This document shows positions 1 through 64,000 of a DNA stretch of 64,000 nucleotides, one piece after another. Both the position numbers and the translations under genes were made by a program. The notes below the pieces were generated by a model, which worked only from the letters and a program-made list of their open reading frames with translations, was not told the origin of the DNA and did not search any database. Position 1 is the first letter of the stretch. Each line of letters starts with the position of its first letter. Origin of the DNA: an uncultured Solirubrobacterales bacterium (GTDB lineage Bacteria; Actinomycetota; Thermoleophilia; Solirubrobacterales; 70-9). The stretch is taken from contig CAWAKK010000005.1 of NCBI GenBank assembly GCA_963782605.1, forward strand, positions 13,080 through 77,079, in the 5' to 3' direction.

Positions 1-2
1 GG

Positions 3-605
3 GTGGAGATCGAGAAGCGGATTCCGGTTGCGGCGGGCCTCGGTGGCGGCAGCGCGGATGCAGCGGCGGTGCTCCGGCATCTGGGGCGCGGGCGTGATGA
101 TCTGGAGGAGATCGCGATTGGGCTGGGTGCCGATGTGCCGTCGCAGCTCGAGCCCGGGCTGAAGCTGGTGGGCGGCGCGGGGGAGCGGCTCGAGCCGCTG
201 CCGACGCCGGCGGAATTCGGGGTGGTGCTGATTGCGGTCGAGGAGGGGTTGAACGTGAGCGAGGTCTACGCGGAGGCCGATCGGCTCGGGATCGGCCGCG
301 AGCCAGGCGAGCTGGCGGAGGTCGAGGTGCTCCTGCGCACGGCAGCGGCCGCGGGCGCGTCGCCGCTCGATTATCCGGATCTGCTCGTAAACGACCTCCA
401 GGGTGCAGCGCTGTCGCTGCGTCCTGAGATCGCCGAGGCGCTGGCGGCGCTCGAGGAGGTTGGGGCGCCGGTGGCCCTGGTGAGCGGATCGGGGCCGACC
501 GCGGCTGGGTTCTTCCCCGATCTGGCGAGTGCCGATGGGGCTGCCGCGGCCCTGCCCCCGCGGTACGCCGATGCGATCGTGAGCGCGCCGCAGGCCTTCC
601 TGTAG
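3..605 (+). CDS. ispE: 4-diphosphocytidyl-2-C-methyl-D-erythritol kinase (IspE), C-terminal part; 5' end outside window
   Basis: ORF open at the window edge. GHMP-kinase motif PVAAGLGGGSADAAAVLRHL. Position upstream of the glmU-prs block is typical of actinobacteria. Confidence 0.85.
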   Translation: MEIEKRIPVAAGLGGGSADAAAVLRHLGRGRDDLEEIAIGLGADVPSQLEPGLKLVGGAGERLEPLPTPAEFGVVLIAVEEGLNVSEVYAEADRLGIGREPGELAEVEVLLRTAAAAGASPLDYPDLLVNDLQGAALSLRPEIAEALAALEEVGAPVALVSGSGPTAAGFFPDLASADGAAAALPPRYADAIVSAPQAFL

Positions 606-617
606 GAGGCTTCCCTG

Positions 618-2103
618 ATGCAGCTTCCGAAGACCAAGACCGAGCGGATCCGATTCATCGTCATCGCCCTGGCGATCGGGGTCGGCGGCTGGTTCATCTC
701 GCACCAGTTCGAGTCGCTCGACCTCGAGGAGCTGCTGAAGGACGTCTCGGAGACCCTTGGGGCATGGACCTACGCGATCGCCGGGGTGCTCGCATTCTTG
801 GAGACGGGGGCCTTCGTCGGGCTCGTGGTGCCCGGCGAGACGTTCGTGATCCTGGCGGGGGCGGTTGCCGGGCAGGGCGCGACGGACGTCTTCGTGACGG
901 TGGCGATCGTGTGGTTCTGCGCCTGGGCGGGCGACACCACGAGCTTCTTCATCGGGCGCAAGCTGGGGCGCGGGTTCATCCTCGAGCACGGCCCGAAGCT
1001 GAGGATCACCGAGGAGCGTTTCAAGCAGGTCGAGGGCTACTTCGACCGGCATGGTGGCAAGACGATCCTGGTCGGGCGGTTCATCGGCCTGGTACGCGCG
1101 CTGGCGCCGTTCGTCGCCGGGAGCTCGGGGATGGAATACCGGCGCTTCGTCCCCTACAGCGTGCTCGGGACCGGCCTTTGGGCCGGCGTGTTCACGTTCC
1201 TCGGCTACTTCGGATCGCAGTCGATCGAGGAGATCGCGAACGTGGCGGGGCAGGGGGTCCTGCTGTTCGGGATCACGGTTGGGCGTGATCGTGGCGATCG
1301 TCGCGGCGGTGCGCTTCTTCCGCGAGGCGGCGAACCGCCGGAAGACGGTTGCGTGGATGGAGCGGAGGGCGCTCCTGCGCCCGCTCGTCTCAGCCGGACG
1401 GACGGTGCGGCCGCAGGCGAAGTTCGTGTGGAAGCGGCTCACCCCTGGCGACCTGGGGTTGGAGCTGACGGCGATGCTCGCCTCGGTCGCTGTCGGCCTG
1501 TTCGTACTCATCACGTTCGCCTCGGTCGTCGACGCCGAGCCGGGCCCCACGCCCGGGAGATCAGACGGCACTCGACGTGGCCGCGGATCTGCAGGCGGCT
1601 TGGCTCACCGACATCGCCAAGGTGGTGACCAGCCTGGGGAGTGTTACGGCGGTGCTGATCGTCGGAGTCATCTCCGCGGTTGTGCTGGCGCTCCACCGGA
1701 GATGGTTCGACGTGGCTGCGCTCATCGTCGCATTGGCGATTTGCTTCACGGTGGTCCCGAACCTGAAGGAGGTCTTCGACCGTCCCCGCCCGGATGGGGC
1801 TCTGGTGGCGGTCGAAGGCGACGCCTACCCAAGCGGTCATGCGACCTACGCGGTGATCTACGTGTGGCTGGCGCTGACGTGACGGTGCGTCTGCGACCGG
1901 GCAAGGCGGGTGGAACGGCGATCCTCGTGGTGGGGATCGCCCTGGCGGCGGCGATCGGCCTCTCGCGCGTTTACCTTCGGGTCCACTACATGAGCGACGT
2001 GATTGGTGGCTGGGGCTTGGGCGTGGCGGCGTTCTCCGGGTGCGCGATGATCGCGCTCGTCGCGAGTCACGTGGGCGACTTGCGGAACAATGACCCGCCA
2101 TGA
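618..2103 (+). pseudogene. DedA-family membrane protein fused to a PAP2 phosphatase domain; reading frame changes three times
   Basis: DedA core (VVPGETFVILAGAVAG, GRFIGLVRALAPFVAG) is in the frame of ORF 618 up to ~1281. Linker/TM (VIVAIVAAVRFFREAANRRK) is in the frame of ORF 1051. PAP2 motifs KEVFDRPRP and YPSGHA are in the frame of ORF 1577 (~1558-1878). PAP2 motif SRVYLRVHYMSDV returns to the frame of ORF 1051, ending at stop 2103. Confidence 0.75.
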
Positions 2104-2339
2104 GCTTCGCGAAGATCGGAACGGAGATCTACCTGTTCGGCGGCGCCGCGCTGCTCAGCGTGCTCGCGTTCGCGGTGCTCATCCTGGCGCCGGCGATCGG
2201 CTCGTACTCGCGTACGTGGGAGAAGGCGACGGCGGCGCTGCTGTCGATCTTCGTGCTTGCGGCGCTGCTTTTGATCGGGGTCGGCGTCGGCGTCTTGATC
2301 GTCTACTACTGGGACGAGATCAACGGGCTCTTCACCTAG
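2100..2339 (+). CDS. small hydrophobic membrane protein, function unknown
   Basis: 79-aa ORF with an ATGA start/stop overlap with the upstream gene. Two long hydrophobic stretches. No recognisable family. Confidence 0.55.
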   Translation: MSFAKIGTEIYLFGGAALLSVLAFAVLILAPAIGSYSRTWEKATAALLSIFVLAALLLIGVGVGVLIVYYWDEINGLFT

Positions 2340-2379
2340 CTGGGGACCAGGTTTGCCCGGCTGGTGGCCCGCCTAGACT

Positions 2380-3627
2380 TTGCCGGTGCCACCGAAGCCG
2401 GCGGAGAAGCCAGTCGCTGCGAGTCAGGCTGAGGCGGGGACCCTCGAGGAGCTCTCCGAGGCGATCGAGTCGGGAGCCGGGCTGCCCACCGTCGCGCGTG
2501 CCGCTGCCAAGGCGCTGGGGGCGAGCGTTGCTCTAATCGACCGATCGAGCGCGGTGCTGGCGGTGGCCGCGACGTCTTCGGCGGAGGAGTCGAAGCTGCT
2601 CGCGGGCGAGAGCTCGGTGACCTCGGGGGAGCTGCGAGTGGCGGATGCGGTCGTCGGCGAGCTCCGCTACCGCCCCCGTGGACCGGAGCCGGCGCCGACG
2701 CTCCTGCGGATGGTCTCGACTTTGGTGGCGCTCGAGCTGGAGCGGTCGCGGGCGCCCGACTGGGCGTCTGATGAGGCGGCGGGTGAGTTCGTGCGAGCGT
2801 TGCTGGCGCGCCGGGTCACGGACCGCGGGGACATCGTGGCGCGGGCGGCCGAGCTGGGTGCTGACGTCGAGGCGGGGGCGGGGGTCCTGATCGCGCGTGC
2901 GACTCCACATGTGGCGCAGTCGGGCGATTGGCGGGCGCGGGTGATGACGGTGACTCTGCGTGCCCTGCGCGGGGTGTGCTCGGGATCGCTGGCGGCCCTG
3001 GGGGAGGACGGCGAGCCCGCTGAGGTGGTCGCGATCGTGCCGTCGCCGGAGGCGAAGGATCTTGAGCGGGCGACCGCGGGGGTCGAGCGCGAGCTCGTGA
3101 GCGGGCTGCAGGGATTTACCGCCACCGTGGCGTGCAGCCGCGTGACGGGCGACCCGGTCGATCTCTATCGAGCGGGCAAGGAGGCGTTGCTCGCGGCCAA
3201 TGTGGCGGAGGCGGAGGGACACCCGACGCTGGCGTTCGAGGCGACGGGGTCGTACAGGCTGTTGCTGCCGGCGATGAGCGAGGACCCGGGGGAGTTGGAG
3301 CGGTTCTACGAGGAGACGGTTGCGCCCCTGTCCGCTTACGACGAGCAGTATGAGACGGAGCTCGTGAACACGATCGAGGCCTATCTGGAGCAGGACGGGA
3401 ACGTGACGCCGACGGCCGAGCAGCTCTTCACGCATCGGCACACGGTTCGGTATCGGCTCGAGCGGGTGAAGGAGCTGTGTGGCCACGACATCACCTCGAC
3501 CGACGGGCGGGAGAAGCTGGGGCTCGGTCTCAAGGCGATGCGGGTGCTGGGGATCGCGCCGCCCCGTGGCCCCGCGATGGAGCCGGGGGCCGAGGCGGGC
3601 AAGGTCCGCCGGCCGAAGGAGGACTAG
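2380..3627 (+). CDS. PucR/CdaR-family transcriptional regulator
   Basis: C-terminal PucR-type HTH (TAEQLFTHRHTVRYRLERVKELCG). TTG 2380 is the longest start option; the true start is uncertain. Confidence 0.75.
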   Translation: MPVPPKPAEKPVAASQAEAGTLEELSEAIESGAGLPTVARAAAKALGASVALIDRSSAVLAVAATSSAEESKLLAGESSVTSGELRVADAVVGELRYRPRGPEPAPTLLRMVSTLVALELERSRAPDWASDEAAGEFVRALLARRVTDRGDIVARAAELGADVEAGAGVLIARATPHVAQSGDWRARVMTVTLRALRGVCSGSLAALGEDGEPAEVVAIVPSPEAKDLERATAGVERELVSGLQGFTATVACSRVTGDPVDLYRAGKEALLAANVAEAEGHPTLAFEATGSYRLLLPAMSEDPGELERFYEETVAPLSAYDEQYETELVNTIEAYLEQDGNVTPTAEQLFTHRHTVRYRLERVKELCGHDITSTDGREKLGLGLKAMRVLGIAPPRGPAMEPGAEAGKVRRPKED

Positions 3628-3635
3628 GCCAGCTC

Positions 3636-4079
3636 GTGGCGGGGGCAGTGGAGGCGAGCGTGCGTGTTGAGGCTCCGCGGGAGGAGCTGTTCGAGCGCCT
3701 GGCGCGGCTCGAGAACCACTGGGACCTCGCCGACCGCTGGGTGGAAGTCGTGAGCCTGAACGGGGCGGATGGCTCACCCGCGGATGGGGGAGTCGTGCGG
3801 CTCAACGGGCCCTTGGGATTCAGCCGCACGGCGCTGACAACGGTTGACCGCGTGGAGGCGCCAGAGCGGATCTCGGGGACGGCGCGGGTGGGGCCGAAGA
3901 CCCGGGGCGCTGTGAGCTGGACGCTGGTGCCGGACGGTGGCGCGACGCTGGTGACCTTGCGAGGGGAGCTGGTCGAGGCGGGACCACTCGACCGGGCGAT
4001 CTGGACACTCGGGGGGAGGGTCTGGATGGAGCGTCGGCTGCGCGTGACGCTGGAGCGGTTGCGGGCGGAGTACGCCTGA
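3636..4079 (+). CDS. SRPBCC (START/polyketide-cyclase-like) superfamily protein
   Basis: GTG 3636 in the frame of track ORF 3477..4079 gives ~147 aa. Size and N-terminal pattern (VRVEAPREELFERLARLENHWDL) resemble SRPBCC proteins. The call is by resemblance only. Confidence 0.5.
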   Translation: MAGAVEASVRVEAPREELFERLARLENHWDLADRWVEVVSLNGADGSPADGGVVRLNGPLGFSRTALTTVDRVEAPERISGTARVGPKTRGAVSWTLVPDGGATLVTLRGELVEAGPLDRAIWTLGGRVWMERRLRVTLERLRAEYA

Positions 4080-4113
4080 ACGGGCCGTTCCCGAACGTAC
4101 ACTGACGGTGCTC

Positions 4114-4184
4114 TGGGGAGTCGTCCAATGGCAGGACTCGCGGTTTTGGTCCGCGCAATCCCGGTTCAAATCCGGGCTCCCCAG
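4114..4184 (+). tRNA. tRNA-Gln (anticodon TTG)
   Basis: Cloverleaf folded by hand. Acceptor TGGGGAG/CTCCCCA, anticodon stem CGCGG/CCGCG with loop TTTTGGT, T arm CCCGG-TTCAAAT-CCGGG. 71 nt; CCA not encoded. Confidence 0.9.
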
Positions 4185-4239
4185 CTCGCCGAAAGCCCGC
4201 TCTCATCACACTCGAACCGCGCGCTTTACGATCTGAGCC

Positions 4240-5673
4240 GTGGCCGGCCCCACCGTTCTGATCATGGCGGCGGGCGAGGGAACCAGGATGCGCTCCTCGC
4301 TGCCCAAGATGCTGCACCCCATTTGCGGGCGGCCGATGGTCGCCTGGCCTGTGCTCGCCGCCCTCGAGGCCGGCGCCGCGCGGGTCGCCGTGATCGTTCC
4401 CCCCCATCGCGACCTCTCGGCAGCCCTCCCGAAAGGCACGGAGACCGTGGTCCAGGACGTCGCCGACGGCACCGGCGGCGCCGTGCGCTCGGCCCTTCAC
4501 CTGATCCACGATGCCGAGACCGTGCTGGTCGTGCCCGGCGACCATCCACTCATCTCCGGCGCCCTGCTCAGCGACATGCTCGACGCCCACAGGAACGCGG
4601 GAGCGGCCGCCTCGGTCATGTCGGTCGAACTCGACGATCCCGGCGCCTACGGCCGCCTCGTGCGCGACGACGCCGGTGAGGTCGACTGCATCGTCGAGAC
4701 CAAGCACGCCGACCGGGTCTCGGACGCGATCCTCGCGATCCGCGAGATCTCGACGAGCACGTTCGCCTTCGAGGCTCGCGGCCTCGTCGATGCCCTCGAG
4801 CGCATCACGACCGACAACGAGGCGGGGGAGTACTACCTCGGTGACGTGCTGCCCATCTTCAAGGCGGCGGGCAAGCGAGTGATCGCCTTTTCCGCCCCCG
4901 ATCCGGCCGCGAACCTGGGGGTCAACAACCGTGCCGACCTGGCCATCGTCGCGCAGGAGACCCGCCGGCGCATCCTCGAGGGCCACATGGTCGCCGGGGT
5001 GACCGTTACCGACCCCAGTTCAACCTGGGTCGACGCGGACGTCGAGATCGCCGCCGACGTCACCCTCGAGCCCGGCTCGGTGCTCCACGGCGCAACGCGC
5101 ATCGGCGCCGGATCGGCGATCGGCCCGCACACCACCCTGATCGATGCCGTACTCGGGGAGAACGTTCGTGTTCCACACTCCTACCTCATCGAGTGCGAGG
5201 TTGCCTCCGGCTGCTCGGTTGGTCCCTTCGCCTATCTGCGCCCGGGCGCCCACCTCGCCGAGGGCGCGAAGGCGGGCACCTTCGTCGAGGTCAAGAACTC
5301 GCGCATCGGTGAGGGAGCCAAGATCCCGCACCTTTCATACGTCGGCGACACCGACGTCGGCGCGGAATCGAACATCGGGGCAGGAACGATCACCGCCAAC
5401 TACGACGGATTCACCAAGAACCGCACGAAGATCGGGGAACGTGCGCGCATCAGCGTTCACACCTCGCTGGTTGCCCCTGTCGAGATCGGCGACGACGCAT
5501 ACACTGGCGCCGGAGCGGTGATCCGCGAGGACGTCCCGGACGGCGCCCTCGGGGTCTCCAAGGCCGAGCAGCGCAACATCGAGGGCTTCGCGGAGCGCAA
5601 GGCAGCCCAGCACGCCGCGGAAAAAGACCCAGAGCCAAAGACAGAGCGGAAGGACACGGGGGAGAGCACGTGA
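4240..5673 (+). CDS. glmU: bifunctional UDP-N-acetylglucosamine diphosphorylase / glucosamine-1-phosphate N-acetyltransferase
   Basis: N-terminal LIMAAGEGTRMRSSLPKMLHPICGRPM nucleotidyltransferase motif. C-terminal left-handed beta-helix hexapeptide repeats. Followed by prs. Confidence 0.95.
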   Translation: MAGPTVLIMAAGEGTRMRSSLPKMLHPICGRPMVAWPVLAALEAGAARVAVIVPPHRDLSAALPKGTETVVQDVADGTGGAVRSALHLIHDAETVLVVPGDHPLISGALLSDMLDAHRNAGAAASVMSVELDDPGAYGRLVRDDAGEVDCIVETKHADRVSDAILAIREISTSTFAFEARGLVDALERITTDNEAGEYYLGDVLPIFKAAGKRVIAFSAPDPAANLGVNNRADLAIVAQETRRRILEGHMVAGVTVTDPSSTWVDADVEIAADVTLEPGSVLHGATRIGAGSAIGPHTTLIDAVLGENVRVPHSYLIECEVASGCSVGPFAYLRPGAHLAEGAKAGTFVEVKNSRIGEGAKIPHLSYVGDTDVGAESNIGAGTITANYDGFTKNRTKIGERARISVHTSLVAPVEIGDDAYTGAGAVIREDVPDGALGVSKAEQRNIEGFAERKAAQHAAEKDPEPKTERKDTGEST

Positions 5674-6701
5674 GCGTCGTGGAGGAGGAGCCGCAGGTCA
5701 GAAGCTCGCTCGAGCACGAGTACAACAAGCGTCTGATGGTCTTCGGCGGCCGGGCCTCGATGGAGCTCGCCGCGAGGATCGCGGGCCACCTCGAGGTCGA
5801 CCTCGGCACAGCCGACCTGCGCACCTTCGCCGACGGGGAGGTCTACGCCCGCTACGAGGAGTCGATCCGCGGCGCGGACGTCTTCCTGGTGCAGTCCACC
5901 GCTGCAAATGAAGCGAACGGGATGACCCCGAACGACGCGCTGATGGAGCTGCTCACGATGATCGACGCAGCCCAGGGCGCCTCCGCCCACCGGATCATCG
6001 CCGTCATGCCCTGGTACGGCTACGGTCGCCAGGACAAGAAGTCCCAGCCTCGCGAGCCGATCACCGCCCGCGTGGTCGCCAAGTGCCTCGAGGCCGTCGG
6101 GGTCGATCGCGTCCTCACCATGGACCTTCACTCCGGTCAGGTGCAGGGCTTCTTCGAGGTCCCGGTCGATCACATGACCGCGATGCCGAACCTGACCCAG
6201 TACTTCCTTGATCAGGCCTGGGGGGACGACCTTGTGATCGTCTCGCCCGACGCCGGCCGGGTGAAGGTCGCCCGCAACTTCGCCCGCAAGCTGGGCGTCC
6301 ACTGGGCCGTGATGGAGAAGGAGCGCCCGGCCCAGCAGGTCGCGGAGATCGGCTACGTGGTCGGCGACGTCAAGGGAAAGACCGCCGTCCTCGTCGACGA
6401 CATGATCGATACCGCCGGAACGCTCTGCGCCGCGGCGAACACCGTGCGTGAGGAGGGCGCCGCGCGCGTGATCGCGTGCGCCACCCACGGGGTCTTCTCC
6501 GGGCCCGCCTACGAACGGCTGGGTTACGAGGAATCTGGGATCGAGCGCATCGTCGTCACCGACACGATCCCCCTGCGCCCCGGCGCCCCCGAGAACATCA
6601 CCGTGCTCTCGACGGCGCAGACGCTCGCCGACTCGATCCGCCGCATCTTCGCGGACGACTCGGTATCGGAGATTTTCGCAGGGGAGAATCAGCTCTTCTA
6701 G
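5670..6701 (+). CDS. prs: ribose-phosphate pyrophosphokinase
   Basis: GTGA overlap with glmU. Motifs NDALMELLTMIDAAQGASAHRIIAVMPWYGYGRQDKK and VLVDDMIDTAGT (PRPP-binding loop). Confidence 0.95.
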   Translation: MSVVEEEPQVRSSLEHEYNKRLMVFGGRASMELAARIAGHLEVDLGTADLRTFADGEVYARYEESIRGADVFLVQSTAANEANGMTPNDALMELLTMIDAAQGASAHRIIAVMPWYGYGRQDKKSQPREPITARVVAKCLEAVGVDRVLTMDLHSGQVQGFFEVPVDHMTAMPNLTQYFLDQAWGDDLVIVSPDAGRVKVARNFARKLGVHWAVMEKERPAQQVAEIGYVVGDVKGKTAVLVDDMIDTAGTLCAAANTVREEGAARVIACATHGVFSGPAYERLGYEESGIERIVVTDTIPLRPGAPENITVLSTAQTLADSIRRIFADDSVSEIFAGENQLF

Positions 6702-6717
6702 AGCTGATTCGGGCTGG

Positions 6718-6764
6718 CGCGGTGCTTTAGCACCGCGAGCAGCAGGTAAGGCGGCGAAGCCGCC
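6718..6764. terminator. two GC-rich hairpins between convergent genes (candidate bidirectional terminator)
   Basis: CGCGGTGC-TTTA-GCACCGCG (6718-6737) and GGCGGC-GAA-GCCGCC (6750-6764) lie in the 96-nt gap between prs and the minus-strand gene. No clear U-tract. Confidence 0.4.
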
Positions 6765-6797
6765 GCAGGTGATTCACGGGCTACTCATCGGCTCGAA

Positions 6798-7310
6798 TCA
6801 GCCGAACCCCGGGTCGTAGATGGCCCACTCTCCGTCGTCCGTCTCGAGCAGGACCGTGCGCTGCTGCGGTCCGCGTCCGCCCTTCACGATCAACTCTGTC
6901 TCCACCCGGGCGCGGTCGCCGCTCACGCTCGAAAGCGTCACTCGCAGTCGGCTTCCCTTGAGCTGATCGCCCACCAACGCGTCCAGAACCTCGACGCAGC
7001 CGTCGAGGTTCTGCTCGGCGGCCAGCGCCCCGGCACGGACCTCGATCGCGTTTCGCGCGGGCCGCGTGAGCAGGCCGCAGAACGTCCCGAAGTCGCCGGC
7101 GGCGCCGGCCGCGAAGAAACGCTCGACCGTGTCCTGGGCGAGCTCCTCCTGGGTAGGCGGATCGGAGAAGGGCCCGACGTCGAAGACCGCGAGCGCCGCG
7201 ACGGCGATGACGATCACCAGCAGGACCGCGGCGACGCGCCGCCGGGTGTGCTCGTCCAGGTATCCCAAGGCGCGGTGACCGTACCGCGCAGCCGCAGGGG
7301 TGAACCCCAC
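6798..7310 (-). CDS. membrane-anchored hypothetical protein
   Basis: C-terminal part of track ORF 6798..7556. One N-terminal TM (VAAVLLVIVIAVAALAV) followed by a ~130-aa soluble domain. GTG 7310 was chosen because longer starts would overlap the divergent GDPD gene. Start uncertain. Confidence 0.55.
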   Translation of the reverse strand: MGFTPAAARYGHRALGYLDEHTRRRVAAVLLVIVIAVAALAVFDVGPFSDPPTQEELAQDTVERFFAAGAAGDFGTFCGLLTRPARNAIEVRAGALAAEQNLDGCVEVLDALVGDQLKGSRLRVTLSSVSGDRARVETELIVKGGRGPQQRTVLLETDDGEWAIYDPGFG

Positions 7311-7327
7311 ATCCCTACGGTTCGCCC

Positions 7328-8086
7328 GTGGATCGCAAGCTGCTTCGGATCGGGCACAAGGGAGCCGACGGGATCGTTCCCGGCAACACCCTCGCGAGCT
7401 TCGAGGCAGCGGTTGCGGCCGGTGTGGACGTGATCGAGTTCGACGTGCTGCGACCCCGCGGCGACTTCGCCGAGACCGACGATTGGCGCGATGCCGAGGG
7501 CGGGCCCGCCTCCGGCACTGGTCCCCTCTTGATCGCGCACGACTGGGCGGCCGCACGGCGGGGCGATCCGCCCACGCTCGCAGCGGCGCTCGACGCCTTC
7601 ACCCGGCCCCCTCTCCAAAACGTGGACATCGACCTCGACCTGAAGATCGCCGGCCGCGAGGACGAGGTGGTCGCGGCGCTGCGCGAGCGTGGGCTCCTCG
7701 ACCGGGCGATGGTTTCCGGAATGGAGCTTCAAGGCCTGCGCTGGGTCGCGGCAAACGCTCCGGAGGTCCGCCTCGGCTGGACGGTCCCAAGGATCACTCG
7801 CGACTGGCGCAGGGAGCGCTGGGCCAAGCCGCTCGTTGCGATCTGGCTGGCCTGGTCACGGTGGCGGCTGCCGCTCCGCGTGGAGCGCGAGGCACCGACG
7901 CTGGGCGCGTGGGCCGTCTGGATCTTTCACGCACTCGTCACGCCACGGCTGATCGCCGCTGCCGAGCGGGCGGGCGTCGCCGTCATCACCTGGACGGTCG
8001 ACAGCGAAGCCGAGGTGAGGAGGCTGAAAGACCTCGGGGTCGATGGCATCGTCACCAACGACCCACGCGTGTTCGAAAGCCTCTGA
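7328..8086 (+). CDS. glycerophosphodiester phosphodiesterase family protein
   Basis: GDPD pattern IGHKGADGIVPGNTLASFEAAVAAGVDVIEFDV, with C-terminal GVDGIVTNDP. Confidence 0.8.
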   Translation: MDRKLLRIGHKGADGIVPGNTLASFEAAVAAGVDVIEFDVLRPRGDFAETDDWRDAEGGPASGTGPLLIAHDWAAARRGDPPTLAAALDAFTRPPLQNVDIDLDLKIAGREDEVVAALRERGLLDRAMVSGMELQGLRWVAANAPEVRLGWTVPRITRDWRRERWAKPLVAIWLAWSRWRLPLRVEREAPTLGAWAVWIFHALVTPRLIAAAERAGVAVITWTVDSEAEVRRLKDLGVDGIVTNDPRVFESL

Positions 8087-8098
8087 GCGACCTCCCGG

Positions 8099-9520
8099 CT
8101 ACACCGGCCGGCCCGCATAGCCCGGCACGCGCCTTTGCCCGCGGGACTCGAAATAGGCCCACTCTGCTTGCCCCAGCTCGGTCGCCGGGTCGTCGGCGTA
8201 CACCCACTCGCGCATGATCCGATGCCAGTTGCGCCGAGCTCCCAGCTGGGCGAGCACGGCCAGAACCCCCGTCTCCATCCGCCGGCCCATCAGCTCCTCC
8301 GCGGGCACGCTCTCGCGCCGCATCAGGTCGTAGTACTCCGAGCGTGGGTCCGATGTCGCCTCGATCACCTTCATCACCCGCCGTTTCGAGACGGTGTATT
8401 CGCTGTCGTCGAGATACCAACCGCCGACGAGCATGACGTGCTCCATCAGCCGCTCGGCGTCGAGCTTCGACGGGTTCTTGACGAAGCCGAGGTCGTGGAG
8501 CGCTTGGCGGAGCGCCTCGGGATCCTTGCGCGACGCGGCATCGATGGCCGCCTGCTCGAGCTCGATCTGCTCGAGGTCGAGCTTCTTCGTCATCCCGAAG
8601 TCGAGGAAGGCCACCCTGCCGTCCTCCATCAGGATGTAGTTGCCGGGATGGGCATCGGCGTTGAAGTGCTGCAGGTGGTAGATCGAGCCGAAGCAGAACC
8701 GGAAGACGATTTCGCCGAAGCGGCTTCGCTCTGCCTCACCGAGCTCCTTGACCTCCTCGAACCCCTTGCCCTCGACGAACTCGGTGACGAGCACGCGCCG
8801 GCGCGAGAGGCGAGTGACGACGTCGGGCACCTGAATGAAGGGGTGTCCGCGATAGGCGCGGGCGAAGGCCCGCTGGTTTTGCGCCTCGTACTCGTAGTCG
8901 AGTTCTTCCAGGACGCGCTCGCGCAACTCTCCGGCCACCGCCTTCGCGTCGAGCCCGGGCGCGAGCGCCTTCGCGAGTCGCACGAGCATGCCCGCGTTCG
9001 CGAGGTCGGCCTCGAGCGCCTCGGCCACCCCCGGGTACTGGATCTTCACCGCGACGTCGCGACCATCGAGCAGCTTGGCGCGGTGGACCTGGCCGATCGA
9101 CGCAGCGGCGAACGCTGCGTGCTCGAACTCCCCAAAGGTGTCGTCGAAGCTCTCGTCGCGGTACTCCTCGTCGAGCACCGTCCGGACCTGCTCCCACGGC
9201 ATCGGCGGAGCGTCGGTCCGCAGCTTGGCCAGCTGCTCGTGGTAGATCTCGGCGTACTCGGGCGGAAGAAAGTCGGTATCGATGAACGAGGCGAGCTGCC
9301 CCAGCTTCATGGCCGCGCCCTTCATCTCGCCGAGAACGTCCAGCATCTTCATCGCCGTCTCCAGATGGCGGGCCTCAAGCTTTGTTTGCGCCTCCTCGTC
9401 GGAGCGGGCGAGGGATGCAGCTCGGGTTCCCGCGTACCTGGTGGCCTGGCCGCCGAGAGCGGTGCCGAGCTTGGCGGACCGGCGAATCCGCCCCTTTGGG
9501 ATTTCGGGACCCTCACCCAT
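8099..9520 (-). CDS. ABC1/UbiB-family atypical protein kinase
   Basis: Motifs AASIGQVHRAKLLDGRDVAVKIQYPGV and HADAHPGNYILMEDGRVAFLDFG. The ORF extends to TTG 9571. ATG 9520 is preferred because it leaves room for the divergent rplY promoter. Confidence 0.85.
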   Translation of the reverse strand: MGEGPEIPKGRIRRSAKLGTALGGQATRYAGTRAASLARSDEEAQTKLEARHLETAMKMLDVLGEMKGAAMKLGQLASFIDTDFLPPEYAEIYHEQLAKLRTDAPPMPWEQVRTVLDEEYRDESFDDTFGEFEHAAFAAASIGQVHRAKLLDGRDVAVKIQYPGVAEALEADLANAGMLVRLAKALAPGLDAKAVAGELRERVLEELDYEYEAQNQRAFARAYRGHPFIQVPDVVTRLSRRRVLVTEFVEGKGFEEVKELGEAERSRFGEIVFRFCFGSIYHLQHFNADAHPGNYILMEDGRVAFLDFGMTKKLDLEQIELEQAAIDAASRKDPEALRQALHDLGFVKNPSKLDAERLMEHVMLVGGWYLDDSEYTVSKRRVMKVIEATSDPRSEYYDLMRRESVPAEELMGRRMETGVLAVLAQLGARRNWHRIMREWVYADDPATELGQAEWAYFESRGQRRVPGYAGRPV

Positions 9521-9600
9521 CCAGAGGAATCTAGATGAGCGCCCACCCCTGTTCCGCCAGTTCGAGATCAAGCCGGCACCCTCTATCCTCAGCCGTCGCC

Positions 9601-10329
9601 ATGGCTTCAGACCGCGCCACGCTCAAGGTCGACGAGCGCACCGAGTTCGGCTCGCGCTCGACGCGACGCTTGCGCCGTTCCGGGCTCGTGCCCGGCATCG
9701 TCTACGGAGGCGATTCCGAGACCCGTCACTTCCAGGTGGGCGTGGGCGAGCTGCGGAGCGTGCTGGTGCATGGTGGCGCCCTCATCGACCTCCAGTTCGA
9801 TGGCAAGGCGACGCCGGTCGTGATCAAGGACGAGCAGCGCCATCCCGTGCGCGGCCAGGTCATGCACCTCGATCTGCTCGAGGTCAAGCTCGACGAGGCC
9901 ATAGAGGCCGACGTCGAGGTCGAGCTGCTCGGCGCCGAGGAGGCCCCCGGCGTCAAGGAGGGCGGTGTCCTCGAGCACGTGACACACCAGGTCACGATCT
10001 CGGCGCTCCCGACCGACATCCCGGAGAGCATCGCCGCCGACGTCTCGGGCATGGAGATCGGCGACACCCTTCAGCTTGCGATGGTGCCGGCGCCCGAGGG
10101 GGTTGAGTACGCGCTCGGAGAGGACGAGGACCCCGAGGAGATCACGATCGCCACACTCTCGCCGCCGCGCATCGAGGAGGAGCCCGAGCCCGAACTCGAG
10201 GAGGAGGCTGAGCTCATCGGCGAGGACGGCGAGCCGATCGAGCGCGAGGAGGGCGAGGAGGGCGAGGCCCCCGCCGAGGGCGAGGGCGATTCGGCCGCCG
10301 AGGGCGACGAGTCGGGCGACGAGGGTTAG
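9601..10329 (+). CDS. rplY: 50S ribosomal protein L25 / general stress protein Ctc, with long acidic C-terminal tail
   Basis: ATG 9601 in the frame of track ORF 9535. RTEFGSRSTRRLRRSGLVPGIVYGG N-terminus. D/E-rich tail. Followed by pth. Confidence 0.9.
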   Translation: MASDRATLKVDERTEFGSRSTRRLRRSGLVPGIVYGGDSETRHFQVGVGELRSVLVHGGALIDLQFDGKATPVVIKDEQRHPVRGQVMHLDLLEVKLDEAIEADVEVELLGAEEAPGVKEGGVLEHVTHQVTISALPTDIPESIAADVSGMEIGDTLQLAMVPAPEGVEYALGEDEDPEEITIATLSPPRIEEEPEPELEEEAELIGEDGEPIEREEGEEGEAPAEGEGDSAAEGDESGDEG

Positions 10330-10332
10330 CCC

Positions 10333-10935
10333 TTGCGACTGTTTGGCCGGCGTCGCTTCGAAGACGCTGGCGAGGGAGGCGACCGCTTCCTGGTCGTGGG
10401 TCTGGGAAATCCGGGTTCGCGGTACGCGAAGACCCGGCACAACGTGGGCTTCGAGGTGGCAGCCGAGCTTGAGCGTCGATGGGATTTGCCGCGCGCGAAG
10501 CGAAAGTTCCGCGGCCTCTACTCCGAAGGGCGCATTCGGCCCGGCGGGCCGCGGGTCGCGGTTCTTCGCCCCCAGACGTTCATGAACGAGTCCGGCACCG
10601 CCGTTGGTCCCGCCCGCGGCAGCCTGAAGGCTCCGCTCGACCACGTGGTCGTCGTCCACGATGAGATCGATTTGCCGTTTGGGGAGGTGCGATCGAAGCC
10701 GGGAGGCGGTGTCGCCGGCCACAACGGCTTGAAGAGCCTCAAGCAGGGTCTTGGGAGCGCGGACTTCTGGCGCGTGCGGACAGGGGTCGGGCGACCCGAC
10801 TCCACCGACCCGGAAATCGTCTCAGCGCACGTCCTCGGCCGCTTCTCCGAATCCGATGACGAGGTGCGCGGACTGATCGCGCAGGCGGCCGATGAGGCAG
10901 AGCGAGTGATCGAGAGGATCCCGGCCGATGGGTGA
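10333..10935 (+). CDS. pth: peptidyl-tRNA hydrolase
   Basis: LVVGLGNPGSRYAKTRHNVGF signature. TTG start. Conserved rplY-pth pairing. Confidence 0.92.
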   Translation: MRLFGRRRFEDAGEGGDRFLVVGLGNPGSRYAKTRHNVGFEVAAELERRWDLPRAKRKFRGLYSEGRIRPGGPRVAVLRPQTFMNESGTAVGPARGSLKAPLDHVVVVHDEIDLPFGEVRSKPGGGVAGHNGLKSLKQGLGSADFWRVRTGVGRPDSTDPEIVSAHVLGRFSESDDEVRGLIAQAADEAERVIERIPADG

Positions 10936-11671
10936 GCTCACGACCTACGAGGTGGGCGGGGCAGGCGCGGAGGTCGCTCCCGCAGGGGTGGCCCTGCTTC
11001 GCCTCAACCGTGCCGAGGCGCGAAACGCGGTCAACACAGGCATGTTGATCGAGCTACTGGAGCACGTGGGTCAGGCCAAAGGCGATGAGAGCGTGCGGGT
11101 CCTGGTCCTGTCTTCCTCCGACCACATGGGGCTGTCTGCCGGAGCCGACGTCCGAGAGGAGCTCGACGAGGAGGGGAAGGTCCGCCGCATGCAGCTCTTC
11201 GCCGGCCTTTACGACTCACTCACGGATTTCCCAAAGCCCACGATCGCCGTCTGCCACGGTGCCTGCGTGGGTGCGGGCGCCGAGATCGCAGTCGCTTGCG
11301 ACTTGCGGGTGGGCGGCTCAAATCTGCGCCTGCGCTTTCCAGGCGGCGCCCTGGGTGTCCCGGTGGGACCCGCGCGTCTCGCCACGCTCTGCGGCCTGTC
11401 CGTTGCCAAGTACCTGCTCCTGACCGCGAAGGAGATCGACGCCGATGCTGCCTACCGCTGGGGCCTCGTGCACAAGGTTGCGCCGGCAGCGGCTGCGGAG
11501 TCGGCCGCTCTCGCGCTCGGCGAGCAGGTAGCCGCAAACCCGCCGGAGGCGGTGGCGCGGCTGAAAGCGATGCTGCACGAGTGGGACGGCGTCGTTGAGC
11601 GCGCCCGCACCGAGGGGGAGGCTCAGGTCGAGTGGGAGCGGTCGGGGCCGGGCCTGCCCTATCGACCCTAG
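10928..11671 (+). CDS. enoyl-CoA hydratase/isomerase (crotonase) family protein
   Basis: LLRLNRAEARNAVN and VCHGACVGAGAEIAVACDLRV crotonase-fold motifs. Confidence 0.85.
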   Translation: MGELTTYEVGGAGAEVAPAGVALLRLNRAEARNAVNTGMLIELLEHVGQAKGDESVRVLVLSSSDHMGLSAGADVREELDEEGKVRRMQLFAGLYDSLTDFPKPTIAVCHGACVGAGAEIAVACDLRVGGSNLRLRFPGGALGVPVGPARLATLCGLSVAKYLLLTAKEIDADAAYRWGLVHKVAPAAAAESAALALGEQVAANPPEAVARLKAMLHEWDGVVERARTEGEAQVEWERSGPGLPYRP

Positions 11672-12651
11672 GCTGCCTTTGCCGCGAGCTGACCGCAGGC
11701 CGCGTCGATGTCGCGACCGCGCGTGAGTCGCACTGTCGCCCGCAGGCCCCGCTCCTCCAGTGCCGCGCGGAAGGCATCGGTCGCGCGCCGTGAGGAGCCC
11801 TCGTAGACCGAGCCGGTGGGGTTGAAGGGGATCAGGTTCACCTTGTAGATGCGCGGATCGAGGAGGTTGGCCAGCGCCGTCGCCTGCTCGTAGCGATCGT
11901 TGACGCCGCCGAGCATCACGTACTCCACGAAGATCCGCCGCCGCTTGCGGGCGTGGTGGCGCTCGCACGCCGCCAGCACCTCCGCGATCGGGTAGCGGTC
12001 GTTTACCGGCATGATCTGCGAGCGCAGCGCGTCGTCGGGTGCGTGCAGGCTGAGCGCGAGGCGGATGGGCATCTCGACCTCGGCGAGGCGATCGATTCCG
12101 GGCACCCAGCCGACCGTTGAGATCGCCGTGCGTCGGCGGGTGATCCCGATGTCCGGCAATCGTTCGCAGGCGGCGAGGACGGCGTCCAGGTTCATCATCG
12201 GCTCGCCCATGCCCATGAAGACGCAGTGATCGACCGGCCCCATACGCCGGAAGTGAAGCGCCTGGTCGAGGATCTCTGATGCGGTCAGGTTGCGGCCGAA
12301 GCGCATCGACCCTGTCGCGCAGAAGGTGCAGGTGAGCGGGCAGCCCGACTGCGAGGAGAGGCACACCGACCGGCGCCCGTCGCGGTAGGTCATGAGCACC
12401 GCCTCCAGCGGGCGCCCGTCCCCTGTCGCGAAGAGCGCCTTGATCGTGCCGTCGGTCGAGCGAGCCTCGTCCTTAAGCGACAGGGTCGAGAAGGGAACGG
12501 CCTCCGTGAGGGCATCCCGGAGCGCCTGGGGCAGGTTCGTCATCTCGCCGTAACCGGCGGTCCCGCGTGCAGCCCACTCCCACACCTGCGCGGCGCGGTA
12601 GCGGGGCTCGTCGCGTGAGGCGAGGAAGGCGGAGAGGGCGGGGAGGTCCAT
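11668..12651 (-). CDS. rlmN: 23S rRNA (adenine2503-C2)-methyltransferase, radical SAM (RlmN family)
   Basis: CLSSQSGCPLTCTFCATG radical-SAM cluster motif. N-terminal YRAAQVWEW. C-terminal IDAACGQL. Confidence 0.88.
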   Translation of the reverse strand: MDLPALSAFLASRDEPRYRAAQVWEWAARGTAGYGEMTNLPQALRDALTEAVPFSTLSLKDEARSTDGTIKALFATGDGRPLEAVLMTYRDGRRSVCLSSQSGCPLTCTFCATGSMRFGRNLTASEILDQALHFRRMGPVDHCVFMGMGEPMMNLDAVLAACERLPDIGITRRRTAISTVGWVPGIDRLAEVEMPIRLALSLHAPDDALRSQIMPVNDRYPIAEVLAACERHHARKRRRIFVEYVMLGGVNDRYEQATALANLLDPRIYKVNLIPFNPTGSVYEGSSRRATDAFRAALEERGLRATVRLTRGRDIDAACGQLAAKAA

Positions 12652-12741
12652 GGCGAGATGGTGGCAGGCCGAAGGCTCGCCGGGCCGTCGTAAAATTGCT
12701 CTCGGAAGGGCCGGACCGCGCGTTCGGTCTTTCCGCGTGCC

Positions 12742-15700
12742 ATGAGCCTGAGACCTCTCCTCGAGATCGCCGCCGAAGACGAGCGCTTCACAGCGCTCGC
12801 TGAGGCTGCCAGGGCAGGCGCGGAAAATGGGGCGGCGAGCACGGCGCTCGTCTCGCCGGCGATCCGGCCCTTCGTGCTCGCGGCGTTGCTCGACGATTCT
12901 GGGGCGCTCGGAGGCCGGCCGGCGCTGATGGTCGCGGCCGACGACATCGGCGCCCGCGATCTCACCAGGGAGCTGGCCGCGTACCTGGCGCCGCGGCGAG
13001 TTCGTTTCTACCCGTCGCGAGGCACGGGGTATGAGTCACATCTCACGCCACCCCCACATCTCGTCGGCCTGCGCATCGCCGCCTTGGATGCGCTCACGGG
13101 CTGGGACGGCTCGAACGGCGCTCCGGCGGAGCCGCCCGTCGTGGTCGCCGGCGCTGTCGCGCTCGCCGAAGCGGTGCCGGATGCGTCCCTGCGCCCGAGC
13201 GGATTCTCGCTTCGACGAGGGGAGGAGGTCGACCTGGATCTGGTCGCCGAGCTGCTCGTGGAGGCGGGATACGAGCGAGTCGACCAGGTTGAGGACCGTG
13301 GCCAGTTCGCGGTTCGGGGCGGCATCCTGGATGTCTTCCCCGCCACCTCCGAGCGGGCGGCGCGCCTCGAGCTCTTCGGCGACGAGATCGAGTCGATCAG
13401 GTGGTTCTCCACCTTCACCCAGCGCTCGCTCGGAGAGTCGGAGGGCCTCGAGCTCTCGCCGGCGGCCGAGCTGGCACTGGAGCATCGCGAGCTCGCGGAG
13501 GTTGCGCTGGACAACGATGATGAGACCGCGCGGCCGGACCTCGCGGAGCTCCTTCCCCTCGAATCCCTTCGTGCCCCCCTCGACTTGCTGCCTCAGGGGA
13601 CCGCCGTGCTGATCGCCGGCTCCGAGGAGATCGACCCGGCGCTGCGCGACCACTGGGACGACGTCACGACCGCGATGGAGGGCGCCGACGCGCGGCGCCT
13701 CTACGTCGACGTCGCAGCTGCGCTCGCGAGAGCGCTCCACGCTCACGCTCTCGGGCACCGACTCCGGGCAGAAGATCCAATTGCGCGCTCAGCCCCCGGC
13801 GTCTCCCGCGCGCACCCTCCGTGAGGCCGAGTCACAGCTCGAGCGCGAGCTGCGTTCGGGCTACCGAGTCGTGGTCGCGTTCGAGCACAAGGGCGAGGCC
13901 GAGCGGGCCCGCTACAACCTCGAGCGACTCGACGCCGAGGAGCTCGTCCCCGCTTCCCCCGCCGGGTCACCCGAGGCACGGGGTGGGCTGTTCTTCGTGG
14001 CGGCCCGCCTCGCGGACGGGTTCCTCTCGCCAGAGCTGAAGCTCGCGGTGATCCCGTACCGGCGGCTCGTTCACCGCCGGCGAGCCGCCGCTGCACCGGC
14101 TGTGCGCGGGCGCTTCGCCGCCGCCGTCGACCTGCGGGTCGGCGACTTCGTGGTCCACGAGGACCATGGCATCGCGCGCTTCGCGGGCTTCGAGACGAAG
14201 ACGGTGGGCGGGGTCACGCGCGACTACCTCGAACTCGAATACCGGGGCGAGGACAAGGTCTTCGCGCCCACCGACCAGCTCGCGAAGATCACCCGCTACG
14301 TCGGTGCCGGCGGCGATGCGCCGCAGCTCTCGGCGCTTGGATCGAAGCGCTGGGAGGCCGTCAAGGCGCGCGCTCGCCGGGCGGCGCGCGAGCTGGCCGG
14401 CGAGCTCCTCAACCTCTACGCTGAGCGCAAGGCTCGCAGCGGCCACGCGTTCGGCGCCGACTCGGAGTGGGAGCTCGAGCTCGAGCGCTCGTTCCCCTAC
14501 CGGGAAACCGCCGATCAGATGGAGGCGATCGAGGCCGTCTCCGCGGACATGGAAGCGGCGAGGCCGATGGATCGCCTCATCTGCGGCGATGTCGGCTACG
14601 GGAAGACCGAGGTGGCGCTGCGCGCCGCCATGAAGGCCGTAGCGGGCGGCAAGCAGGTGATGATGCTGGTGCCCACCACGATCCTTGCGCAGCAGCACCT
14701 CGGCACGTTCCGGGAACGATTGCGGGAGTTTCCCGTGGAGGTCGAGATGGTCTCCCGGCTGCGCAAGCCGGCGGAGGTCCGCGACACACTCGCCAGGTTC
14801 GGGGAGGGCAAGGTCGACATCCTGGTCGGGACGCACAGACTGCTCTCGCGCGATGTCCAAGCGGACGAGCTGGGGCTCCTGATCGTCGACGAGGAGCAGC
14901 GGTTCGGCGTTCGCCAGAAGGAGCTCCTGCGGCAGCTGAAGCTGAGGGTCGACGTGCTCTCGCTCTCGGCCACCCCGATCCCGCGCACGCTTCAGATGAG
15001 CCTCGCGGGACTGCGTGACATCTCGGTAATCGAGACCCCGCCGGAGGGCAGGCGGCCGATTCGCACCTATGTGGGCCCGTTCGAAGAGGAGCTGGTTGGG
15101 AAGGCGATCAGGCGGGAGGCCGCCCGCTCGGGCCAGGCGTTCTTCCTTCACAACCGCATCGACACGCTGCACGAAACCGCCGAGCGCCTGCGGGCGCTGT
15201 GTCCCGGTGTGAGGTTCGGCGAGGCGCACGGCCAGATGGACGAGCGCGACCTCGAAGCGGCGATGCTGGCGTTCCTGCGCGGCGAGGACGACTGCCTTGT
15301 GGCGACGACGATCATCGAGTCCGGGCTGGACATCCCGCAGGCCAACACCCTGATCGTCGAGCGCGCCGATCAGCTGGGCCTCGCGCAGGCCTACCAGATT
15401 CGCGGGCGGGTGGGTCGCGCCAAGGAGCGGGCGTTCGCCTATCTGCTCTATCCCTCTGAGGCGGGCATTCATCGCGACGCTGCGGCTCGCCTGGCGACAC
15501 TCTCCGACTACACGGAGCTGGGCTCCGGCTTCGCGATCGCGATGCGGGATCTCGAGCTCCGTGGCGCGGGGGATCTGCTCGGCGACGAGCAGTCCGGACA
15601 TGTCGCCGCCGTGGGCTTCGAGCTCTACGTCGCACTGCTCGACGATGCAGTCGAGGCGATGCGGGCGGAGGGCGACGGCGTTCGGGCCGAGGCGCGCGTG

Positions 15701-16159
15701 CGCCTCGACGTCGACGTCGACGCTTACCTGCCGGCCGACTACATCCCATTCGAGGCAGCGAAGATCGACGTGCACCGCCGCGTCGCCGGCGCGAGGGAGC
15801 CAGCCGAGCTCCGTGCCCTGCGAGACGAGCTGCGCGATCGCTTCGGCCCGCCGCCCAGCCCGGTGGAGAACCTGCTGGAGCTGGCCCGGGCCAGAGTGGA
15901 GCTGGGGCGGCTCGGCGCCAGGACGGTCGAGTTTCGCGGCGGACGCCTCTCCATCGTCCCGATCGAGCTGGAAGCACCAGCGGTCGGCCGCGTGCGCGAA
16001 CGGATCCCGGAGGCGATCTATGAAACCCGCACCAAGACCCTGGGGCTCCGCGTCGACGACGACCCCAGCTCGCGCCTGGAGGCGGTGCAGGCGCTCACCG
16101 CAGCGCTCGGTGACGCCGTGGCCCCAGGGGCCGGCGAGACCACGATGGCTTCCCGCTAG
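12742..16159 (+). pseudogene. mfd: transcription-repair coupling factor Mfd, split by one apparent frameshift
   Basis: About 330 N-terminal aa are in the frame of ORF 12742; the remainder is in the frame of ORF 13781. The switch lies somewhere between ~13690 and ~13760. Helicase motifs GDVGYGKTEVALRAA and DEEQRFG. mazG follows downstream. Confidence 0.88.
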
Positions 16160-16171
16160 GCTTCCGCGCTC

Positions 16172-17581
16172 GTGCAGGGAGCAAAGCCGCAGAGAAAGCG
16201 CCTCATCGCGTTGATACTCGGTGTGGCGCTGATCATCGTTTTCGGCCTCTTCGTCGTGACCGGGGCGGTCGGTGACCCGTCGATCCCGGACGACGGCGTC
16301 GCGCTCGTCGAAGGCGCGCCCGAGGAGACGATCACTCAAGAGGAGTTCGCCTCTGCCCTGCGCCAGGCGGCGTTCAACCTGCAGCTGCGCGAGCTCCCGC
16401 CGGAGGATGATCCGCAGTTCGAGCAGATCTCACAACAGGCGCTCGCCACCGAGATCCAATCCCGGTGGGTGCGTGCGGAGGCGGCCGAGCGCGACATAGA
16501 GGTCGACGAGCGCGACATCGACCAGGAGCTCGACACGATCATCAACGAACAGCTTCAGGGCCAGAAGGGCTACGAGCGTTTCCTCGCGCAGTCCGAGGTC
16601 GACGGCGAACCGGCGTTCACCGAGGACGACGTGCGTGAGGTCGCAGAGCTCACGGCGATCAGCAATCGCCTGCAGGAGCAGGCGATCCCGAGCGATCCGC
16701 CCGCAGCCTCGGAGCGGGATGTGGAGCTCTTCTACGAGGCGAACTCCGAGCAGTTTGAGGTGGCCGAGACACGTGACGTCCGCGTGATCCTCAACACGGA
16801 CTCCGCGGAGATCGAGCAGGCGATCGCCGATCTCGAGCAGGACAACTCCCCCGAGGCATGGGAGGCGGCGGCGAAGAAGTACTCGACCGACGAGGCCACT
16901 GCGGCCCAGGGTGGCCTGCGGCGTGCCGTCGCGGCGGGCCAGAACGAGCCGGCGCTCGACGAAGCCATCTTCTCGGCAGAGACGGGCGAGGTGGTCGGCC
17001 CGATCGAGGGCGACAGCGGCACCTACGTGATCCAGGTCGAGGAGATAACCGCGGCCGAGACGACACCGCTCGAGGACGTTCGCGCGGATATCGAGACGAC
17101 GCTCCAGCAGGGCCTCCAGCAGCAGCAGATCGACGCCTTTCGCAACGAGTTCGTCCAGAAGTGGACGTCGCGCACGTTCTGCAGCGACGACGTGGTGATC
17201 GAGCTATGCGCCAACGCCGATCCGCCCGAGGAGCCATGCACCTTCGACGATGAGTCGGAGCGCGAGCAGGCGGCGCCGGAGGACATCGAGGCCGGTTGCC
17301 CCGCTCCGGCGCTTCCGCGCAACGTCGTCAACCCGGGTACCGGGCAGATCTTCCCCGGCGAGCAAACCCCTGCCCTTCCTCAGATTCCCTGCGGATGGCT
17401 TGACCCAGCTGACCCGAGCGCCGGCCCGGCGTGCGCGCCGTGGCCGATTCAGAAGGTGCCCGAGGCGCCGGCGGGCGCCCTGCCGGGCGGCACCCTGCCG
17501 ATCGGCCCTGACGGCGCCCCGGTGCCGCCGGGCGGAACGGCCCCGCCCACGGGCACGGCCCCGCCGACCGGCACTCCGTAG
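16172..17581 (+). CDS. membrane-anchored PpiC/parvulin-type peptidyl-prolyl isomerase (SurA/PrsA-like) with Pro-rich C-terminus
   Basis: N-terminal TM (LIALILGVALIIVFGLFVV). Parvulin-like segment (KKYSTDEATAAQGGL ... GDSGTYVIQVEEI). C-terminal GGTAPPTGTAPPTGTP. Confidence 0.7.
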   Translation: MQGAKPQRKRLIALILGVALIIVFGLFVVTGAVGDPSIPDDGVALVEGAPEETITQEEFASALRQAAFNLQLRELPPEDDPQFEQISQQALATEIQSRWVRAEAAERDIEVDERDIDQELDTIINEQLQGQKGYERFLAQSEVDGEPAFTEDDVREVAELTAISNRLQEQAIPSDPPAASERDVELFYEANSEQFEVAETRDVRVILNTDSAEIEQAIADLEQDNSPEAWEAAAKKYSTDEATAAQGGLRRAVAAGQNEPALDEAIFSAETGEVVGPIEGDSGTYVIQVEEITAAETTPLEDVRADIETTLQQGLQQQQIDAFRNEFVQKWTSRTFCSDDVVIELCANADPPEEPCTFDDESEREQAAPEDIEAGCPAPALPRNVVNPGTGQIFPGEQTPALPQIPCGWLDPADPSAGPACAPWPIQKVPEAPAGALPGGTLPIGPDGAPVPPGGTAPPTGTAPPTGTP

Positions 17582-17591
17582 CCGGAACGGC

Positions 17592-18284
17592 ATGGCCGAG
17601 CGCTCGCGCGAAGCCACGCAGCGCGCTCTCGCTCGTCTCGACGAGATCACCCGCCGCCTGCGGCGGGAGTGCCCTTGGGATCGCGAACAGGACGAGCGCT
17701 CGATCGTTCCCCATACCGTTGAGGAGGCCTACGAGCTGGCCGACGCGGCCGCGCGCGGCGACGACGAAAAGCTCGTTGACGAGCTCGGCGACGTGCTCTT
17801 TCAGGTCCTGTTTCTCGCCTTGCTCTTGGAGGAGCGTGGCGCCGGCGATCTCGGAGACGTGGCCGAGGGCATGATCGCGAAGCTCATCCGTCGCCATCCG
17901 CACGTCTTCGCGGAGAGCGAGGCGCGGGAGTTGCTGGGCGACCCGAGCGCCGAGAACGCGGGCGAGGTGCTCGCCAACTGGGACCGCATCAAACGGGAGG
18001 TGGAGGGCCGGGCCGCCGAGGGGCCATTCGGAGACGTGCCCGAGAACCTGCCGGCATTGCTCTACGCCCGCAAGCTTCAACGGCGAGCGGCCTCCGCCGG
18101 AATCGGCGACGGCTCGGAGCCTGACCGCCTCACCGACGCCGCCGAACGCGACGAGGCTCAGCGCCGCCTGGGCGCCGCACTCTTCGAGCTCGTGGACCAG
18201 TCGCGCCGCTTGGGCATTGATCCCGAGCTGGCGCTGCGCGCGGAGGCCGAGCGGTTCCGCTCGATGCACGACTCGGACGACTAG
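17592..18284 (+). CDS. mazG: nucleoside triphosphate pyrophosphohydrolase MazG
   Basis: ATG 17592 in the frame of track ORF 17250. ECPWDREQDERSIVPHTVEEAYELADA and IRRHPHVF motifs. Confidence 0.9.
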   Translation: MAERSREATQRALARLDEITRRLRRECPWDREQDERSIVPHTVEEAYELADAAARGDDEKLVDELGDVLFQVLFLALLLEERGAGDLGDVAEGMIAKLIRRHPHVFAESEARELLGDPSAENAGEVLANWDRIKREVEGRAAEGPFGDVPENLPALLYARKLQRRAASAGIGDGSEPDRLTDAAERDEAQRRLGAALFELVDQSRRLGIDPELALRAEAERFRSMHDSDD

Positions 18285-18287
18285 CTG

Positions 18288-18348
18288 GAAAAGGCACGCG
18301 CCGGCCCGGCGTCGTGCCGGGGGTGCCGGCGCCTTTTCGAGGCCGGTG
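18288..18348 (+). terminator. imperfect GC-rich hairpin followed by TTTT after mazG
   Basis: GAAAAGGC..GCCGGC pairs with GCCGGCGCCTTTTC, with an internal bulge. Located just after the mazG stop. Confidence 0.45.
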
Positions 18349-18368
18349 CGGAATACTGAGCTCGGCAC

Positions 18369-20121
<1,753 letters not shown>

Positions 20122-20130
20122 TGTCCCCAC

Positions 20131-20556
20131 TTGCGCGTGCCGAGCCCGATGACGGCGGGCAGAATGCCTCCCGGGAGCAGGACGACTCAACCAAGCGTCG
20201 AACCACCGGCCATGAGCGCGCGCTCCCAGGCCGCCCGCGGCGGCTATCGCTTAAAGCCGGTCCCCCGCCGTGGCGGCAGCCGGGCCAGCCGCATTCACTG
20301 GGACAAGCTCGGCCGTGTCGTGCTCGTGTTCGTGCTGTTCGCGATCCTCGTCTCCTACGTGAACCCCGTCGTCAACTTCGTCGACGCGTGGCGCGATGCG
20401 GGGGCGGAGCGGCTGGAGCTGCGGGAGCTCAAGCGTCAAAACCAAGCTCTCCGCGCCAAGGCGGGGAGCCTGGAGGGAGCGGCCGCGGCCGAAGGCGCGG
20501 CGCGAGCGCTGGGCATGGTCGCCACCGACGAAGCTCCCTACACGATCAAGCGCTGA
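20131..20556 (+). CDS. ftsB: septum formation initiator (FtsB/DivIC family)
   Basis: Single TM (VVLVFVLFAILVSYV) followed by a coiled coil (ERLELRELKRQNQALRAKAGSLE). Position directly after eno. Start uncertain, with several in-frame options. Confidence 0.75.
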   Translation: MRVPSPMTAGRMPPGSRTTQPSVEPPAMSARSQAARGGYRLKPVPRRGGSRASRIHWDKLGRVVLVFVLFAILVSYVNPVVNFVDAWRDAGAERLELRELKRQNQALRAKAGSLEGAAAAEGAARALGMVATDEAPYTIKR

Positions 20557-20607
20557 GCGCTTCGCCAGGGCTCGTGGCGCCCGCCGAGCCCGGGCTGGGA
20601 GCTCTCC

Positions 20608-22836
20608 GTGTCTGACTTCTCGATCGGCCGCGCCGACGAGCGCATGCTGGGGGTCTTCGACTACCTCCTCGGCTTCGCCGAGCTCAGCCTGATCTTGGCG
20701 GCGCTCGGGTATGGCGCGGTTCGGATTCGCCGCCTGCTGCTGCCGGGATGGGGCGGGGCGCTGGGCCTGCTGGTCGATCTGGTCCTCGGCACTTCCGCCG
20801 CGGTGCTCATCTCCGAGCTGCTCGGCACCGTCGGGATCTTCGGCGAATGGGAGCTGATCGTGGCGGTGATCCTGTTTGCTGTCGGCGCGGCCGTCGTCTG
20901 CGATCGCGTCGGCGATGGACGCACGCCGGCGGCGGCGCCGGTGCCCCCGCAGCCGCCACACGACACCTTCCCGACGATCGTCGCAATGATCGGCGTCGCC
21001 GGCGTCGTCGCCGCGTGGATGGTCCCCACGCTGGGCACCCTCGCCGCGGGCATGGACCGGGCCGACTCCCTCTGGTACCACATGCCGCTCTCGGCGTCGT
21101 TCGTGCAGACGGGATCGCTCGGGGACATCTTCTACTTCGACCCGATTTTCTTCGCGTCGTTCTACCCGGCCAATTCGGAGGTCCTGCACGCGATCCCGAT
21201 GCTGGTCTGGGATCGCGACATCGTCTCGCCGCTGCTCAACATGGCGTTCCTCGGGATGGGACTCGTGGCCAGCTGGTGCATCGGCCGCCCCTATGGCGTC
21301 GGCCCCCAGGCGCTGATCGGAGGGTCGATTGCCCTAGGCGCCCAGATGCTGGTCGAGTTCCAGGCCGGAGAGGCCCTCAACGACATCGTCGGCGTCGTCT
21401 TCATCCTCGTCGCCGTGGCGCTGCTCGTGAACGGCTACGCCGCGCGGGCCCCGGGACAGAGCGACGGGCATTGGATCCCGGCAGGAGCATTGGCGATCGC
21501 GGGGCTCGCGACAGGGCTCGCGGCGGGGGTCAAGCTGTCGTTCCTGGCACCGGCCGCCGCGCTCACGATCGGCGTGATCGTGATCGCTCCGAAGGGGCGC
21601 CGCCTCTGGGCCGCAAGGGTCTGGAGCCTGCCCGCGATCGCCGCCGGCATCTACTGGTACGCGCGCAACGCGATCGCGACGGGGAACCCGATCCCCTTTG
21701 CGAGCTCGATCGGGCCGATCAACCTGCCGTCACCGGCGCGGGACTTCGAGCTGCGCCCGGGCCACGCCGTCGCCTATTACTGGAACGACATCGGCGTCTG
21801 GAGCGACTTCTTCGTCCCCGGGCTGATCGAGTCCTTCGGGATCCTCTGGCCGGTGACCCTGGTGGTCATGCTCGGGGGCGCGATGCTCGCGCTCGCGCGC
21901 CGCAACGATCCGATCCTGCGGCTGCTCGGCGTCGTCGTCCTCGTCACGACCGTCGCCTACCTGTTCACTCCGCTGACCGCGGCGGGCCAGGAAGGGAAGC
22001 CGATCGCCTTCGAGTGGAACCTGCGCTACCTCGCCGCCTCGGTGGCGGTGGGCATGGCGATGCTGCCGTGTCTGCCGATCGCGCGATCCACGGCACGACG
22101 ACGGCTGATCTCGCTGCTGGTGCTCTTCGCGATCCTGGCGGTGACGATCGGCTCACTGGTGCAGTGGAAACAGGGTCACGTGCGTGGGGCGGTGGCCGCG
22201 GCGATTCTGGTGATCGCAGGCACCGCGGCATTCAATTGGATGCGCTCCCGCGGCTACATCGGCCCTGCCGCTCGGCGGCGCTCGGTTCTGATCGCCGTGG
22301 CGAGCACCGTCTTTGTGGTCGCCGTGGCCGGTTGGTTCGAGCAGCGCCACTACTTAAAGCACCGCTTCGAGAACACGAGCCCCCGCCTGGGCCTGGCAGA
22401 TGCCCTGAGGTTCGGCCGCGACCTGCGCGACGGACGCGTGGCCGTTGCCGGGATCCGTGGCGTCTTCAACCAGTATCCGCTCTACGGGACCGATCTCTCC
22501 AACGACGTGCAATGGCTTGGCATCGAGGGGGAGCACAAGGCCTGGCTTCGGATCCCGACCTGCGAGCAATGGCGGGAGGCACTAAACGCCGGTGACTACA
22601 CGCACGTCTTCACGGCGTACGATCCCTATAACCCCGACCTCCTCAGCGACACGAAGGAGGCCCTTTGGACCCGCAAGGACCCGGCCTCCGAGACGTTGCT
22701 TCGGAAGGGGCCAGTGAGCGTGTTCGAGATCACTGGCGATCTCGACCCGGCGGGATGCGAGGGCCTGCCGTCGCTGAGCAAGGCCGAGCTGAACGGTCGT
22801 TCAGTGAACGCCGAACCGCTCGCCAACCAGCCCTGA
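20608..22836 (+). CDS. very large polytopic membrane protein, GT-C-fold glycosyltransferase-like, with C-terminal soluble domain
   Basis: 742 aa with at least 12 hydrophobic segments. The loop MDRADSLWYHMPLSASFVQTG resembles the acidic first-loop motif of the PMT/ArnT-type GT-C family. ~190-aa non-hydrophobic C-terminus. The fold call is inference. Confidence 0.6.
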   Translation: MSDFSIGRADERMLGVFDYLLGFAELSLILAALGYGAVRIRRLLLPGWGGALGLLVDLVLGTSAAVLISELLGTVGIFGEWELIVAVILFAVGAAVVCDRVGDGRTPAAAPVPPQPPHDTFPTIVAMIGVAGVVAAWMVPTLGTLAAGMDRADSLWYHMPLSASFVQTGSLGDIFYFDPIFFASFYPANSEVLHAIPMLVWDRDIVSPLLNMAFLGMGLVASWCIGRPYGVGPQALIGGSIALGAQMLVEFQAGEALNDIVGVVFILVAVALLVNGYAARAPGQSDGHWIPAGALAIAGLATGLAAGVKLSFLAPAAALTIGVIVIAPKGRRLWAARVWSLPAIAAGIYWYARNAIATGNPIPFASSIGPINLPSPARDFELRPGHAVAYYWNDIGVWSDFFVPGLIESFGILWPVTLVVMLGGAMLALARRNDPILRLLGVVVLVTTVAYLFTPLTAAGQEGKPIAFEWNLRYLAASVAVGMAMLPCLPIARSTARRRLISLLVLFAILAVTIGSLVQWKQGHVRGAVAAAILVIAGTAAFNWMRSRGYIGPAARRRSVLIAVASTVFVVAVAGWFEQRHYLKHRFENTSPRLGLADALRFGRDLRDGRVAVAGIRGVFNQYPLYGTDLSNDVQWLGIEGEHKAWLRIPTCEQWREALNAGDYTHVFTAYDPYNPDLLSDTKEALWTRKDPASETLLRKGPVSVFEITGDLDPAGCEGLPSLSKAELNGRSVNAEPLANQP

Positions 22837-22846
22837 GGGCAGCCGC

Positions 22847-25198
22847 GTGCTGATCTCGATCCTGCTTGCGCTTCTGGTCGTCTTGGCATCGCTCGGGGCG
22901 GGCGGGATCACGCTCGCGCTGTTGGGCGCCCGGCATCGAACCTGGCTCGCGGGCCCCGTGGGATTCGCGGCGCTCACGGTCATCGCGGGCCTCTGCATCC
23001 GGCTGCCTGGCCGGGCGGCGAGCGCGGCCGTCGTGATCGTCCTCGCGTTCGTTGCCGGTCTGCTCGTGGTGCGCATCGCAGCACGACGCCCGGTGGCTTC
23101 CACGGACGAGCCCGCCGGCACCCTGGGCGCCGGCGTCGCTGTGATCGCCATCGCGCTCGTGGCGGCGGCGATCCCGTTCGTGCTGGAGGGGCGAGCCGGC
23201 GTCCTTGGAGAGGGCATCTACACCAACGACCACGCCGCCCAGCTCTACTGGACCGACTGGCTCAAGGAGGGCTTCGGGCCCGAGCCGAGCGCGGTCGCCT
23301 GGGGATATCCGGTCGGCCCCCAGTCACTGGTTGCGGTGATCGCAGCGGGCACGGGCGCCTCGCTCATCGACGCGTTCAACGGGTTGCTGATGGCGATCCC
23401 CGCGCTCACCGGGCTTGCGGCTCTCGCGGTCCTCGGAGCCCTTCGGACTGTGCCCCGGATCGCCGTCGCGGTGCTCGCCGGGCTGCCCTTCCTCGGGGCC
23501 TCATTCCTGGCCCAGAGCGCGTTTAAGGAAACGACGATGGCCCTGCTGGTGATCGCCTTCGCCGCCACCTTGGCGCTGGCCAGCGAGCACGAGGTCGTGG
23601 GCGCGCCACGGCTCGGGCGAACCGCCGCCGCCGGGGCGGGGGTGCTTCTTGCCCTGGCGGCGCTTTTTGCCTACAGCGTCCCCGGCTTGGTCTGGTTCGC
23701 GCTCACGCTCTTGGGTTGGCTGGCCCTGCTCGCAGCGGTTGGCGAGCGCAGAGTCGACTGGGTAGCCGTCCGGGCGACGATCCGGCGCCGGCGGGTGCTG
23801 CTGGCGCTTGTGCTCTTGGCCGTGATCGGCGTCGCCGCCCTCACTGTCGGGCGTATCAGCGACTTCGCCGACCGTATCGGCCAGGTGCAGGCCTCGGCGG
23901 GGAGGCTCTCGTCGCCCGTGTGGCCGGGCGAGGCGCTCGGGATCTGGCCCGAGGGAGACTTCCGCGTGGTTCGCGGCGAGGTCAGCGGCTCCTTGGTCGC
24001 AACGGCGATCGGCGTACTCGTCGCGCTCGCCGGTGCCGCGGTCATGTGGCGCCGACGCGCCTATGCGCTGCTCGCTGCGCTGGGAGCAGCCGCCGTCATC
24101 TACATCGGCGCCCGCCTCTTCGCGAGCATCTACGTGGAGGCGAAGGCCCTGGCGATCATGGCGCCGCTGGTGATCGTGGTCGGAATCGGAGGGCTCATCG
24201 CGGCCCGTAGCGGCAAATGGGCGCGAGCGCTCCGCGGCCTCGGCATCGCCGCGCTGGTGGCCGGGGCGGCCTCCACGTTCCTGGCCTTGCGCGAGGCGCC
24301 CGTGGGCTTCTCGGACCGGGGCTCGGAGCTCGAGACGCTCGCCGAGCAGATCGAGGGCGAGCGAGTCGCATTCTTGGGCGTCGACCGCTTCGCCGCCTAC
24401 TGGCTGCGTGGCACGTTGATCGAGAGTCCCGGGGGCTACGTCCCGCCCGAGGTCCGCGCCCGCCCGCGGAAGGCTTGGCAACAGGGCCTCGCGATGGACT
24501 TCGACACGCTGGCGTCCGGGCGCCTTGATCGCTTCGATTACGCGATCACGACGACGGCGCCGTTTCAAAGCACGCCGCCGGCCAACTGGTCCGAGGTCGA
24601 TCGCACAGACTCATACGTGCTCTGGAAGCGGGAGGGGAAGACGCCAAAGACCGAGGTCTTCGAGCGGTCCGGGAGGCCTGGCGCACGGCTCGGATCGAGC
24701 GGGGCGTGCCGCCGCGCCGGCGAGGCCGTCGTGCTGCCCCGGCCGGTCGTCGGAAAGCGGAGTGGGTGGAGCCTGCCGAATCCATTCGCGCCACCAGCCA
24801 CAAGCACCCAGACGCTCGAGCTTGAGCCCGGGAGCTGGCTGCTCTCCCTCCAGTACCACAGCCAGGTCGACCTGACCGTGCGGGCGGGGGACCTCGAGGC
24901 GGAGCTGCCCGCGTCGTTGGTGGGCATGTACCTGACCCATCAAGGCCAGAGCGCGTTCTGGCAGGTCGGCGAGGTCGATGTCGAGCGAGGTGGCGCACTC
25001 GACGTATCGGTGGGTGCCGAGGAGCCCGGCGGGCTCGAACGGGCCATCGGGGCCGAGCGGCGCGTGTGGCTCGGCGAAGTCGCAGCCATGCGCGTCGATC
25101 CGCTCGCCGGGGACCCCGATGAGGTGCCGCTCGGCGATGCGTGCGGCGCCTACGTCGACCATGCCCAGCCGGGCGGAGGCAGCACAAACGTTGGCTAA
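22847..25198 (+). CDS. very large polytopic membrane protein (second GT-C-like/polymerase-like) with C-terminal soluble domain
   Basis: 783 aa, starting 10 nt after the previous stop. Many TM segments. Loop GIYTNDHAAQLYWTDWL. ~270-aa soluble C-terminus. No family assigned by eye. Confidence 0.55.
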   Translation: MLISILLALLVVLASLGAGGITLALLGARHRTWLAGPVGFAALTVIAGLCIRLPGRAASAAVVIVLAFVAGLLVVRIAARRPVASTDEPAGTLGAGVAVIAIALVAAAIPFVLEGRAGVLGEGIYTNDHAAQLYWTDWLKEGFGPEPSAVAWGYPVGPQSLVAVIAAGTGASLIDAFNGLLMAIPALTGLAALAVLGALRTVPRIAVAVLAGLPFLGASFLAQSAFKETTMALLVIAFAATLALASEHEVVGAPRLGRTAAAGAGVLLALAALFAYSVPGLVWFALTLLGWLALLAAVGERRVDWVAVRATIRRRRVLLALVLLAVIGVAALTVGRISDFADRIGQVQASAGRLSSPVWPGEALGIWPEGDFRVVRGEVSGSLVATAIGVLVALAGAAVMWRRRAYALLAALGAAAVIYIGARLFASIYVEAKALAIMAPLVIVVGIGGLIAARSGKWARALRGLGIAALVAGAASTFLALREAPVGFSDRGSELETLAEQIEGERVAFLGVDRFAAYWLRGTLIESPGGYVPPEVRARPRKAWQQGLAMDFDTLASGRLDRFDYAITTTAPFQSTPPANWSEVDRTDSYVLWKREGKTPKTEVFERSGRPGARLGSSGACRRAGEAVVLPRPVVGKRSGWSLPNPFAPPATSTQTLELEPGSWLLSLQYHSQVDLTVRAGDLEAELPASLVGMYLTHQGQSAFWQVGEVDVERGGALDVSVGAEEPGGLERAIGAERRVWLGEVAAMRVDPLAGDPDEVPLGDACGAYVDHAQPGGGSTNVG

Positions 25199-25210
25199 CC
25201 TCCCGCGCCG

Positions 25211-26194
25211 ATGAGGCGCCTAAACCCACCCCGCAGGGCGCGTCAGCGCAGGCCTGGGAAGAAGACCCCGGGAGGAGCCCCGCTTCGCGGCATGCGGCGG
25301 GTGCCGCCGGTGACCTTCGTCGGCGGGACCGGTCGCAGCGGCACCCACATCATCGCCAAGCTCCTTGGTCGTCACGGAAAGCTCTATCTGATTCCGGTCG
25401 AGTGCCGGTTTCACGTGGAGGAACGCGGCTTTCCGGGCCTGCTGGCGGGGACGACGACGAAGCAGGCCTTCCTGCGTCGCCTGCGCGGCTTTTGGTGGAA
25501 GGGGTTTCAGACGTCGCGTTTTCGGGGCCTTTATCGCTTCGTTCCCCGCGAGCGGTTCGACGACGCCGTGATGGCGTTCGATCAACGCTTCGACGACGAT
25601 GCGGAAGGTGCCTGCCGGGATCTGTTCTGGTCGCTGCTATGGCCGTACGAGGCCGAGGGGGAGGTGAGCGGGATCGTTGAGCAGAGCTGCGATTCGATCG
25701 CTCAGGCCGAGACGCTGCAGCGACTCTTTCCGGAAGCCGGCTTCGTTCATGTGGTCCGTGACGGGCGCGACGCCTCGGCCTCTCGGGTCGCACAGACCCG
25801 CGGCATCATCTACCCCCGCACCCGCGCCCAGGGGCTCGAGTGGTGGGAGGCGCGGATCCGCTCGATGGATGCCGGCGCGCGCACCGTCCCTCCGGAGCGC
25901 CTGCGCGAGATCAGCCTCGATGAGCTCCTCGAGGACGAGGACAACGAGATCCTCGCGGAGATCATGGGCGTCGTGCGCCTTCAGCCCGCCCGCATGGTGC
26001 GCAAGTTCCTGCGCAACCAGATGAGCACGCGTGGCGCCAACGCCGAACGATGGCGGCGGGGCGTCTCGGCCGGAAAGCGTGAACGGCTGGATCGCCTTTA
26101 CCTCGAGGCGCTTGACCGCCTCGAGGCCGACGGTGTGCGCACGGTGCCGCTCTTGCGGCAGACGTACGAGCGGCGCGCAAGGGTCGTCGCGTGA
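25211..26194 (+). CDS. sulfotransferase family protein (PAPS-dependent, Sulfotransfer_3-like)
   Basis: 5'-PSB-like loop FVGGTGRSGTH and 3'-PB-like HVVRDGRDASASRV. Paralogue of the next gene. An alternative start at ATG 25292 would give an N-terminus of the same length as the paralogue. Confidence 0.75.
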   Translation: MRRLNPPRRARQRRPGKKTPGGAPLRGMRRVPPVTFVGGTGRSGTHIIAKLLGRHGKLYLIPVECRFHVEERGFPGLLAGTTTKQAFLRRLRGFWWKGFQTSRFRGLYRFVPRERFDDAVMAFDQRFDDDAEGACRDLFWSLLWPYEAEGEVSGIVEQSCDSIAQAETLQRLFPEAGFVHVVRDGRDASASRVAQTRGIIYPRTRAQGLEWWEARIRSMDAGARTVPPERLREISLDELLEDEDNEILAEIMGVVRLQPARMVRKFLRNQMSTRGANAERWRRGVSAGKRERLDRLYLEALDRLEADGVRTVPLLRQTYERRARVVA

Positions 26195-27168
26195 GCGATC
26201 GCGAGCCGGCCCAGCTCGTATTCGTCGGCGGTACGGGCCGCAGCGGGACCCACATCACCGCCCGTCTGCTGGGCGAGCATTCGCGTTTCGCCGCCGTCCC
26301 GATCGAATGCCGCTTCCACTGCAATCCACGCGGCCTGGCCGAGGTGGTGACGGGCGAGACCACGCCCCAGGAGTTCGTGTGGAAGCTGCGCCGGTTCTGG
26401 TGGCACCGGGTCCGCCGGGGTGGCAGGGCGACCGTCCGCCTGCGCAGGTTCGTGAGTCGCGAGACCGGAGATTTCGGCGAGACGAAGGTGCGCGGACTGC
26501 ACCAGATCATGCCGCGGGAGCGCCTCGAGGAGGGCATCGCCGCCTTCGAGGCCGAGGCCCATGACGACGTCGCCGCCGCCTCGCGGGAGCTCTTCTTCCA
26601 CCTGCTCGGTCCCCTCGCTGCCGAGGAGGGCAAGCCCGCCCTGGTCGAGATGAGCTGTTTTACGATCGCCTCAGCACCCGGCCTGGAGCGGATCTTCCCC
26701 GATGCTCGCTTCGTTCACTCGGTGCGCGACGGTCGCGACTCCGGCTCATCGAAGGTCTCGAAGCGCCAGAAGGACCATCATCCCACCGACGCGACCTCTG
26801 GGATCGAGTGGTGGGAGGACCGGTTGACCCGCGCCGAAGAGGGTGTACGCGGACTTTCGGATCCTGTCGGGCGTCTGCATGCGGTCTCGCTCGACGACCT
26901 GGTCTGGGGGGATCGCGAGGCGAGCTACGCCGGCCTGCTCGAGTTCCTTGGGATCGAGGACGAGGCAGCCATGCGCCGTGTCTTCGATGAGGAGATGAAC
27001 GCCGGCGCGGCCCACCGTGAGCGTTGGCGGGAGGGTCATACGAGGGCCGAGCAGGACGCCATCGTTGCTGCCTACGAACAAGCGCTAGAGCGCATCGAGG
27101 CCGACGGCTTTCACTGTGCCGGGCTCCTGCGGCGCTCGTTCGAGCGAACCGCTCCGGCGCTCGGATGA
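26191..27168 (+). CDS. sulfotransferase family protein (paralogue of 25211..26194)
   Basis: GTGA overlap with the upstream gene. FVGGTGRSGTH and HSVRDGRDSGSSKV. Collinear similarity to the upstream ORF (ECRFH, WWE.R, ERWR). Confidence 0.75.
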   Translation: MSDREPAQLVFVGGTGRSGTHITARLLGEHSRFAAVPIECRFHCNPRGLAEVVTGETTPQEFVWKLRRFWWHRVRRGGRATVRLRRFVSRETGDFGETKVRGLHQIMPRERLEEGIAAFEAEAHDDVAAASRELFFHLLGPLAAEEGKPALVEMSCFTIASAPGLERIFPDARFVHSVRDGRDSGSSKVSKRQKDHHPTDATSGIEWWEDRLTRAEEGVRGLSDPVGRLHAVSLDDLVWGDREASYAGLLEFLGIEDEAAMRRVFDEEMNAGAAHRERWREGHTRAEQDAIVAAYEQALERIEADGFHCAGLLRRSFERTAPALG

Positions 27169-28694
27169 GCCGCGTCCTCTTCCTCTCCTCCAACGGCACG
27201 GGGTTGGGTCACCTGACGCGGTCGATGGCGATCGCACGCCGCCTCGATGGGCTCGATCCGTTCTTTCTCACCCTCTCGGGGGCGGCGCCGGTGGTCCGGG
27301 ACCAAGGCTTTCCCGTCGAGTACGTCGCTTCCTACTCCACGCCGGGGGCGGGAAGCAACTGGCGATGGTCGCGCCGGCTGCGCGGGAGGCTGCGTGCAGT
27401 TCTCGCCGAGTTGGCACCGGAGCTGGTCGTCTTCGACGGCGCCCACCCATACCAGGGACTCGTCGACGCGCTGCCGGCAGCCCGGGGTGCCACCCGCGTG
27501 TGGTGCCGGCGGGCGATGTGGAAGCCGGGCTCAAACCCCGGTGCCCTCGGTCGCGAGCGATCCTTCGACCACGTCCTCGAGCCGGGAGAGTTCGCCGCGA
27601 GCCAGGATCGAGGGCCAACCGTCGGGCGGCGGCCCCACGCGCACGTCGTGGACCCGATCGTGTTCTGCGCTGACGAGGACCTCTTGCCTCGCGCGGAGGC
27701 AGCTCGGGAGCTCGGCCTCGACCCGACCGCGACCTGTGTCTTGATCAACCTTGGCCAGGGCGAGGAGGTCCGGGGGCTGGCTGAGCGGTGCGTCGCGCAC
27801 CTCGCGGGGAGGAAAGGGGTCCAGGTGGCCGTGCTCTCCTCGGCGATTGCAGCGGGATTGGAGCCGCCGGATGGCGTCGTCCATCTGCGGGCGACGTACC
27901 CGATCTCCCGTTACTACCGGGCGATCGACGCCGCCGTCGCGGCCTCCGGCTACAACGCGTACCACGAGCTGATTCGCTGCGGCGTGCCGGCGCTCTATGC
28001 GCCGATGCGCAGGGAGACCGACAACCAGAGCGCGCGGGCTCGGTTCGCACAGGAGGCAGGGGTCGGCCTCTCGCTCGAGGGCGCTACGGCGGAAGCACGG
28101 CTCGACCAGCTGCTCGATCCGGTGGCCCTGGATCGCATGCGCGCCAAGCTGGTGGAGCTGCGTCCGGGCAACGGTGCCGACGATGCGGCCCGCTGGCTTT
28201 CTGACCTCGTCGCCTCCGGGAAGCCCAAGCCGCGGGCGAGGACAGGTGGCTGGCGCGCGCAGGTCCGAGATCTCATTTCGACCGCACAGAGCGACCCGGG
28301 CTCGCTGGCGCGCATGCCGCGCGAGCTCGCGGCGATCGCGCAGCAAACGATCGAGCGACCAGCGGCGAGAACGGTCGTCCTGGCGGTGGACGTCCCGGCT
28401 GGCGGCATCGAAGCGATCGTGGGCGACGCGCTCGCGCGGACGAGCGACCCCCCTGAGCGGGTGCTCGTGGCCACGGACTCACTTGAACTCGCGACACTGC
28501 GCGAGGCGGGCGTCGGGTTCGAGCACGTTCCCGCACGCGACGAGCCACAGGCACGGCTCGCCGCGGGCTCATATGAGGACTTCGTGGCGGCGCGCCTACG
28601 CCTGATCCTGGCCGAGCGCAGGCGTCCGCAGCGTTTCATCGCGATGGGCGAGACCGCTGAGGCGGTGGCTGCCTCCGGTACCCTGAGCGGCTGA
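27165..28694 (+). CDS. GT-B glycosyltransferase (MurG/GT28-like) with extra C-terminal region
   Basis: ATGA overlap. N-terminus FLSSNGTGLGHLTRSMAIARRL. GYNAYHELIRCGVPALYAPMRRETDNQSARA resembles the GT28 C-terminal donor-binding region. ~150 further residues are unassigned. Confidence 0.65.
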   Translation: MSRVLFLSSNGTGLGHLTRSMAIARRLDGLDPFFLTLSGAAPVVRDQGFPVEYVASYSTPGAGSNWRWSRRLRGRLRAVLAELAPELVVFDGAHPYQGLVDALPAARGATRVWCRRAMWKPGSNPGALGRERSFDHVLEPGEFAASQDRGPTVGRRPHAHVVDPIVFCADEDLLPRAEAARELGLDPTATCVLINLGQGEEVRGLAERCVAHLAGRKGVQVAVLSSAIAAGLEPPDGVVHLRATYPISRYYRAIDAAVAASGYNAYHELIRCGVPALYAPMRRETDNQSARARFAQEAGVGLSLEGATAEARLDQLLDPVALDRMRAKLVELRPGNGADDAARWLSDLVASGKPKPRARTGGWRAQVRDLISTAQSDPGSLARMPRELAAIAQQTIERPAARTVVLAVDVPAGGIEAIVGDALARTSDPPERVLVATDSLELATLREAGVGFEHVPARDEPQARLAAGSYEDFVAARLRLILAERRRPQRFIAMGETAEAVAASGTLSG

Positions 28695-28740
28695 GCAGGC
28701 AGTCAAGCGGCGTCGCAGCGCCACTGCTCGCATCACCCCC

Positions 28741-29664
28741 ATGGAGGCCTCAACCCGCACCATCGAGTCCAGCGGGCGGACCGTCCCAGAGAGCGCGGAC
28801 GCCGACGCCACCAGCGCGATCGCGCGGGGCGCGTTGCCGAACCTCGTCGTCGTCGGTGCCCAGAAGTGCGGGACCAGCGGGCTTCACTATCACCTCGGGC
28901 TGCACCCCGAGATCATGATGTCGAAGCCCAAGGAGCTCAACTTCTTCATCTCCGAGCGCGCATGGCCGCGCGGCGTCGAGTGGTATCGCGGCCATTTCGA
29001 CCCACGCGCCCGGGTTCGGGGCGAGTCGTCGCCGAACTACACGGCGTTTCCCCATCACCTCGGCGTTCCCGAGCGCATGCACTCCGTGATCCCGGATGCG
29101 CGTCTCATCTACGTCGTCCGAGACCCGCTGCTTCGGATGGCATCCCACTGGGTCCACAACTACGCGAAAAGGCGAGAGAAAGGCGATCTCGCGAAAACGC
29201 TGGCTCACCCGAACACCTCCTACGTCGTGCGCAGCCAGTACTTCATGCAGCTCCAGCAGTTCCTGAAGTACTACGACAGGGAGCAGGTTCTGGTGCTCCA
29301 GCAGAGCGAGTTCCGCAAAGACCGTCTGCAGGCCCTTCGGCAGGTGTTCGAGTTCGTGGGAGTCGATGCCGACTTCACCCACCCGAGCTTCGAGCGCGAG
29401 CGCCACGCCACGGCTCGCAAGACGCGAGCGACACGCCTCGCTGCCTGGCTCGAGAGCATGAGCAAGGGACGCGGCGGGCGCGTGCTTCCGCCGAAGGTGT
29501 GGTTCGCCCTCGACGAATACCTTCCGCTTCGCAAGTCCATCGAGCGGCCGGACGTCCGTGGCGCCCTGTCCGACGAGACGCTGCGCGTGCTTCGGGAGGA
29601 CGCGGAGCGCTTTCGCGACCTGGTCGGGCGGGACTTCCCGAGCTGGTCGATCTGGGACGTATGA
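28741..29664 (+). CDS. sulfotransferase (Sulfotransfer_1-like, heparan-sulfate-sulfotransferase-type motifs)
   Basis: 5'-PSB VVVGAQKCGTSGLHYHL and 3'-PB YVVRDPLLRMASHW. Confidence 0.8.
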   Translation: MEASTRTIESSGRTVPESADADATSAIARGALPNLVVVGAQKCGTSGLHYHLGLHPEIMMSKPKELNFFISERAWPRGVEWYRGHFDPRARVRGESSPNYTAFPHHLGVPERMHSVIPDARLIYVVRDPLLRMASHWVHNYAKRREKGDLAKTLAHPNTSYVVRSQYFMQLQQFLKYYDREQVLVLQQSEFRKDRLQALRQVFEFVGVDADFTHPSFERERHATARKTRATRLAAWLESMSKGRGGRVLPPKVWFALDEYLPLRKSIERPDVRGALSDETLRVLREDAERFRDLVGRDFPSWSIWDV

Positions 29665-31742
29665 GCCCCGCGTCAGGCGGCGGCGGCGATCCGAGCGCCA
29701 AGGGGGGAGCTCCCGGCGGAGCGGGCGCGGTCCTCGGATTCCGGGTGATCCGGTATTCGGGCGTTCAGGGGGTCGCCCTGGTGATCAGCAACATGCTGCA
29801 GCTCGCGACGATCGGCGTCGTCGCCGGCTTCCTCGGGGCGGCCGATCTCGGGCGCTACAGCCTGCTCCTGTTTTTGGGTGCGCTGGTGACGATGGCCTTC
29901 GGCCTCGCGGTGAAGCCCGGCACGATCCGCCGCACCTTCGGAGGCGGGGACGAAGACGATGAGGACGATGACGATGATGAGGAGGAGGTCTCGGGCGCGC
30001 CGAAGCGCAGCCTCGGCGCTGGGCTCATGTGGTCGATCGTGCTTGGGCTGGCCGCGACGGCACTCGTCGTCGCGTTGCGGGAACCTATCTCCGACCTCTT
30101 GTTCGGAGGAGATGCGGACACTGCGCTCGTGCTCTGGGCCGGGCTTCTCGGCGGCACGGGGGTTCTGTTTCGGGTCGGCTCGATCTGTCTTTGGTTCGAG
30201 CGCCGCCCGAGCGCCTTCCTGATCGCCGAGGTGGCGCGGCCATTGGTGGGGCTGGCGCTGATGACCGCATTGCTCGTCGCCGGGGGTGGTCTCGCGGATG
30301 CCGTGGCGGGAGTCGCGGTCGGAACGGGGGTGGCAGCCCTGCTCACGGTGATCCTGTTGCGCGGCAGCTTCGTGCCGAACCTGTGGCCGAGCGAAGTGGT
30401 GCCGATCGTGAAGGCGGCGGGACGCAGGGTGCCGATCGTGAGCTCGCTGTGGACGGTTCAAAACGCTGATGTCTTTCTGCTCTCCCGAGCGGTGGACGCC
30501 ACCGACCTGGGCATCTATACGCTCGCGGCCAGGCTCGGGCTCGTGGTCTCGTTCCTGCCTCAGGGCTTCCGCGTGGCGATGCGTCCGCTGCGAAAGAGCG
30601 CAGTCTTCAGGGCGGTTCAGAAGGAGTACGGGCGACCCACCGCGAAGGGCCAGCTGCTCGCCTACTTCGTGCTCGTCTGCATCTCGTCGATCCTCATCAT
30701 GGTGCTCGCCGGCGAGCTGATCGTGAGCCTGGCCCCTCCGGAGTTCGCCGATGCCGCGCCGCTGGTGCCGCTGACGGCAACCGCGCTGATCATGCCTCCG
30801 CTCTGGCGCACTATGAACGGCCAGACGAACTGGCCCAGCAAGTCCCGCGCGACGTTCGTCGCCGGCACCGTCGGAGCGGCGCTGGTCTTCATCGGCCTCT
30901 GCCTTGTCCTCGCACCGGAGATCGGGATCTACGCCCCGCCGGTGGCGATGCTGGTCGCCTTCGTCCCGCCGATCTCATATTTCTTCATCCGCTGCCAGCT
31001 GGGGCCCACGCCGATCGATTTCCCCTACGGCGAGGTCCTGCGCGGGCTCTTGATCGCAGTCGTCATCGGCGGGGGTTTCTTTGCGCTCCCGAGCTTCAAC
31101 CCGGTTCTGGAGGCGTTGGCGATCATCGTCCTGCTCGGCCTCTACGTGTCGCTCCTGTTCGTTTTTCGCGTCGTCCCCGAGAGCCATTGGCCGGCGATCA
31201 CTCAGATGGCCGGGTCCGTCATCTCGGGGCGCGGCGATCGGGTGAATCCCAGGCTCGGGCTGCGCTCGATCGATCCGGGTGATCGCGCCGAGCTGAGGTT
31301 GGCGATCACCGAGCGATTGCCGCCCGAGGCGCTCGCCGCGCCCGCGACCCGAGCGGACCCGGCGCCTCGCGACGAGGCCACGGAGTTGGAGCTGACGGAG
31401 GGGGCGCGCTTGGTGCGGGTGCTGCGACTCGCGGGCCGCAACGGTGGCGCTCCTGTGAGGAAGCGCTCCCGCCTCGATGGTGGCGTCGCGGAGTTCCTGT
31501 TCGCCGACGAGCCCATCGCCGTCCGCAACGCATCGATGCGGGCGCTGCTCGACCAGGGAGCGAGCGCCGACGACCTCCGAGGCCTCGAGGATCTGGTCGA
31601 GCACCTGGCAAAGGTTCCCCCAGAAGCCTGGGAGGGCGCCGCGCTCTCAGAGAGCCCACCCCGCACACGCCGGCTACGGGCGGGACGCCGCGCCCGCCAG
31701 ACCCTGGCGAAGACCGCCAAGTCGATCGGCAAGCGGATCTAG
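29661..31742 (+). CDS. MOP/Wzx-type polysaccharide flippase-like membrane protein with acidic loop and long C-terminal extension
   Basis: ATGA overlap; ATG 29661 in the frame of track ORF 28866. At least 12 hydrophobic segments. Loop GGGDEDDEDDDDDEEEVSG. The last ~190 aa are non-hydrophobic and Arg/Ala-rich. Confidence 0.6.
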   Translation: MSPASGGGGDPSAKGGAPGGAGAVLGFRVIRYSGVQGVALVISNMLQLATIGVVAGFLGAADLGRYSLLLFLGALVTMAFGLAVKPGTIRRTFGGGDEDDEDDDDDEEEVSGAPKRSLGAGLMWSIVLGLAATALVVALREPISDLLFGGDADTALVLWAGLLGGTGVLFRVGSICLWFERRPSAFLIAEVARPLVGLALMTALLVAGGGLADAVAGVAVGTGVAALLTVILLRGSFVPNLWPSEVVPIVKAAGRRVPIVSSLWTVQNADVFLLSRAVDATDLGIYTLAARLGLVVSFLPQGFRVAMRPLRKSAVFRAVQKEYGRPTAKGQLLAYFVLVCISSILIMVLAGELIVSLAPPEFADAAPLVPLTATALIMPPLWRTMNGQTNWPSKSRATFVAGTVGAALVFIGLCLVLAPEIGIYAPPVAMLVAFVPPISYFFIRCQLGPTPIDFPYGEVLRGLLIAVVIGGGFFALPSFNPVLEALAIIVLLGLYVSLLFVFRVVPESHWPAITQMAGSVISGRGDRVNPRLGLRSIDPGDRAELRLAITERLPPEALAAPATRADPAPRDEATELELTEGARLVRVLRLAGRNGGAPVRKRSRLDGGVAEFLFADEPIAVRNASMRALLDQGASADDLRGLEDLVEHLAKVPPEAWEGAALSESPPRTRRLRAGRRARQTLAKTAKSIGKRI

Positions 31743-31777
31743 GGCGTTCCGCTTTTGCGTCCCGGAGCGTGCCGTGG

Positions 31778-32380
31778 CTACTCGTCGCCGTCGGCGCGGC
31801 GGATGATGATCTGCTCGGGCTCGATCGTCACCGTGATACGGCGGTGGCCCTTCCAGTTTTCGGCGTAGACGGGGTCGCCCTCAACCGCCGGGTCGAGCCA
31901 GAGGCCGAAGCCCTCGTCCTTGCCGTGATCGAAGGTCGCCTCGAGCCCTGCGCCCGGCCGCTTTGGGCCGCGCCGGCGGCGACGACGGCGCTTCCGGCCA
32001 CCCTCCCGCGCCGGGCTCTCCCCGTCGGACTTGGCGGCCACCTCTTCTCGCTCGTCGGCTCCGCCTTCCTCCGCTTCCTCCGCTTCCTCCTCTTCCACCT
32101 CTTCCTCTTCCTCTTCCTCTTCCTCCATGGCGGCCTCGATCTCGGCCTCGATCTCGTCGCGGAGATCGCTGTCGTCGGGCTCGCCTTCTTCGGCGGAGAG
32201 GTTGTTGCGGCGGATGAAGTCGCGCAACTCGGAGGCGGAGACCTCGAGCTGATGAGCGATCCAGGCGTCGGTCCTGCCCTGGCGGACCCAGGCCCGGATC
32301 TGGTTCAGCTGTGAGCGCATCGGCTTGCGGGCCATGAGCGCGGAGATACTAGTGGAGGACCGGATGAGCTCCGGGGCCAT
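31778..32380 (-). CDS. hypothetical protein: N-terminal HTH-like segment, poly-Glu tract, poly-Arg tract, small C-terminal domain
   Basis: QLNQIRAWVRQGRTDAWIAHQLEVSASELRDFIRRNN, then EEEEEEEEEVEEEEAEEAEE, then RKRRRRRRRGPKRP. Start uncertain (Met codons at 32380, 32335, 32320). Confidence 0.55.
   Translation of the reverse strand: MAPELIRSSTSISALMARKPMRSQLNQIRAWVRQGRTDAWIAHQLEVSASELRDFIRRNNLSAEEGEPDDSDLRDEIEAEIEAAMEEEEEEEEEVEEEEAEEAEEGGADEREEVAAKSDGESPAREGGRKRRRRRRRGPKRPGAGLEATFDHGKDEGFGLWLDPAVEGDPVYAENWKGHRRITVTIEPEQIIIRRADGDE
32062..32127. repeat. triplet/hexamer microsatellite-like tract (CCGCTTCCT x2, then CTCTTC repeats) encoding the poly-Glu run
   Basis: Read directly: ccgcttcctccgcttcctcc ... 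cttcctcttcctcttcctcttcctcc. Confidence 0.8.
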
Positions 32381-32481
32381 GGTGGCGTCGGTTGTCGGTG
32401 GCGGTGACGGGATTCAGCGGCTACCCTGATTTCATCACGCCGCGATGGGGGCATCCGGCGGCAAACTCGAACGGAAGCGAG

Positions 32482-32721
32482 ATGCTGGTCCTTACCAGAA
32501 AGACCAATCAGAGCATCATGATCGGGGACGATGTCGAGGTAACCGTGCTCGCGGTTGCCCGCGACAAGATCCGCGTTGGGATCAACGCACCTCGGGACGT
32601 TCCGGTCTTCCGCAAGGAGGTCTGGCTCTCGATCCAAAACGAAGGTGGGACCCTGGACGGCGAGGGCGATCAGCGGGAAGCAGCCGTCGCCGCCATCAAG
32701 GAGATCGAGAAGGCTGAGTAG
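32482..32721 (+). CDS. csrA: carbon storage regulator CsrA (RNA-binding translational regulator)
   Basis: MLVLTRKTNQSIMIGDDVEVTVLAVARDKIRVGINAPRDVPVFRKEVW aligns by eye with E. coli and B. subtilis CsrA (MLILTRR / MLVLSRK ... GI.AP..... R.E). GGAAG lies 6 nt upstream of the ATG. Confidence 0.88.
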   Translation: MLVLTRKTNQSIMIGDDVEVTVLAVARDKIRVGINAPRDVPVFRKEVWLSIQNEGGTLDGEGDQREAAVAAIKEIEKAE

Positions 32722-32748
32722 CGTCGGTGATGTCGGTGCGCCGAGGCG

Positions 32749-32988
32749 CTAGGACATCAACCAGGCGAGCGTCTCGAACATCACCACGGTCACCGTGACG
32801 ACCGTGAGCGTTAGCGCTGCCAGGAGGGTTCCGAACGCGACCTTGCCGCGCTGCTCGGTGCGAGCGATGCGACGCGCACGGGAGCGGTTGACCGCTCGCT
32901 GCCGGAGCTGAACGCGACGCCGGCGCTCGAGAGCGGCCTCTTGCTCGAACGCGAGCTCGAACTGATTGAAGGTTTGCTGCATCCTCAT
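32749..32988 (-). CDS. small tail-anchored membrane protein, function unknown
   Basis: 79 aa. Arg-rich helical N-terminal part and a single C-terminal TM (FGTLLAALTLTVVTVTVVMF). Confidence 0.45.
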   Translation of the reverse strand: MRMQQTFNQFELAFEQEAALERRRRVQLRQRAVNRSRARRIARTEQRGKVAFGTLLAALTLTVVTVTVVMFETLAWLMS

Positions 32989-33067
32989 GGGGCGGGTTCG
33001 GGAAAGCTAGCAGACGCTCATATGGGAATCAGGCCTCGCTCATAAAGTGGCGCCCGATACGAGCCCC

Positions 33068-33628
33068 TTAGGGCTCACACGAGCCCCAGAGCCCGCGACC
33101 GGCATTGCCGGCCTGCTGTTCGAGGCGGTCGAAGAGCGTGGCGTGCTCGGTGTTGGGCGAGATCGCGAGCGTGCGGGCGAAGCCATCGCGGACCAGCTTC
33201 GCGTTGACGAACAGGTCGCCAACGTAGACGTAGGCAAGCAGGCGCCCGTACTGGTCGCGCCGCTCCTGATCGAACACGAGCACCACACGCTTTCCCTCGA
33301 CCAGGCGCCGGTTGAGCGCGCTGGCGCGCTCTCCGAAGCACTCCACCGGCTGGTCGGGCGCGACCGACTCCGGCGTGTCGATGCCGATGTAGCGCACATC
33401 CTTTATGCCGCCGGGCAGTGCCACCTCAACGGTGTCGCCGTCGACGACCCGCGTGACCGTCGCGGGAGTACGGCCGGGTTTGCCGCTTCCGCCCTCGCCT
33501 CCCTTGCCGCCACCGTCCCCGCCATCGCAGCCGTCCGTGAGGAGGAGGACGACGCCGAGCGCGAGCGCCACAATCGCGATCGGCCGCGGACTGCCTTTGC
33601 TCGCGAGCACTCGCCGAGCCTTCCACAT
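33068..33628 (-). CDS. secreted thermonuclease (staphylococcal nuclease, SNase-like)
   Basis: Signal/lipobox-like N-terminus (IVALALGVVLLLTDGC). VTRVVDGDTVEV, VRYIGIDTPE and DQYGRLLAYVYV SNase motifs. Confidence 0.85.
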   Translation of the reverse strand: MWKARRVLASKGSPRPIAIVALALGVVLLLTDGCDGGDGGGKGGEGGSGKPGRTPATVTRVVDGDTVEVALPGGIKDVRYIGIDTPESVAPDQPVECFGERASALNRRLVEGKRVVLVFDQERRDQYGRLLAYVYVGDLFVNAKLVRDGFARTLAISPNTEHATLFDRLEQQAGNAGRGLWGSCEP

Positions 33629-33696
33629 ACTCCGGAAGAGCTCACGGCATCGGCGTTTCGCCCCGCGGCACAGGTCCGCCGCGGAGCGTCCGAGGT

Positions 33697-34371
33697 TTAG
33701 GCGGGACGTTCGGCGGGGCGATCGTCGCGTCCGACGTTCTCCCGGCCAGCGCGGCGATCACCCGCCCGGTCGACGCGGCGGTGATACTGCTCGCCGGCCT
33801 TACCACCGGCGACCGCGGCCAGGAGCGTGGCGAGCACCAGAGCGATGAGCAGGATGATCCCGCCCGTAGTCGTGTCCTCGTCGATCGGGATGCGCGGGAG
33901 GTCGAGCCCCGCGAAGACGTTCCACTCATCGCCGGCAATGAGCCCGATCAGGGCGAGCACCACGGTGACGATGATCGCCCACATCCAGACGCCGAAGCCC
34001 TGACGAGCGCCATCGAACCGCGACATGCGCCCGGCAACGTACCCGCCTGCGAAATACGCGACGAGCGCGATCACAAGCAGGGCGATGCCGCTGGCCAACC
34101 CGATCGTGTCGGCGCTACCGATCGCCTCACCGGCGCTGTCCAGCTCTGAGATGGCGACGGCGGCGCCCGCAGCGCTCAGCAGCGCCGTGAGCAGCACGGC
34201 CATGCCCACTGCCACCAGCCAGCCGAAGAAGGCGGCTCCCCAGTTCAGTCCTCCGTAATGCTCGCGCTGGCGCTCCACCGGCGTCGCCCCGTGAGCGACG
34301 TCATCGTCGCGTCGGTCGTAGTCATCCCGCTCGCGCGTGGTCCGGCCGCGCAGCCTGTCCATGACAGCCAT
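33697..34371 (-). CDS. integral membrane protein, function unknown
   Basis: Charged N-terminus followed by four hydrophobic segments. No family recognised. Confidence 0.55.
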   Translation of the reverse strand: MAVMDRLRGRTTRERDDYDRRDDDVAHGATPVERQREHYGGLNWGAAFFGWLVAVGMAVLLTALLSAAGAAVAISELDSAGEAIGSADTIGLASGIALLVIALVAYFAGGYVAGRMSRFDGARQGFGVWMWAIIVTVVLALIGLIAGDEWNVFAGLDLPRIPIDEDTTTGGIILLIALVLATLLAAVAGGKAGEQYHRRVDRAGDRRAGRENVGRDDRPAERPA

Positions 34372-34467
34372 CTGTTCTCCCTTCGGGCTTCCCCGTCCGG
34401 GTGACGGTTGCCCCGCGCCGGGCTGGGCAAACCCGCGTTAACGCAGGGGCAACAAAGAGGCTTTGCG

Positions 34468-35388
34468 CTAGGGGATGCGCGAGACGTTCGAGAGCATGAG
34501 CTCCTTGATCTGGTCGATCATCTCAACGGCCTCGCTCCATTCGCGCTGCCAGACGTTGCGTCCGTAGATGACGCCCGAGCCGCCGGCCCCCATGATGAAC
34601 CGGGTCTGCTCGAGCAGTTGCTCGTCGTCGATCCTCGAGCCGCCCGAGAGCACGACCAGCGAGCGACCGGCGGATTCGACGACGCTGCGGATCGCGTCCT
34701 CTTGGGAGACGTCCATCTCGTTGTATGGGTCTGGGGTGAGCTTGTCCTTGTCAGGGTCGATCTTCGGCATATTCAGCTTGACCACGTCGGCACCCATCTC
34801 CATCGCCATCCTCGCCGCGTAGTCGATCGCGTAGAGGGTGTGCTGCCCGCCCTTCTCGTCGAGCGCGGACCCGCGTGGGTAGGCCCAGACGACGAGCGGC
34901 ATCCCGTAGCGGTCGCAGTCCTGGCGCACCTGGCGGAGCTGTTCGAGGTCCGTGTCCTGGCGCGGCGAGCCGACGTAGAGCGTGTAACCGACGGCGTCCG
35001 CGCCGAGGCGGACCGCGTCTTCGACGGAGGCGTTGCAGGTCGAGAGGGCATCGCCGGATGGCGGGATGTCCGTCTTGCCGTTGACCTTGAGGAGCAGCGG
35101 GACCTGGCCGGCGTAGTCGGGGTAGTACTTGGTTGCGAGGCCGATCTGGCAGGCGATCGCCGAGTAACCCGCCTCGGCCGCGAGCCGGAATTGATATTCG
35201 GGATCCTTCGAGTCCGGGTTCGGGAAGAAGTCCCGCGGGCCGTGCTCGATGCCCTGGTCGATGGGGAGGAACAGCAGGGTTCCGTTCCCTGGCCCGAACT
35301 CGAACAGGAGCCGGCGCAGACGGGTGCGCTTGCCGGGGGCGAGGGTGTCGAGGAGTGACTTCTGCTCTGTGGCTGCTTTGATCTCCAT
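34468..35388 (-). CDS. class I (DhnA/FbaB/LsrF-type) aldolase
   Basis: LFLPIDQGIEHGP and ADVVKLNMPK (Schiff-base Lys region), typical of the DeoC/FbaB family. Confidence 0.8.
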   Translation of the reverse strand: MEIKAATEQKSLLDTLAPGKRTRLRRLLFEFGPGNGTLLFLPIDQGIEHGPRDFFPNPDSKDPEYQFRLAAEAGYSAIACQIGLATKYYPDYAGQVPLLLKVNGKTDIPPSGDALSTCNASVEDAVRLGADAVGYTLYVGSPRQDTDLEQLRQVRQDCDRYGMPLVVWAYPRGSALDEKGGQHTLYAIDYAARMAMEMGADVVKLNMPKIDPDKDKLTPDPYNEMDVSQEDAIRSVVESAGRSLVVLSGGSRIDDEQLLEQTRFIMGAGGSGVIYGRNVWQREWSEAVEMIDQIKELMLSNVSRIP

Positions 35389-35476
35389 GGCCGGAGGGTA
35401 CCCGCCCGCAGGCGCCTATAGCATCCGCGTTCGCCGTTGGCCCGGAGGCCTGACGGCACCCTCCAGAGGCCACGCC

Positions 35477-36589
35477 GTGATCGAGCACAATTTCACAGGC
35501 CCCCCCTTCACGATCGGCGTGGAGGAGGAGCTCATGATCCTCGACGGCGAGACCCACGACCTCGCACAGGGCATCGACACGATCCTCGACGCCGTGCCCG
35601 ATGACCTCACGGGCTGGGTCAAGCCGGAGCTGATGCAGTCCGTGCTCGAGATCGCCACGACACCCTGCGACGACCTCTCCTGCGCGATCACGGAGCTCAC
35701 GAACCTGCGGCGCTGCGTGGGCAGCCTCGCCGAGGAGAACGGCATGGAGATCGGTGCCGCGGGCACGCACCCGTTCGCGCAGCCGGAGGATCAGCTCATC
35801 ACCGATCGCCCCCGCTACAAGGCGCTGGCCGAGGAGCTCGGCTTCATCGCTCGCCAGGAGATCATCTTCGGCACCCATGTGCACGTGGCGATCGAGGGGC
35901 CCGATCGGGCGATCTACGTCGCCGACGGGATTCGCCGCTACCTGCCGATGTTCCTCGCGATCTCCGTGAACTCGCCCTTCTGGCGGGGGCACGAGACGCA
36001 CATGATGTCGGCGCGCACCCCGATCTTCCGCGCCTTCCCTCGGATCGGCATCCCTCCCCACTACGGCACGTGGGACATCTACTCCCACCGGGTCGAGATG
36101 ATGATGCGTGCGGGCGCGATCGAGGACTACACGTACATGTGGTGGGACGTTCGTCCGCATCCCCAGCTCGGCACCGTCGAGACCCGTATCTTCGACCAGC
36201 CAACCCGGCTCGAGCACACGATCGCGATGTCGGCCCTGACGCTGGCGCTGGCGCACCGCCTCTGCCGCCAGTACGACGAGGAGGAGCCGTTGGTCGAGCT
36301 CCCCACCGAGCTGATCGACGACAACAAGGTCCGCGCTGCGCTGCGCGGCATGGAGGGCGAGCTGGTGGACTTCCGGGCGGGCCGCCGGGTGCCAGCGCCC
36401 GAGATGGTCCACCGCGTCGTGGACGAGGTCCGCGAGGACGCGGAGGCGCTGGGTTGCGATCGCGAGCTCGAGGGCATCGAGGATCTGCTCGCCAACGGCA
36501 CCGGGGCGCGGCGCCAGCTCGACCTGTGGGACGGCGGCGAGGACCTGACCCCGGTGACGCGAGACATCGTGGAGCAGACGAAGGTCTAG
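35477..36589 (+). CDS. carboxylate-amine ligase (glutamate-cysteine ligase family 2, YbdK-like)
   Basis: GTG 35477 in the frame of track ORF 35249. FTIGVEEELMILD N-terminal signature and HVHVAI motif. Confidence 0.85.
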   Translation: MIEHNFTGPPFTIGVEEELMILDGETHDLAQGIDTILDAVPDDLTGWVKPELMQSVLEIATTPCDDLSCAITELTNLRRCVGSLAEENGMEIGAAGTHPFAQPEDQLITDRPRYKALAEELGFIARQEIIFGTHVHVAIEGPDRAIYVADGIRRYLPMFLAISVNSPFWRGHETHMMSARTPIFRAFPRIGIPPHYGTWDIYSHRVEMMMRAGAIEDYTYMWWDVRPHPQLGTVETRIFDQPTRLEHTIAMSALTLALAHRLCRQYDEEEPLVELPTELIDDNKVRAALRGMEGELVDFRAGRRVPAPEMVHRVVDEVREDAEALGCDRELEGIEDLLANGTGARRQLDLWDGGEDLTPVTRDIVEQTKV

Positions 36590-36672
36590 GCACCCTATCC
36601 GGCGCGTTGTTCCACCATATGTGGAGGAAAGTGCCATCTTCGAGCGCCAGACCCCTCCCGTAAGCTCATCTC

Positions 36673-37473
36673 GTGGAGTCACCGCCTGAGCTGAGCGTCG
36701 TCTGCAAGAACTGCGGCTCGGAAGTAAGCCCGTACGTGACGGAGTGCCCCTACTGCGGCACGCGGCTTCGCAAGCGGGCGCCAAAGCTCGAGCGCCATGG
36801 GGACGAACTCACGGCTCGCGAGACTCTGCGGGACCGCCGCCGCCGCAAGGCGGCGGAAAAGCGCGAGCGCCGCGCGCCAGAGGACCATTTCTACGATGAG
36901 CGGCGACCGTGGGTCACGATCGTGGCGATCCTGGCACCGGCGATCGTCCTCATCGTCGAACGCGCATCGAACCTCACCGTGGTTGATCTCGGGGCGATCG
37001 TGGATCCGGTCGGCAACGAGGCGTGGCGCTACTTCGCAGCGCCCTTCATCTACGACGACACCGGCTACCTGTTCGTCTGCTGCCTGGCGTTCGCCATCTT
37101 CCTGCCGCCCGTCGAGCGGCGGCTCGGCATGATCCCGGCGGCCATGCTGGTCCTCGCGAGTGGCGCGCTCGGCGCCCTGGCGGCCTCCGGCCTCGAGTCC
37201 GCGTTCGGCGATGGCTTTCCCCTGACCGCCGGCGGCAACGGGATCGCGCTCGGCGTCCTCGCCACATGGCTCGTGCTGCGCGACGCTGACCACCGGGCCG
37301 ATCCGACGGACGAGTACGACCGGATCGCCGTCGGCATCGCCGCCGCGGTGCTCCTGCTGCTGCCGCTCGTCGAGGACCTCGCCTCTCCCTGGGCCGGGCT
37401 CGCCGGCGGACTGGTGGGTCTGGGGTGCGGGCTCGGCGCCGCCCTCGGGCGCGGAAGGAGCGCGGCGGGGTGA
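36673..37473 (+). CDS. rhomboid-fold membrane protein with N-terminal zinc ribbon; catalytic Ser/His apparently absent
   Basis: CKNCGSEVSPYVTECPYCGTRLRK. WRYFAAPF aligns with GlpG WRYFTHAL. GGNGIALG sits where GxSG is expected, and AGLAGGLVGLG where AHxxG is expected. Confidence 0.7.
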   Translation: MESPPELSVVCKNCGSEVSPYVTECPYCGTRLRKRAPKLERHGDELTARETLRDRRRRKAAEKRERRAPEDHFYDERRPWVTIVAILAPAIVLIVERASNLTVVDLGAIVDPVGNEAWRYFAAPFIYDDTGYLFVCCLAFAIFLPPVERRLGMIPAAMLVLASGALGALAASGLESAFGDGFPLTAGGNGIALGVLATWLVLRDADHRADPTDEYDRIAVGIAAAVLLLLPLVEDLASPWAGLAGGLVGLGCGLGAALGRGRSAAG

Positions 37474-38135
37474 GCAAGTTCACCGTCATGGACGACGAGC
37501 TCCACGCCTACATGGTCGATCGAGGCTCCCGCCAGGACGAGGCGCTGCGCCGCATCCAGGCGGAGACCGATGCAATGGGCGACATCGCGGTGATGCAGAT
37601 CGCCCCCGACCAGGGCGCGTTCATGACGCTGATCACGCGCGCGATCGGCGCTCGTGAAGCCCTCGAGCTTGGAACCTTCACCGGCTACTCGGCCATCTGC
37701 ATCGCGCGAGGTCTGGCGCCTGGCGGGCGCCTCATCTGCTGCGAGCTGAGCGAGGAGTACGCGGAGACGGCGGCCGCCAACTTCGAGGCCGCGGGCGTCG
37801 CCGATCGGATCGAGATCCGTATCGGGCCCGCCCTCGAAACGGTGCGCGCTCTGCCTGAGCGCGAGGCTTTCGACCTCGCCTTCATCGACGCGGACAAGAC
37901 GAACTATCCCGCCTACTACGAGGAGTGCCTGGTGCGAATCCGTTCCGGTGGGCTCATCCTCGTCGACAACGTGCTCGGCGCTGGCCGCGTGCTGCACCCC
38001 GACGATCTGGAGGAGGAATCGGCCGGCCACGTGGCCGCAATCAGCGAGCTGAACGACCGCATCCGTGATGACGATCGCGTGGACATCGCCATGGTCGGCA
38101 TCGCTGATGGGCTGACGATCGCGCGCAAGCGCTGA
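37470..38135 (+). CDS. class I SAM-dependent O-methyltransferase (caffeoyl-CoA OMT-like, Methyltransf_3)
   Basis: GTGA overlap, with GGAAGGAG upstream. ALELGTFTGYSAICIARGL and FDLAFIDADKTNYPAYYE motifs. Confidence 0.85.
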   Translation: MSKFTVMDDELHAYMVDRGSRQDEALRRIQAETDAMGDIAVMQIAPDQGAFMTLITRAIGAREALELGTFTGYSAICIARGLAPGGRLICCELSEEYAETAAANFEAAGVADRIEIRIGPALETVRALPEREAFDLAFIDADKTNYPAYYEECLVRIRSGGLILVDNVLGAGRVLHPDDLEEESAGHVAAISELNDRIRDDDRVDIAMVGIADGLTIARKR

Positions 38136-38142
38136 GCCGGGC

Positions 38143-38907
38143 GTGGATCGGGCACAGGCCGTCGAGCGCCAGCATCGCTGCATCCAGGGCTGGATCCCCA
38201 CGCTCGTGCACGCCTCGCGCGGAGCGGAGATGCTGGCCCTCGACGGCGTCGTTGCCGCCGTCCTACCCGAAGCACCACAGCGCTCCCTCTTGAACGGGGG
38301 CACCTACGAGGACGTGCGCGGGCTTCGCACGGCGCTGCCGATTCTGACGGACGCATACGATCGGGCTGGCGTGCGTGCTTCGACGATGTGGATGGTCGAG
38401 CGCAACCCGGAGGCTGCCGCGGTGCTCGAGGAGAACGCCTACGTGCTCGACGGCGAGCCGGCCGCCATGCACCTGGAGCTCACCGACCTGACCGAGCCGG
38501 AGGTTGAGGGTCTCGACTGGGACGATGGGGCGGCGCCCGAGGAGGTTGCCCTGGTCAACGACGTCGCGTACGGCTACCCGGAGGGCCAGGGCGTCGGAAG
38601 CGGGATCGGCGCCGGCCCACCCGGCATGGGGATTCGCTCCTATCGCGCCCGCGCAGGCGGCGAGCTGGCGTGCGTGCTCCAGACGCTCGACATCGGCTCC
38701 GATTGCCTGATCATGTGGGTTGCGACATTGCCCGAGTACCGCGGCCAGAGGCTGGCGTCCCGGCTCCTCGGCGGCGCGCTGATCGAGGCGCGGTCTCGCG
38801 GCGTTCGAAGCTCCAGCCTGCAGTCGAGCATGCTCGGCCGGGGCGTCTATGAGCGTCTGGGGTACGAGCTCGTCTTTCAGCTCGGGCTCTACGAGCGCCG
38901 CGTCTGA
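38143..38907 (+). CDS. GNAT-family N-acetyltransferase
   Basis: C-terminal acetyl-CoA-binding pattern VATLPEYRGQRLASRLLGGAL ... GVYERLGY. Confidence 0.75.
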   Translation: MDRAQAVERQHRCIQGWIPTLVHASRGAEMLALDGVVAAVLPEAPQRSLLNGGTYEDVRGLRTALPILTDAYDRAGVRASTMWMVERNPEAAAVLEENAYVLDGEPAAMHLELTDLTEPEVEGLDWDDGAAPEEVALVNDVAYGYPEGQGVGSGIGAGPPGMGIRSYRARAGGELACVLQTLDIGSDCLIMWVATLPEYRGQRLASRLLGGALIEARSRGVRSSSLQSSMLGRGVYERLGYELVFQLGLYERRV

Positions 38908-38931
38908 GAGCCGGCGGGTAGGGTCCGCGCG

Positions 38932-39267
38932 GTGCAGCCCAGGTACACCGAGGACGAGCTCGAGGCCGCGATCGACGCGCTCAGCGATCCGGAGCGGTTT
39001 CGCGCCGCGGAGAGCCTCGTCGCCTCCGCAGCGCCAAGGCTCCAGCAGGTGCTGGCGCAGGCGCTCGAGGCTGGTGGATGGTTCGGCGAGTCGCACGATG
39101 CCGAGATCCGTAAGGCTGCGAGCGCGGCTGACGAGGAGGAGCGCCTCACGGTGCTGCGCACCCTGCTGGCCGAGGAGGCCCGGATGGGGATGATGGTTGG
39201 GGTCGCGGTCGGATGGGCACTGGCCGACGAGCTGAAACGAGACGACGATGAGGAGGACCGAGACTGA
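38932..39267 (+). CDS. hypothetical protein (acidic, one hydrophobic segment)
   Basis: 111-aa ORF tightly packed between neighbours. No motif recognised. Confidence 0.5.
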   Translation: MQPRYTEDELEAAIDALSDPERFRAAESLVASAAPRLQQVLAQALEAGGWFGESHDAEIRKAASAADEEERLTVLRTLLAEEARMGMMVGVAVGWALADELKRDDDEEDRD

Positions 39268-39980
39268 TGGAGATCCACTACCACGGGCATAGCTGCTTCG
39301 AGCTGGAGGAAGGCGATGCCCGTGTGCTCATCGACCCGTTCTTAAAGCCGAACAATCCCGCTGCCGTCATCACGGCAGACGACGTCGAGCCCACTCAAAT
39401 TCTCATCACGCACGGTCACGTGGATCACATGGCGGACGCGGTCGGCGTCGCCTCGCGCACGGGCGCGCCCCTTGCAGCGCACGTGGAGGTCGCCAACTGG
39501 ATGATGGCGCGCGACCTCGAGAACGTGTCGGATCCCAACCTCGGCGGAACGGTCGAGTTCGAGGGCGGCTGGGCCAAGCTCGTGCAGGCCTTTCACTCGA
39601 ACACGCTGCCCGGCTCTGATGAGACACCGTTCTCCGCCGAGGAGGGCACACCGGTCGGCCAGGCCGCCGGGTGGGTCGTCAACCTGGGAGGAACGACCGT
39701 CTACCACGCGGGGGACACGTGCCTTTTCGGCGATATGGAGCTGATCGCGCGGCGGACTCCGATCGACATCGCGCTGCTGCCGATCGGCGGCCACTACACG
39801 ATGGATCGCCATGACGCCGTCGTCGCCGCGGCGTTCACCGGCGCGAGCACGGTGATCCCGATCCACTACGACACATTCCCGCCGATCGAGACGGACGCGC
39901 AGGCGTTCAAGGCCGACGTCGAGTCCGAGACGTCCGCAAGCTGCGTCGTGATGTCAGCCGGGGAAACGCACAGCGCCTAG
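39267..39980 (+). CDS. metallo-beta-lactamase-fold hydrolase (UPF0173-like)
   Basis: MEIHYHGHSCFELE start and ILITHGHVDH metal-binding motif. Confidence 0.85.
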   Translation: MEIHYHGHSCFELEEGDARVLIDPFLKPNNPAAVITADDVEPTQILITHGHVDHMADAVGVASRTGAPLAAHVEVANWMMARDLENVSDPNLGGTVEFEGGWAKLVQAFHSNTLPGSDETPFSAEEGTPVGQAAGWVVNLGGTTVYHAGDTCLFGDMELIARRTPIDIALLPIGGHYTMDRHDAVVAAAFTGASTVIPIHYDTFPPIETDAQAFKADVESETSASCVVMSAGETHSA

Positions 39981-40009
39981 CGAGCCGCCGGTACGCTCAG
40001 AGCGAAACC

Positions 40010-40948
40010 GTGGAGGCCGAGGCCAAGGAAGATCGCGTCCGGACGCTGAGCTCGATCGCGACGCGGGAGGACCTCAAGGCGACCTCGGATCCTGCGCTTC
40101 AGCCTGCCGCCGACCGCGCCGAGGCGCAGCTCCTCGACTATCGCGAGCTGTACCTGCTGTGGGAGCGCCAGCAGTGGTCGACCCAGGAGCTCGACTTCAC
40201 CCAGGACCGGCACGACTGGCATGAGCGCATCGACGCCGAGGAGCGGTTCGCTCGCATGTACGGCCTCTCCGCGTTCTTCATCGGCGAGCAGAAGGTCGCC
40301 GACGAGCTGGGCCCGATCATGCGGGCTGCCCCGACGGAGGAGCAGCGAATCTTCCTCTGCACCCAGATCGCCGACGAGGCGCGCCACGTGCGCTTCTTCG
40401 ACCGCTTCTACAGCGAGGTGGGTGTGCTCGAGGGGGCCAATGACCTGCCCGCGCGACTCGTCGAGACCCGTCAGCACCTAAACGATGCCTTCCACGAGCT
40501 CTTCGATGATCAGCTCCGCCGCCGAGTAGACGCCCTCGCGGCGGATCCTGGTGACACCGAGACCCTGGTCGAGGCGATCACCCTCTACCACATGGTGATC
40601 GAGGGGGTCCTGGCACTCACCGGTCAGCACTTCATCATCGACTACAACACCGAGGTCGGCACGTTGCCGGCCTTCGTCGAGGGCTTCAGCAAGGTCGCGC
40701 GAGACGAGCATCGCCATATCGCCTTCGGCGTGCGATTCCTGACCGACATGGCGCGGGAGGACGAGCGCTACCGCGAGGCCATCCAGCGGACGCTCGCCGA
40801 GACTCTTCCGATCGCCGACGGGGTGCTCGAGCCTCCTTGGGTGGAGAACGAGGAGGATTGGGAGATCTTCGGGGCGACCAAGGCCGAGACGCACGAGTTC
40901 GCAGCCGAGTGCCTCACGCGTCGCCTCAAGGTGATCGGGCTCGCCTGA
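40010..40948 (+). CDS. ferritin-like di-iron protein related to ribonucleotide reductase R2
   Basis: Two ExxH pairs, QIADEARHVRFF and VARDEHRHIAFG, and VIEGVLALTGQHF. No R1 subunit is adjacent. Confidence 0.7.
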   Translation: MEAEAKEDRVRTLSSIATREDLKATSDPALQPAADRAEAQLLDYRELYLLWERQQWSTQELDFTQDRHDWHERIDAEERFARMYGLSAFFIGEQKVADELGPIMRAAPTEEQRIFLCTQIADEARHVRFFDRFYSEVGVLEGANDLPARLVETRQHLNDAFHELFDDQLRRRVDALAADPGDTETLVEAITLYHMVIEGVLALTGQHFIIDYNTEVGTLPAFVEGFSKVARDEHRHIAFGVRFLTDMAREDERYREAIQRTLAETLPIADGVLEPPWVENEEDWEIFGATKAETHEFAAECLTRRLKVIGLA

Positions 40949-41260
40949 GTCCGTCCGACCGAGCCGCGTCGAAAGACATCCGATCGGAGGGCGCGGAATC
41001 ACCCGAGCATATGACCGAGCGGATGATGAGGCTGCGTGGGTTGAGGGTCAGCATGGCTATCCCCCCATCAACGCCACCGCGTTGGGGCGGGAACTGAACG
41101 TGGAACCGATCGCAGATCCATATCCGCGTCTAACCCCCGAGCACGAATCCGAGCAAGACGCTCGGAGAACACTCGGGGGCGTTCTCGAGCCCGGCCGCGG
41201 TGAGCTGGACGCCGGCGGCCCGAAAGAGCCGTAGCGGCGCCCTGTCCCGTACCCGGCTGT

Positions 41261-41294
41261 CTCAGCCCGAGGTCAAGGAGGATCTCGGGCTGAG
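41261..41294 (+). promoter_or_regulatory. perfect 11-bp-stem hairpin with AAGGAGGA in the loop, inside a 447-nt intergenic region
   Basis: CTCAGCCCGAG-GTCAAGGAGGAT-CTCGGGCTGAG read directly. No U-tract and no start codon at SD distance. Confidence 0.35.
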
Positions 41295-41395
41295 CAATCG
41301 GGTCGCTGCGGCGAGCAGGACCTGAGGTCTGAGCGGTTTCGACCGGGCAGGCCGCGCGGCGGGAGCGCCTCTCCCTTCCGTCGTAGACTCGCCCT

Positions 41396-42052
41396 GTGAG
41401 CGTCAGCGCGAAGCAGGCGAGGGTCCGAGTGGTGGTGGCGGACGATCATCCGATCTATCGCGAGGGCATCGTGCGAGCGATCAAGGAGCGACCCGACCTT
41501 GAGCTGGTCGGGGAGGCCGAGGAGGGGAGGAGCGCGCTCGAGGAGATCAAGCGCGCCGGGCCCGACGTGGCCCTGCTCGACATTCGGATGCCCAACCTCG
41601 AGGGACCCCAGGTCCTAAACGCGCTCCAGCGCGACGGCATCAAGACCCGCGTCATCTTCCTCTCGGCGTTCATGGAGGGAGAGCTCGCCTACGAGACCGT
41701 CGCTGCCGGCGCCCGTGGCTACCTCTCGAAGGAATCGGCCCGGGAGGAGATCTGCGATGCGATCGCCTCCGTTGCCCGCGGCGGCACCGCTCTTGCTCCC
41801 GAGGCCCAGGCCGGCCTTGCCGCCCAGGTGCAGGAGCGCGAGCGGACCGATCGCCAGCCGCAGCTGACACCGCGCGAGCGCGAGGTGCTCCAGCTCATCT
41901 CCGAGGGGCTCTCCGCCCCGGACATCGGCAAGCAGATCCACCTCAGCCCGACGACGGTGAAATCGCACCTTCACAAGCTCTACGAGAAGCTCGGTGTCTC
42001 CGACAGGGCGGCGGCGGTCGCAGAGGCGATGCGCCGCGGCCTGCTCGAGTGA
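41396..42052 (+). CDS. NarL/LuxR-family two-component response regulator
   Basis: Receiver domain (VVVADDHPIYREG ... DVALLDIRMP). C-terminal LuxR HTH (LTPREREVLQLISEGLSAPDIGKQIHLSPTTVKSHL). Confidence 0.92.
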   Translation: MSVSAKQARVRVVVADDHPIYREGIVRAIKERPDLELVGEAEEGRSALEEIKRAGPDVALLDIRMPNLEGPQVLNALQRDGIKTRVIFLSAFMEGELAYETVAAGARGYLSKESAREEICDAIASVARGGTALAPEAQAGLAAQVQERERTDRQPQLTPREREVLQLISEGLSAPDIGKQIHLSPTTVKSHLHKLYEKLGVSDRAAAVAEAMRRGLLE

Positions 42053-42780
42053 GCGTAGTTTTCGTCGCGCTGATCGCCGCGGCCGTCGGGGCGGGCATCG
42101 TCTTGCTCGCTACCCGGCGGGATACGCGGAGGCTCACGGAGGAGGTCGAGCGGCTGCGCGCCGAGCGCGTGACGCTGGTGTCGCAGATCCTCGACGCCGA
42201 GGAACGGGAGCGCAGCCGGGTCGCCCAAGCGCTCCACGACGACGCGCTTCAGAGCCTGCTGGCGGCGCACCAGGACCTGATCGAGGCAGCGCCTGGCCGG
42301 GCGCAGGTGACACGGGCGCACGAGGTCGTCGGCGTCGCCATCGATCGCGTGCGCGATGCCGTCTCCGCGCTGCACCCCGTGATCCTCGAGCAACGAGGGC
42401 TCGAGCCGGCGCTGGCGGCGGTTTGCGCCCAGGCCGAGGGATCGGCGGGGCTTGAGGCCGAGTTGCGCGTCGACCCTGCGGCGGTGGGCTCAAGCGACGG
42501 CCTGGTCTTCTCCGTGGCAAGGGAGTTGGTGACGAACGCAATGAGACACTCGAAGGCAAAGCACCTCGTCGTCGCGGTCGAAGCGACCGCAGAGGCGATC
42601 GTGCTCGAGGTAAGCGACGACGGTCAAGGGATCCCGGAGGGTCGCCGCGATGAGGCGCTCGACGAGGGGCACGTCGGCCTCGCCTCGATCCACCAGCGTC
42701 TCGACGCCATCGGCGGCACCCTCGACCTGGAGTCTCCACCGGGAGGCGGCACCAAGGCGACGGCGCGCATCCCGCGCTAG
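42049..42780 (+). CDS. HisKA_3-type sensor histidine kinase, minimal (one TM, no sensor domain)
   Basis: 4-nt overlap with the response regulator gene. One TM (VVFVALIAAAVGAGIVLLA), H-box ERSRVAQALHDDALQSL, and ATPase boxes ELVTNAMRHS, DDGQGI and GGT. Confidence 0.88.
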   Translation: MSVVFVALIAAAVGAGIVLLATRRDTRRLTEEVERLRAERVTLVSQILDAEERERSRVAQALHDDALQSLLAAHQDLIEAAPGRAQVTRAHEVVGVAIDRVRDAVSALHPVILEQRGLEPALAAVCAQAEGSAGLEAELRVDPAAVGSSDGLVFSVARELVTNAMRHSKAKHLVVAVEATAEAIVLEVSDDGQGIPEGRRDEALDEGHVGLASIHQRLDAIGGTLDLESPPGGGTKATARIPR

Positions 42781-42852
42781 CACCCCCAGCCCATCCGTTG
42801 ACGACTTTCGTGCGCCATGTGCATCTTCCCGTCAACGGATCTCTCGCTCCAG

Positions 42853-42937
42853 TGCCCGGGGCGGGGCTCGAACCCGCAACGCCCTTTCGGGCCGCGGCTT
42901 TTAAGGCCACTGCGTCTACCAGTTCCGCCACCCGGGC
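42853..42937 (-). tRNA. tRNA-Leu (anticodon TAA)
   Basis: Reverse complement is GCCCGGGTGGCGGAACTGGTAGACGCAGTGGCCTTAAAAGCCGCGGCCCGAAAGGGCGTTGCGGGTTCGAGCCCCGCCCCGGGCA. Long variable arm; anticodon loop CTTAAAA. Confidence 0.88.
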
Positions 42938-43021
42938 CCCGAGATCGTAGTTGTGGGCGCCTCGATGCCAGTCGTTGCTGGGCCCGCCACGGCACGGAGC
43001 AGTCAGCCGGGCGCGGTGTCG

Positions 43022-44527
43022 CTACTCCTCTACCGGCGGGGCGGCCTTGGCGGTCTCGGGCTCCGGCTCCTCCGCGGGCGGCTCGGGCGTCGGCGGCTCA
43101 GAGGGTGGTAGCGGTGGGTTGGCCGGAGGCTGGGAGTCGGTCGGTGGCTTCGGCGGGTTGGGGTTGGGGCTGGCACCGACGTAGTCGTGTCCGTTTTGGC
43201 CGTGGTGCTGCCACCAGAGCCTTGCCGCGAGCCGATCCTGTGCGAGCAGCTCGCGCAGGCGCTCGCGGCGAGCAGCGAGCAGATCTTGGCCATCGGTTTC
43301 CCCTCCGGCGTCGGGACCGGAGTAGTCGGTGCCGGGGTCCGGTGGCGTCGCTGTCGGCTCCTCCACCGCCGGCGCCTCCTTCGGTTCGCGAGGTTTTGAC
43401 TCATCGTCCTCGCCTTCTTTCGTGTCATCTCTGGCGCCGGCGGGGCCGCCGGGCCCCGGGTGGCCCTGCCCCTGCGCCGAGGTGCCCTCAGCGCCGGGTG
43501 GGCTCACGGGCTCCGTGCCGCTCACGGCAGCGACGATGCTGGCGGGCGAGGGAAGCTCCGGCTCGGTGACCGCGACGGTCGCGCCCCCGGCGCCGAAGAG
43601 GGCCGCCACCGCTGCGCCGGTCGCGGCCTTCGTGCCGAGGAGGCCGGCGCCGCCAGCTGCGGCGGCGCCGCCCATCCCGGCTCCGGCGGCCCCTGCGCCG
43701 CCGGCCAGCCCCGTGCCTCCAGAACTCGCGCCTCCGGCGACGCTCGCGCCGCCACCGGACCCGCCCAGCTTCACCTCCAGCACGCGCTTCAGCAGCAGGA
43801 CCGGCCCGATCGGGGCGAGCGCCGCCAGGCCGCGTGTGGTCGAGCGAAGGTGAGTGCGGTAGTCCCGGCAGTCGCTGCAGCGGCGGACGTGATGGCGGAC
43901 GGCGCCTGAGGTCTTTCCGATGCCCTCGGCTGCCGCAGCAAGCTCGAAGCGGACCTGAGAGCAGCTCAGGTCGTTGGCCTGGCTCGCCTCCGCAAGGCTG
44001 ACGCGTGCCCTCACGAGCAGCGACTTGACGGCGGGCACGCTCGTCTCGAGCGTCGCCGCGATCTCGGCGTACGAAAGCGCTTCGAGCTCCCGCAGGAGCA
44101 GGGCGCTGCGCTGCGCCTCGGGCAGCTCCCGGATGTGCCGTACCAGTAGGCGAAGGTCCTCCCTTGACTCGGCGCGATCCTCGGTCGTGGCGCCGTTCGA
44201 GTGAGGATGCTCGTCGAGCCCTTCCTGTGCCTCCGGCTGCGGGCGGCGCATGTGGTTGAGGCAGCGATTGCGGGCGATCCGGTAGAGCCATGGGCGCACG
44301 TCGAGCTTTCGATCGTCGGCGAGGATCGCCGAGTGAGCTGCCGCAAAGACCTCCTGGAGCACGTCTTCGGCGTCCTCGCTCGAATGCAGCATGCCTCGGC
44401 AGAACACAAGGAGCCGCGGGCGATAACGATCGAAGAGCGCCTCGAAGGCGCGTTCGTTGCCACCCCGCAGCTGGGAGACGAGGCGTTCGTCGCGGTGGGC
44501 GCGAAGCAGTGCTCGTGGGCGGCTCAT
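43022..44527 (-). CDS. ECF sigma-70 factor fused to zf-HC2 anti-sigma-like segment, Gly/Ala-rich hydrophobic region and Pro-rich C-terminal domain
   Basis: ATG 44527 in the frame of track ORF 43022..44761. Region 2 (DVLQEVFAAAHSAI, WLYRIARNRCLNH), region 4 (LPEAQRSALLLRELEALSYAEIAATL), then HVRRCSDCRDY, then GGAG repeats and PP-rich tail. Confidence 0.8.
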   Translation of the reverse strand: MSRPRALLRAHRDERLVSQLRGGNERAFEALFDRYRPRLLVFCRGMLHSSEDAEDVLQEVFAAAHSAILADDRKLDVRPWLYRIARNRCLNHMRRPQPEAQEGLDEHPHSNGATTEDRAESREDLRLLVRHIRELPEAQRSALLLRELEALSYAEIAATLETSVPAVKSLLVRARVSLAEASQANDLSCSQVRFELAAAAEGIGKTSGAVRHHVRRCSDCRDYRTHLRSTTRGLAALAPIGPVLLLKRVLEVKLGGSGGGASVAGGASSGGTGLAGGAGAAGAGMGGAAAAGGAGLLGTKAATGAAVAALFGAGGATVAVTEPELPSPASIVAAVSGTEPVSPPGAEGTSAQGQGHPGPGGPAGARDDTKEGEDDESKPREPKEAPAVEEPTATPPDPGTDYSGPDAGGETDGQDLLAARRERLRELLAQDRLAARLWWQHHGQNGHDYVGASPNPNPPKPPTDSQPPANPPLPPSEPPTPEPPAEEPEPETAKAAPPVEE

Positions 44528-44723
44528 GCCGTCGCGAGCGCTACCGAGTGCTGTGGCGTGCGAGATGCTGCCCAAGGGCGCGGTCCTCCCTTTCTGCCAA
44601 CACGAGAATTGATTCGAAGTTTCGGTGCGGCCCGCGGAAGCCGCCGATTGGTCGCGGAACCAGCGCGAGCCGGGGGCACGCCACCCCCGGCTCGCCGCTT
44701 GCCCTGCCTGTGGGCTCTCGGTG

Positions 44724-45512
44724 CTATCCGTTGACGACGGGGTCGAGCTCCTCGTCGTCATCCGCGGGGTCGGGAGCGCCCCGGGCCACGTGCTCGCATG
44801 ATCCCGTCGGATGCGCCGGGTTTGCGTCGGTGATCACGTCGAGCTCATCGAGGCGGGCCCGATCGTCGCCCCTCCCGCAGGTGATCTCGTCGGCCTCACC
44901 GTCGCGGGCATGGAACTTGTCGTCACCAATGCCTCCCCAGAGGGTGTCGACGCCCGCGAGCGCGACATCCGTTTGGATCAGCGCCCAGAGGTTGTCGTCC
45001 CCGGCGTGGCCAGCGATCCGGTCGACGCCCTCCTGGGCGAAGATCGTGTCGCCACCGGAGCCGCCGCGGGCGCCGTCGTCCCCAGCTCCCGCAGCCATGC
45101 GATCGTTGCCGTCGCCGCCGCCGAGGCCGTCGTTACCGGGCCCGGCGCGCACGGCATCGCCATCATCGCCGCCGCGGAGCTTGTCGTCTCCATCAGCGCC
45201 GGCGATGTAGTCGTGCGAGTCGCCACCCTGGACGCCGTCGTTGCCCTCGCCGGCCTTGACGATGTCGCGGCCGTGGCCCGCGTTGACCCTGTCGTCGCCC
45301 TTGCCGGCGCGGACGCCGTCGTTGCCAGCCAAGGCCGCAACGCGGTCGTCCCCGGCTTTGGCGCTGATTCGATCGTTGCCACGCGAGCCGACGATCCTGT
45401 CGTCGCCGTCCGTGCCGATGATCGTAAGCGCAGCCGCGCTCGAGGCGACCACGAGCGAGACGGTGACCGTCGCCGCGCTCGTTCTCGCAAAGCCTCGTTT
45501 CAGTCCCTGCAT
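44724..45512 (-). CDS. secreted protein with hemolysin-type (RTX-like) calcium-binding repeats
   Basis: ATG 45512 with GGAGG 8 nt upstream. Signal-like N-terminus (SAATVTVSLVVASSAAA). About 15 consecutive G-x-D-D/G-N-D nonapeptide-like units (GTDGDDRIVGSRGNDRISAKAGDDRV...). Confidence 0.8.
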   Translation of the reverse strand: MQGLKRGFARTSAATVTVSLVVASSAAALTIIGTDGDDRIVGSRGNDRISAKAGDDRVAALAGNDGVRAGKGDDRVNAGHGRDIVKAGEGNDGVQGGDSHDYIAGADGDDKLRGGDDGDAVRAGPGNDGLGGGDGNDRMAAGAGDDGARGGSGGDTIFAQEGVDRIAGHAGDDNLWALIQTDVALAGVDTLWGGIGDDKFHARDGEADEITCGRGDDRARLDELDVITDANPAHPTGSCEHVARGAPDPADDDEELDPVVNG

Positions 45513-45701
45513 TCCACGCACCTCCAGAGTGGATCTCAATTGCCTTCCATCCCGGGAACACGCCCCGCGCACCGGAAGTTGCGGTTACGGCCGAGCGATC
45601 AGCAGGGCTCGCAACGTCTCGACCACGACGTTCGGCTCGTGGAGAAGCTGGCGCGGGGTACTACGCAAAAAATTCGGGTAGCTCCGGGCTGGGAGCCAGG
45701 C

Positions 45702-47186
45702 CTAGAGCTGCGTCCAGACCATCTTGGTCTCGAGGTAGGCCTCGAGGTTGGCGTGGCCCTTCTCGCGGCCGATGCCCGACGCCTTGTAGCCCCCGAACGG
45801 GGCCGCGGGATCGCCGCCGCCCCACGTGTTGATGTAGACGCTGCCCGCCTTCAGCATGCCGGCGAGCTTGTGCGCCTTTGAGATGTCTCGCGTCCAGAGG
45901 CCCGCGGCGAGGCCGTATTCGGTGTCGTTGGCGCGGCGCGCGACCTCCTCGAGGTCGTCGAACGGCATCGCCACGAGGACGGGGCCGAAGATCTCCTCCC
46001 GCGCGATCGTCATCTCGTCGGAGACGCCGACAAAGAGTGTCGGGTCGACGAAGTAGCCATCGCCGTTTCCGCTCGGCCGGCCGCCTACCACCGCCTCGGC
46101 GCCGTCATGGAGGCCCGAGTCGATGTAGCCGGTGACCCGGTCGAACTGCTCCGCCGAGACGAGCGGCCCGAACTGAGAGTTGGGATCGAGACCCGGCCCG
46201 ACCTTCGCGTTGCGCGCGAACTCCGCGAGACCCTCCACGACCTCGTCGAACAGATCCGCCTGGACGTAAAGGCGCGAGCCGGCGTTGCAGGCCTGGCCCG
46301 AGTTGTAGTAGATGCCCTGGAAGGAGCCTTCGATCGCCGCGCCCAGGTCGGCGTCGGGAAGGATGATGTTGGGGCTCTTGCCTCCCAGCTCGAGCGTCAC
46401 GCGCTTCAGCGCCTCGCCGCATTTGCGGCCGATCTCGCGCCCGACTGCAGTCGAGCCAGTGAAGGCCACCTTGGCGACGCCCGGGTGGTCAACCAGCGCG
46501 GCGCCGGTTTCGCCGTCGCCCGTGAGCACGTTCAGGGTCCCCTCGGGGAAGCCCGCCTCGAGCGCCAGCTCGCCGAGCCGCAGCGCGCTGAGCGGCGTCT
46601 GCTCGGCTGGCTTCAGGACGATCGAGCAGCCGGCCGCAAGCGCTGGAGCCACCTTCCAGATCGCCATCAGCAGGGGGAAGTTCCACGGCACGATCTGCGC
46701 GCATACCCCCACCGGCTCGCGCAGCGTGTAGCAGAGGACGTCACGAGCGGAGACCGGAAGGGTCTCGCCCTCGATCTTGGTTGGCCAGCCCGCGTAGTAG
46801 CGAAGGTGGTTGACCGACGACGCGATATCGCTCTTCGCCGCCGCCATCGGCTTGCCGTTGTCGAGCGCGTCGAGCTGTGCCATCTCCTCGCCGTTTGACT
46901 TGATGAGCTCGGCGAGCGCATAAATGAGGGCGCCGCGCTTCGCGGGGCTCAGCTTTTGGAGCGGGCCATCGAGGGCCTTGCGGGCGGCGTCCACGGCCGC
47001 CGCGACATCGGCGGGCCCGGCCTGAGCGACCTCGCAGATGGTGTTTCCGGTCGCCGGATCTAGCGTCTCGAAGACCCGGCCATCCTTCGCCAGAGGCCGT
47101 TCGCCCCCGATCAAGAGCGGCTGCGGCGAGCGCCGCAGAAAGTCCATGGTCTGCCCGGACAGAGCCTCGACGAGGGTCTCGGTCAT
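45702..47186 (-). CDS. NAD(P)-dependent aldehyde dehydrogenase
   Basis: FTGSTAVGREI, ELGGKSPNII and GQACNAGSR (catalytic Cys) motifs. Confidence 0.93.
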   Translation of the reverse strand: MTETLVEALSGQTMDFLRRSPQPLLIGGERPLAKDGRVFETLDPATGNTICEVAQAGPADVAAAVDAARKALDGPLQKLSPAKRGALIYALAELIKSNGEEMAQLDALDNGKPMAAAKSDIASSVNHLRYYAGWPTKIEGETLPVSARDVLCYTLREPVGVCAQIVPWNFPLLMAIWKVAPALAAGCSIVLKPAEQTPLSALRLGELALEAGFPEGTLNVLTGDGETGAALVDHPGVAKVAFTGSTAVGREIGRKCGEALKRVTLELGGKSPNIILPDADLGAAIEGSFQGIYYNSGQACNAGSRLYVQADLFDEVVEGLAEFARNAKVGPGLDPNSQFGPLVSAEQFDRVTGYIDSGLHDGAEAVVGGRPSGNGDGYFVDPTLFVGVSDEMTIAREEIFGPVLVAMPFDDLEEVARRANDTEYGLAAGLWTRDISKAHKLAGMLKAGSVYINTWGGGDPAAPFGGYKASGIGREKGHANLEAYLETKMVWTQL

Positions 47187-47208
47187 CGCCTAAAGCTAGC
47201 GCTGTCGG

Positions 47209-47910
47209 CTAGGGGGCGGGCTCGGGCTCGGGGCAGTCGTCGTCGGTGAGCGCCGCCGGGCTCTGGCTCGACACAGCTTCGGCGCCGCTCGTCGGACCGG
47301 GGTCGCCGCCCGCCCCCGGATCCTCTGGCGGCGCCTCGGCGACCGGCGGTTCAATCGGCTCCTCACAGTCCGGGACCTCCGGCTCAGTGCTCGGTGGCTC
47401 CTCGCCGTCGGGCACTTGCTCCTCGCCGTCGGGCACTTGCTCCTCGCCATCCGGCTGCGTCCCGGTGGACGTTCCGCGGGAGTCCCCAGCGCTGAAGGAC
47501 TCGGATCGCGTCTGCTGGCGGTCCCCTCCCCCATCGGAGCTGCCCTTCGCGATCACCTCAGGCTCGTCCGCGCCAGGCGGGGTCCCGTAGGCCAGCACGG
47601 TCACGGTGTAGGTCCCGTTGCCCACGTACGGAACCGAGAAGGTCCCCGAGCCGCCGCCAACCTCGCCGAGGTCAACGACGGAGCCGTCGATGCTCGTGAC
47701 GCTCGCTGTGTAGCGGGTCGCGCCCGGGACCTCGCTCCAGCTTGCGCTGATCTCACACACCAAGTTGGCCCCGGCGGTACCGCATCCGTCGAGCGATGCG
47801 GCGACCTGGATGCTCGTTGGCTCCGCGGGGTCGTCACCGCCCGTGAGGGCGAGCGCGGGCAGCGGCACCGCGAGGGCGAGCAGGACGTAGAGGATCACCC
47901 TGCGAGGCAT
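47209..47910 (-). CDS. secreted hypothetical protein with acidic tandem-repeat C-terminal half
   Basis: Signal peptide (VILYVLLALAVPLPALA), beta-rich ~110-aa domain, then PDGEEQV repeats and a Pro/Glu-rich tail. Confidence 0.6.
   Translation of the reverse strand: MPRRVILYVLLALAVPLPALALTGGDDPAEPTSIQVAASLDGCGTAGANLVCEISASWSEVPGATRYTASVTSIDGSVVDLGEVGGGSGTFSVPYVGNGTYTVTVLAYGTPPGADEPEVIAKGSSDGGGDRQQTRSESFSAGDSRGTSTGTQPDGEEQVPDGEEQVPDGEEPPSTEPEVPDCEEPIEPPVAEAPPEDPGAGGDPGPTSGAEAVSSQSPAALTDDDCPEPEPAP
47398..47455. repeat. 21-nt tandem repeat, about 2.7 copies (CTCCTCGCCGTCGGGCACTTG)
   Basis: Read directly. In frame on the minus strand it encodes PDGEEQV-PDGEEQV-PDGEE. Confidence 0.85.
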
Positions 47911-47913
47911 CGC

Positions 47914-48891
47914 TCAGCCGTCTCCTTCCGGGAGGGCACCCGTGGGCAGGAAGGAGCCATGAAGCAGTTGAATCGCCTCGAGGGTCTCGGGCGCCGCATC
48001 CGGCTGGGCGGTGGTTGACAGGTAGTACCGGTAGGGCCCAGACGAGCGCAGGGTCACCTCATAGGCCGGCGAGCCCTCCGGTGCATCGGCCGCCAGCTTG
48101 ACGATGGTGGCGTCGGCGGTTGGTGCCGCGATGCGCTCGACGACGCTCGCCGAGCCCGCGAGTGACTCGAGCTCCTCAAGCGACTCAGCCTCGAACTCCG
48201 AGAAGGCGAGCTTCGGGTTCTCCTCCACCCAGAGCGTGGCATCGGCGTCGCCCTCCGACGACGCTGCGGCGAACGTGGCGCCGCTGGGCGGCTCGGTCTC
48301 CTGCCATCCGGCGGGCAGGGCCAGCGAGAAGCTGGACTCGGTGATGAGCTCGGACGAGCCGGCGCCCTGGGGCTGCCCCGAGGCTCTCTCATCGCCAGGT
48401 GCGGCGGGCGTCGTCGGCTCCTCGGCGGCCGGGCCCGTCGCCTCGAAAGCCACGTCGGGCTCGTCATCACCTTGGATCAGGAGCAGGATCGCAACCACCG
48501 CGATCGCTGCGATCGGGACGCTCAGATATCGCCACGCGCGGCTGCGTGGATCGCGCAACCAACCCGCCCGGTCACCGGGCGAGGTGGGGGCGCTCGCCGG
48601 CGGGGGCGGCGGAGCCGCGGCCTGCGCCGGTACCTCTGCCTCGGCCACGGCGGGCACCACGAACGGTTGCGCACAGCCCTGGCAGACCACGCGGCGAACC
48701 ACCTCGGTGGGCAGGTCGGCCGGCAGGCGTACACGCGTCTCGCGCCCACAGGCGCGATGGGAGGTTCGGACGACGCGCACCGGGCCCCCAACGGGAGGCT
48801 CCGGGAAGCCGCCGTTGGCCGGCGCGGAGCCATCCGCGACGGGAGCGGGGTGGTTTTCGGCAGCATCCTTCTTGGAGATCACTCTCTCCAC
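47914..48891 (-). CDS. zinc-ribbon-like N-terminal domain / single-TM / extracytoplasmic domain protein, function unknown
   Basis: HRACGRE ... VVCQGCAQPF pair, TM (YLSVPIAAIAVVAILLLI), ~190-aa outer domain. The stop lies 3 nt before the next gene's start. Confidence 0.55.
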   Translation of the reverse strand: MERVISKKDAAENHPAPVADGSAPANGGFPEPPVGGPVRVVRTSHRACGRETRVRLPADLPTEVVRRVVCQGCAQPFVVPAVAEAEVPAQAAAPPPPPASAPTSPGDRAGWLRDPRSRAWRYLSVPIAAIAVVAILLLIQGDDEPDVAFEATGPAAEEPTTPAAPGDERASGQPQGAGSSELITESSFSLALPAGWQETEPPSGATFAAASSEGDADATLWVEENPKLAFSEFEAESLEELESLAGSASVVERIAAPTADATIVKLAADAPEGSPAYEVTLRSSGPYRYYLSTTAQPDAAPETLEAIQLLHGSFLPTGALPEGDG

Positions 48892-49013
48892 TTAGATCTC
48901 ATCGGAGCGTTTGGCGCGGCCCTTGAGAACCGAACCCTTGTTGAACCGCTTGCGCAAGCCAGTTCGCAGGGTACGTCACACATCGGCCACCTGATGGCTG
49001 CCACAATCGATCA

Positions 49014-50654
49014 ATGGCGCTGGGGGCACTGACATGGCTCTATCGCAAGCTCGGAGCGCACTATCCCGCATTCTTTCTCGCGCTTGAGCTGCAGACAGCC
49101 TTTCTGATCACCGCCGGCACGCTCGTCCTCTTCACCTTCTACTGGGAGATGTCGAGCGAGGAGTTCCTGATCATCTTCGCGATCGCGATGAGCCTCACGG
49201 CGGTCGCGGTGGCGCTCAACCTGGCGCGCACTTATCCGCTGCTGCGCCCGATTCGCGACTGGATCTCCGGGCCGAGGACCGAGGAGCGGACCGCGAGCGC
49301 CTGGGCTGCCGCCGTGAACCTCCCGATGGGCTTCATCAAGCGGGATCTCGTCCTCCCCTTCGTGATCGTCGTCCTGCCCGCAACCGCTGCCGCCGTCGCC
49401 ATCTTGGGTCTTCCGTGGTACACGTTCATTCCGTTCTTCCTGGGCTCGGCGGCCGCGGTCGCCTACGGTGGACTGCTGCATTACCTGGCGCTGGAGGTCG
49501 GGCTGCGGCCCGTGCTGATCGACTTAAACCAGGCGGTGACGCCGGGGCTCCAGCGCGAGGTCTCGGCCTTTCCGCTGCGCGTGCGGCTGATGGGCGCCCT
49601 GCCGCTGATCAACCTGGTCGCGGGTCTGGTGGTCGCCGCGCTCACGTCGGAGGGCGGGGGAGGGGCCAACCTCACGGTCGACGTCCTCATCGCCCTCGCC
49701 GTCGCGACCACGATCTCGCTCGAGCTCTCCCTCCTGCTCTCGAAGTCGATCCTACGGCCGATCGCCGACCTGCGCCGGGCCACGGAGGCCGTCCGGGAGG
49801 GGCGCTTTGACGTCTCAGTCCCGGTGACGACGGGCGACGAGCTGGGGGACCTGGCGGCGTCGTTCAACCAGATGATCGAGGGTCTCGCCGAGCGCGAGCG
49901 CATCCGCGAGGCTTTCGGCACCTACCTCGACGAGGAGGTGGCGGAGTACATCCTCAGCGAGGCCTTCTCCGAGGAGGGGGTGGAGCTCGACGTCTCGGTC
50001 CTATTCTGCGATGTCCAGGACTTCACGAGCCTCGTCTCCGGGATGGGCGCGAAGGAGATCGTCGCTGCGCTCAACGGCCTGTTCGAGGTCGTCGTGCCGA
50101 TCGTCGCCCGTCACGGCGGTCACGTCGACAAGTTCGAGGGCGACGGCCTGCTGGCGGTGTTCGGCGCGCCCGAGAACTACCCCGACCATGCCGATCGCGC
50201 CGTGCGTGCGGCATGCGAGATGGTCACGGCGGTAAACGGCGAGGAGGCGGCCGGAGGGGGAATCCGCATCGGCGTCGGCATCAATACCGGCATGGTCGTG
50301 GCCGGGTCGATCGGCGGGGCCGGGCGTCTCAACTTCTCGGTCATCGGCGACCCCGTGAACGTCGCCTCTCGGGTCGAATCCGCAACGCGCCAATTCGACG
50401 TGGACATCCTCATCACCGGGCACACACGCAAGGCGCTCTCGGATGAGTACGAGGTGGGGGATCTTGGGCGGCACCAGCTCCGCGGTGTAGGCGACCCGAT
50501 CGCCCTTCACTCGCCCAGCCTGGTGCCGCGCAGGCGGGGCGCCGAACCGGCCGCGGCGATGGGCGCGGACGGCGACGGTCGCTCACACTCGCCTCTCCGC
50601 GCCGCGGCCGAAACCGCGCGTCGGGCTGCCCGCCGCGCGACCACGCGCGGCTGA
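49014..50654 (+). CDS. membrane-bound class III adenylate/guanylate cyclase with HAMP domain
   Basis: Six hydrophobic segments and a HAMP-like segment (ILRPIADLRRATEAVREGRFDV ... GDELGDLAASFNQMIEGL). Cyclase motifs VSVLFCDVQDFTSL, KFEGDGLLAVFGAP and GINTGMVVAGSIG. Confidence 0.9.
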   Translation: MALGALTWLYRKLGAHYPAFFLALELQTAFLITAGTLVLFTFYWEMSSEEFLIIFAIAMSLTAVAVALNLARTYPLLRPIRDWISGPRTEERTASAWAAAVNLPMGFIKRDLVLPFVIVVLPATAAAVAILGLPWYTFIPFFLGSAAAVAYGGLLHYLALEVGLRPVLIDLNQAVTPGLQREVSAFPLRVRLMGALPLINLVAGLVVAALTSEGGGGANLTVDVLIALAVATTISLELSLLLSKSILRPIADLRRATEAVREGRFDVSVPVTTGDELGDLAASFNQMIEGLAERERIREAFGTYLDEEVAEYILSEAFSEEGVELDVSVLFCDVQDFTSLVSGMGAKEIVAALNGLFEVVVPIVARHGGHVDKFEGDGLLAVFGAPENYPDHADRAVRAACEMVTAVNGEEAAGGGIRIGVGINTGMVVAGSIGGAGRLNFSVIGDPVNVASRVESATRQFDVDILITGHTRKALSDEYEVGDLGRHQLRGVGDPIALHSPSLVPRRRGAEPAAAMGADGDGRSHSPLRAAAETARRAARRATTRG

Positions 50655-50680
50655 GCGGGCGAGGGGCTAGGCTGCGCGCG

Positions 50681-52342
50681 GTGGCCACGACCGAGGAGCA
50701 GAGCGCGATCAGCGCCGCCAGCAGAGGTCCGCTGCATGGAGGCCGGCTGGCCGCCAAGGCCTTGAAGGCGCGCGGGGTCTCACACCTCTTCACCCTGTCG
50801 GGCGGGCATCTCTTCTCCCTCTATGACGGCTGCCTGCAGGAGGGCATCGAGATCGTTGACGTCCGCCACGAGCAGGCAGCGGCCTTCGCTGCCGAGGGCT
50901 GGGCGAAGGCCACACGCGAGGCCGGTGTCTGCGCGCTCACCGCTGGCCCGGGGGTCACGAACGGGATGAGCGCGATCGCCGCCGCGCAGTCGAACCGCTC
51001 GCCGCTCGTGGTCCTGGGCGGCCGTGCCGCGGAGGGCCGCTGGGGCTCGGGAGCGCTCCAGGAGATCGATCATCTCCCCTTCGTCGCGCCGCTGGTCAAG
51101 GCCGCCGAGACGGTGAAGGCGACTGCCGACATTCCGGCCGCAACCGCTGCGGCCATCGACGCCGCCATGGCGCAGCCGAGCGGTCCGACTTTCCTCGACT
51201 ATCCGCTCGACGTCGTCTTCAGTGAGGCGGAGGCCAACGCTGTGCCGCCCCCGCAACCGCAACCCGACGAGCCCGCTGCCGGGGCAGATCGCGCCGCCGA
51301 GCTCCTCGCGGCCGCGGAGCGCCCCGTGATCATGGCCGGCACCGGGCTTTATTGGGCCCATGGCGAGAATGAGCTCCGGGCCCTCGCGGAGGCGCTCGGA
51401 GCGCCCACCTTCCTGAACGGCATGGGCCGCGGCTGTCTGGACGCTGATCACGAGCTCTGCTTCTCCCGGGCGCGCGGCCACGGGCTCAACGAGGCCGACG
51501 TCGCCCTCGTCGTGGGGGTCCCGCTCGACTTCCGCCTCGGCTTCGGGGGCTCGTTTGGCGAGGAGACGAAGATCGTCTGGCTCGATGCCGGGCCGAACAC
51601 GCTCAGCGCCAACCGCACCCCGGAGATCGAGCTCGTTGGGCCGATCACGCCCACGTTGCGTGCGATCCGCGAATTCACCGCAGCCGACCCCGCTCGCACG
51701 GCTTCGTGGGTTGGAACTCTCCAGGCGACCGAGGCCGAAAAGCGCGAGGCCGAGCGCGGGCAGCTCGACGACGACCGCGCTCCACTTCACCCGATGCGGA
51801 TCTACCGCGAGCTGAACGACATCCTCGACCGCGATGCGATCGTGATCGGGGACGGCGGCGACTTCGTCTCCTATGCGGGCCGTGTGATCGAAACGCACGA
51901 GCCGGGTTGCTGGATGGACCCCGGGCCGTTCGGCTGCCTGGGTGCCGGTCCTGGCGCAGCGATCGGCGCCAAGCTCGCGCGGCCCGAGCGGCAGGTCTGC
52001 CTCCTGCTGGGCGATGGTGCCTTCGGCTTCGCCGGCATGGAGTTCGACACGCTCGCCCGTCACGGGCTGCCTGTGGTCGGCGTGATTGGCAACAACGGGA
52101 TCTGGGCGCTCGAGCATCACCCGATGAAGTTCCTCTACGGCTATTCCGTTGCCGCAGAGCTTCGCCAGGGGACGCGCTACGACCAGATCGCCGAGGCGCT
52201 CGGTTGCCACGCTGAGCTGGTCTCGGAGCCCACCGAGCTGCGCCCGGCCCTGGACCGGGCTTTCGCAGCGGGCAAGCCGGCGCTGGTGAACGTCCTCACC
52301 GATCCCGAGGTCGTCTATCCGCGCAAGGCGGTCCTTGCCTAG
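50681..52342 (+). CDS. thiamine-diphosphate enzyme of the acetolactate synthase / oxalyl-CoA decarboxylase / 2-hydroxyacyl-CoA lyase family
   Basis: N-terminal GVSHLFTLSGGH Pyr domain. TPP motif LLGDGAFGFAGMEFDTLARHGLPVVGVIGNNG. Confidence 0.85.
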   Translation: MATTEEQSAISAASRGPLHGGRLAAKALKARGVSHLFTLSGGHLFSLYDGCLQEGIEIVDVRHEQAAAFAAEGWAKATREAGVCALTAGPGVTNGMSAIAAAQSNRSPLVVLGGRAAEGRWGSGALQEIDHLPFVAPLVKAAETVKATADIPAATAAAIDAAMAQPSGPTFLDYPLDVVFSEAEANAVPPPQPQPDEPAAGADRAAELLAAAERPVIMAGTGLYWAHGENELRALAEALGAPTFLNGMGRGCLDADHELCFSRARGHGLNEADVALVVGVPLDFRLGFGGSFGEETKIVWLDAGPNTLSANRTPEIELVGPITPTLRAIREFTAADPARTASWVGTLQATEAEKREAERGQLDDDRAPLHPMRIYRELNDILDRDAIVIGDGGDFVSYAGRVIETHEPGCWMDPGPFGCLGAGPGAAIGAKLARPERQVCLLLGDGAFGFAGMEFDTLARHGLPVVGVIGNNGIWALEHHPMKFLYGYSVAAELRQGTRYDQIAEALGCHAELVSEPTELRPALDRAFAAGKPALVNVLTDPEVVYPRKAVLA

Positions 52343-53795
52343 CGATCCCCGAGGTCCGGCTGCGGCCGTGCCCTGGTGGCGCGACGCCGTCGTCTATCAG
52401 GTCTACCCCCGGTCCTTTCAGGACACCGACGGCGACGGTTTGGGGGATCTTCGCGGCGTCACCTTGCGACTCGACCACCTCGCATACCTGGGTGTCGACG
52501 CGCTGTGGCTCTCGCCCTTCTACCCATCAGGGGGCGCCGACATGGGCTACGACGTCACCGACCTCACCGGCGTGGACCCAGTCTTCGGAACGTTGTCCGA
52601 CGTCGATGAGCTGATCGCCGCCAGCCACGAGCGGGGGCTTCGGTTGCTGTTAGACCTCGTGCCGAGCCATACGTCGATCGAGCACCCCTGGTTCCGCGAG
52701 CAGCCCGAGCGCTACGTCTGGGCCGACGACGGGCCGCCCAACAACTGGGTTTCCGCCTTCGGCGGCTCCGCCTGGACGCGCGACGAGCGGTCCGGGCGGT
52801 GGTATCTGCACTCCCACTACTCCGAGCAGCCCGACCTGGATTGGTCGCGGACAGACGTTCGAGCGGCCTTCACGGAGGCAATGCGGTTTTGGCTTGATCG
52901 TGGGGTCGATGGCTTTCGTGTCGACGCGCTGCACGTGATCAGCAAGGACCCCGAGCTCCGCGACGACCCTCCGGCCGGCGAGCCCTTCGGCCTTCCATTG
53001 CCCGAGGAGTTCGCCCGACTCCAACACGTGCACTCGATGGACGGCCCCGGCACGGGGGAGGCGCTGGCCGCCCTGCGCCAGGGCGCGGGTGACGCCCTCC
53101 TGGTCGGCGAGGTCTACCTGCCGAGCAGGCGCCTGGGCCGCTACCTCGAGCACCTGGATCTCGTGTTCGCGTTCGAGTTCCTTCACGCCCCGCGCGATGC
53201 GGAGCAGCTGGCCGAGGTGATCCGCTCAGCAGCATCACTCGATGGCACGGCCTGGGTTCTCTCCAACCACGACTTCATGCGGCTCGCGAGTCGGTTTGGC
53301 GCGCCACATGCCCGGTTGGCGGCCATGCTGTTGCTCAGCCTGCCCGGCACCGCCTTCGTCTACCAGGGCGACGAGCTGGGCATGGGCGATGGTCCCGGCG
53401 TGGAGCCTCCGCTCGACCCGTGGGGACGTGACGCCTTCCGGCATCCGATGCAATGGGAAGGCGGCGGGGCGGGGGGATTTACCACGGGCACGCCGTGGCT
53501 CGCCACCGTCGATCCGGCGACGAGGAACGTGGCCGATCAGACCGGCGATCCGAACTCGATGCTCGAGCTCTATCGCACGCTGATCGCCTTTCGCCGCGAG
53601 CTCGAGCCGGAGATCTCGAGCATCGAGGCACATGGGTCTGTCTTGAGGTTTGACCGCGGCAGCCACGCCGTCGCGCTCAACCTCGGCGACAGCGAAGCGC
53701 CGTTCGAGGATCACGGCGAGGTCGTGCTCTCAACGGCTACGCACCGGCCCGGCCGGCTGGGGGCGGGCGAGGGACTCATCGTCCGCGCGCGTTAG
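52335..53795 (+). CDS. GH13 alpha-glucosidase / oligo-1,6-glucosidase-like enzyme
   Basis: WWRDAVVYQVYPRSFQDTDGDGLGDL, DGFRVDALHV, GEVY and SNHD conserved regions. Start uncertain (TTG 52335 or GTG 52368). Confidence 0.88.
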   Translation: MPSDPRGPAAAVPWWRDAVVYQVYPRSFQDTDGDGLGDLRGVTLRLDHLAYLGVDALWLSPFYPSGGADMGYDVTDLTGVDPVFGTLSDVDELIAASHERGLRLLLDLVPSHTSIEHPWFREQPERYVWADDGPPNNWVSAFGGSAWTRDERSGRWYLHSHYSEQPDLDWSRTDVRAAFTEAMRFWLDRGVDGFRVDALHVISKDPELRDDPPAGEPFGLPLPEEFARLQHVHSMDGPGTGEALAALRQGAGDALLVGEVYLPSRRLGRYLEHLDLVFAFEFLHAPRDAEQLAEVIRSAASLDGTAWVLSNHDFMRLASRFGAPHARLAAMLLLSLPGTAFVYQGDELGMGDGPGVEPPLDPWGRDAFRHPMQWEGGGAGGFTTGTPWLATVDPATRNVADQTGDPNSMLELYRTLIAFRRELEPEISSIEAHGSVLRFDRGSHAVALNLGDSEAPFEDHGEVVLSTATHRPGRLGAGEGLIVRAR

Positions 53796-53810
53796 GAAGA
53801 ATCGGCGCCG

Positions 53811-55145
53811 TTGGTTTGCGCCTGCGTGCCATTGGATACATGCGCATTGAGGAGAGGATGGATCGAGGCGCGACCCCTTGCAACGCGACGGTTGAAGGCA
53901 GCGATATGCGCTGTCGTTTTGGGCGTCGTGGGTTTCGCCGGCTGTACAAGCGACCCTGAGGCCGGAGCGGGCACTGAGCTCTCCTTCTTCATCTTCAACG
54001 AGCCCTCGGGTGCCTTCTCGGAGGCCGCCACAAAATGCTCTGAGGATTCCAACGGCGAGTACAGCATCGTCTTCGAATTCCTCCCGGCCCAGGCGGACGC
54101 GCAGCGCGAGCAGCTCGTGCGGAGGCTCGGAGCCGAGGACGACTCGATCGACATCGTCGGCATGGACGTGATCTGGACGGCCGAGTTCGCCAACGCGGGT
54201 TTCGTCGCGCCATGGGAGGGCGCCGACGCTGATGCCGTCACGCAGGACGTATTCGACAGTGTGGTCGAGTCGGCATCGTTCGAGGGGGAGCTCTACGCCG
54301 CGCCGTTCACCTCGAACACCCAGCTCCTCTGGTACCGCAAGGACCGCGTCCCGAACCCGCCGAAGACGTGGGACGAGATGATCGCTCAGGCCGAGGAGAT
54401 CGGCCCCGAGGAGGGGCAGATCCAGGTCCAGGCGAACTTCTACGAGGGCTTCACGGTCTGGGCCACGGCGATGATCTCCTCGGCCGGGACCCAGATCCTC
54501 GACGGGCCCACGGAGGTCGGGCTCGAACAGGCTCCCACCGAGCGCGCCCTCGAGGTGATGGGGAAGTTCGCTCGCTCCGACGTCGCCCCGCCGGACATCG
54601 ACACCTCGACGGAGGACACGGCCCGGCTCTCGTTCGAGGCGGGCGCCTCCTCCTTCATGCTGAATTACCCGTTCGTCTACCCGAGCGCCCAGGAGAACGC
54701 GCCCGACGTCTTCAAGCAGCTCGAGGCGACCATCTACCCGGCCGTCGACGAGGGAACTCCGAGCGCGCCGCCGCTCGGCGGGATCAACCTGGGCGTGAGC
54801 GCCTACTCCGACAATCAGGACCTGGCGTTCGAGGCGATCAAGTGCCTCGTCCAGCCCGAGAACCAGATCACCGCGGCGACCCTTGGCGGGCTTCCCCCCA
54901 CGAACGAGTCCGTGTACGGGACCAAGGAGATCGAGAAGGCGTATCCGGGCTTCGCCGATCTGATCAAGGAGTCGATCGACAACGCTGCGCCGCGCCCGAT
55001 CACTCCTGCGTACACCGACCTCTCGCTGGCGATTCAGCGTTCACTGCACCCGGTTGGCGACATCGACCCAGCCGACGTGGGGTCCACCTACGAAGAGCTC
55101 TTCGACAATGTTGAGCAGGCGGTGAAGAGGGAGGGTCTCCTCTGA
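53811..55145 (+). CDS. sugar ABC transporter substrate-binding lipoprotein (family 1 SBP)
   Basis: Lipobox VVGFAGC. Typical SBP_bac_1 layout. Followed by two permease genes. Start uncertain (TTG 53811, 53847 or 53892). Confidence 0.85.
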   Translation: MVCACVPLDTCALRRGWIEARPLATRRLKAAICAVVLGVVGFAGCTSDPEAGAGTELSFFIFNEPSGAFSEAATKCSEDSNGEYSIVFEFLPAQADAQREQLVRRLGAEDDSIDIVGMDVIWTAEFANAGFVAPWEGADADAVTQDVFDSVVESASFEGELYAAPFTSNTQLLWYRKDRVPNPPKTWDEMIAQAEEIGPEEGQIQVQANFYEGFTVWATAMISSAGTQILDGPTEVGLEQAPTERALEVMGKFARSDVAPPDIDTSTEDTARLSFEAGASSFMLNYPFVYPSAQENAPDVFKQLEATIYPAVDEGTPSAPPLGGINLGVSAYSDNQDLAFEAIKCLVQPENQITAATLGGLPPTNESVYGTKEIEKAYPGFADLIKESIDNAAPRPITPAYTDLSLAIQRSLHPVGDIDPADVGSTYEELFDNVEQAVKREGLL

Positions 55146-56082
55146 TGGAAGCCACGACGGCACCCACCCCAGCCGCGCCCGCTCCTCGGAAGGCGCACCA
55201 CGGACCGCACCAAGGCCGAGCGAAAGCTCGGATGGATGCTCTGCGCCCCAGCCGTGATCGCGATGCTGCTGGTGACGGCGTATCCGATCGGCTACGCGAT
55301 CGTCCTCTCGCTCCAAGACCTGGACCTGCGCTTCCCCGACGAGGGCGGTTTCGTTGGTCTTTCGAACTACGAGGCGGTGCTTGACCTCCGAGCTCTGGTG
55401 GACCGACGTCCTCAACACGCTGTTCGTGACGGTCGTGTCGGTCGCGATCGAGCTCACCCTGGGCATGATCATCGCCCTGGTCATGTACCGGGCGATCTTC
55501 GGGCGTGGGCTTGTGCGCACGGCCGTGCTGATCCCCTACGGCATCGTCACGGTCGTCGCTGCCTTCTCGTGGTTCTTCGCGTTCAGCCCGCTGACGGGCC
55601 TGATCAACGAGCTCCCGTTCGTCGCCGACGACTTCGCGTTCTTCGGTGAGCGGTTCTCGTCGCTCGCTGTGGTGATCATGGCCGAGGTCTGGAAGACGAC
55701 GCCGTTCATGGCGCTGTTGTTGCTTGCTGGGCTGGTGACGATCGACGACGGCCTCTACGAGGCGGCGCGCGTAGACGGGGCATCCGCATGGCAGCGTTTC
55801 TGGAAGATCACGCTTCCTTTGATTAAGCCGGCGATCCTGGTGGCGTTGCTCTTCCGCACGCTCGACGCTTTCCGGATCTTCGACACGATTTTCATCATGA
55901 CCGGAGGCGCCCAGGACACGGAGTCGGTGTCGATCCTCGGCTACAACCAGCTGATCGAGCGCCTCAACTTGGGATTGGGATCAGCCGTCTCGGTGCTGAT
56001 CTTCTTCGCGGTGCTGATCATCGCCTTCGTCTTCGTCAAGGGGTTCGGCGTGAAGATGGCCGAGGGCCGGCCGGGGAGCTGA
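55145..56082 (+). pseudogene. sugar ABC transporter permease (MalF/UgpA-like), two apparent frameshifts
   Basis: TGATG coupling to the SBP stop gives ATG 55145. The frame switches near ~55195 (to TDRTKAERKLGWMLCAPAVIAML) and again near ~55385 (to SELWWTDVLNTLFVT...). EAA-type loop LYEAARVDGASAWQRFWKITLP. Confidence 0.8.
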
Positions 56083-56085
56083 GCG

Positions 56086-56944
56086 ATGGAGCGAGGCACG
56101 CGCGAATACGCCGTCTGGTCGCTTGGGATCATCGTGATCCTCCTCTTCGCGCTGGTTCCGGTGCTCTGGATCGTCTCGCTTTCGTTTAAGGACCCCGCTG
56201 CGATCACGGCCGGCGACACACTTCTTCAGCCGCTTCATTCCGCAGGACTGGACGTTCGACAACTACACCTCGCTGTTCGAGGGCGGCCTGTCGGAGAGCC
56301 CGTTCATCGCGCCCCTGATCAACTCCATCGGCATCGCGATCATCGCCACGCTGATCGCGATCGTGCTCGCCGCCTTTTGCGCCTACGCGATCGCCCGGCT
56401 CAACTTTCCCGGGAAGACGGCGATCCTGGCCGGGGCTCTCGCGATCGCGATGTTTCCAGCCATCTCGACGGTGGGGCCGCTGTTCGATATGTGGCGCACA
56501 CTCGGCCTCTACGACACCTGGATCGGACTGATCATCCCCTACCTGACCTTCTCGCTTCCGCTCGCGATCTACACCCTGGTGGCGTTCTTCCGCGAGATCC
56601 CCTGGGATCTGGAGCAGGCCGCGCAGGTCGATGGGGCGACGCCGTATCAGGCGTTCACGAAGGTGATCATCCCGCTGGCCGCACCGGGCGTCTTCACGGC
56701 GGCGATCCTCGTCTTCATCTTCTGCTGGAACGACTTCCTTTTCGCGATCTCGCTCACCTCGTCGGACGCGTCGCGCACCGTGCCGGCCGCGCTGGCGTTC
56801 TTCACTGGCGAGTCGCAGTTCACGGCGCCCACCGGCAACATCGCCGCCGCGGCCTCGATCGTGACAATCCCGATCATCATCTTCGTCCTCATCTTCCAGC
56901 GCCGGATCGTCTCCGGTCTGACTGCGGGCGCCGTGAAGGGCTAA
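56086..56944 (+). pseudogene. sugar ABC transporter permease (MalG/UgpE-like), one apparent frameshift
   Basis: N-terminus ([29 protein letters not shown]) is in the frame of ORF 56086. From ~56215 the sense continues in the frame of ORF 56363 ([15 protein letters not shown] ... [22 protein letters not shown]). Confidence 0.8.
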
Positions 56945-56968
56945 CCCAGAAACGAAGGAGCGCAACCC

Positions 56969-58208
56969 ATGGCTGAGATCACGCTGAACAACATCTCGAA
57001 ACGGTTCGACGACGGCTTCGAGGCGGTCACGGACCTCAACCTGGATATCCAGGATGGCGAGTTCATGATCCTGGTCGGGCCCTCCGGCTGCGGCAAGTCG
57101 ACCGCGCTGCGGATGATCGCCGGGCTCGAGGACATCACGGACGGTGAGGTCAAGATCGGGGACGACGTCGTCAACCAGATGGCGCCGAAGGAGCGCGACA
57201 TCGCGATGGTGTTCCAGAACTACGCGCTCTACCCGCACATGAGCGTGGGCCAGAACATGGCGTTCCCGCTGAAGCTCGCCGGAGTCGACCAGGCGCACGA
57301 TCGACTCCAAGATCGACGACGTGGCGAAGGTGCTCGACCTCGAGCAGCACCTCGACCGCAAGCCGGCCAACCTCTCGGGCGGTCAGCGCCAGCGTGTCGC
57401 GATGGGCCGGGCGATCGTTCGCGACCCCAAGGCGTTCCTGATGGACGAGCCGCTCTCGAACCTGGACGCGAAGCTGCGCGTCCAGATGCGCACCGAGGTC
57501 TCGCGCCTCCAGCGGGAGCTGGGCACAACAACCGTTTACGTGACCCACGATCAGACCGAGGCGATGACGCTCGGCGACCGGGTCGCCGTGATGCGCGCCG
57601 GCGTCCTGCAGCAGGTTGGCTCACCTGCGGACCTCTACGACACCCCAACCAACCTCTTCGTCGCCGGCTTCATCGGCTCGCCCGCGATGAACTTCATGGC
57701 CGGCGGGCTCTCCGGCGACACCGTGAGCCTGCCGTTCGGCGAGGTGAGGCTGCCCGACTCCATGAGGGACGCCGTTGGCGACGGCGAGGGGCGCAAGGTG
57801 ATCGTCGGCATCAGGCCGGAGGCGTTCGAGGATGCCTCGCTCGTCGGCGATGCGCTCGACAAGGGCATCACCTTCAAGGCGACCATCGAGCTGGTCGAGT
57901 CGATGGGGTCCGAGAAGTACGCCTACTTCTCGATCTCGAGCGAGGAGGAGATCGAGTCCAAGGACCTCGAGGACCTCGCTGCCGATGCCGGGATGGAGGA
58001 GGTCCCGGGCGGGGGCCAGGATCAGGTGATCGCGCGGCTCGATGCGGGCAGCGGCGTCGAGCGCGGCAAGGAAACCGAGCTCTGGGTCGACTCCACGAAG
58101 CTCCACTTCTTCGATCCGGACTCGGGCGAGAGCCTGACGAAGCAGACAGTCCTGAGCGGAGCCTCCCAGGGGGCTAGGCGCGCAGGTCCCCGCGCATCAG
58201 GTGCGTGA
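56969..58208 (+). pseudogene. sugar ABC transporter ATP-binding protein (MalK/UgpC/MsiK-like), one apparent frameshift
   Basis: Walker [10 protein letters not shown] is in the frame of ORF 56969. After ~57295 the sense continues in the frame of ORF 57321 ([41 protein letters not shown]). Confidence 0.85.
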
Positions 58209-59076
58209 GGGTGTCCTCGTCGCGTGGCCCTGGGCCTCGGAGCTCCTCGCGCAGCCGCTCGAGCACGTCGGGGTCCCAGTCGTGGGTGCGCAGCAAGAGG
58301 TAGCGAAGGCTCACGATTCGAGCGTACGCCTCGGCCTCCGTCTGGTTGCCGATGAGGTCGGCGTCGCGAAGCATCGCAACGACGGGCTCGAATTCCTCGG
58401 TGAACCACTCACGCGCAATCTGCTCGCGGCTCATGAACTCCCCCCGCGCCTGCATGGCGCGAAAGCCCCACGCCTCCACGCCCTCGGCGAGTCCCGCGTA
58501 CCACGACCCCTGCGAAAGCGCGATCCGCGAGCGGTGCTCGCCACGCAGGGGGACGCGCTCGAGGAAGAGTCGCTCATGGCTCTTCAGGGCGAGGTCGTGG
58601 AGACGAACGTCCGCGTCGGCGCCGACCTCGGTGATGATCTCGGTCACGTGAGCCTCGATCACCTCGAGTTTCTGCGCGCGCGCGACCGAAACACGGTGGT
58701 GGCCGTCGCGCACGAAATGAAGCGAGCCGATGCGGTAGACGTCGATCGGCGGCATCGCCTCGCCGCGCCGCATGGCCTTCGCGATGCGCTCCCAGCGCTG
58801 CCTCGCGCTTCGGGACGTGGGACGGAAGTAGCGATCGAACTCGCGCGTGCGGTCGACGGTGCCTACGATCGAGTCGAGGTCGATCGTCTTCAGGCCGAGC
58901 CTTCGCTCGCCCCGGCGTCCGAGCGCGGCGACCACTTCGTCGAACGGCAGGATCTGGTTGACGTCGTCGGGCTCGCGCCGCAGCCGGCGGGCGAGGTCGG
59001 CCGTCACCTGCCGGCGGCGAGCGCGGGAGAAGTCGGTCTGAGCGTCCGAATCCGGGAAGCCTGTGTCCATCGCCAT
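58174..59076 (-). CDS. ParB/Srx-fold N-terminal domain protein with DUF4032-like C-terminal region
   Basis: [25 protein letters not shown] resembles the ParB/sulfiredoxin GxxR box. The DUF4032 assignment is from memory. The 3' end overlaps the convergent ATPase ORF by ~35 nt. Confidence 0.6.
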
Positions 59077-59118
59077 GCAGCCTAGAGCTACCCGAATCCG
59101 CCGATTCGAGCCGCCGCC

Positions 59119-60108
59119 GTGAGCGACGGCACGGGTACCGCGCGGGTTCTCTGCCTGGGCGAGGCGCTGGTGGATTTCGTCTGTCCAGAGCCCGTGGCCA
59201 ACCTCGCGGACGCCAGCGAGTTCGTGCCGATGCTCGGTGGCTCACTGGCCAACGTGGCGGCTGTCGCGGCACGCTTCGGAGCCGAGGTCGCGTTCACGGG
59301 TGGTGCCGGAGACGACGACTGGGGCCGGTGGCTGCGGGAGCGCCTCGCGGATCAGGGGGTCGATGTAGACGGGTTCGTGCTGGCGCCGGGGACGAGCTCG
59401 CTCGCGTTCGTTGCGGTCTCGGCTGAGGGCGAGCCCTCGTTCGCCTTTTATGAGGCAAGTCAGCGGGCGGGCCCTCACGCCTGGAGAGCCATCGAAGCTG
59501 CACTGGACAAGGAGGCCGGGGTGTTCGTCTTCGGCAGTGACACCCTCTTCGATCCCGAGGAGCGGGAGGTGACCCTGAGGGCGGCAGGCCGCGCGCGCGA
59601 TCGCGGATGGACGGTGCTCGCCGATCCGAACCTGCGGCCCGCGCGATGGACCGACCCGGGGGTGATGGAGGACGCCGTGGGGCAACTCATCGCTCGCGCC
59701 CACCTGCTCAAGTGCAACGGCGCCGAAGCGCGTAGGCTCACGGGCAGCGACGATGAGGGCGAGGCCGCGCGCGAGCTGCTCGTGCGTGGCCCCCGAGCAG
59801 TGGTCGTAACCATGGGCGCGCAAGGCGCGCTGGTCGCCAGCGGGGCTGGGCTCGCAGCTGTTCCCGCCGGCGAGACGACCGAGATCGTCGATGCGACGGG
59901 AGCGGGCGACTCTGTGACGGGGGTCCTCGCCGCCGCCCTCGCCGCGGGAGCCCCCTCGGAAGATCTCGAATCCGTGCTCATGGTCGGGATGCGCACGGCC
60001 GCCGGCGTCGTGGCGCAGTGGGGCTCCGTCGCGGGCCTGCCTGAGCCCGGCGTGGCGGAGGAGAGGCTCGTCGCGGCGATGGGGCGGCCGGGGTCCGGCG
60101 CCAGCTAG
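59119..60108 (+). CDS. PfkB-family carbohydrate kinase (fructokinase/ketohexokinase-like)
   Basis: VLCLGEALVDFV N-terminus and DATGAGDSVTGVLAAAL ATP/anion-hole motif. Confidence 0.88.
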   Translation: MSDGTGTARVLCLGEALVDFVCPEPVANLADASEFVPMLGGSLANVAAVAARFGAEVAFTGGAGDDDWGRWLRERLADQGVDVDGFVLAPGTSSLAFVAVSAEGEPSFAFYEASQRAGPHAWRAIEAALDKEAGVFVFGSDTLFDPEEREVTLRAAGRARDRGWTVLADPNLRPARWTDPGVMEDAVGQLIARAHLLKCNGAEARRLTGSDDEGEAARELLVRGPRAVVVTMGAQGALVASGAGLAAVPAGETTEIVDATGAGDSVTGVLAAALAAGAPSEDLESVLMVGMRTAAGVVAQWGSVAGLPEPGVAEERLVAAMGRPGSGAS

Positions 60109-60119
60109 ATTTGCTCGCT

Positions 60120-60487
60120 ATGGACGGCCTTGGCGCCCCTTCCTCATACCTCGCGCTCCAGGAGGGCACCGCCGTCGATCTCGAGCGACGGCGAGCAGCT
60201 CGGCGTGGTCGAGCACGTGCTGGCCGATCCCGACGCCGACATCTTCGATGGGCTCGTCCTGGACACGAGCGTGCTGCCGGGCGGGCATCGGTTCGCCGAT
60301 TCAGAGCAGGTCGACGAGATCTACGAGCGCGGCGTCGTGCTCCGCGTCGACAGGGCCGCTGCGGAGCAGCCTTCCCGAGCCAAGCGAGAACCCCGCATCG
60401 ATGGACTCGGGCCCGGAGGACACCGTGCCCGACGATCTGGGCGACAAGCTGCGCCGCGCCTGGGACGTGATCTCCGGCAAGTACTGA
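60120..60487 (+). pseudogene. small PRC-barrel/DUF2171-like protein, two apparent frameshifts
   Basis: MDGLGAPSSYLALQEGTAV (frame of ORF 60111), then ISSDGEQLGVVEHVLADPDADIFDGLVLD...RVDRAAAEQ (frame of ORF 60130, from ~60178), then LPEPSENPASMDSGPEDTVPDDLGDKLRRAWDVISGKY (frame of ORF 60248, from ~60372). Confidence 0.6.
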
Positions 60488-60544
60488 CGGAAATCCCGGC
60501 GGCGCCCTCGGTTCCGTACGGGCGTGGGTGTACAGTGGGCGCGC

Positions 60545-61294
60545 ATGGAAGCCACAACCTCGCCCAGTCCGCCACCGCCCGCCGCAAGACAGCTGACCGT
60601 TGGCGGGGTGATCGAGCGCGCCTTCGCCCTCTACCGCGCGCACGCGGGGACATTGATCCCCGCCGCGGCCGTGGTGTTCGTGGTTGCCGGGGTGATCCAA
60701 GGCTTGCTTCGCGACACCGATAGCGCGCTCCTCAGCGTCCTCGGCTCGATCGTCTCGCTGGTCGCAAGCGCGCTCTTCACCGGGTTCGTCGTCACCCTGG
60801 TCGCCGACGTCCGCGACGGCAAGCGCGAGTTCACCGTGGGGGAGCTCTTCTCCAACGCCTCCCACGCCATCCTGCCGCTGATCGGCTTCGGGATCCTCGC
60901 CGCGATCGGAATCGGAATCGGGTTCATCCTGCTGATCATCCCCGGCCTCTACCTGCTGACGATCTGGTCGGTGGGCTCGCCGGCGATCGTCGTCGAGCGA
61001 ACCGGCGTGTTCGAGGCGTTCGGGCGCTCCCACGAGCTCGTCAAGGGGAACGGCTGGACGGTCTTCGGAGCGATCGTGACCGTCTTTCTGATCCTGCTCG
61101 TGCTCGGGATTGCGGCGGCCGCCATCGGCTTCGCGATCCAGGGCGTCGCGCTCGCTGCGGTATTCGCCGTGATCTTCAACGTCTTCGTTGCGCCGCTCGT
61201 CTCCTTGGTCGCGAGCGTGCTCTTCTTCGAGCTCGGCGGCGGCGGGGCTCCGGCCTCGGCGACGCCCCCGCCGGCCCCGGCGCCTGCCGCCTGA
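60545..61294 (+). CDS. integral membrane protein, function unknown
   Basis: Five to six hydrophobic segments and a Pro/Ala-rich C-terminus. ATG 60545 or GTG 60524 as start. Confidence 0.6.
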   Translation: MEATTSPSPPPPAARQLTVGGVIERAFALYRAHAGTLIPAAAVVFVVAGVIQGLLRDTDSALLSVLGSIVSLVASALFTGFVVTLVADVRDGKREFTVGELFSNASHAILPLIGFGILAAIGIGIGFILLIIPGLYLLTIWSVGSPAIVVERTGVFEAFGRSHELVKGNGWTVFGAIVTVFLILLVLGIAAAAIGFAIQGVALAAVFAVIFNVFVAPLVSLVASVLFFELGGGGAPASATPPPAPAPAA

Positions 61295-61351
61295 TCTCGC
61301 GCGGCGGCTGAGCTTCGAGGACCGCCAAGATGACACGCCGGTTGCGGGGCG

Positions 61352-62278
61352 CTAGGGTGCCACGGCGCTCGCAGCCTCGAGCGCGGCGCCGTAGAGGATG
61401 TCGTGCTCGGAGACCTCGATCTCCGAGAGGCCGAAGGCGCGCATCGCCTGAATCAGGATGACGACGCCCGCCACGATCGTCGGCGCACGGTCGGGATGCA
61501 GGCCGGCCACCTCGAGCCGCTCGGCGAGCGGCATCGCGGCCAGCCGCGAGAGCATCCGCTGGATCGTTGCCAGACCAAGGCGATGGCCTTGCACGGCCTC
61601 GGGGTCATAGGGATCGAGGGCGAGATCGATGGCGGCGAGCGAGGTCGGGGTCCCGGCCACGGCGATCCCGTCGCGGGCCCGCGCGATCGCTTCACCCTTG
61701 AGCTCCGCGTCGATCAGAGCATGCACGTCGGCGGCGAGGGTCTCGAGCTCCTGCGCCGTGGGCGGGTCATCGGGCAGGTGGCGCTCGGTGTGGCGGACCG
61801 TGCCCGCCTGAAGCGACGTGCGCCAGGCGATCTGCGAGCCCGAGCCGAGGATCAGCTCCGTGCTGCCGCCGCCGATGTCGATCACGAGGGTGCGGTCGGT
61901 GCCGTTCGGCCGCCCCGCGCAGGCGCCGAGGTAGGTGAGCCTCGCCTCCTCCGCGCCATCGAGGATCGAGGCGGCGAGGGCGAAACGCTCCCGCAGCTCG
62001 GCCTGGAAGGCAGCTCCGTTTGAGGCGTCGCGCACGGCCGAGGTCGCGATCGCGATGACGCGCTCCGGTTCGAGCTCCTCATACAGGGAGATGTAGTCGG
62101 CGACGGTCGCGCAGACGTCCTCGATTGCCTCGACCGCGAGCGCGCCAGACGTGTCGACGCCACGCCCGAGCCTGGTCACGGTCGAGCGCCGCTCGAGTTC
62201 GGCGAGAGTCCCGTCTCGAACATCCCCGACCAGCAGCCGCGTCGAGTTCGTCCCCATGTCGATCACGGCTACGCGCAT
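61352..62278 (-). CDS. ppx: Ppx/GppA-family phosphatase (exopolyphosphatase)
   Basis: ATG 62278 in the frame of track ORF 61352..62353. MRVAVIDMGTNSTRLLV and VIDIGGGSTEL ASKHA-fold motifs. Confidence 0.88.
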   Translation of the reverse strand: MRVAVIDMGTNSTRLLVGDVRDGTLAELERRSTVTRLGRGVDTSGALAVEAIEDVCATVADYISLYEELEPERVIAIATSAVRDASNGAAFQAELRERFALAASILDGAEEARLTYLGACAGRPNGTDRTLVIDIGGGSTELILGSGSQIAWRTSLQAGTVRHTERHLPDDPPTAQELETLAADVHALIDAELKGEAIARARDGIAVAGTPTSLAAIDLALDPYDPEAVQGHRLGLATIQRMLSRLAAMPLAERLEVAGLHPDRAPTIVAGVVILIQAMRAFGLSEIEVSEHDILYGAALEAASAVAP

Positions 62279-62388
62279 GCGCGATGCACCTCTGCACTCC
62301 CCGATGGCACGGCGGCAGGGTAGCGGTGCCCCCGTGCGGGCCCCTGCGCCCACCGGATCCCCGCACCGTTGCTACATTTGACCCACGC

Positions 62389-62462
62389 CGCGGGGTGGAG
62401 CAGTCAGGTAGCTCGCCGGGCTCATAACCCGGAGGTCGCAGGTTCAAATCCTGCCCCCGCTA
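62389..62462 (+). tRNA. initiator tRNA-fMet (anticodon CAT)
   Basis: CGCGGGGTGGAGCAG...GGGCTCATAACCC...GGTTCAAATCC...CCCCGCTA. Unpaired 1:72 position and three G:C pairs closing the anticodon stem, as in mycobacterial initiator tRNA. Confidence 0.92.
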
Positions 62463-62466
62463 CTCA

Positions 62467-62494
62467 CGAAAGGCCCGCTAGAGCGGGCCTTTCG
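62467..62494 (+). terminator. perfect 12-bp hairpin immediately after tRNA-fMet
   Basis: CGAAAGGCCCGC-TAGA-GCGGGCCTTTCG read directly, with a TTT run on the descending arm. Confidence 0.7.
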
Positions 62495-62757
62495 CGCTGG
62501 AGAGTTTGTCCCGCTGTGCGGCAGCAGGCATCAATTGCGAGTTTTCGGTCCGCGATGGGGGCGTTCGATCGGAGAGGAGTCTGGACTGGATGGGCTGCCG
62601 GCTCGCGCATCGAACGACGTTGACGAGCTGGACGAAGATGGCGACGGCATTGCCTGCGTCTCGCTCCCTTCGGAATAGGCTTGCGCTACTCGCGCTGCGA
62701 CGTCTCGAGCTGACTATTCGCCCGCCGCCTCTGGGCGGGCGAGCGCGCCGCGCCGCC

Positions 62758-63078
62758 CTAGATCTGAAGCCGCTTAAGCGCGGCCCGAATCTGCTCCTGG
62801 CTCTCCTCGTCTAAGACCGGATCGTGCTCGAGCCAGAGGACGAAGGCGTGAAGCCAAAGCAGCCGCACGTCCATCTCGAGCTCGCTCGCGTAGGCCATCA
62901 AGACCTCCTCCGGCTGCCGCGGCCAGGCGCTGCCGTCCTCAAAGCGCGCGATCGTCGCCTGGTTTACCTCGATCGCCGCCGCGATCTTGACCTGAACCAC
63001 GCTTCGGTCCTCTCGCGCCTGGCGACAGGCGCGCCCCAGCCACGGCAGCAAGGGACGCGCAACCTCCTCGGCCTTCAT
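62758..63078 (-). CDS. XRE-family helix-turn-helix transcriptional regulator
   Basis: RQAREDRSVVQVKIAAAIEVNQATIARFEDG HTH pattern. Divergent from an AT-rich spacer. Confidence 0.7.
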   Translation of the reverse strand: MKAEEVARPLLPWLGRACRQAREDRSVVQVKIAAAIEVNQATIARFEDGSAWPRQPEEVLMAYASELEMDVRLLWLHAFVLWLEHDPVLDEESQEQIRAALKRLQI

Positions 63079-63212
63079 GCCACAGCTCTATCCGAGCGGC
63101 GCGGCATGACCTTTGGAAGCTGGAGATTCGCGGCTCATATGCACAGCGTATCATCGTCCTGGTTATATGCATCTTCTTGACAACTTACAATCAATATGAT
63201 ACAACGTCGAAT
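63079..63212. promoter_or_regulatory. AT-rich divergent promoter/operator region
   Basis: GC content drops sharply (ggttatatgcatcttcttgacaacttacaatcaatatgatacaacgtcgaatatg). Contains TTGACA and TATGAT hexamers, but the spacing is not canonical, so exact promoters are not assigned. Confidence 0.35.
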
Positions 63213-63336
63213 ATGAGAGCGGTGACGAAGCAAGCATCCAGGGAGACGCTCTCGTCCGATTGGAATCGGGAAGACTGCCGAGCCATCTTCTACGGCAACG
63301 AGCTACCCGACTCCCCCTGGCACTTCGCGGACGAAT

Positions 63337-63531
63337 GTGATCTTGAGTTCTCCGGTTCACGACTACCCCACCTACGAGGAGATTGAGGGCGGGGCTGTGA
63401 CCTGCCGAGCCTGCCACGGACGCGGGAAGGTGCTCGATGTGGCGATGGTCCGCAAGCGGGGCCGGCGCAAGCTCGTCACGGTTGAGTACCGCTGTCCCAA
63501 TCCAGCCTGCGATGCGCGGAGGCGGGCGTGA
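63337..63531 (+). CDS. small zinc-finger protein (CxxCxGxG plus CPxxxC)
   Basis: VTCRACHGRGKV ... YRCPNPACD. Overlaps the upstream ORF 63177..63386 in another frame, so this could be one frameshifted gene. Confidence 0.4.
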   Translation: MILSSPVHDYPTYEEIEGGAVTCRACHGRGKVLDVAMVRKRGRRKLVTVEYRCPNPACDARRRA

Positions 63532-63650
63532 ACCGCTGCCCCTTTCGAGCCGCCGAGCCGGACCTAGGACTGCGGTTTCCCCTTGCGCCGGACTCCGTGC
63601 TCCGGCTAGGCTCGCGCCCAGTTAGGTTGAGCCAAAACGGCCAAGGGGGG

Positions 63651-63992
63651 ATGATGAAGTTCGTTGTTGGGGCAACCGCCACGCTGTTGGCGATGCTTTG
63701 CGTCTGGATGCCGGTGCAGGCGACCGCGGCACCGCCTGACCATGGATGGGAACGGCACTGCGGGTCGCAGAACGCCCCCGGCTACGGGTGGTACAACGTC
63801 CGCGCCTACAACACGAGGTGCAATGTCGCGCGGCAAAGGGTGGCCCAGCACTACAAGGAACACCCCCGGGACTACCACTTCAACGGCTGGGATTGCGATC
63901 GAGATCAGACCGGCTACGAGACTTCGCGCGTGGACTGCATTCGGATGCACAGCGGGCAGCACCAGCATGTCCGCTTCGAGTTCGGAGCCTAG
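63651..63992 (+). CDS. small secreted Cys-containing hypothetical protein
   Basis: ATG 63651 preceded by AAGGGGGG. Signal peptide MMKFVVGATATLLAMLCVWMPVQATA. Four Cys in the mature part. Confidence 0.6.
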   Translation: MMKFVVGATATLLAMLCVWMPVQATAAPPDHGWERHCGSQNAPGYGWYNVRAYNTRCNVARQRVAQHYKEHPRDYHFNGWDCDRDQTGYETSRVDCIRMHSGQHQHVRFEFGA

Positions 63993-64000
63993 GTCCAAAT

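Follow-up and report, generated by a model that had tools for sequence, protein, structure and literature searches.

The window analyzed here is a stretch of 64,000 nucleotides, and inspection of its open reading frames reveals seven closely spaced + strand genes, g1 to g7, at positions 20608-31742. g1 (20608-22836) and g2 (22847-25198) encode polytopic membrane proteins with a predicted GT-C fold, the first with an alpha/beta C-terminal domain and the second with a C-terminal beta-sandwich domain. They are followed by two genes for soluble PAPS-type sulfotransferases of the Sulfotransfer_3 family, g3 (25211-26194, type A) and g4 (26191-27168, type B), by g5 (27165-28694), a putative soluble GT-B glycosyltransferase of the GT28/GT1 (MurG/SpsG-like) class, by g6 (28741-29664), a soluble PAPS-type sulfotransferase of the Sulfotransfer_1 family (type D), and by g7 (29661-31742), a candidate polytopic flippase of the MOP/Wzx type. 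Consecutive genes either share 4-nt overlaps (GTGA at 26191, ATGA at 27165, and ATGA at 29661) or are separated by 10, 12, and 46 nt. The seven-gene cluster described in the initial annotation is real, its open reading frames and overlap letters all being confirmed. For g5 and g7, the choice of shorter starts over the longest open reading frames (27024 and 28866) is supported by the orthologue alignments, which start at residues 1-20 of the shorter forms.

An ftsB/divIC-like septum gene (20131-20556, + strand; its Pfam DivIC match, E 1.3e-5, does not reach the gathering threshold) lies directly 5' of g1, at a distance of 51 nt, and is considered as context. On the other side, d1 (31778-32380, - strand) is a convergent 200-aa open reading frame with acidic and basic tracts, for which no Pfam match was found and no family could be assigned; its membership in the cluster is uncertain. 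It is followed by a CsrA homologue (32392-32721, + strand; Pfam CsrA 1.4e-23), a conserved downstream neighbor that is also context only.

All three sulfotransferase genes exceed the Pfam gathering thresholds against which they were judged: g3 (8.5e-15, 56 bits) and g4 (1.5e-16, 61.8 bits) match Sulfotransfer_3 with a cut-off of 27, and g6 (2.6e-16, 60.3 bits) matches Sulfotransfer_1 with a cut-off of 22. Every 5'-PSB and 3'-PB motif initially quoted is present in their sequences, with GGTGRSGTH in g3 and g4, GAQKCGTSG in g6, and VVRDGRDASAS, SVRDGRDSGSS, and VVRDPLLRMAS distributed among the three. The GTGRSGT (5'-PSB) and RDGRDASAS (3'-PB) motifs of g3 are invariant across 54 orthologues, the PAPS-binding motifs of g4, a paralogue of g3, are conserved in 58 orthologues, and the KCGTSG and VRDP motifs of g6 are conserved in 61. 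A scan of g3 to g6 for hydrophobic segments found none, and we therefore place these proteins in the cytoplasm, where PAPS is made.

By sequence, g6 is closest to carbohydrate (heparan-sulfate 3-O) sulfotransferases, its PDB matches being 3rnl (1.2e-20), heparan-sulfate 3-O-sulfotransferases (3e-16 to 6e-12), and the sulfotransferase domain of NDST (1e-10). Among solved structures, the closest to the Sulfotransfer_3 paralogues are protein-tyrosine sulfotransferases, which counts against a glycan-only reading: TPST1/2 is the top structure for a profile built from types A, B, and C (~1e-13), and a single Sulfotransfer_3 sequence matches TPST with an E of 0.005. GGxxRSGT, RDGR, and a Glu-x-Arg shortly after the 5'-PSB are also common with TPST. 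g3 and g4 might accordingly sulfate a non-carbohydrate acceptor such as protein or peptide tyrosines, as do TPST and RaxST, a lipid, or a quinone, and the glycosylation genes would then be mere neighbors or act on the same protein. We find this very improbable: neither the cluster nor its flanks contain a precursor peptide, a peptidase-exporter, or any further RiPP gene, g6 is clearly of the carbohydrate type, and the paralogue number varies between species, as for glycan-decorating enzymes. Because few bacterial Sulfotransfer_3 enzymes are in the PDB, the TPST match is mostly a sign of common family membership.

The identities of g5 and g7 are supported by their orthologues. The g5 copy of the window is sub-threshold (Glyco_tran_28_C, 17.7 bits against 22), whereas Glyco_tran_28_C is found in 26 of 27 orthologues (best 3.5e-10) and EryCIII-like_C in 23 of 27; these orthologues are annotated as glycosyltransferases by their sources. 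The best PDB profile match of g5 is MurG (3s2u, 1.4e-4), and the protein shows an invariant loop, N-G-T-G-x-G-H-x-T-R, and a C-terminal extension of ~150 aa. Its earlier assignment as a GT-B enzyme is thus borne out, probably as a GT28/MurG-like one. Similarly, no Pfam match was found for the g7 copy of the window, whereas in an alignment of 23 sequences Polysacc_synt_3 is present in all 22 orthologues (best 5.7e-9), the window copy being the sole exception, and Polysacc_synt in 17 of the 23. g7 has about ten or more hydrophobic segments, a poly-Asp/Glu insert that is conserved, and a C-terminal tail, soluble and ~190 aa long; it is a candidate Wzx-type MOP flippase, as initially proposed.

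No match was found for g1 (742 aa) in Pfam, NCBIfam, or PDB sequences, nor for g2 (783 aa) in Pfam or PDB sequences, but the AlphaFold models of both (pLDDT 78.9 and 78.4, respectively, pTM 0.83 for each) give GT-C folds by structural search, in agreement with the two GT-C-like giants of the initial annotation. For g1, GT-C enzymes account for 11 of the 14 best PDB matches in Foldseek, with ArnT (5ezm, E 1.3e-4, TM 0.49) accompanied by AftA, STT3, AglB, ALG9, Pmt4, DPY19, and AftB. For g2, the matches include AftA (8if8, E 3.6e-5, TM 0.45), EmbA/B, PglB, ArnT, and ALG9. Since these matches have modest TM-scores (0.3-0.49) and no sequence-level support, g1 and g2 are best described as predicted GT-C-fold enzymes. 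An invariant Asp-containing loop after TM4 is common to both, G-M-D150-R-A-D153-x-L-W-Y-H-x-P in g1 and Y125-T-N-D128 in g2, although the two proteins are unrelated in sequence (hhalign probability 2.5%). The alpha/beta domain of g1 spans approximately residues 597-742, and the beta-sandwich of g2 (approximately residues 560-775) matches CBM6/CBM61 in Foldseek.

The presence of STT3, AglB, and PglB among the structural matches raises the possibility that g1 or g2 is an oligosaccharyltransferase that moves a sulfated oligosaccharide en bloc to surface proteins, like haloarchaeal AglB. A MOP flippase would imply an oligosaccharide donor, and an oligosaccharyltransferase of Halobacterium provides a precedent for the transfer of sulfated lipid-linked glycans (PMC11980604). 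Nevertheless, a WWDYG-type motif was seen in neither the g1 nor the g2 sequence, ArnT and AftA score above the oligosaccharyltransferases in the structural search, the CBM-like domain predicted in g2 suggests a carbohydrate acceptor, and the locus contains no candidate acceptor protein. We therefore regard protein glycosylation as unlikely.

The cluster is placed after eno-ftsB in ~130 species of uncultured Solirubrobacterales, a group of Actinomycetota from soil. Among the 69 loci adequately long for gene-content counting, each from a different species, 52 have g1 followed by the complete set of six genes, which upholds the co-occurrence of the seven genes as a unit in most related genomes, and eno-divIC precedes g1 in 65. 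d1 sits after g7 in many loci, and a CsrA homologue lies downstream of the cluster in most. The number of sulfotransferases ranges from 1 to 4 per species, and at least one follows g1-g2 in every locus (~80 loci). In loci without g3-g7 (L025 and L040), g1-g2 are followed by non-orthologous Sulfotransfer_3 genes, GT2 enzymes, and a LicD-methyltransferase fusion. This replacement of g3-g7 by other sulfotransferases and GT2 enzymes speaks for the GT-C pair and sulfation being functionally connected, and is what one would expect if a variable glycan cassette were coupled to conserved transfer machinery, the GT-C pair being the invariant core and the sulfation module the variable cassette. Alternatively, the genes might lie together because the site is a hotspot for envelope-glycan genes, and not because they form a single pathway.

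Two adjacent but independent systems might also be considered. g1-g2 would then use polyprenyl-phosphate sugars, like Aft/Emb, to make or modify a core polysaccharide of the wall that carries no sulfate, and g3-g7 would make a separate sulfated product, a glycolipid or secreted oligosaccharide exported by g7 without a GT-C step. With 3667 clusters at 50% identity, the family of g1 is very large and has distant members in contexts devoid of any sulfotransferase, and two loci (L061 and L065) lack g7, so that the modules can work apart; a further locus (L068) lacks g3/g4, and g1-g2 persist where g3-g7 are absent. In addition, the strongest resemblance of g1 and g2 is to ArnT, AftA, and Emb, whose donors are polyprenyl-monophosphate monosaccharides. 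MOP flippases usually carry pyrophosphate-linked oligosaccharides. We nevertheless consider independence rather unlikely, given that sulfotransferases, although uncommon in bacteria, directly follow g1-g2 in all of the ~80 loci, even where the cassette is replaced by non-orthologous genes, that 10-12 nt intergenic distances and translational overlaps run across the supposed boundary, and that no other transfer or ligation enzyme is present for the flipped product.

On balance, we favor the view that this uncultured Solirubrobacterales lineage uses the locus to make a sulfated envelope glycoconjugate by a multi-component pathway, which supports the initial interpretation. Most likely, a sugar bearing sulfate is assembled on a membrane lipid, flipped outward, and attached to the envelope, and we infer a sulfated glycan as the product. 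As already noted from the sequence, the window has no priming phosphoglycosyltransferase or PAPS-synthesis gene that Pfam or motif scans could find. Und-P-sugar synthase (GT2) and Wzy/PCP genes are also absent from it, and the 83 fetched loci contain none of these four kinds of gene. The accompanying claim that the window has no nucleotide-sugar gene overlooked a housekeeping GlmU-like gene at 4237-5673. An enzyme encoded elsewhere would thus make the polyprenyl-(pyro)phosphate-linked sugar, to which the MurG-like g5 would add a sugar from a nucleotide donor at the cytoplasmic face. g3, g4, and g6 might each put a PAPS sulfate on a different position of the lipid-linked glycan, and g7 would flip the anionic intermediate. 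GT-C enzymes use lipid-linked donors, and g1 and g2 would take the glycan as donor outside the membrane, one probably polymerizing or extending it and the other (perhaps g2, which has the carbohydrate-binding-like domain) attaching it to an envelope acceptor, e.g. wall polysaccharide, peptidoglycan, or protein. To our knowledge, descriptions of sulfated surface glycans from bacteria other than cyanobacteria are rare; here, the sulfation cassette varies by species while the GT-C pair stays constant.

The characterized sulfotransferases NodH, Stf0, RaxST, and TPST1/2 have the PAPS-binding fold and the 5'-PSB/3'-PB motifs in common with g3, g4, and g6. However, these enzymes act on soluble lipochitooligosaccharide, trehalose, or peptide, and we know of no case in which GT-C and MOP flippase genes accompany theirs. 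In structure, the g1 and g2 models come closest to ArnT and to the Aft/Emb arabinosyltransferases of mycobacteria, and Emb/Aft join a GT-C membrane domain to C-terminal carbohydrate-binding-like domains, as g2 appears to do. No sequence homology to them was detected in the PDB sequence search, and their donors, polyprenyl-monophosphate monosaccharides, are flipped by non-MOP proteins, with no known link to sulfation.

The initial statement that nothing comparable had been described was too strong, as synechan, the lactococcal PSP, and the Halobacterium sulfated glycans each cover part of the scheme. In Halobacterium salinarum, sulfated dolichol-phosphate glycans are flipped and transferred by the GT-C enzyme AglB, and the agl genes are clustered around the GT-C gene, as here (PMC11980604). 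This system is archaeal, its acceptor is a protein Asn, its sulfotransferase candidates are annotated as alkaline-phosphatase-domain proteins with sulfatase-like BLAST hits rather than Sulfotransfer_1/3 members (PMC11980604), and the PDB sequence search found no similarity of g1 or g2 to AglB. The lactococcal PSP combines a Wzx-type flippase with two GT-C enzymes: a lipid-linked oligosaccharide built in the cytoplasm is flipped by the Wzx-family protein, WpsI polymerizes it, and WpsJ ligates the product to the wall polysaccharide (PMC9574508). The GT-C parts of PSP and of streptococcal GacIJKL show no sequence conservation and are recognized by fold, as are g1 and g2. Both systems start with a GT-A Und-P-GlcNAc synthase and a small activator (WpsA/B, GacI/J), absent from this cluster, and they lack sulfotransferases, their anionic groups being glycerol or ribitol phosphate; their hosts are Lactobacillales, whereas the host here is actinomycetotal.

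Synechan synthesis (xss, Synechocystis PCC 6803) involves two sulfotransferases plus Wzx/Wzy, and sulfation of the lipid-linked repeat unit was proposed to precede Wzx flipping (PMC8205485). Both xss and the predicted wps-1 of Actinoplanes missouriensis have, like this cluster, sulfotransferases of two Pfam families encoded beside cytoplasmic glycosyltransferases and a Wzx-type flippase (PMC8205485, PMC13390465). They differ by having Wzy, PCP, and a priming transferase, and only two sulfotransferases, compared to three here and up to four in relatives; xss has 8 glycosyltransferases, where this cluster has one soluble glycosyltransferase and two predicted GT-C-fold enzymes. In contrast to both, the present cluster is chromosomal, next to ftsB, and conserved across a whole lineage. 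By analogy, each step of the proposed pathway would have a precedent in the synechan, PSP, or Halobacterium systems, and the cluster appears to be a variant of these known schemes: synechan, the lactococcal combination of Wzx with two GT-C enzymes, and haloarchaeal sulfated N-glycans.

The seven plus-strand genes of the cluster (20608-31742) encode two large membrane proteins with a predicted GT-C fold, g1 (20608-22836, 742 aa) and g2 (22847-25198, 783 aa), followed by two sulfotransferases, g3 (25211-26194, 327 aa) and g4 (26191-27168, 325 aa), a putative GT-B glycosyltransferase, g5 (27165-28694, 509 aa), a third sulfotransferase, g6 (28741-29664, 307 aa), and a flippase candidate, g7 (29661-31742, 693 aa). 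All seven open reading frames are present exactly as the initial annotation described them, its three 4-nt overlaps are real, and the gaps between the other genes measure 10, 12 and 46 nt. The internal starts chosen for g5 and g7, in place of the longest open reading frames, are supported by orthologue alignments that set in no more than 20 residues after these starts. Scanning for promoters and terminators did not yield operon boundaries that could be used.

Membership of the PAPS-dependent sulfotransferases was decided by the Pfam gathering thresholds, which are 27 bits for Sulfotransfer_3 and 22 bits for Sulfotransfer_1. Proteins g3 (56 bits) and g4 (61.8 bits) exceed the curated threshold of the former and g6 (60.3 bits) that of the latter, so that the proposal of three sulfotransferases holds. 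The PAPS-binding motifs on which it had been built are found in all three proteins, and the 5'-PSB and 3'-PB motifs (GTGRSGT with RDGRD; KCGTSG with VRDP) are invariant in 54, 58 and 61 orthologues. The nearest solved structures to g6 are the bacterial sulfotransferase 3rnl (1e-20) and heparan-sulfate 3-O-sulfotransferases, and a profile of the Sulfotransfer_3 paralogues matched protein-tyrosine sulfotransferases at about 1e-13, these being the only well-populated Sulfotransfer_3 branch in the PDB. Since hydrophobic segments are absent from g3, g4, g5 and g6, all four are predicted to be cytoplasmic.

The seven genes also occur as a unit in relatives, as the initial annotation had expected of a genuine pathway. 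Using one genome per species, we found a relative of g1 in 130 species, and the 80 loci retrieved all come from metagenome-assembled genomes of uncultured Solirubrobacterales or Actinomycetota, one of them 98% identical to the window. Look-ups of the exact g1 and g4 sequences matched no recorded contig. Among the 69 loci with enough flanking DNA, g1 is preceded by eno-divIC in 65 and followed by all six downstream genes, in order, in 52. The sulfotransferase complement depends on the species and ranges from one to four genes, with three in the window. If g3-like and g4-like genes are called A and B, a further paralogue C, and g6-like genes D, the window's own architecture A-B-D is found in 26 loci, A-B-C-D in 12, and B-B-D and A-B-B-D in 11 each. 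At least one sulfotransferase lies behind g1-g2 in every locus, including two related loci, L025 (14597-22110) and L040 (14602-22222), where orthologues of g3-g7 are absent and other Sulfotransfer_3 genes (E values from 1e-36 to 7e-42) are found, together with a LicD-methyltransferase fusion and two or three GT2 enzymes that carry long N-terminal extensions. These two loci point to alternative cassettes for sulfated glycans downstream of one and the same GT-C pair. The replacement of g3-g7 by non-orthologous genes behind g1-g2 is our strongest argument for placing the GT-C pair and sulfation in a single process, with the pair as the conserved machinery and the remaining genes as a variable glycan cassette. 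A homology search with the g5 profile returned within-clade orthologues only and did not find the cassette in other lineages.

The assignment of g1 and g2 comes from their predicted folds. Neither has a significant Pfam or NCBIfam match to the described GT-C sequence families (PMT_2, Arabinose_trans, STT3 and others), sequence-profile searches against the PDB gave nothing meaningful, and faint DUF6541/TgpA_N matches were seen in a few g2 homologues only. AlphaFold, run on orthologue alignments, gave models of good overall confidence (pLDDT 78.9 for g1 and 78.4 for g2, pTM 0.83 for both). In a Foldseek search against the PDB, 11 of the 14 best matches of g1 are GT-C enzymes (ArnT, AftA, STT3, AglB, ALG9, Pmt4, DPY19, AftB), and g2 retrieved AftA, EmbA/B, PglB, ArnT and ALG9, while its C-terminal beta-sandwich resembles CBM6/CBM61 modules. 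The GT-C matches have Foldseek probabilities of 0.98-1.0 and E values down to 3.6e-5, but TM-scores of only 0.3-0.49, and the assignment is therefore made at the level of the fold. At that level, the models favor the earlier description of both proteins as GT-C-like. The two are not paralogues of each other (hhalign probability 2.5%). Both have an invariant Asp loop after TM4 (D150/D153 in g1, D128 in g2) which, read solely from the positive-inside sequence pattern, would be extracytoplasmic.

The g1 family comprises 3667 clusters at 50% identity and has no Pfam model. More than 1000 close homologues of g1 are all labelled hypothetical and come mostly from soil metagenomes and Solirubrobacterales metagenome-assembled genomes; distant members, at about 36% identity, are found in other contexts without sulfotransferases. 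One distantly related locus (L083, 776-6691), which lies beside fusA-tuf and genes for ribosomal proteins, has two tandem g1-family paralogues with a PMT_2-type GT-C gene behind them.

The assignments of g5 and g7 come from their orthologues. The g5 of the window scores 17.7 bits against Glyco_tran_28_C, just under the cut-off of 22, and 26 of 27 orthologues match this family (best 3.5e-10). The g5 profile matches MurG (3s2u) at 1.4e-4, and the N-terminal loop S9-N-G-T-G-L-G-H16-L-T-R is invariant in 27 sequences. This glycine-rich loop, of the G-x-G-x-G-H type, is comparable to the G-loop of MurG. The GT-B proposal thus gains from all three observations, which point to a MurG-like enzyme of the GT28/GT1 class.

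The g7 of the window has no Pfam match even at an E value of 0.5, and a sequence-profile search against the PDB gave nothing meaningful. In an alignment of 23 g7-family sequences, made up of the window copy and 22 orthologues, Polysacc_synt_3 is matched by 22 (best 5.7e-9), the window copy being the exception, and Polysacc_synt by 17. Because its orthologues match these families although the window copy does not, g7 is probably a divergent Wzx-type MOP protein, and it is through them that its proposed role as a flippase finds support. A hydropathy scan placed about 10-12 hydrophobic stretches within residues 37-508, the criterion for the MOP superfamily being 12-14 transmembrane helices. Between early transmembrane helices, at residues ~95-110 (window ~29940-29990), g7 carries a conserved poly-Asp/Glu insert, GGGDEDDEDDDDDEEE, in which D97, D100 and D102 are kept across orthologues. 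Such an insert is unusual among MOP proteins and may be connected with cation-assisted handling of a polyanionic substrate.

The cluster follows a housekeeping string, glmU-prs-L25...mfd-SurA-like-mazG-eno-ftsB/divIC. We ruled out a recently acquired island, given the uniform regional G+C content (0.69-0.70, the whole window being at ~69%) and a position conserved across species. Within the string, mfd (12742-16123, +) is broken across two reading frames: in the alignment with a relative's Mfd, residues 1-310 of the latter fall on 12742-13713 and its residues 317-1120, in a different frame, on 13733-16123. The break reflects an assembly indel or marks a pseudogene; indel errors may thus occur in this assembly, and all seven cluster genes are nonetheless intact. 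Downstream of the cluster lie a convergent open reading frame of no known family (31778-32380, -), encoding 200 aa with long Glu-rich and Arg-rich tracts, and a CsrA homologue (32392-32721, +, Pfam 1.4e-23). Both are kept directly downstream in most related loci, and no flagellar or FliW gene was seen nearby. Further along, at 43022-45584 (-), an ECF-type sigma factor whose C-terminus is extended by a long Gly/Pro-rich stretch adjoins an RTX calcium-binding nonapeptide-repeat protein, and a Ppx/GppA phosphatase gene is found at 61352-62371 (-), ~30 kb from eno-ftsB. In many Actinobacteria, ppx is close behind eno-ftsB; if this order holds, the glycan cluster lies inside a conserved eno-ftsB-ppx neighbourhood or has enlarged it.

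The initial annotation had reported no priming, nucleotide-sugar or PAPS-synthesis gene in the window. The first and last of these statements stand, and the second has to be amended, as a GlmU-like bifunctional NTP-transferase/hexapeptide acetyltransferase, the product of a housekeeping gene for UDP-GlcNAc synthesis, is present at 4237-5673 (+), with a PRPP synthetase at 5313-6701 (+). Neither the window nor any fetched locus contains a priming transferase, Und-P-sugar synthase, Wzy/PCP or PAPS-synthesis gene. Searches of the cluster and the 64-kb window for Wzy polymerase, PCP/OPX and priming phosphoglycosyltransferase families found none, and when the window and 83 loci were scanned for motifs of APS kinase, ATP sulfurylase, CysD and CysQ, the only two matches were spurious and off-frame. 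The strict conservation of the PAPS-binding motifs is at most an indirect sign that the organism has a route to PAPS. The window cluster also has no GT2 polyprenyl-phosphate sugar synthase (GT-A), GT2 genes being found only in L025 and L040.

The most economical model of g1-g7 has five steps. A lipid-linked sugar would be made by an enzyme encoded elsewhere and extended by the MurG-like g5; g3, g4 and g6 would add sulfate from PAPS in the cytoplasm; g7 would flip the sulfated lipid-linked unit; and, outside the membrane, g1 and g2 would use the flipped unit for polymerisation, attachment to an envelope acceptor, or both. To the family and fold assignments shown here, this model adds a substrate, an order of steps and an acceptor that we infer. 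A wider reading, which we consider rather unlikely as a whole, is that the product is a heavily sulfated wall-linked glycopolymer, the main anionic envelope polymer of a widespread uncultured soil Solirubrobacterales lineage, with the role that teichoic acids have elsewhere. It would be made by an undescribed route, in which a lipid-linked unit is sulfated in the cytoplasm by PAPS-dependent sulfotransferases and is then polymerised and ligated outside the membrane by two new GT-C families to which no described enzyme is related in sequence, the locus being tied to the divisome gene ftsB chromosomally and possibly transcriptionally.

If the proposed pathway is true, this lineage-wide cluster extends bacterial glycan sulfation to abundant soil Actinomycetota, adds two so far unannotated GT-C families, of which one has thousands of members, provides a defined gene set for engineering sulfated glycans, and offers a testable idea on the source of envelope negative charge in these monoderm-type bacteria. 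From the differing numbers of sulfotransferase paralogues we suspect that each species has its own sulfation code, with possible consequences for recognition by phages or predators and for the binding of metals in soil.

We found no papers on sulfotransferases in Solirubrobacterales or on envelope glycosyltransferases in Thermoleophilia. According to recent papers, cyanobacteria are still the only bacteria with sulfated polysaccharides (PMC8205485, PMC13390465). The synechan cluster combines two sulfotransferases with Wzx/Wzy, and its authors remarked that no other EPS cluster of bacteria had been seen to contain sulfotransferases (PMC8205485). For the actinomycete Actinoplanes, a cluster of similar Wzx/Wzy type with two sulfotransferases was predicted in 2026, in a paper emphasising that all other reports of sulfated polysaccharides concern cyanobacteria (PMC13390465). 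The order of a Wzx-type flippase followed by two GT-C enzymes, a polymerase and a ligase, has a precedent in lactococcal PSP (PMC9574508), and the delivery of sulfated lipid-linked glycans by a GT-C enzyme has one in Halobacterium (PMC11980604). The gene-by-gene interpretation of the initial annotation is supported, and its claim of novelty was somewhat overstated. The cluster falls outside the synechan-type definition because it has no Wzy/PCP or priming enzyme, and outside the Gac/Wps (GtrB/GacI-type) definition because it has no GT-A Und-P-sugar synthase, and g1 and g2 belong to no described GT-C sequence family. The g1-g7 cluster thus merges ideas from synechan, PSP and Halobacterium and fits none of these systems.
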